Positions 1 through 17,374 of a stretch of DNA of 17,374 nt are shown one piece after another. This stretch comes from Myxococcota bacterium (GTDB lineage: Bacteria > Myxococcota > JACRCW01), in NCBI GenBank assembly GCA_040752415.1, contig JBFMGU010000221.1, positions 1 through 17,374 of the forward strand, written 5' to 3'. The translations under genes and the position numbers were made by a program. The notes below the pieces were generated by a model, which was not told the DNA's origin, made no database searches, and saw nothing but the letters and a program-made list of their open reading frames with translations. How positions within the stretch are numbered: the stretch's first letter is position 1; each line of letters begins with the position of its first letter.

Positions 1-66
1 ATCCGCCGCCTGACCTGCGTCGCTGCTGCTGGCATCCGCCGCCTGACCTGCGTCGCTGCTGCCGGC
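1..66. repeat. 33-bp coding tandem repeat, at least 2 copies, truncated by the window edge
   Basis: 1-33 ATCCGCCGCCTGACCTGCGTCGCTGCTGCTGGC and 34-66 differ by one base. They encode A(G/S)SSDAGQAAD units on the - strand. Confidence 0.9.
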
Positions 67-354
67 ATCCGGTCTGCCCGCGTCGCCGGCGCTGGCGTCC
101 GGGCCTCCTCCATCCGGCCGCGCGCCCTCATCCACGCACACACCGTTGGCGCACTGAAGGCCATTGTCACACGTGCCGTTGCCATAGCAGGCGCAACCCC
201 GGTTGCCGGTGCTGCAGCCCGCGTCCGACGTTGCCGTGCCGCTGTCCGCAGCCACGGAGGGGTTGCCTTGGTTGTCAGCGGGGGGCGTGCATGCGGCAAG
301 AACCAGAAGGGTGAATGGCGCAACGGGAAGCACGGACTGAAGGCGTGTGGTCAT
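1..354 (-). CDS. Lipoprotein with a small Cys-rich module and DAG-rich low-complexity linker (partial; runs off the left edge)
   Basis: Hand-translated, not in the ORF track. ATG at 354 is open to base 1: MTTRLQSVLPVAPFTLLVLAAC (lipobox LAAC)...GCSTGNRGCACYGNGTCDNGLQCANGVC...PDGGGPDASAGDAGRPDAGSSDAGQAADASSSDAGQAAD. Confidence 0.85.
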   Translation of the reverse strand, partial: MTTRLQSVLPVAPFTLLVLAACTPPADNQGNPSVAADSGTATSDAGCSTGNRGCACYGNGTCDNGLQCANGVCVDEGARPDGGGPDASAGDAGRPDAGSSDAGQAADASSSDAGQAAD

Positions 355-418
355 GGACGTTCTCAACGGTGCGCACGGCCTGCACGGGGACAAAGGCAGC
401 GCGAGAGCGGGAGGCTCT

Positions 419-433
419 TGGCACGCCCTCCGC
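419..433 (+). promoter_or_regulatory. Candidate sigma54 (-24/-12) promoter for the kinase/regulator pair
   Basis: TGGCACG-CCCT-CCGC: perfect -24 box and exact GG-N10-GC spacing, but the -12 box lacks TT. Confidence 0.35.
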
Positions 434-442
434 CAGGCCACA

Positions 443-459
443 CTCGTAATAATTACGAG
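443..459. promoter_or_regulatory. Perfect 8-1-8 palindromic operator, Fur/Zur-family type
   Basis: CTCGTAAT-A-ATTACGAG, AT-rich in a GC-rich intergenic region between divergent genes. The core TCGTAATnATTACGA matches the Bacillus-type Zur box core as I recall it. Confidence 0.65.
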
Positions 460-513
460 CCGCGACGCCCCTCTGGGTCGCACCACCGTGTGCCCGGGAG
501 TAGGGTGGCCTGA

Positions 514-1737
514 ATGGAGGCGTCCGGTTTGGAGTCCGTTGCGACGAGAGTGGCGGAGAAAGTCCGCGAGACGAATGCGTCGCGCGCGCAGTACCTGGGC
601 AGTGCCTTTGCGCTCACCTTTTCCGTGTCCATGATTGGTGACGTGGTCAGCATGGGCACCCTGGCCAACCACGGGTTCATGTTTGGTCAGTTGTTCCTCT
701 CCCTGGTGGTGGTTGCTGCGGTGCGCTGGACCCACGCGGGTCGCCGGCACGCCGGGATGGTGCTTGCCACCGGCATTGCCATTGTCTCCGCCACCGGTGC
801 GGCGCACCTGGCGCAGTTTGGCGGCCTGGACGGGCCCTACTTCTATGGGAGCTACGTGGCCCCGCCCATCTTCATTCCCATCCTCTTGTCGTTCTCAGCG
901 CGTACCTTGGCCACGCTGGGCGCCGTGGGGGGATTTGCGCTGATCTACTGGTTCTGCCGGCCGGACCTGTTCAACCACCCCATGGCGCACATTCCGGTGT
1001 TCTACCTGCTCACGGTCAGTGCCATTTCCGTTGGCATTGGCCACCACGTGCACCGGCTGGAGCAAGCCAGCTTTGCGGACATGGCGCGGCTGGAAGCAGC
1101 GGCCGCCGGGCTGGAAGCGCGCGTGCGCGCCGGTGAAGCCGCGCCTGCCCACCTGCGACGTGAAATCGCACGGCAGCTCCATGACGACGTTGCACAGCTC
1201 ATCACCGGGGCGCGGCTCCAGCTGGAGGGCTGGTCCCGGCAGCGCGGTCGGGATGACGCCGGTACGCGTCTGGCCGAGCTGTTGGATGCGCTGGCCCAGA
1301 GCGCACGGCGCATGCTGGAGGAGCTGCGTCAGCCTCCCGAGCGCGGGACGCTGGTGGCGGAGCTGGAACGGCTGCGCGTGGAGTACGGCGCCATGGGATT
1401 GGCGGTGGACCTGCTGGTGGATGAAACAGGGCTGCCCACCCATGCGCTGGGAAAGGCGCAGGTGGAGGCGCTCCTGGCCTCCGCGCGTGAAGGCCTCACC
1501 AATGCGCTCCGGCACGGTGGCGCCAGCGAGGCCACGGTGAGCCTGCGTACGGAGGCGCGGATCATCATGCTCGACGTCATGGACAACGGCCGCGGACGCG
1601 CTGAATCGCTGCGTGAGGGGTATGGCCTCTTGGGCATCCGGGAACGCGTTGTTGCGCTGGGCGGCGTGGCCGAGTTGGGCAACTATGACGAAGGCCTGCG
1701 CCTCTCCATCACCTTGCCGCACATGGAGGATGCGTGA
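514..1737 (+). CDS. Membrane-bound sensor histidine kinase, HisKA_3 (NarX/UhpB/DesK-type) family
   Basis: About 5-6 N-terminal hydrophobic segments; H-box RREIARQLHDDVAQ; N-box REGLTNALRHG; G1 DVMDNGRG; G2 GYGLLGIRERV. Confidence 0.92.
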   Translation: MEASGLESVATRVAEKVRETNASRAQYLGSAFALTFSVSMIGDVVSMGTLANHGFMFGQLFLSLVVVAAVRWTHAGRRHAGMVLATGIAIVSATGAAHLAQFGGLDGPYFYGSYVAPPIFIPILLSFSARTLATLGAVGGFALIYWFCRPDLFNHPMAHIPVFYLLTVSAISVGIGHHVHRLEQASFADMARLEAAAAGLEARVRAGEAAPAHLRREIARQLHDDVAQLITGARLQLEGWSRQRGRDDAGTRLAELLDALAQSARRMLEELRQPPERGTLVAELERLRVEYGAMGLAVDLLVDETGLPTHALGKAQVEALLASAREGLTNALRHGGASEATVSLRTEARIIMLDVMDNGRGRAESLREGYGLLGIRERVVALGGVAELGNYDEGLRLSITLPHMEDA

Positions 1738-2345
1738 TCCGGGTGCTGGTGGTTGATGATCATCCGGTGGTGTCGGAGGGGCTTGCCAACCGCTACGCGG
1801 CAGCGCCGGACCTTGAGCTGGTGGGCACCGCAGCGAGCGTGAGCGAGGCGCTGTACCTGGTGGCGTCAAGGGCCGTTGACGTTGTGCTGGCTGACGTCCA
1901 GCTGGATGTGCTCCTGACGCCGCGCCATGTGGCGGCGCTGGCGGAGCGGTGCCGCGTGGTCCTGTTCTCTGCGCGCGCAGGCGACCCCTACATCCAGCAG
2001 CTCCTTGCCGCGGGAGCCCATGCCGTGGTGGACAAGGCCGCGCCGCTTCAGGTGGTGGACACCGTCCTGCGGGAGGTGCATGCGGGACGCGCCTCGCCTG
2101 AGGTCACGCATGCGAGCGGCGCGGGAGCGCGCCAGGTGTTGAGCGCGCGCGAACATGAGGTCTACTGCCAACTTGCGCGCTGTCAGACGCCCAAGGAGGT
2201 GGCGGCGTCCCTCGGGATTGCCCGCTCCACGGTCTACTGCCACATTGAGAGCATCCGCCGGAAGCTGGGAGTGCAGACGCTGCAAGAGATTGTGGCGCGG
2301 GTGGGTGGTGAGGTGGCCGAGCCGGCTCCGCGTTCGGGAAGCTAA
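1734..2345 (+). CDS. NarL/FixJ-family response regulator (receiver + LuxR-type HTH)
   Basis: IRVLVVDDHPVV; phospho-acceptor Asp in VVLADVQL; conserved Ser (LFSA) and Lys (VVDKA); HTH LSAREHEV...KEVAASLGIARSTVYCHIESIRRKLGV. GTGA overlap with the kinase stop. Confidence 0.93.
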   Translation: MIRVLVVDDHPVVSEGLANRYAAAPDLELVGTAASVSEALYLVASRAVDVVLADVQLDVLLTPRHVAALAERCRVVLFSARAGDPYIQQLLAAGAHAVVDKAAPLQVVDTVLREVHAGRASPEVTHASGAGARQVLSAREHEVYCQLARCQTPKEVAASLGIARSTVYCHIESIRRKLGVQTLQEIVARVGGEVAEPAPRSGS

Positions 2346-2446
2346 ACACACACGCCTGGCTTCGAATGTGACTCCGCTGGACAACACGCAAGGTCGGGCT
2401 CAACCGTAAGCCAATTCAGCCTGTTGTTCTCAACCAGGAGAGCCAC

Positions 2447-3343
2447 ATGCTTCTGCCGTCGCTGCTGCTGGTGCTGGGGAGTGTCACGCCGTTCGAGGAA
2501 GCGAAGGGATACCTCGCCGCCTGTGAGCTGAAGTCCGCCACAACCGCGGGGGAACGGGCGCGCAAGGCGGATGCGGGCTCCCGCGAAATCCTGACGTTCC
2601 TTGCTGCGGTCTACGACGCCACGGGCGACCAGAAGAATGCCAAGAGCGTCTACCGTGCGCTGAAGCGGCTTCCCGCCCCCGATGGGAAGCCCGCGCCCCC
2701 GCTGGTGGTCCCCAAGGACGTTGCTGTGGGCCAGAAGCGCTTCATTGCGTCCGCGCGTACCCGCTTGCGGCTGGACCCGAAGCCCGATGCGGAGGTGCTG
2801 CAGGAGCTGCATGTCAATGACGCCCTCACCGTCGAGGAATTGAGCGATGAGTGGGTGAGGGTCACCGCGCTGAGTGGCGACACCGAGTTCGCCGGGTGGG
2901 TTCATGCCGGGCTCACCGCCGCGGCCCGGGTGGATGTGGACAGGACGCTTGCCGACGCGCGCGCGAAAGCCAAGGCGAACGACTGGGCTGCCGCGTGGCG
3001 CCTGCTTGACCTCGTGGTGGATGCGCGGCCAGGCCAGCCGGAAGTGGAGCGCGAGCTCCGTGCAGCGGCCATCAACGCGGGCAACTTCAAGCGCGCGGTG
3101 ATGACGTGCCCGTTGGAGCAGGACGGGTCCGCGGGGAATCAGCCCGGCACGTTGTTGCTGGAGGAGCTGACCAAGGTGGCGGACAAATGCCGCCACTGGC
3201 GCGGTGAAGACCCCTACGACGACGCCCGCGCAGCCTTCCTCAGCGAGCAGGTGGACCGCGACTGCACCGCGTGTGAGACGCTGCGCACCAGAGCGTTGAA
3301 GCAGGGCGGCAGGGAAGCCTCACTTCCCCGCTGTGATGACTGA
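2447..3343 (+). CDS. Secreted protein with a bacterial SH3 (SH3b)-like domain flanked by helical, TPR-like segments
   Basis: AGGAG RBS; short hydrophobic N-terminus; SH3b pattern RLRLDPKPDAEVLQEL...LTVEELSDEWVRV...GWVHAGL. Confidence 0.75.
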   Translation: MLLPSLLLVLGSVTPFEEAKGYLAACELKSATTAGERARKADAGSREILTFLAAVYDATGDQKNAKSVYRALKRLPAPDGKPAPPLVVPKDVAVGQKRFIASARTRLRLDPKPDAEVLQELHVNDALTVEELSDEWVRVTALSGDTEFAGWVHAGLTAAARVDVDRTLADARAKAKANDWAAAWRLLDLVVDARPGQPEVERELRAAAINAGNFKRAVMTCPLEQDGSAGNQPGTLLLEELTKVADKCRHWRGEDPYDDARAAFLSEQVDRDCTACETLRTRALKQGGREASLPRCDD

Positions 3344-3461
3344 CGCACAGGACACGCCCGAGGACGCGCTCCGCAACGACGGCCTGATGTGCAACGGCAA
3401 AGAGACCTGCGATGCGGTGATGGGCTGGTTCGTCGTCGCGGGGTGTCCGGATGCCGGTTGA
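3336..3461 (+). pseudogene. 41-codon ORF, probable remnant of a Cys-rich repeat gene
   Basis: Hand-translated: MTDAQDTPEDALRNDGLMCNGKETCDAVMGWFVVAGCPDAG*. Resembles a CxDGxxCNGxETCDxxxGC repeat with the outer Cys codons changed to CGC and TGG. Confidence 0.4.
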
Positions 3462-3660
3462 TGTCCCGAACGCTTCCGTCGATGACGCCGCGGCTCCCCG
3501 ACGCTGCGGAGCCTTCGGATGCTTTTGGTTCCCGACGCCGCGTTGACCACGGATGCCTTGCGGCGCACGCTCCGAGTGAACCCGTCGCACCAGGCCGCAC
3601 GCCGCAGACAAGGTTGCTGCATTCCGGCCCTGACCGCGGGCGCGTGCGCGGGGCGTATAC

Positions 3661-3697
3661 CGGGGTATCCACATTTCGCTCCGGAGTAGACACCCCG
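3661..3697. promoter_or_regulatory. 12-13-12 imperfect inverted repeat upstream of the oxidoreductase operon (possible activator site or hairpin)
   Basis: CGGGGTATCCAC-N13-GTAGACACCCCG; 10 of 12 positions are complementary. Confidence 0.35.
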
Positions 3698-3827
3698 CTC
3701 CGACTTCGTCCCCACAAAACCGCAAAACGCCTGCGCGCAGAACCCAATCTTGCACGCATTCACGCAGGACCGTCGCGATTCCGCCTGGTTTCCGTCGTCA
3801 TACGTGAGAACTGCGCACGCTGACGCG

Positions 3828-3843
3828 TGGTCCAATCTTTGCT
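3828..3843 (+). promoter_or_regulatory. Candidate sigma54 promoter of the NXR-like operon
   Basis: TGGTCCA-ATCT-TTGCT: GG(3829-30)-N10-GC(3841-42) with a canonical TTGCT -12 box. Predicted start ~3854, just before ATG 3858, which has no SD. Confidence 0.55.
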
Positions 3844-3857
3844 CGCCGCCACCTCCG

Positions 3858-4604
3858 ATGGATCAGGAGCGCGCTCGAGACCTTGGGGAACGGTGGCGTC
3901 GTGCGCGCCGCTCCGCCCTTTCCAGGGTCCTTGCCTGCGCGGGCGGAGACTCCCGCGAGGACGAGCTGGCCCTCGCGGCGCTGCGCGTGGACGAGAACGA
4001 AACGCTTCGGCTGACCTTCGACCACAGCTGGCGCCTGGGCCGCTCCTATGCGCGCCATTTCTCGGAGACCATCTCCCTGGACCAGCTCCCCGACGTGCTG
4101 GCGACGCTGGAGACGCCGTGCCTGGGCGGAAGCTGGCACGCAGGAGAGGACGAGCCGGCCCGTTTCCTCACCCGCGCCGGCTGTGAGTGGGGACGTGACG
4201 CCGGGCTGTGTGATTACTGGCGTGAAGCCGCCGACGGCATGGTGCTGGGCCTTTCCGGGGAGGTCCGGCACACGCGTCACCGCAGCGTGGGTCACGGGGA
4301 CCCGGTCTGCGTGGACGTGCTGTTTGCCGACGCGGACAGCCGGCTGCGCTTCGGCGAGATTCCCGACGAGATGCGGCCCGGGCTGCAGGGCGTGCGCTCC
4401 TCGCTGCGGTTGCTCAACAGCATGCTGGATGTCGAGTTCCTGGGCGTCTCGGAGGGCGTGCTGCTCTACCGGCTGCACCGCGCGGGCTCCGACGACGGTG
4501 GCCTGGCCGTCTCCCAGGTAGTGGAGCAGCAGCTCACCCGGCGCTTTCCCCACGTGAAACCGATGGAATGGACACACCGCGCGGTGTTTGACGCGACTCC
4601 GTGA
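3858..4604 (+). CDS. Hypothetical protein; Cys-motif (V4R/SufR-C-like) domain followed by a NifU-C-like domain lacking CxxC; first gene of the operon
   Basis: The track ORF is 3750..4604 from TTG; ATG 3858 is preferred because it lies downstream of the promoter candidate. C109-x8-C118-x32-C151 ending in SVGHGDPVC; C-terminus LQGVRSSLRLLNSMLDVEFLGVSEGVLLYRL...VEQQLTRRFPHVK. Domain calls are by eye. Confidence 0.75.
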   Translation: MDQERARDLGERWRRARRSALSRVLACAGGDSREDELALAALRVDENETLRLTFDHSWRLGRSYARHFSETISLDQLPDVLATLETPCLGGSWHAGEDEPARFLTRAGCEWGRDAGLCDYWREAADGMVLGLSGEVRHTRHRSVGHGDPVCVDVLFADADSRLRFGEIPDEMRPGLQGVRSSLRLLNSMLDVEFLGVSEGVLLYRLHRAGSDDGGLAVSQVVEQQLTRRFPHVKPMEWTHRAVFDATP

Positions 4605-4633
4605 TGGGGTCGCCCCGATTTTGGAGGCAACGC

Positions 4634-7600
4634 ATGACCCGCAAGGGAAATGGCACCGGATCGACGGGCCATCACGCCGAGGTGGACCTCTTCCGGCGAC
4701 GCATGTTGCAGGGACTGCTGGGCCTGGGTGCCGTGGCGGCGTCGGACGCCGTGGCCGCGCCGCTGCGCTTCTTCAAGCCCATGCACGTCGACAACCCGCT
4801 CGCGCACTACCCCAACCGCGACTGGGAGCGTGCCTACCGCGACATCTTCAAGGCGGACTCCTCCTTCGTCTTCCTGTGCGCGCCCAATGACACGCACAAC
4901 TGCCTCTTGCGCGCCTACGTGAAGAACGGCGTCATCACGCGCATCGGGCCCACCTACGGTTACGGCAAGGCGGAGGACCTCTACGGGAACCGCGCTTCGC
5001 ACCGCTGGGACCCGCGCATCTGCCAGAAGGGACTGGCGCTGGTGCGGCGCATCTACGGCGACCGCCGCGTCAAGGCGCCCATGGTCCGTCGGGGATTCAA
5101 GGCCTGGGCGGATGCCGGCTTCCCGCGCGGCGCCGACGGCAAGCCCGACCCGAAGTACTTCGAGCGTGGCAAGGACAAGTGGCTACGCGTCTCCTGGGAT
5201 GACGCCTATGCGCTGACCGCGCGCGCGCTGGACAACATCACCCGCACCTACTCCGGGCCACAGGGCGCCAGGCTGCTGCAGGCCCAGGGTTATGACCCCG
5301 CCATGGTGGAGGCACTGGAGGGCGCCGGTACGCAGACCATCAAGCTGCGTGGCGGCATGGCGTTCCTGGGCGCCACGCGCATCTTCGGGCTCTACCGCTT
5401 CGCCAACATGATGGCACTGGCCGACGCGGCGGTGCGGGGCGTGAAGCCGGAGGAGTCCGTGGGCGCGCGCGGCTGGGACAGCTACAGCTGGCACACCGAC
5501 CTCCCGCCCGGCCATCCCATGGTGACCGGCGCGCAGACCAATGACTTCGACCTGTTTGCCGTCGAGCACTCCAAGCTCTGCCTGGTGTGGGGCATGAACT
5601 GGATCACCACCAAGATGCCCGACTCCCACTGGCTGACGGAGGCGCGGCTCAAGGGCACCAAGGTGGTGGCCATCACCGTGGAATATAGCGCCACCGCCAC
5701 GAAGGCCGACGAAGCGGTCATCATCCGCCCCGGCACGGACCCCGCCTTCGCACTCGGGCTGGCCCAGGTCATCATCTCCAAGCGCCTGCACGACGACGGC
5801 TGGGTGGCGCGCAACACCGACCTCCCCTTCCTGGTCCGCATGGACACCCTGCAGCCGCTCCGTCCGGCGGAGGTGATTGGCAACTACCAGAGTGCACGTC
5901 CCGCCAACGTCACCTTCCTCAAGAAGGGTGAGAAGGCGCCGCCCGTGGCGCAGCAGAAGATGCAGGTGATTGCCGAGAGCATGGCGGGCGACCTGCAGCC
6001 CTTCGTCATCTGGGACAAGAAGGCCCGCAAGGCCGCCGCGGTGACCCGCGACGACTGGGGCCCCGCGTTCGCCAAGCTGGGGGTGGAGCCCGACGTCCGC
6101 GCGAAGCTGAAGGTGAAGCTCGTCGACGGGAGCGAGGTGGAGGTGCGCACCGTCTTCAGCCTGATGGAGCAGTACCTCAACGAGAACTTCACGCCCAAGC
6201 AGACCGAGCAGATCACCGGCGCGCCCGCCAAGGCCATCGAGTCGCTGGCGGTGCAGATTGCCCGCAACCCGGAGAAGACGCTGTTTGCCATGGGCATGGG
6301 GCCCAACCAGTTCTTCAACAGCGACCTCAAGGACCGCGCGGTCTTCCTGGTGGCGGCGCTGACGCGCAACCTGGGTTTCCCCGGCGGCAACGTGGGCAGC
6401 TACGCCGGCAACTACCGCGCCGCGCTCTTTGGCGGCATGCCCACGTTTGCGCTGGAGGATCCCTTCAACGTCCAGCCCGACCCCGCGGGCAAGGCCAGCG
6501 TGCGCAAGACCATCCACTACGAGTCGCTGCACTACTACAACTACGGGGACCGGCCGCTGCGGGTGGCCAACAAGGTGTTCACCGGCCACGGCCACATGCC
6601 CACGCCCACCAAGGCCATGTGGCTCAACAATTCGAACTCCGTCATTGGCAACGTGAAGTGGCACTATGACGTGGTCCACAACACGCTGCCCAGGATCGAG
6701 CTGATTGCCTACTCGGACTGGTGGTGGACGGGGTCCTGTGAATACTCGGACATCGTCTTTGGCTGTGACAGCTGGGCGGAGTTCAAGCACCCGGACATGA
6801 CGGCGTCCTGCACCAATCCGTTCGTGCAGATGTATCCGCGCACGCCGCTCAAGCGCATCTTTGACACGCGCTCCGACATCGAGATCATCGCCGGCGTCTC
6901 CCACGCGCTGGCCCGGATCTACAACGACCCGCGCTTCAGCGAGATGTTCAAGGGTGTGGCCGAGGACCGCGTGGAGGGCTACCTGCAGCGCATCGTCGAC
7001 GCTTCGCCCGCGCTTCGCGGGTACAAGGTCGAGGATCTGCTGGCGCGTGCGGAGCAGGGCGTTCCCGCGCTGATGAACAACCGCACCTACCCGCGCGCCT
7101 CCTCCTATGAGCAGCAGAAAGGGGAGCAGCCCTGGCACACGCGGTCGGGGCGGCTGGAGTTCTACCGACCGGAGCCGGAGTTCGTGGCCAGCGGCGAGAA
7201 CATGGTGGTCTACCGCGAGCCGGTGGACTCCACGTTCTACGAGCCGAACGTGATCGTGGCGCGTCCGCACCCCGCCATCCGACCGGAGAAGCCGCAGGAC
7301 TTCGGCCTCAGGCCCGACGACCTCTCCACCGAGGCGCGCCAGGTCCGCAACGTGGTGCTCACCGGAGAGGAGCTGTTGCGCAGCAAACACCCGCTGCGCG
7401 CCAAGAACTTCTCGCACATCTATCACACGCCCAAGTACCGCCACGGCGCGCACACCACGCCGGTGGATACCGACTTCACCTCGGTGCTGTTCGGTCCGTT
7501 CGGTGACGTGTACCGCCATGACAAGCGGCTCCCCTCCGTCACCGAGGGCTACGTGGACATGAATCCCGCGGATGCCCGCGCGCTGGGGGTCGACGACGGC

Positions 7601-8134
7601 GACTACGTCTGGGTGGACGCCGACCCCGAGGACCGGCCCTACCGTGGCTGGAAGCCCGGCACCGAGGAGCTGAAGATCTCCCGGCTGCTGCTGCGCGTGC
7701 GCTTCTATCCCGGCACCCCGCGCAACGTGGCCCGCACCTGGCACAACATGTACGGCGCCACCTTTGGCAGCGTGCGCGGACATGAAGGTCGTGAGGACGG
7801 GTTGGCCAAGAACCCGGAGACCAACTACCAGGCCATGTTCCGCTACGGCAGCCACCAGTCCGCCACGCGCGCCTGGCTGCGGCCCACGCTGATGACCGAC
7901 TCGCTGGTCCACAAGGACATGTTCGGCCAGGTCATCGCCAAGGGGTTTGCCCCGGACATCCACTGCCCCGTGGGCGCGCCGCGGGAGGCCTTCGTCCGGT
8001 TTAGCAAGGCGGAGCAGGGCGGCGTCGGCGGGGAGGGGCTGTGGCGTCCCGCGGCGCTGGGCTTCCGTCCCACCTACGAGAACGCCGCCATGAAGCAGTA
8101 CCTGGGCGGTGCCTTCATCAAAGTCCGGTCCTGA
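4634..8134 (+). CDS. nxrA: Type II DMSO-reductase-family molybdoenzyme alpha subunit, periplasmic NXR-like nitrite oxidoreductase/nitrate reductase (1166 aa, Tat-exported)
   Basis: GGAGG RBS at 4623-27, ATG 4634. Tat signal FRRRMLQGLLGLGAVAASDAVAA; NPLAHYPNRDWERAYRD; FS0 motif CAPNDTHNC-x39-C (PRICQKG); predicted Mo-ligand Asp in YSWHTDLPPGHP; IRPGTDPAFALG; HTRSGRLEFY; HTPKYRHGAHT; MNPADARALGVDDGDYVWV. Could equally be annotated narG-like. Confidence 0.92.
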   Translation: MTRKGNGTGSTGHHAEVDLFRRRMLQGLLGLGAVAASDAVAAPLRFFKPMHVDNPLAHYPNRDWERAYRDIFKADSSFVFLCAPNDTHNCLLRAYVKNGVITRIGPTYGYGKAEDLYGNRASHRWDPRICQKGLALVRRIYGDRRVKAPMVRRGFKAWADAGFPRGADGKPDPKYFERGKDKWLRVSWDDAYALTARALDNITRTYSGPQGARLLQAQGYDPAMVEALEGAGTQTIKLRGGMAFLGATRIFGLYRFANMMALADAAVRGVKPEESVGARGWDSYSWHTDLPPGHPMVTGAQTNDFDLFAVEHSKLCLVWGMNWITTKMPDSHWLTEARLKGTKVVAITVEYSATATKADEAVIIRPGTDPAFALGLAQVIISKRLHDDGWVARNTDLPFLVRMDTLQPLRPAEVIGNYQSARPANVTFLKKGEKAPPVAQQKMQVIAESMAGDLQPFVIWDKKARKAAAVTRDDWGPAFAKLGVEPDVRAKLKVKLVDGSEVEVRTVFSLMEQYLNENFTPKQTEQITGAPAKAIESLAVQIARNPEKTLFAMGMGPNQFFNSDLKDRAVFLVAALTRNLGFPGGNVGSYAGNYRAALFGGMPTFALEDPFNVQPDPAGKASVRKTIHYESLHYYNYGDRPLRVANKVFTGHGHMPTPTKAMWLNNSNSVIGNVKWHYDVVHNTLPRIELIAYSDWWWTGSCEYSDIVFGCDSWAEFKHPDMTASCTNPFVQMYPRTPLKRIFDTRSDIEIIAGVSHALARIYNDPRFSEMFKGVAEDRVEGYLQRIVDASPALRGYKVEDLLARAEQGVPALMNNRTYPRASSYEQQKGEQPWHTRSGRLEFYRPEPEFVASGENMVVYREPVDSTFYEPNVIVARPHPAIRPEKPQDFGLRPDDLSTEARQVRNVVLTGEELLRSKHPLRAKNFSHIYHTPKYRHGAHTTPVDTDFTSVLFGPFGDVYRHDKRLPSVTEGYVDMNPADARALGVDDGDYVWVDADPEDRPYRGWKPGTEELKISRLLLRVRFYPGTPRNVARTWHNMYGATFGSVRGHEGREDGLAKNPETNYQAMFRYGSHQSATRAWLRPTLMTDSLVHKDMFGQVIAKGFAPDIHCPVGAPREAFVRFSKAEQGGVGGEGLWRPAALGFRPTYENAAMKQYLGGAFIKVRS

Positions 8135-8151
8135 CCGAGCGGAGACGCGTC

Positions 8152-9285
8152 ATGGCGAAAGTGAAGAACTGGCAGCTCAAGCGCGAGATGGACTACCCGT
8201 ACGACGAGCACCGCCCCAAGCGGCAGTGGTCCATCATCTTTGACCTCAACAAGTGCATTGCCTGCCAGACCTGCACGTTGGCCTGCAAGACGACGTGGAC
8301 CAGCGGCAAGGGCCAGGAATACATGTTCTGGAACAACGTGGAGACCAAGCCGTACGGCTCCTACCCGTTGGCCTGGGATGTGCGCATCCTGGAGAAGCTG
8401 GGCAAGCAGGAGTGGGCCCGGAACGCCACCTACCAGGGCAAGACCATCTTCGAGTCCGCCCCTCCCACGGAGCGCGCGCTGCACTACGCGCCGGTGGACG
8501 AGGACTGGATGTACCCTAACGTTGGCGAAGATGACTGCGCCGGCACCGTCAACCAGGGCGGGCACGTGGGCGCACTGCCCCATGACAAGTGGTTCTTCTA
8601 CCTGCCGCGCACCTGCGCGCACTGCACCTATCCCGCGTGCCTGGCCGCGTGTCCGCGCAAGGCCATCTACAAGCGGGAGGAGGATGGCATCGTCCTCATC
8701 GACCAGTCGCGCTGCAAGGGCTACGGCGAGTGCGTGCGCGCCTGTCCCTACAAGAAGTCCATGTACAACCCGCACACGCGCACCAGCGAGAAGTGCGTGG
8801 GTTGCTACCCCGCCGTGGAGCAGGGCCTGCAGCCGCAGTGCGTGGTGAACTGCATTGGCAAGATCCGGATCATGGGTTTCATCAACCCGCCGTGGAACGC
8901 GCGTGAGGACAACCCGGTCGACTACCTGGTGCACAAGAAGCAGATTGCGCTGCCGTATTATCCCCAGCTCGGCCTGGAGCCTAACATCTACTACATCCCG
9001 CCCATCCACGCGGACCGGGAGTACCTGCACCAGATGTTCGGTCCGCTGGTCGACGGAGCGGTGGAGCGCTACCGCCAGCTGACCAGCGACCCGGTGGCGC
9101 AGGGGCTGCTGGTGTTGATGGGCAGCACCGACCGCATCATCCACGGATTCAAGGTCAAGGATGGCACCGCCCGCGGCTACGACGAGAAGGGCGCGGAGCT
9201 GGTGAGCGTGCCGGTGGTGGAGCCGGTGATGGAGCGCCTGGCCTGGGACGAGAAGCTGGGCGCCGTCCGCAACAACACGCCGTGA
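8152..9285 (+). CDS. nxrB: Fe-S beta subunit (NxrB/NarH-like; three [4Fe-4S] plus one [3Fe-4S] predicted), 377 aa
   Basis: GGAG RBS at 8141, ATG 8152. N-terminus VKNWQLKREMDYPYDEHRPKRQW and KGQEYMFWNNVETKPYG are NxrB-like. Cys groups CIACQTCTLAC, CAHCTYPACLAAC, CKGYGECVRAC, CVGC-x11-CVVNC. No signal peptide. Confidence 0.93.
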   Translation: MAKVKNWQLKREMDYPYDEHRPKRQWSIIFDLNKCIACQTCTLACKTTWTSGKGQEYMFWNNVETKPYGSYPLAWDVRILEKLGKQEWARNATYQGKTIFESAPPTERALHYAPVDEDWMYPNVGEDDCAGTVNQGGHVGALPHDKWFFYLPRTCAHCTYPACLAACPRKAIYKREEDGIVLIDQSRCKGYGECVRACPYKKSMYNPHTRTSEKCVGCYPAVEQGLQPQCVVNCIGKIRIMGFINPPWNAREDNPVDYLVHKKQIALPYYPQLGLEPNIYYIPPIHADREYLHQMFGPLVDGAVERYRQLTSDPVAQGLLVLMGSTDRIIHGFKVKDGTARGYDEKGAELVSVPVVEPVMERLAWDEKLGAVRNNTP

Positions 9286-9296
9286 TGAGGATACCC

Positions 9297-10163
9297 ATGA
9301 GAGCACACAAGTCCCTGGTGCTGGTTCTGTCCACGTTGCTTGCCGCCACCGCGCACGCCGGAGAGCTGCGGGTGGTGAACGCGGGACAGGACGTGTCCGA
9401 CGCCAACCCGCAGGCGTCCTACTGGCAGAAGGCGCCGGTGGAGACGGTGGTGCTGACCGGCCAGCCCATGATCACGCCGCGGCCCGCCACCACCACCACC
9501 ACCACGGTCCAGGTCCAGGCGGTCCACGACGGGCAGTGGGTGGCGTTCCGCCTGCGCTGGAAGGACCCGGAGCGCAGCGGGGCCGGTCGCCTGGGGGAGT
9601 TCTCCGACGCGGCCGCGATCCAGTTCCCCATCAAGGAGGGCCCGCCGCCGCCGGTGTTCATGGGCACCAAGGACAACCCCGTCCACATCTACCACTGGCG
9701 CGCGCAGTACCAGGATGACCGGCTGAAGGGGAAACCGGGCATGCGCGAGCTGTACCCGAACATGGCGGTGGACCTCTATCCGCTGGAGTTCAGCGACCCG
9801 GGACACGTGGGCCGCTTTGACGAGGCGGAGACCGACACCTTCTCTCCCGGCCGGGCTTCGGGCAATCCGCAGTCCTTCGTGAAGACGGGGGTGGATGAGA
9901 TCTACGCGGAAGGTTTCTCCACCAGCTCGGTGCAGGCGGGAAACCGCAGCGTGGCGGATGGCCGGTTCGAGAATGGCGAGTGGACGCTGGTCATTGCGCG
10001 CAAGATGACCTCCGACGGTGGCAGCAAGCTGGAGTCGGGCAAGAAGGGCTACGCGGCGTTTGCCATCTGGCAGGGCGGTCAGGGTGAGGTGGGCTCGCGC
10101 AAGAGCGTCACCATGCAGTGGATCCCCTTTGACGTCGAGACGCCGAGGGAAGCACGTCGATGA
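9297..10163 (+). CDS. Periplasmic heme b gamma subunit (EbdC/SerC/NxrC-like, DOMON/EB_dh domain)
   Basis: GAGG RBS, ATG 9297. Sec signal MRAHKSLVLVLSTLLAATAHA; VQAVHDGQWVAFRLRWKD; FSDAAAIQFP; candidate Met ligand (VFMG) and Lys ligand (AFAIWQGGQGEVGSRKS). No CxxCH and no TM anchor. Confidence 0.88.
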   Translation: MRAHKSLVLVLSTLLAATAHAGELRVVNAGQDVSDANPQASYWQKAPVETVVLTGQPMITPRPATTTTTTVQVQAVHDGQWVAFRLRWKDPERSGAGRLGEFSDAAAIQFPIKEGPPPPVFMGTKDNPVHIYHWRAQYQDDRLKGKPGMRELYPNMAVDLYPLEFSDPGHVGRFDEAETDTFSPGRASGNPQSFVKTGVDEIYAEGFSTSSVQAGNRSVADGRFENGEWTLVIARKMTSDGGSKLESGKKGYAAFAIWQGGQGEVGSRKSVTMQWIPFDVETPREARR

Positions 10164-10867
10164 GCACCGTTCACGCCGACATTGATCGCCAAGCGGTGGC
10201 CTTTGGCCTGGCCTCCTTGTTCACGGCCTATCCCGGCGTGGACTTCCCCGCGCGCCTGGCTGGTCTGCTGCGCCTGGCGCAGGAGACCGGGCTGTTCGCC
10301 TCGGACCCGCCGGCCTTCCTGGCGCGGTTCCAGGATGACCGCTCCCTCGACGATGTGCGCAGCGAATACATTGACGTCTTTGACCGCGCCGCGGAGTCCA
10401 ACGCGCTGTACGAGAGCGCCCACGGGCGCGCGCTGGGCAAGGGCAACACGCTCGCCGACGTGGCGGCCTTCTACCACGCCTTTGGCATGGAGCCCGGCAG
10501 CGACGGGACCGAAGCGGAGATGGTGGACCACGTGGCGATGGAGCTGGAGTTCTATGGCGTGCTCCTCCTCAAGCAGGCCTACCTGACCTCGCTGGGTGAC
10601 GGCGAGGGCGTGCAGATCGTGGGCGAGGCGCGGCGCAAGTTCCTGGACGCGCACCTGGGAAGGCTGGTGCCGGCCATTGCCGCGCGCGCGGAGGTGATGC
10701 GCAGCGCGACCTTTGGCCCCGTGTTCACCTGGTGTGCGTCGCTGGTGCAGCAGGAGTGTGGCGCGCTCGGCGTCAGCCCCGCTGCGCTGGAAGGCTCCCA
10801 CGGGGAAGCGGAAGGCGACACGGTGGAGTGCGGCGCGACGGTGGCGCGGCTCCCCGTGCTGTCCTGA
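10160..10867 (+). CDS. TorD/DmsD-family redox enzyme maturation chaperone (delta subunit)
   Basis: EYIDVF...LYES, LADVAAFYHAFG, EMVDHVAMELEF, RKFLDAHLGR motifs. ATGA overlap with the gamma gene. Confidence 0.92.
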   Translation: MSTVHADIDRQAVAFGLASLFTAYPGVDFPARLAGLLRLAQETGLFASDPPAFLARFQDDRSLDDVRSEYIDVFDRAAESNALYESAHGRALGKGNTLADVAAFYHAFGMEPGSDGTEAEMVDHVAMELEFYGVLLLKQAYLTSLGDGEGVQIVGEARRKFLDAHLGRLVPAIAARAEVMRSATFGPVFTWCASLVQQECGALGVSPAALEGSHGEAEGDTVECGATVARLPVLS

Positions 10868-10883
10868 GGGCGGGGAGGAACAC

Positions 10884-11897
10884 GTGCGGCTCCAGGTGCT
10901 CCAGGGACCAGGTCGGCTTGCGGATCCCGCGGGACGAACGCTGCACTATCTCCGCCTAAGCGTGACCGACGCCTGCAACTTCCGCTGCGTCTATTGCCTC
11001 CCCAACGGCTACCAGAAGGGCGGCTGGAACGAGGAGCCGCTCTCCACCGACGAGATCCGGCACCTGGTGTCCGGGCTGGCGGAGCTGGGCGTGTTCAAGG
11101 TGCGCCTCACCGGCGGTGAGCCCACCGTGCGTCGCGACATCGTGGAGGTGGTGCGCGCGGTGGCGGGTGTGCCGGGCATCCGGACCGTGGCGCTCTCCAC
11201 CAACGCCTGGCGCTTGCGCAAGTTGGCGAAGCCGCTCGTCGAGGCGGGGCTGCACTCGGTGAACATCAGCCTGGACAGCCTGGACCCGGCCGCCTTCCAC
11301 CAGATCACCGGGCAGGACCGTCTGCACCACGTGCTGGCTGGGATTGACGCCGCCATTGCCGCCGGGCTGCGGGTGAAGCTCAACGCGGTGTTGCTGGAGA
11401 CGGTGCTGGCCGAGCGGCCGCGGGTGCTGGACGCGTTCCTGGCGTACGTGCGCACGCGTCCGGTGGTGGCGCGCTTCATCGAGCTGATGCGCACGGGCGG
11501 GAACGCGGCGTTCTTCGAGCGCAACCACGTGGACCTGGAGGGCGTCCGTGCGCGCCTGCTGCGGGACGGGTGGGAGCTGCGCGCGCGCCGGGATGGCGAC
11601 GGACCCGCGGAGGAGTACGTGCACCCCGACAGCGTGGGAGGCGTGGGGCTCATTGCGCCCTACCGCAAGGACTTCTGCGCAAGCTGCAACCGGCTGCGGG
11701 TGACCTCGCGCGGGGAGCTGCGGCTGTGCCTGTTTGGGGAGGGCAACCACCCGCTGCGGCCCCTGCTCGCGGATGCGTCCAGTCGGGATGCGCTCGTGCG
11801 TGAAGTGCAGCGCCTGACGTTCGCCAAGCCGCCGGCGCATCGTCTGCACGAGGGGCGGACCGGTGGCGCCCTCAACCTTTCCCTGATGGGTGGATGA
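10884..11897 (+). CDS. moaA: GTP 3',8-cyclase (molybdenum cofactor biosynthesis radical SAM)
   Basis: GGAGG RBS and GTG 10884; YLRLSVTDACNFRCVYC; KVRLTGGEP; VNISLDSL; FIELM; FCASCNRLRVTSRGELRLCLF; C-terminal GG. Confidence 0.96.
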   Translation: MRLQVLQGPGRLADPAGRTLHYLRLSVTDACNFRCVYCLPNGYQKGGWNEEPLSTDEIRHLVSGLAELGVFKVRLTGGEPTVRRDIVEVVRAVAGVPGIRTVALSTNAWRLRKLAKPLVEAGLHSVNISLDSLDPAAFHQITGQDRLHHVLAGIDAAIAAGLRVKLNAVLLETVLAERPRVLDAFLAYVRTRPVVARFIELMRTGGNAAFFERNHVDLEGVRARLLRDGWELRARRDGDGPAEEYVHPDSVGGVGLIAPYRKDFCASCNRLRVTSRGELRLCLFGEGNHPLRPLLADASSRDALVREVQRLTFAKPPAHRLHEGRTGGALNLSLMGG

Positions 11898-11945
11898 AAC
11901 CCCGTGGCCGCGTTGGCGGCACCATGAAGAACAAGGAGAAGAGAA

Positions 11946-12326
11946 GTGAAGATCGCACTCGCACTCGGTAGCGCCCTGTTGGTTCCGGTCCTGGCCCTGG
12001 CCGCGCCCCCCCAGAAGAGCCCGGAGCTCCTGGGGAAGGGCAAGACGTCCTTCACCACCAATTGCGTCCTGTGCCACGGCGAGAAGGGGGACGGAAATGG
12101 CCCGGCCGGCGCACAGATGAATCCCAAGCCGCGCGATTTCTCCGATGTCAAGTCGTACAAGAACGGGTCCAAGCCGGAGCAGATCTTCAAGACGCTGGCG
12201 GAAGGCATCCCGGGTTCGGCCATGGTGCCCTTTGCCCACCTGTCCGAGGAGGAGCGCTGGGCGCTGGCGTATTACGTGGCCGACACGTTCCACAAGCCGG
12301 CCGGCAAGGCCAAGGGCAAGAAGTAG
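11946..12326 (+). CDS. Secreted mono-heme class I cytochrome c
   Basis: AAGGAG RBS, GTG start, signal peptide; CVLCHGEKGDGNGP; PKPRDF; distal Met in GIPGSAMVPF; Lys-rich. Confidence 0.93.
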   Translation: MKIALALGSALLVPVLALAAPPQKSPELLGKGKTSFTTNCVLCHGEKGDGNGPAGAQMNPKPRDFSDVKSYKNGSKPEQIFKTLAEGIPGSAMVPFAHLSEEERWALAYYVADTFHKPAGKAKGKK

Positions 12327-12330
12327 CTTC

Positions 12331-12351
12331 GCTGCACGGTCACCGTGCGGC
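12331..12351 (+). terminator. GC-rich hairpin immediately after the cytochrome c stop (possible terminator or 3' stabiliser)
   Basis: GCTGCACGG-TCA-CCGTGCGGC: 9-bp stem with one G.U pair. No U-tract follows. Confidence 0.35.
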
Positions 12352-12368
12352 TGCGTCAGAGCAGGATG

Positions 12369-12619
12369 CCAGCGGGATTGCAGATGTCGTGAGCGGGCCA
12401 CGACCTGGAGTGCGGCGGGCCCTCGCCGCCCTGGCCAGCGCTGAGCCGGTTCTTCCACCCGCCGACGATCCGCCTTGCGCAGCCGCGATGGATTCCCCGT
12501 CGTCGAGGGGTCCGTCCTCCGCGATCGGCCGTTGCCGACGCACTCGGCGCTGGCCAGGGCGGCGAGGGCCCGCCGCACTCCAGGTCGGGGCCCGCTCACG
12601 ACGCCTGCAATCCCGCTGG
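12369..12619. repeat. Long inverted repeat (77-bp arms, 97-bp spacer); REP-doublet/REPIN- or MITE-like
   Basis: 12369-12445 is the reverse complement of 12543-12619 with 4 mismatches. Each arm carries GGAG-T-GCGGCG-GGCCCT-CGCCGC, a tetranucleotide followed by a short palindrome. Confidence 0.85.
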
Positions 12620-12716
12620 GCAGCTCACGCCCCAAATACTGGCGGCGCGAGTCCCCCGACCCTTGGCGTGACGACGTCAGACGACCAGGTAGTATTAGGA
12701 CCGAACGAAGGACGGG

Positions 12717-14024
12717 CTAATTCCCGCGTCCGCCGAAGGGTCCTCCGCCTCCACCACCACCGCCCCCGCCGAAGAGGCCGCCAAAGGGACCGCCGCCTTC
12801 GCCACCGGGAGTGGCCGTGGGCTGGACGACGGTGAAGTCCAACCGCCGCCAGTCCACGCCGCCGCGCTGGTCGCGCACCACCACCCAGACGAACGCGGGC
12901 CCCTCGGGTGCATCCGGGCTGACCTGCCAGGTGGTGTCAGGGAGGCTGGCATCAAAGCCGGCGTCACGACCGGTGAACGCCGCAAATCCGTTCTGCTCGG
13001 AGGTGGTCTGCTGGATGGAGCCCGCGGTCTGGAACCAGGAGTACGCCATGTCCTCTTTGTAGTTCTTGACGGAGATCTTCCCGGTGCGGGAGTCGAACTG
13101 GAAGGACTGGTAGGGCTCACGGTCATGCGCAGGCACCACGGGACGGATGGTGAGGTTCTCTCCCGCCGTCACCACCAGCCGCCCGGTGAAATCCTGGAAC
13201 GTGCCGCCGCTGGTGACGTCGGCGGGATCCACGCCTTCTTCCTGTTGTCCCGGCGGTCCGTCGCCACCGCCGCCAAAGCGGTACAGCACGCGCGCCAGCG
13301 TGGGATTGCGGTTGGCCACGCGCGGCTTCACGCATTGCACGTCGGCATCCAGCGGCGTCTCGGGGGGACAGAAGTCCATGCCCACCACGCCACTGAAGAG
13401 CTGCTCCACCGCCTCCCGCGCCTCGGGCGGCAGGCCCGCGGGGGAGATGTCCATGCTGAGCTGGAAGCGCTTGATGGCAATCTCGTCCTCGTTGGTGCCG
13501 GGCAGGTACGCGTGCGCCACGAAGTACGGCATGCTGGGAAAGAGCAGGCCCAGGAAGTCCAGGTCTCCGTCGGGAGTGTGCGGGACCATGTAGTCCACCG
13601 CGGGACCGGTGAAGGTGTAGGAAAGGCTGGGCACGCTGAGCTCACCGCCCAGCGAGAGGTCCGTGCTCCTCACGAAGGTGCGCAGGTCCAAGTGCGGTCG
13701 CACCGCGTTGATCTGGTCGGGTGGGGCGTTGTCGCGCAGGCGGTAGCCGCGACACGGCTCCTCCGCCGCTTCCGGGCATAGCCGCGTGGTTAGCGTCACT
13801 TCGCGGCCCTGCGGGTCCACCGCCAGCACCTGCGCGGTCATGTTGTAGGGCCCCAGCGTCAGGCCGGCGCGCTGCGCGGGGTCGGTGATGTGCAGGAAGC
13901 TGAAGAGCAGCTCCGGCGGGTCCAGCCGCATGGCCAGGATGCGCAGGTCCTTGACCTGGTCCGGGCTCTCCTCGTTGATGCACGCGGCGGCGAGAACCAG
14001 CGACGCAATCAGGGTCTTGCGCAT
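12717..14024 (-). CDS. Lipoprotein, partner of the TonB-dependent receptor (435 aa), Gly-rich C-terminal tail
   Basis: Start corrected to ATG 14024, with a GGAG RBS and 2 nt after the receptor stop. MRKTLIASLVLAAAC lipobox; VKDLRILAMRLDPPE; WVVVRDQRGGVDW; tail GGGPFGGLFG10PFGGRGN. Confidence 0.88.
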   Translation of the reverse strand: MRKTLIASLVLAAACINEESPDQVKDLRILAMRLDPPELLFSFLHITDPAQRAGLTLGPYNMTAQVLAVDPQGREVTLTTRLCPEAAEEPCRGYRLRDNAPPDQINAVRPHLDLRTFVRSTDLSLGGELSVPSLSYTFTGPAVDYMVPHTPDGDLDFLGLLFPSMPYFVAHAYLPGTNEDEIAIKRFQLSMDISPAGLPPEAREAVEQLFSGVVGMDFCPPETPLDADVQCVKPRVANRNPTLARVLYRFGGGGDGPPGQQEEGVDPADVTSGGTFQDFTGRLVVTAGENLTIRPVVPAHDREPYQSFQFDSRTGKISVKNYKEDMAYSWFQTAGSIQQTTSEQNGFAAFTGRDAGFDASLPDTTWQVSPDAPEGPAFVWVVVRDQRGGVDWRRLDFTVVQPTATPGGEGGGPFGGLFGGGGGGGGGGPFGGRGN

Positions 14025-14026
14025 GG

Positions 14027-16921
14027 TCAGAACTCCGCCGAGACGCCGAAGATGGGCAGGAACGGGAGCACCGAGAGCGGCACCGCGTTGCGGTAGCGGT
14101 AGTCCCAGCTGATCTGCTCGGCGTTCTTCTGGTTGTAGACGTTGATGAGGTCGCAATAGAGGTTCACCAGCCAGTTCTGGAACGCCATCTTGTAGTCAAT
14201 GCGGATGTCCAGCTGGTGGAAGGTGGGCATGCGGTCGCTGCCGCCGGGACGCTGGGTGGCCTCGTACTCGTCGGTGTCCAGGTCGTGGTAGACGCCCTCA
14301 TAGAACGCGGTGGGGTTGCCGCTGACCAGCCGGAAGCGACCACCAATGGACCAGTCCCCGGCGAGGATGGACCACGCGGGGCTCCACAGCCAGCCCTTGG
14401 GCAGCTTCCCGGTGTTGGCCCACTCACGGAACGGCAGGTGCCAGGGGACCTTGTACTGGCCCACGATGGTGAGGATGTGTGTCTGGTCGTACTCGAAGAG
14501 CTGCCATTCCTCGCCGGGGCGCTCCTTGGACTCACTGCGGCTTAGCGTATAGGCAATCCAGCCGAAGAACTGCTTGCTCAGCTCATGGCGCAGCATGAAG
14601 TCCGCACCGTACGCGCGGCCAATGCCCTCATTGCTGGAACGCTCCAGCTCGACGACACCGTTGTTGGTGGTGAAGCGGCTGCTGGAGACCACCATCTCCT
14701 CTCGGTCATTGAAGAAGGCGTTGCCGGCCACGGTGAGGCGCCGTGCCAGGCGGTGCTCAAACCCCACCACGTAGTGGCGCGCGCGCTCCGGCCACAGCTT
14801 GGGCTGACCGAAGGTGGGGCTGACGCTGAACTGCTGCGGGGCCTGCTCGTAGACGCCATAGGCGGCCTTGAGGACGGTGTCCTTGATGGGCTCCCAGCGC
14901 AGGGCAATGCGCGGCGTGGGCTGCAGGCGGCGCGTGAACTGCCCGTACTTGTAATAGTCAAGGCGGAAGCCGGCGATGATCTTCAGCCCCAGGATGGGCC
15001 CCATCTCCGCCTCGACGTACGGCGCGGCATTGACGGAGACGCTGTCCTCCTTGGTGGTGGCAATGGTGGAGAACACCGCGCTGGGACGGCCCACCACGCG
15101 CGGGAACTCCGGCGCCAGGGCAATAGGGCCGCTTAGGAATGCCCCGAAGTCCGGCAGCGTGGCTTCCAGCTCGGTCTGGGTGGTCTGGTAGTCCGCGCCC
15201 AGGGTCAGCGCCAGGACGTCCAGCAGCTGGTAGCGCAGCTCATTGCGCGCCCCGAACACGCGCTCCACGTTGCCAATGCCCAGGCTGAACGCGCCGCCGC
15301 CGAATCCCGCGGTGAGGTCATTCATGCCGGCAAAGACCTGGAAGCTGTTGGTGAGCCGCGGGTGGATGCGGTAGTCCCATTTCCCGACGATGCGGTGGAA
15401 CTGCGTGTGCGCCGAGAGGCCGAACTGCCCCGCGTCCTGGCCGCCGGCGGCAATCACGCGCAGGTAGTCGTCGCTGCCGAAGGTGAACAGCGAGAAGGTG
15501 TGCGCGGAGAGCGGGCGGTATTCCAGCTTGGCCTGGTAGTCCCAGTACACCGGCGCCACGGTGAGCGCGCCCGCGCCGGGCGGGAGGAAGATGGACAGCG
15601 CAAACGGGATGATCGCGTCAATATAGGAGCGCCTTCCTGCGGCGGCGAAGGTCACGCGACGGGGATTGGGCGCGTCGCTGTCCACCGGATCACCCCACAA
15701 CGTCACCGGCCCGCCGAAGAAGAAGCCGCTGTCAAACAGGTCCACCTCCGCGTAGCCGCGGTACTGGTCGAAGCGCAGGTTGCGCGACTTCACGTCGACG
15801 ATGCCCGCGGTGGCGCGCCCGTACTTGGCACCGAAGCCGCCGGGGTAGAAGTCAATGGTCTCCAGGAACTCCGGGTTGACGACGGAGGTCAGCCCACCAA
15901 AGTGGTACAGCAACGGCACCTGCACGCCGTCCATGTACACGCCACTGCTTTCCGGTGAAGCACCGCGCACCAGCAGCTGCCCGCCCAGCAGCGGCGCGCG
16001 CGCCATGCCGGGGAGGTTCTCGATGGCGCGCAGCGGGTCGCCAAAGGTGCCGGCCACCTGGCTCACCTCTTCCCGACGCAGCACCACGCGCTGCACTTCC
16101 TTGGCGGGCTTGCGGTCGCGCACCACCGTCTCGAACTTGTTGTAGCTGCGACGCGGCAGGAAGAAGATGGCCTCCACCGCCTCGTCCTCGCTGAATTCCT
16201 CGACGGTGGTCATCTGCTCATAACCGGTGGCGCTGATGCGGATGAGCTTCTGACCGGGCGGCACTCCCGCCATCTCGAAGCGACCATCCTTCCCGGTGGC
16301 CACCACCTCCACGTTCCCATCCCCGAGCTCGACGGCAATCTCCGCGTCGGCGATGGGACGTTTGGTGCCGGCCTCACGCACCAGGCCGCGGAAGTTGACG
16401 AGCTTCTCCTCCTCCTCCACCGGGGCGGGCGCGGGTGCGGGGATTCCCTCGGGAGCAGGCGCGGGCGGCGGGGCCACCACCACCTTGCGCACCTCCTCCT
16501 TGAGGACGAAGGTCTGGCGATAGTCGAGCTGGATGGGGGCGGGGACGCCGTTCACCTCCGCGGGCTCGAAGACGAAGTTGGCCACCGCGCCCATGGCGGC
16601 GTAGTCCAGGTCCACGCCGGCGGACTGCAGGATGTCCACGCGCTGGACGTAGCCTTCCTCGTCAATGGTGATGCGCAGCGTGACGGCGCCCTGGCGTCGC
16701 TCCGCCTTGGCGCTCTCCGGGTAGATGACCGGCACCTGGTGGACCAGGCGTGGCGGCTTGGTGAGGCGGGGCGGCTCCTCGGGCTCCTGCTGCTTCTCGA
16801 CGTCACGCATGCCCGGCTGCGCTTCAATCTGCGCGTGTGCCGCGGGAGCACCCAGGAGCAGCGCTCCGACGAGAAATCTGCTGATGCCCAGGTTGATTGC
16901 GCTGCTGGAGGATTGCGCCAT
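14027..16921 (-). CDS. TonB-dependent receptor with an N-terminal TonB C-terminal domain and a carboxypeptidase-regulatory-like domain
   Basis: ATG 16921 with GGAG RBS; signal peptide ...LLLGAPAAHA; TonB_C (YPESAKAERRQGAVTLRITIDEEGYV...FEPA); Pro-rich linker; GLVREAGTKRPI...GRFEMAGVPPG; plug GDPLRAIENLPG...VYMDGV...IDFYPGGFGAKYGRATAGIVDV; barrel ending GVSAEF. Confidence 0.93.
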   Translation of the reverse strand: MAQSSSSAINLGISRFLVGALLLGAPAAHAQIEAQPGMRDVEKQQEPEEPPRLTKPPRLVHQVPVIYPESAKAERRQGAVTLRITIDEEGYVQRVDILQSAGVDLDYAAMGAVANFVFEPAEVNGVPAPIQLDYRQTFVLKEEVRKVVVAPPPAPAPEGIPAPAPAPVEEEEKLVNFRGLVREAGTKRPIADAEIAVELGDGNVEVVATGKDGRFEMAGVPPGQKLIRISATGYEQMTTVEEFSEDEAVEAIFFLPRRSYNKFETVVRDRKPAKEVQRVVLRREEVSQVAGTFGDPLRAIENLPGMARAPLLGGQLLVRGASPESSGVYMDGVQVPLLYHFGGLTSVVNPEFLETIDFYPGGFGAKYGRATAGIVDVKSRNLRFDQYRGYAEVDLFDSGFFFGGPVTLWGDPVDSDAPNPRRVTFAAAGRRSYIDAIIPFALSIFLPPGAGALTVAPVYWDYQAKLEYRPLSAHTFSLFTFGSDDYLRVIAAGGQDAGQFGLSAHTQFHRIVGKWDYRIHPRLTNSFQVFAGMNDLTAGFGGGAFSLGIGNVERVFGARNELRYQLLDVLALTLGADYQTTQTELEATLPDFGAFLSGPIALAPEFPRVVGRPSAVFSTIATTKEDSVSVNAAPYVEAEMGPILGLKIIAGFRLDYYKYGQFTRRLQPTPRIALRWEPIKDTVLKAAYGVYEQAPQQFSVSPTFGQPKLWPERARHYVVGFEHRLARRLTVAGNAFFNDREEMVVSSSRFTTNNGVVELERSSNEGIGRAYGADFMLRHELSKQFFGWIAYTLSRSESKERPGEEWQLFEYDQTHILTIVGQYKVPWHLPFREWANTGKLPKGWLWSPAWSILAGDWSIGGRFRLVSGNPTAFYEGVYHDLDTDEYEATQRPGGSDRMPTFHQLDIRIDYKMAFQNWLVNLYCDLINVYNQKNAEQISWDYRYRNAVPLSVLPFLPIFGVSAEF

Positions 16922-17144
16922 CGACGCTCCACACGCCCCGCGGCAACGGCTAACACCCTCCTCCCGCGACGACAAGAGAGGAGACCCGCCCGTCCGCCAG
17001 GATGTGCTTCACATTTCTTCATGATTCCCGGTGGCGCAAGGACGTCGTCGCGGCGCCGGGCGGTCACGACGTCCCAACGCTTGGGAAGCAACCCGCGGCC
17101 GGATTGTTGTTCCAGGGACCGGTGGGTGGGAGAGGAGGACCAGC

Positions 17145-17374
17145 GTGGTCTCGGAGGTCATCTACAACGCCTTGGCGCTCGTCGTGGACGGCGCGGCGTG
17201 GGTGGCGCTGCGGGGCGCTCCCCGACGAGAACGCGCGTTCACGTTGTTCGCGGCGGTGGCGTGCCTCTGGGTCCTGCTGGCGGGTGCGGTGGGAAACCCG
17301 GGATTCCACTTCCTGCGCCTGCTCTCCTGGGGCGTGTTCGTGCACGCGCCGTTGTGGCTGGGCGCGGCGGCGGT
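17145..17374 (+). CDS. Membrane protein N-terminus (partial); possibly a membrane-anchored metallophosphoesterase
   Basis: Hand-translated: GAGGAGG RBS and GTG 17145, open to the window end: MVSEVIYNALALVVDGAAWVALRG...FTLFAAVACLWVLLAGAVGNPGFHFLRLLSWGVFVHAPLWLGAAA. The family guess is weak because no catalytic motif is inside the window. Confidence 0.7.
   Translation, partial: MVSEVIYNALALVVDGAAWVALRGAPRRERAFTLFAAVACLWVLLAGAVGNPGFHFLRLLSWGVFVHAPLWLGAAA

Follow-up and report, generated by a model that had tools for sequence, protein, structure and literature searches.

A seven-gene operon in a Myxococcota genome encodes a molybdenum enzyme from the sister clade of the classical nitrite oxidoreductases

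The nitrite oxidoreductases (NXRs) of Nitrospira, Nitrospina and Kuenenia are 54–62% identical to one another (PMC3578206). For Kuenenia stuttgartiensis NXR-ABC (PDB 7B04; Chicano et al. 2021), PMC8387239 assigns roles to the three Cys and one Asp ligands of FS0, a neighbouring Asn, the Mo-ligand Asp and, in the gamma subunit, Met155 and Lys305 as haem ligands, and places identity to Nitrotoga and Hydrogenobaculum at about 40%. A sister clade that holds 'Ca. Nitrotoga fabula' NXR and the periplasmic NAR of Hydrogenobacter thermophilus is described by Kitzinger et al. (2018, PMC6050957) as containing many uncharacterised proteins from diverse phyla. NXR-like genes in the MAGs of non-nitrifiers are also in print (PMC9306079, PMC12687941 and bioRxiv 10.1101/2020.05.19.103440). 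Cousins of NXR of this sort are widespread among non-nitrifiers.

The DNA analysed, referred to as the window, is the whole 17.4-kb contig JBFMGU010000221.1 (17,374 nt) of the Myxococcota MAG GCA_040752415.1. Seven tightly packed, co-oriented genes at 3858–12326 constitute a full operon for a periplasmic Mo enzyme as assigned with Pfam and NCBIfam (Table 1), bearing out the reading made earlier from the sequence alone, which had listed an unknown gene followed by those for alpha, beta, gamma, TorD, moaA and cytochrome c. Intergenic distances are 17–48 bases where start and stop codons do not overlap, the beta/gamma junction being TGATG and the gamma/chaperone junction ATGA. Identical gene order is observed in three other Myxococcota genomes and the order recurs, whole or in part, in 80 named loci, which argues that the arrangement is not due to chance.

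Table 1. Genes of the operon, with positions in the window
Gene product	Positions	Strand	Assignment
Four-Cys accessory protein (unk), 248 aa	3858..4604	+	No Pfam/NCBIfam family
Alpha, catalytic Mo-bisMGD subunit, 1166 aa	4634..8134	+	Molybdopterin family; Kuenenia NXR-A match
Beta, Fe-S subunit, 377 aa	8152..9285	+	Fer4_11 / type II DMSO-reductase beta
Gamma, 292 aa	9285..10163	+	EB_dh, PF09459, E 6e-32
TorD/NarJ-family maturation chaperone	10160..10867	+	Nitrate_red_del PF02613, E 6e-13; type II chaperone TIGR03482
MoaA (GTP 3',8-cyclase)	10884..11897	+	TIGR02666, 305 bits, cut-off 284
Monohaem class I cytochrome c	11946..12326	+	Cytochrom_C PF00034, E 3.5e-13

Translation of alpha from the ATG at 4634, which has GGAGG just 5', yields a polypeptide of 1166 aa. 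Its FS0 motif is exactly C82-x3-D86-x3-C90-x39-C130 (CAPNDTHNC followed by x39-C), as previously read to the residue, with Asn85 beside the Asp. The presumed Mo ligand is Asp289, located within Y-x4-D-x11-QT (YSWHTD...QT) and invariant in the alignment (A1). In the leader, RRR stands ahead of a hydrophobic segment, and this part of alpha can be aligned to the Tat leader of Kuenenia NXR-A. On this motif and alignment alpha would be exported by Tat, as proposed in the sequence-only reading, though the Pfam TAT_signal model gave no match on alpha. The NXR-like N-termini noted in the same reading were also recovered: the alignments of alpha to Kuenenia NXR-A and of beta to NXR-B begin at the first residues of both subunits. 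Among solved structures, alpha is closest to Kuenenia NXR-A (7B04_B, 924.5 bits, residues 30–1175), with far weaker scores for PcrA (179 bits), EbdA (121) and NarG (about 120). NCBIfam TIGR03479 scored 299 bits against a cut-off of 985, a sub-family-level placement below cut-off, and all NCBIfam sub-family scores for the type II proteins of the operon were likewise under their cut-offs. Features of type II DMSO reductases found here are the Asp Mo ligand in Y-x4-D, the N-terminal FS0 motif and the twin-arginine leader of alpha, a beta subunit whose 16 Cys fit four Fe-S clusters, an EB_dh haem-b gamma subunit and a TorD-like chaperone.

Beta scored 382 bits against Kuenenia NXR-B, compared with 232 for PcrB, 214 for EbdB and 168 for NarH. 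It has no signal peptide and is presumably exported together with alpha. Two insertions of Kuenenia NXR-B, one of 8 residues, are absent. Gamma possesses a Sec-type signal peptide and an EB_dh haem-b domain with no transmembrane anchor; its best solved relative is Kuenenia NXR-C (85 bits), whose haem ligands, Met155 and Lys305, line up with Met126 and Lys273. The chaperone scored 71.5 bits with TIGR03482, under the cut-off, and in 56 of 80 loci gamma is followed by a homologue. MoaA, which catalyses the initial reaction of molybdenum cofactor synthesis, begins with a GTG preceded by GGGGAGGAA and is found downstream in 14 of the 26 loci examined from the sub-clade defined below. The cytochrome c carries a signal peptide and the haem motif CVLCH and probably exchanges electrons with gamma. 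Within 7 kb and on the same strand, 10 of 80 loci encode a homologue, among them L013 and L015, the nearest Myxococcota loci.

A conserved upstream four-Cys V4R/H-NOX-like protein marks a sub-clade that includes the window. Where alpha is at least 65% identical, its gene (unk) sits immediately upstream of alpha at 31 of 35 loci, and below 65% at none of 44; no homologue was detected at the Nitrospira/Kuenenia-like-clade loci examined. Residues C88, C109, C118 and C151 are invariant across 31 sequences; no Pfam or NCBIfam family was recognised in either the window protein or 31 homologues. An AlphaFold2 model (pLDDT 93.5) returned middling fold matches (Foldseek E about 3e-3; VIA Z 8.0–8.5), which suggest a V4R/Bet3/DmpR-sensor/H-NOX-like N-terminal domain and a NifU-C/CnfU-like C-terminal domain. 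The protein is predicted to be cytoplasmic and may have a role in maturation or sensing.

Trees were constructed with FastTree (115 rows) and IQ-TREE in quick mode (63 and 39 rows), the strict NXR clade being anchored by Nitrospira (P0432, P0439 and P0447), one protein of a Nitrospinota MAG (P0467) and a Kuenenia-like one (P0123, which scores 1590 bits against 7B04). The trees include no sequence from Kuenenia itself, Nitrospina gracilis, Nitrotoga or Hydrogenobacter, and no SerA, ClrA or DdhA. The Nitrospira, Nitrospinota and Kuenenia-like sequences form a clade with support of 100 in both FastTree and IQ-TREE, and window alpha falls in the sister of this clade with support of 97–99 by both methods. 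Identity between the two clades is 36–42%, which matches the Kuenenia–Nitrotoga distance cited above. Members of the sister clade come from Myxococcota, Bdellovibrionota, Acidobacteriota, Planctomycetota, Gaiellales, Thioploca, Thioalkalivibrio and haloarchaea. As judged from its position and distance in trees built without Nitrotoga and Hydrogenobacter, this clade is probably the sister clade of Kitzinger et al.

Membership of the strict Nitrospira/Nitrospina/anammox NXR clade was rejected, as alpha branches outside it, is 37–42% identical to members that share at least about 54%, and reads WHTDLPP at the Mo site where the Nitrospira/Kuenenia-like clade has the signature W-H/R-G-D-Q-x-P. The label Nitrospira/anammox-type given in the sequence-only reading is thus, strictly, not retained: the enzyme lies outside that clade, has a different Mo-ligand motif and has a beta subunit without the NxrB insertions. 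The second alternative offered there, an enzyme sister to NXR, agrees with the trees. Cytoplasmic NarGHI was rejected on a TIGR01580 score of 150.5 bits versus 1084, the Cys/Asp FS0, the EB_dh gamma and 26% identity to E. coli NarG. Closest similarity to the Ebd/Ser/Clr/Pcr/Ddh group was likewise rejected, as judged from PcrA and EbdA: their scores were 179 and 121 bits versus 924 for NXR-A, and the EbdA model scored 141 against a cut-off of 2000. Nor does alpha group with haloarchaeal pNar, as Haloferax mediterranei NarG was placed beside P0232 near the NarG outgroup, with ~27% identity over 48% of the query. An NXR-like, Tat-type enzyme with Asp in FS0, unlike NarG, had been predicted, and both scores and trees indeed set it far from NarG, Ebd and Pcr.

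This type of FS0 motif occurs in at least 592 species genomes, and a match was observed in 29 of 401 sampled Myxococcota genomes (about 7%; the sample includes one unpublished genome, G211). The enzyme is not rare: close relatives are carried by hundreds of public genomes in more than 15 phyla. The window's sub-clade is frequent in Bdellovibrionota, which are mostly aerobic. This distribution shows a large clade beside the true NXRs, spread by gene transfer and present in ordinary heterotrophs.

We consider the chances about even that the operon encodes a soluble periplasmic alpha-beta-gamma enzyme, linked to cytochrome c and acting on the nitrate/nitrite couple, which would run mainly as a respiratory nitrate reductase and is probably reversible. 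Gene content, motifs, homology, tree position, distribution and the host's gene inventory are observed; substrate, direction, export route and electron partners are what we infer. Alpha would obtain Mo-bisMGD with the aid of the TorD-like chaperone, the operon MoaA supplying the cofactor pathway, would acquire the Asp-ligated FS0 and would then be exported by Tat with beta riding along, while gamma would be exported by Sec and bind a Met/Lys-ligated haem b. The electron path would connect Mo, FS0, four Fe-S clusters, haem b and the soluble cytochrome c and, in the heterotrophic, oxidase-rich host, quinol may supply electrons that reach the enzyme, and finally nitrate, by way of a bc-type complex and cytochrome c.

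The nitrate/nitrite couple is suggested by the conserved ligands and by the best solved matches of alpha, beta and gamma, which are all Kuenenia NXR chains (924, 382 and 85 bits). Sequence gives no direction, and Kuenenia NXR runs both ways (PMC8387239). A lean toward nitrate reduction comes from several sources. In 14–19 of 83 sister-clade loci, the genes directly upstream of alpha encode Rieske protein, cytochrome b and a multi-domain cytochrome c, as in the characterised H. mediterranei pNar operon; one of these loci, in a Thermogutta MAG, fits, by gene order alone, the published sole Nar of T. terrifontis. In 18 of 22 Myxococcota genomes carrying the type at ≥69%, no NarG passed the cut-off and no NapA-like match was near full length (carriers alone were counted). 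One genome (G361) has a YtfE/RIC-type gene and nrfHA after the operon, on its strand. The sequence after the Mo-ligand Asp, DLPPGH(PM), has DLPP in common with the NarG group (DLPPAS) versus DQ.P in the Nitrospira/Kuenenia-like clade, and RuBisCO was not found in the 96.8% complete host genome. Other observations count against nitrate reduction. Within the window's own sub-clade, bc genes are absent beside the operon; NirK, RIC and NrfA are near the operon in only 1, 3 and 0 of 83 loci, respectively; NrfA is no commoner in carriers (7/22) than in the phylum sample (189/401); and the sister of the Nitrotoga-containing clade consists only of NXRs (PMC6050957). The gene context of the relatives leans toward nitrate reduction, pointing there at least as much as to nitrite oxidation.

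The host encodes two aa3 oxidases and one cbb3, as well as NirK, NrfA and a NapA-like enzyme (863–871 bits), the last already providing another candidate nitrate reductase. These oxidases, together with the operon cytochrome c, would also serve nitrite oxidation. An in vivo nitrite oxidoreductase, oxidising periplasmic nitrite and passing electrons via gamma and the operon cytochrome c to cbb3 or aa3, is a possible though less favoured role, in which a heterotroph would gain extra energy (lithoheterotrophy) or remove toxic nitrite. It is consistent with membership of the closest clade to bona fide periplasmic NXRs, with the Asp-FS0, Asn and Met/Lys haem b common to Kuenenia NXR, with the frequency of the sub-clade in the mostly aerobic Bdellovibrionota and with the Nitrotoga NXR in the sister clade of the classical NXRs, whose uncharacterised members, it is argued in PMC6050957, could oxidise nitrite. 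This role is weakened by the negative search for RuBisCO, the differing Mo-site motif, the pNar-like linkage of relatives with bc complexes and the single locus linked to nrfHA and a RIC gene; in addition, none of the sampled named carriers is a known nitrite oxidiser, and membership of the Nitrotoga clade is judged from trees built without Nitrotoga. It is rather unlikely that Myxococcota, Bdellovibrionota and others, in part predatory heterotrophs, oxidise nitrite aerobically by way of cytochrome c and cbb3/aa3 with a self-contained cassette made up of the enzyme, genes for cofactor synthesis, a molybdate transporter (in some genomes) and its own four-Cys V4R-like factor, the last serving as a new sub-clade-specific maturation or sensing protein.

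Another substrate (chlorate, perchlorate, selenate or a further oxyanion, as in other type II DMSO reductases) appears improbable. The family is a versatile one, the NCBIfam placement of alpha stops at the sub-family level and is below cut-off, and the literature consulted holds no assay of any named sister-clade member in the loci set. The substrate-coordinating Asn beside the FS0 Asp, which is Ile in ethylbenzene dehydrogenase according to PMC8387239, is however retained, and the PcrA and EbdA scores fall far under that of NXR-A; selenate, chlorate and other substrates have been tried on Kuenenia NXR (PMC8387239). Mis-binning of a contig from a nitrifier or anammox bacterium is scarcely credible. 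The window is an entire contig, and the MAG, in 520 contigs, has a contamination estimated at 4.3%. The window's GC content (67.5% versus 68.9% for the genome) and tetranucleotide correlation (0.987, rank 37 of 259 contigs) nevertheless agree with the Myxococcota-type host, not a known nitrifier, proposed from the start. So do the closest alpha homologues, on contigs of at least 330 kb in Myxococcota genomes, the organism names on homologues of the flanking TonB-dependent receptor, which almost always read 'Deltaproteobacteria bacterium', the identity of only 37–39% to Nitrospira NxrA, and the trees.

Any 'nxrA-like' gene is often scored as nitrification potential in genome surveys. If the direction of the enzyme were settled in a single carrier that can be cultured, annotation across hundreds of genomes could be calibrated and the existence of non-autotrophic nitrite oxidation decided; if nitrite oxidation proved true, an unrecognised non-autotrophic nitrate-forming guild would exist. 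The four-Cys V4R-like partner offers an untouched handle on the maturation or regulation of these enzymes.

Compared with known systems, E. coli NarGHI belongs to the same superfamily and shares the Asp Mo ligand followed by DLPP, but has His in FS0, no Tat leader and a membrane NarI in place of the EB_dh protein. Haloferax mediterranei pNarGH (plasmid pHM300) also faces outside the cytoplasm and has a third subunit of EB_dh type as well as a TorD chaperone, with Rieske and cytochrome b genes upstream as in 14–15 of 83 window-clade loci; in contrast, bc genes are absent from the operon in the window, and the haloarchaeal NarG, similar over half of alpha, branches near the cytoplasmic group. 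In nitrate-respiring Thermogutta terrifontis the only Nar is 'NarGHI-TorD next to bc1', termed cytoplasmic in PMC5673643. The Thermogutta MAG locus, tied to THTE_1509 by gene order alone, encodes Rieske, cytochrome b and cytochrome c and then an alpha 56% identical to that of the window with the same FS0 and Mo motifs, the bc genes standing where the window's sub-clade has the four-Cys gene. Nitrotoga NXR is described in the same sister position and is reported to lack the 8-residue beta insertion, as does window beta, but has QM after the Mo motif where QT is found in the window and in all 100 or so sequences checked. Nitrospira and Nitrospina NXRs share alpha, beta, an EB_dh-type gamma, a TorD-like chaperone, the FS0 Asp motif and periplasmic orientation (PMC3578206); the Nitrospinota MAG protein is 42% identical to window alpha, and no RuBisCO was found in the window host. 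Kuenenia NXR-ABC is alike in its Tat-type alpha, 3 Cys/1 Asp FS0 with adjacent Asn, Mo-ligand Asp in Y-x4-D-x11-QT and soluble gamma with Met/Lys-ligated haem b (PMC8387239), yet at roughly 40% identity (41% for the Kuenenia-like P0123) it belongs to the other clade, with DQAPGHPF after the Mo ligand versus DLPPGHPM in the window and with the two beta insertions that the window enzyme lacks.

The seven operon genes follow one another in the same orientation on the + strand of one whole contig (17,374 bases) of an 11.0-Mb genome in 520 contigs, rated at 96.8% completeness and 4.3% contamination; they are separated by 17-48 bases or else overlap at start and stop. The gene content proposed by the sequence-only reading is borne out by Pfam and NCBIfam annotation. 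A scan for promoter and terminator sites gave a count not above the level of shuffled sequence. The histidine kinase / NarL-type regulator upstream is not counted in the system because a homologue stands beside the operon in 0 of 80 loci.

Features of the window and occurrence of operon-gene homologues near alpha (80 named loci, same strand, within 7 kb; many loci end at contig edges)
Feature	Position	Strand	Basis	Loci with homologue near alpha
Whole operon, seven genes	3858..12326	+		
ORF without family (four-Cys protein)	3858-4604	+	no Pfam or NCBIfam match	
Molybdopterin alpha subunit	4634-8134	+	Pfam/NCBIfam	
Beta subunit, four-cluster Fe-S	8152-9285	+	Pfam/NCBIfam	68/80
Gamma subunit, EB_dh haem-b, signal peptide	9285-10163	+	Pfam/NCBIfam	64/80
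Chaperone, NarJ/TorD family	10160-10867	+	Pfam/NCBIfam	56/80
MoaA	10884-11897	+	score exceeds NCBIfam cut-off	22/80
Cytochrome c, monohaem, signal peptide	11946-12326	+	Pfam/NCBIfam	10/80
Histidine kinase / NarL-type regulator (excluded)	514-2345			
Outer-membrane receptor	14027-16975	-		
Repeat-rich ORF	1-807	-		
Short tandem duplication	1-120			

Read from the ATG at 4634, which is preceded by GGAGG, alpha has 1166 residues and its FS0 (Fe-S cluster) motif agrees exactly with the one described earlier, C82-x3-D86-x3-C90-x39-C130. The leader, in which RRR precedes a hydrophobic stretch, can be aligned to the leader of Kuenenia nitrite oxidoreductase (NXR) subunit A, and alpha has no match to the Pfam Tat model. 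The top solved relative of alpha is Kuenenia stuttgartiensis NXR-A (7B04; 924.5 bits, E 9e-277, almost end to end), against 179 bits for PcrA, 116-121 for NarG and 121 for EbdA; it also stays far under the cut-off of each NCBIfam model concerned (NarG, EbdA, type II sub-family). NXR subunits likewise head the solved relatives of beta (NXR-B 382 bits; PcrB 232, EbdB 214, NarH 168) and gamma (NXR-C 85 bits; EbdC 75). As described in part of the structural account of the Kuenenia enzyme (PMC8387239), FS0 is held by C67, D71, C75 and C115, N70 coordinates substrate, D275 is the Mo ligand and the NXR-C haem is bound by Met155 and Lys305; the equivalents in the window are C82, D86, C90 and C130, N85 and D289 in alpha and Met126 and Lys273 in gamma. 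Beta is without two insertions found in Kuenenia NXR-B, one of eight residues. On this evidence the product is predicted to be a real, intact, periplasmic molybdoenzyme of the NXR/nitrate reductase (NAR) type and, as active-site and cofactor ligands are conserved, its substrate would very probably be nitrate and nitrite.

Trees were built from the window alpha, the 74 alphas among 84 loci that were full-length (>1050 aligned residues), 31 hand-picked database proteins, E. coli NarG and five NarG-type metagenome proteins, a further NarG-type ORF of 943 residues having been left out beforehand. True-NXR anchors were metagenome scan hits named by exact look-up: two proteins in 90% clusters named Nitrospira / Nitrospirales (one cluster with Nitrospira sp. 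Kam-Ns4a), one protein from a Nitrospinota MAG, and the 50%-cluster representative P0123, which scores 1590 bits against Kuenenia NXR-A. FastTree (115 rows) and quick IQ-TREE runs under LG+G4 (63 and 39 hand-picked rows), with SH-like branch supports, agree in topology. Clade N (support 100) unites Nitrospira, the Nitrospinota MAG, Kuenenia-like Planctomycetota, one protein of Tectomicrobia and a second paralogue from Myxococcota. Its sister, clade M (support 97-99), has SAR202 at its base, followed by Gaiellaceae, Acidobacteriota, Planctomycetota, Thioploca, Thioalkalivibrio thiocyanoxidans ARh2, Halobacteriales and the window's alpha; N and M are joined with support 100. Further out come, in order, a group with all-Cys FS0 (Halorussus, Obscuribacterales, Thermincola), Haloferax mediterranei pNarG and cytoplasmic NarG. 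Long-branch warnings fell on the deep rows P0221, P0232 and P0260 and not on the N/M split. Thus, of the proposal of a Nitrospira/anammox-type NXR, the NXR-like character stands, whereas the window's alpha lies outside the Nitrospira/anammox clade; the alternative offered with it, an enzyme sister to NXR, is what the trees recover.

Identities follow the same division, being at least 50% within M, about 48% or more within N and 36-42% between them (37-39% for the window alpha against Nitrospira), while the true NXRs of Nitrospina, Nitrospira and Kuenenia share 54-62% (PMC3578206). The residues after the Mo-ligand Asp part the clades in every sequence checked, reading DLPPGHPM in M, DQ.P in N and DLPPAS in NarG.

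Relatives of the enzyme are widespread. A protein search gave 2916 relatives at E <= 1e-20 among 7999 scored, the best 120 clusters all being 70-79% identical and, where named, belonging to Myxococcales, Myxococcaceae, Polyangiaceae, 'Deltaproteobacteria', Oligoflexia and Bdellovibrionota. Scanning one genome per species recovered at least 600 stretches with this type of FS0 motif, of which at least 592 were confirmed; the best 80 of these, at 52-76% identity, are spread over more than 15 phyla and include one isolate, T. thiocyanoxidans ARh2, whose alpha (L064) is 59% identical. One alpha at 73% identity (P0094, JGI source) sits on a contig of 8,996,458 bases, as long as a closed genome would be, and its source may be an isolate. 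In an even sample of Myxococcota, matches at E <= 1e-100 occur in 29 of 401 genomes (24 of 323 in the high-quality subset) and are confined to 8 of the 35 families sampled, a patchy distribution typical of gene transfer. Some Myxococcota carry two NXR-like operons (genome G010, on contigs C40 and C49, loci L007 and L009; also G364 and G375), one of the window type (73-74% identical) and the other of the Nitrospira/Kuenenia-like clade (40-42%); gene order at L009 is cytochrome c, cytochrome c, gamma, alpha, beta, chaperone. On plasmid 2 of Natronococcus occultus SP4 (L235, 5995-9198) an NXR-like alpha of 48% identity is missing from the PLSDB gene table; its open frame begins only downstream of the FS0 motif and annotated beta and TorD genes come next, so that it is probably a pseudogene.

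The most original feature of the operon is its first gene, an uncharacterised accessory gene specific to the sub-clade of M that holds the window's alpha. Among loci with at least 900 bases of DNA upstream of alpha, it directly precedes alpha in 31 of 35 with alpha identity of 65% or more and in 0 of 44 below 65%, and it was found at none of the clade-N metagenome loci examined. The 31 homologues (e.g. L013:8111-8863 and L023:8209-8979), predicted to be cytoplasmic, have C88, C109, C118 and C151 invariant, along with a number of Arg and Gly residues, and a Pfam search with them returned zero families. In the AlphaFold2 model (pLDDT 93.5), residues 1-165 resemble the V4R / Bet3 / DmpR-PoxR sensor / H-NOX fold (VIA Z 8.0-8.5; Foldseek E about 3e-3) and residues 167-240 the NifU C-terminal / CnfU domain (Z 8.3); Foldseek against the PDB gave zero matches at E <= 1e-3. 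With such middling scores the model names a likely fold and not a function. In a Bacteriovoracaceae operon a NirK gene 70% identical to that of the host (L023:6956-7846, - strand) stands divergently beside the four-Cys gene.

Past the chaperone, 26 sub-clade loci were surveyed (82 of 116 candidate ORFs scanned), revealing MoaA at 14, MoeA at 10, a MoaC-Mog-type fusion at 8, a MOT1-type molybdate transporter at 4, cytochrome c at 3 and a MobA-like protein at 2. The earlier description of the operon as self-contained is therefore apt, since the cassette carries its own cofactor supply. Four Bdellovibrionota loci (L023, L025, L030, L032) continue past the chaperone with moaA, the moaC-mog-type fusion, a MOT1-family molybdate transporter as well as moeA, giving a complete enzyme, cofactor and uptake cassette.

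In another part of clade M, the genes directly upstream of alpha encode a Rieske protein (14 of 83 loci), cytochrome b (15 of 83) and a multi-domain cytochrome c (19 of 83), the layout of the characterised pNar operon of Haloferax mediterranei; at L059 they occupy 2848-6554, with a cytochrome c of three domains, and 13-18 more loci are of this kind (e.g. L051, L060, L073, L080, L083). One such bc-linked locus, in a Thermogutta MAG, encodes an alpha that shares 56% identity and its motifs with that of the window. T. terrifontis is a nitrate-respiring isolate whose only Nar, according to the relevant section of one report, is a 'deep lineage' alpha-beta-gamma-TorD set adjoining bc1 genes (PMC5673643), and NXR homologues are recorded for it in a passage of another (PMC12758564). 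Downstream of the NXR-like operon of one carrier (L236 on contig C210 of genome G361, 8707-18472, same strand) are genes for ScdA/hemerythrin (YtfE/RIC-type), FeS_assembly_P, a Haem_bd protein, a redoxin, a YtkA-like protein, an alginate-export-type porin, nrfH and nrfA. Over the 83 loci, the operon has NirK for a neighbour at one locus, RIC at three and NrfA at none, and general linkage is absent.

Other nitrate reductases are missing from most carriers, with NarG over the cut-off in 3 of the 22 Myxococcota carriers (>=69% type), a near-full NapA-like match in 3 and neither in 18, carriers alone being counted. NrfA (E <= 1e-30) is not enriched, occurring in 7 of the 22 carriers compared with 189 of the 401 genomes sampled across the phylum, one of them unpublished (G211). 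The bc-linked relatives arranged like pNar, the Thermogutta case, the scarcity of other nitrate reductases, the nrfHA/RIC neighbourhood of one carrier, the DLPP in common with NarG and the heterotrophic host all point towards nitrate reduction, with reversibility, a reading to which we give an even chance. Physiological nitrite oxidation is an unlikely role by comparison; it is favoured by the sister enzymes all being NXRs, by the Met/Lys haem of high-potential type, by the cytochrome c gene within the operon, and by the oxidases and separate NapA-like enzyme of the host. Carbon fixation and terminal oxidases had been proposed as a check: RuBisCO large subunit was not found in the host genome, the ATP-citrate lyase marker PF16114 matched neither the host nor even the control genomes, and the oxidases present are two of aa3 type and a fused cbb3. 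The host also encodes NirK (exceeding the cut-off), NrfA, formate dehydrogenase and the NapA-like protein (871 bits; cut-off 904). A substrate other than nitrate and nitrite is improbable, given the conserved ligands.

The host has only one NXR-like alpha. Elsewhere it encodes another type II DMSO-reductase alpha, unrelated to the first (contig C445, 9783-12665, - strand; 961 aa; TIGR03479 791 bits, under the cut-off), and many of the 22 carriers have similar ORFs of about 960-1000 aa, counted as similar solely for showing the same hit pattern with the narG model. The host belongs to Myxococcota, as the sequence-only reading had it: G010 is of the same phylum, its C40 alpha being identical to that of 'Myxococcota bacterium isolate Bin_71R', and, of the homologues of the flanking TonB-dependent receptor with a named organism, almost all are 'Deltaproteobacteria bacterium'. 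Mis-binning of the contig is highly improbable, its GC and tetranucleotide profile falling inside the range of the genome (rank 37 of 259). The receptor has an unusual N-terminal TonB_C domain before CarboxypepD_reg, Plug and barrel, an architecture kept in more than 100 protein clusters, mostly 'Deltaproteobacteria' where named. At the window's opposite end, a short tandem duplication, the same 11 residues read twice in frame, lies inside a repeat-rich, Cys-containing ORF of secreted-protein type.

NXR-like genes of open direction in non-nitrifier MAGs are already in print, for Proteobacteria, Chloroflexota and Armatimonadota (PMC9306079), Verrucomicrobiota and Planctomycetota (bioRxiv 10.1101/2020.05.19.103440) and Gemmatimonadota, Acidobacteriota, Actinomycetota and Desulfobacterota (PMC12687941), and the operon therefore adds to a known kind. 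Among the passages of full text covered by our literature search, none treats the Myxococcota enzyme or the four-Cys protein. Kitzinger et al. (PMC6050957) set out a 'sister clade' of classical periplasmic NXRs in which the Nitrotoga NXR stands with a characterised enzyme, the periplasmic NAR of Hydrogenobacter thermophilus, and with many uncharacterised proteins. We infer that clade M is probably this clade, and keep the equation at that strength because the trees hold no Nitrotoga or Hydrogenobacter sequence and the Nitrotoga QM motif is in none of the sequences compared. Kuenenia and Nitrotoga/Hydrogenobaculum share about 40% identity according to the structural account (PMC8387239), and the published sister clade and clade M are compatible in both position and distance.
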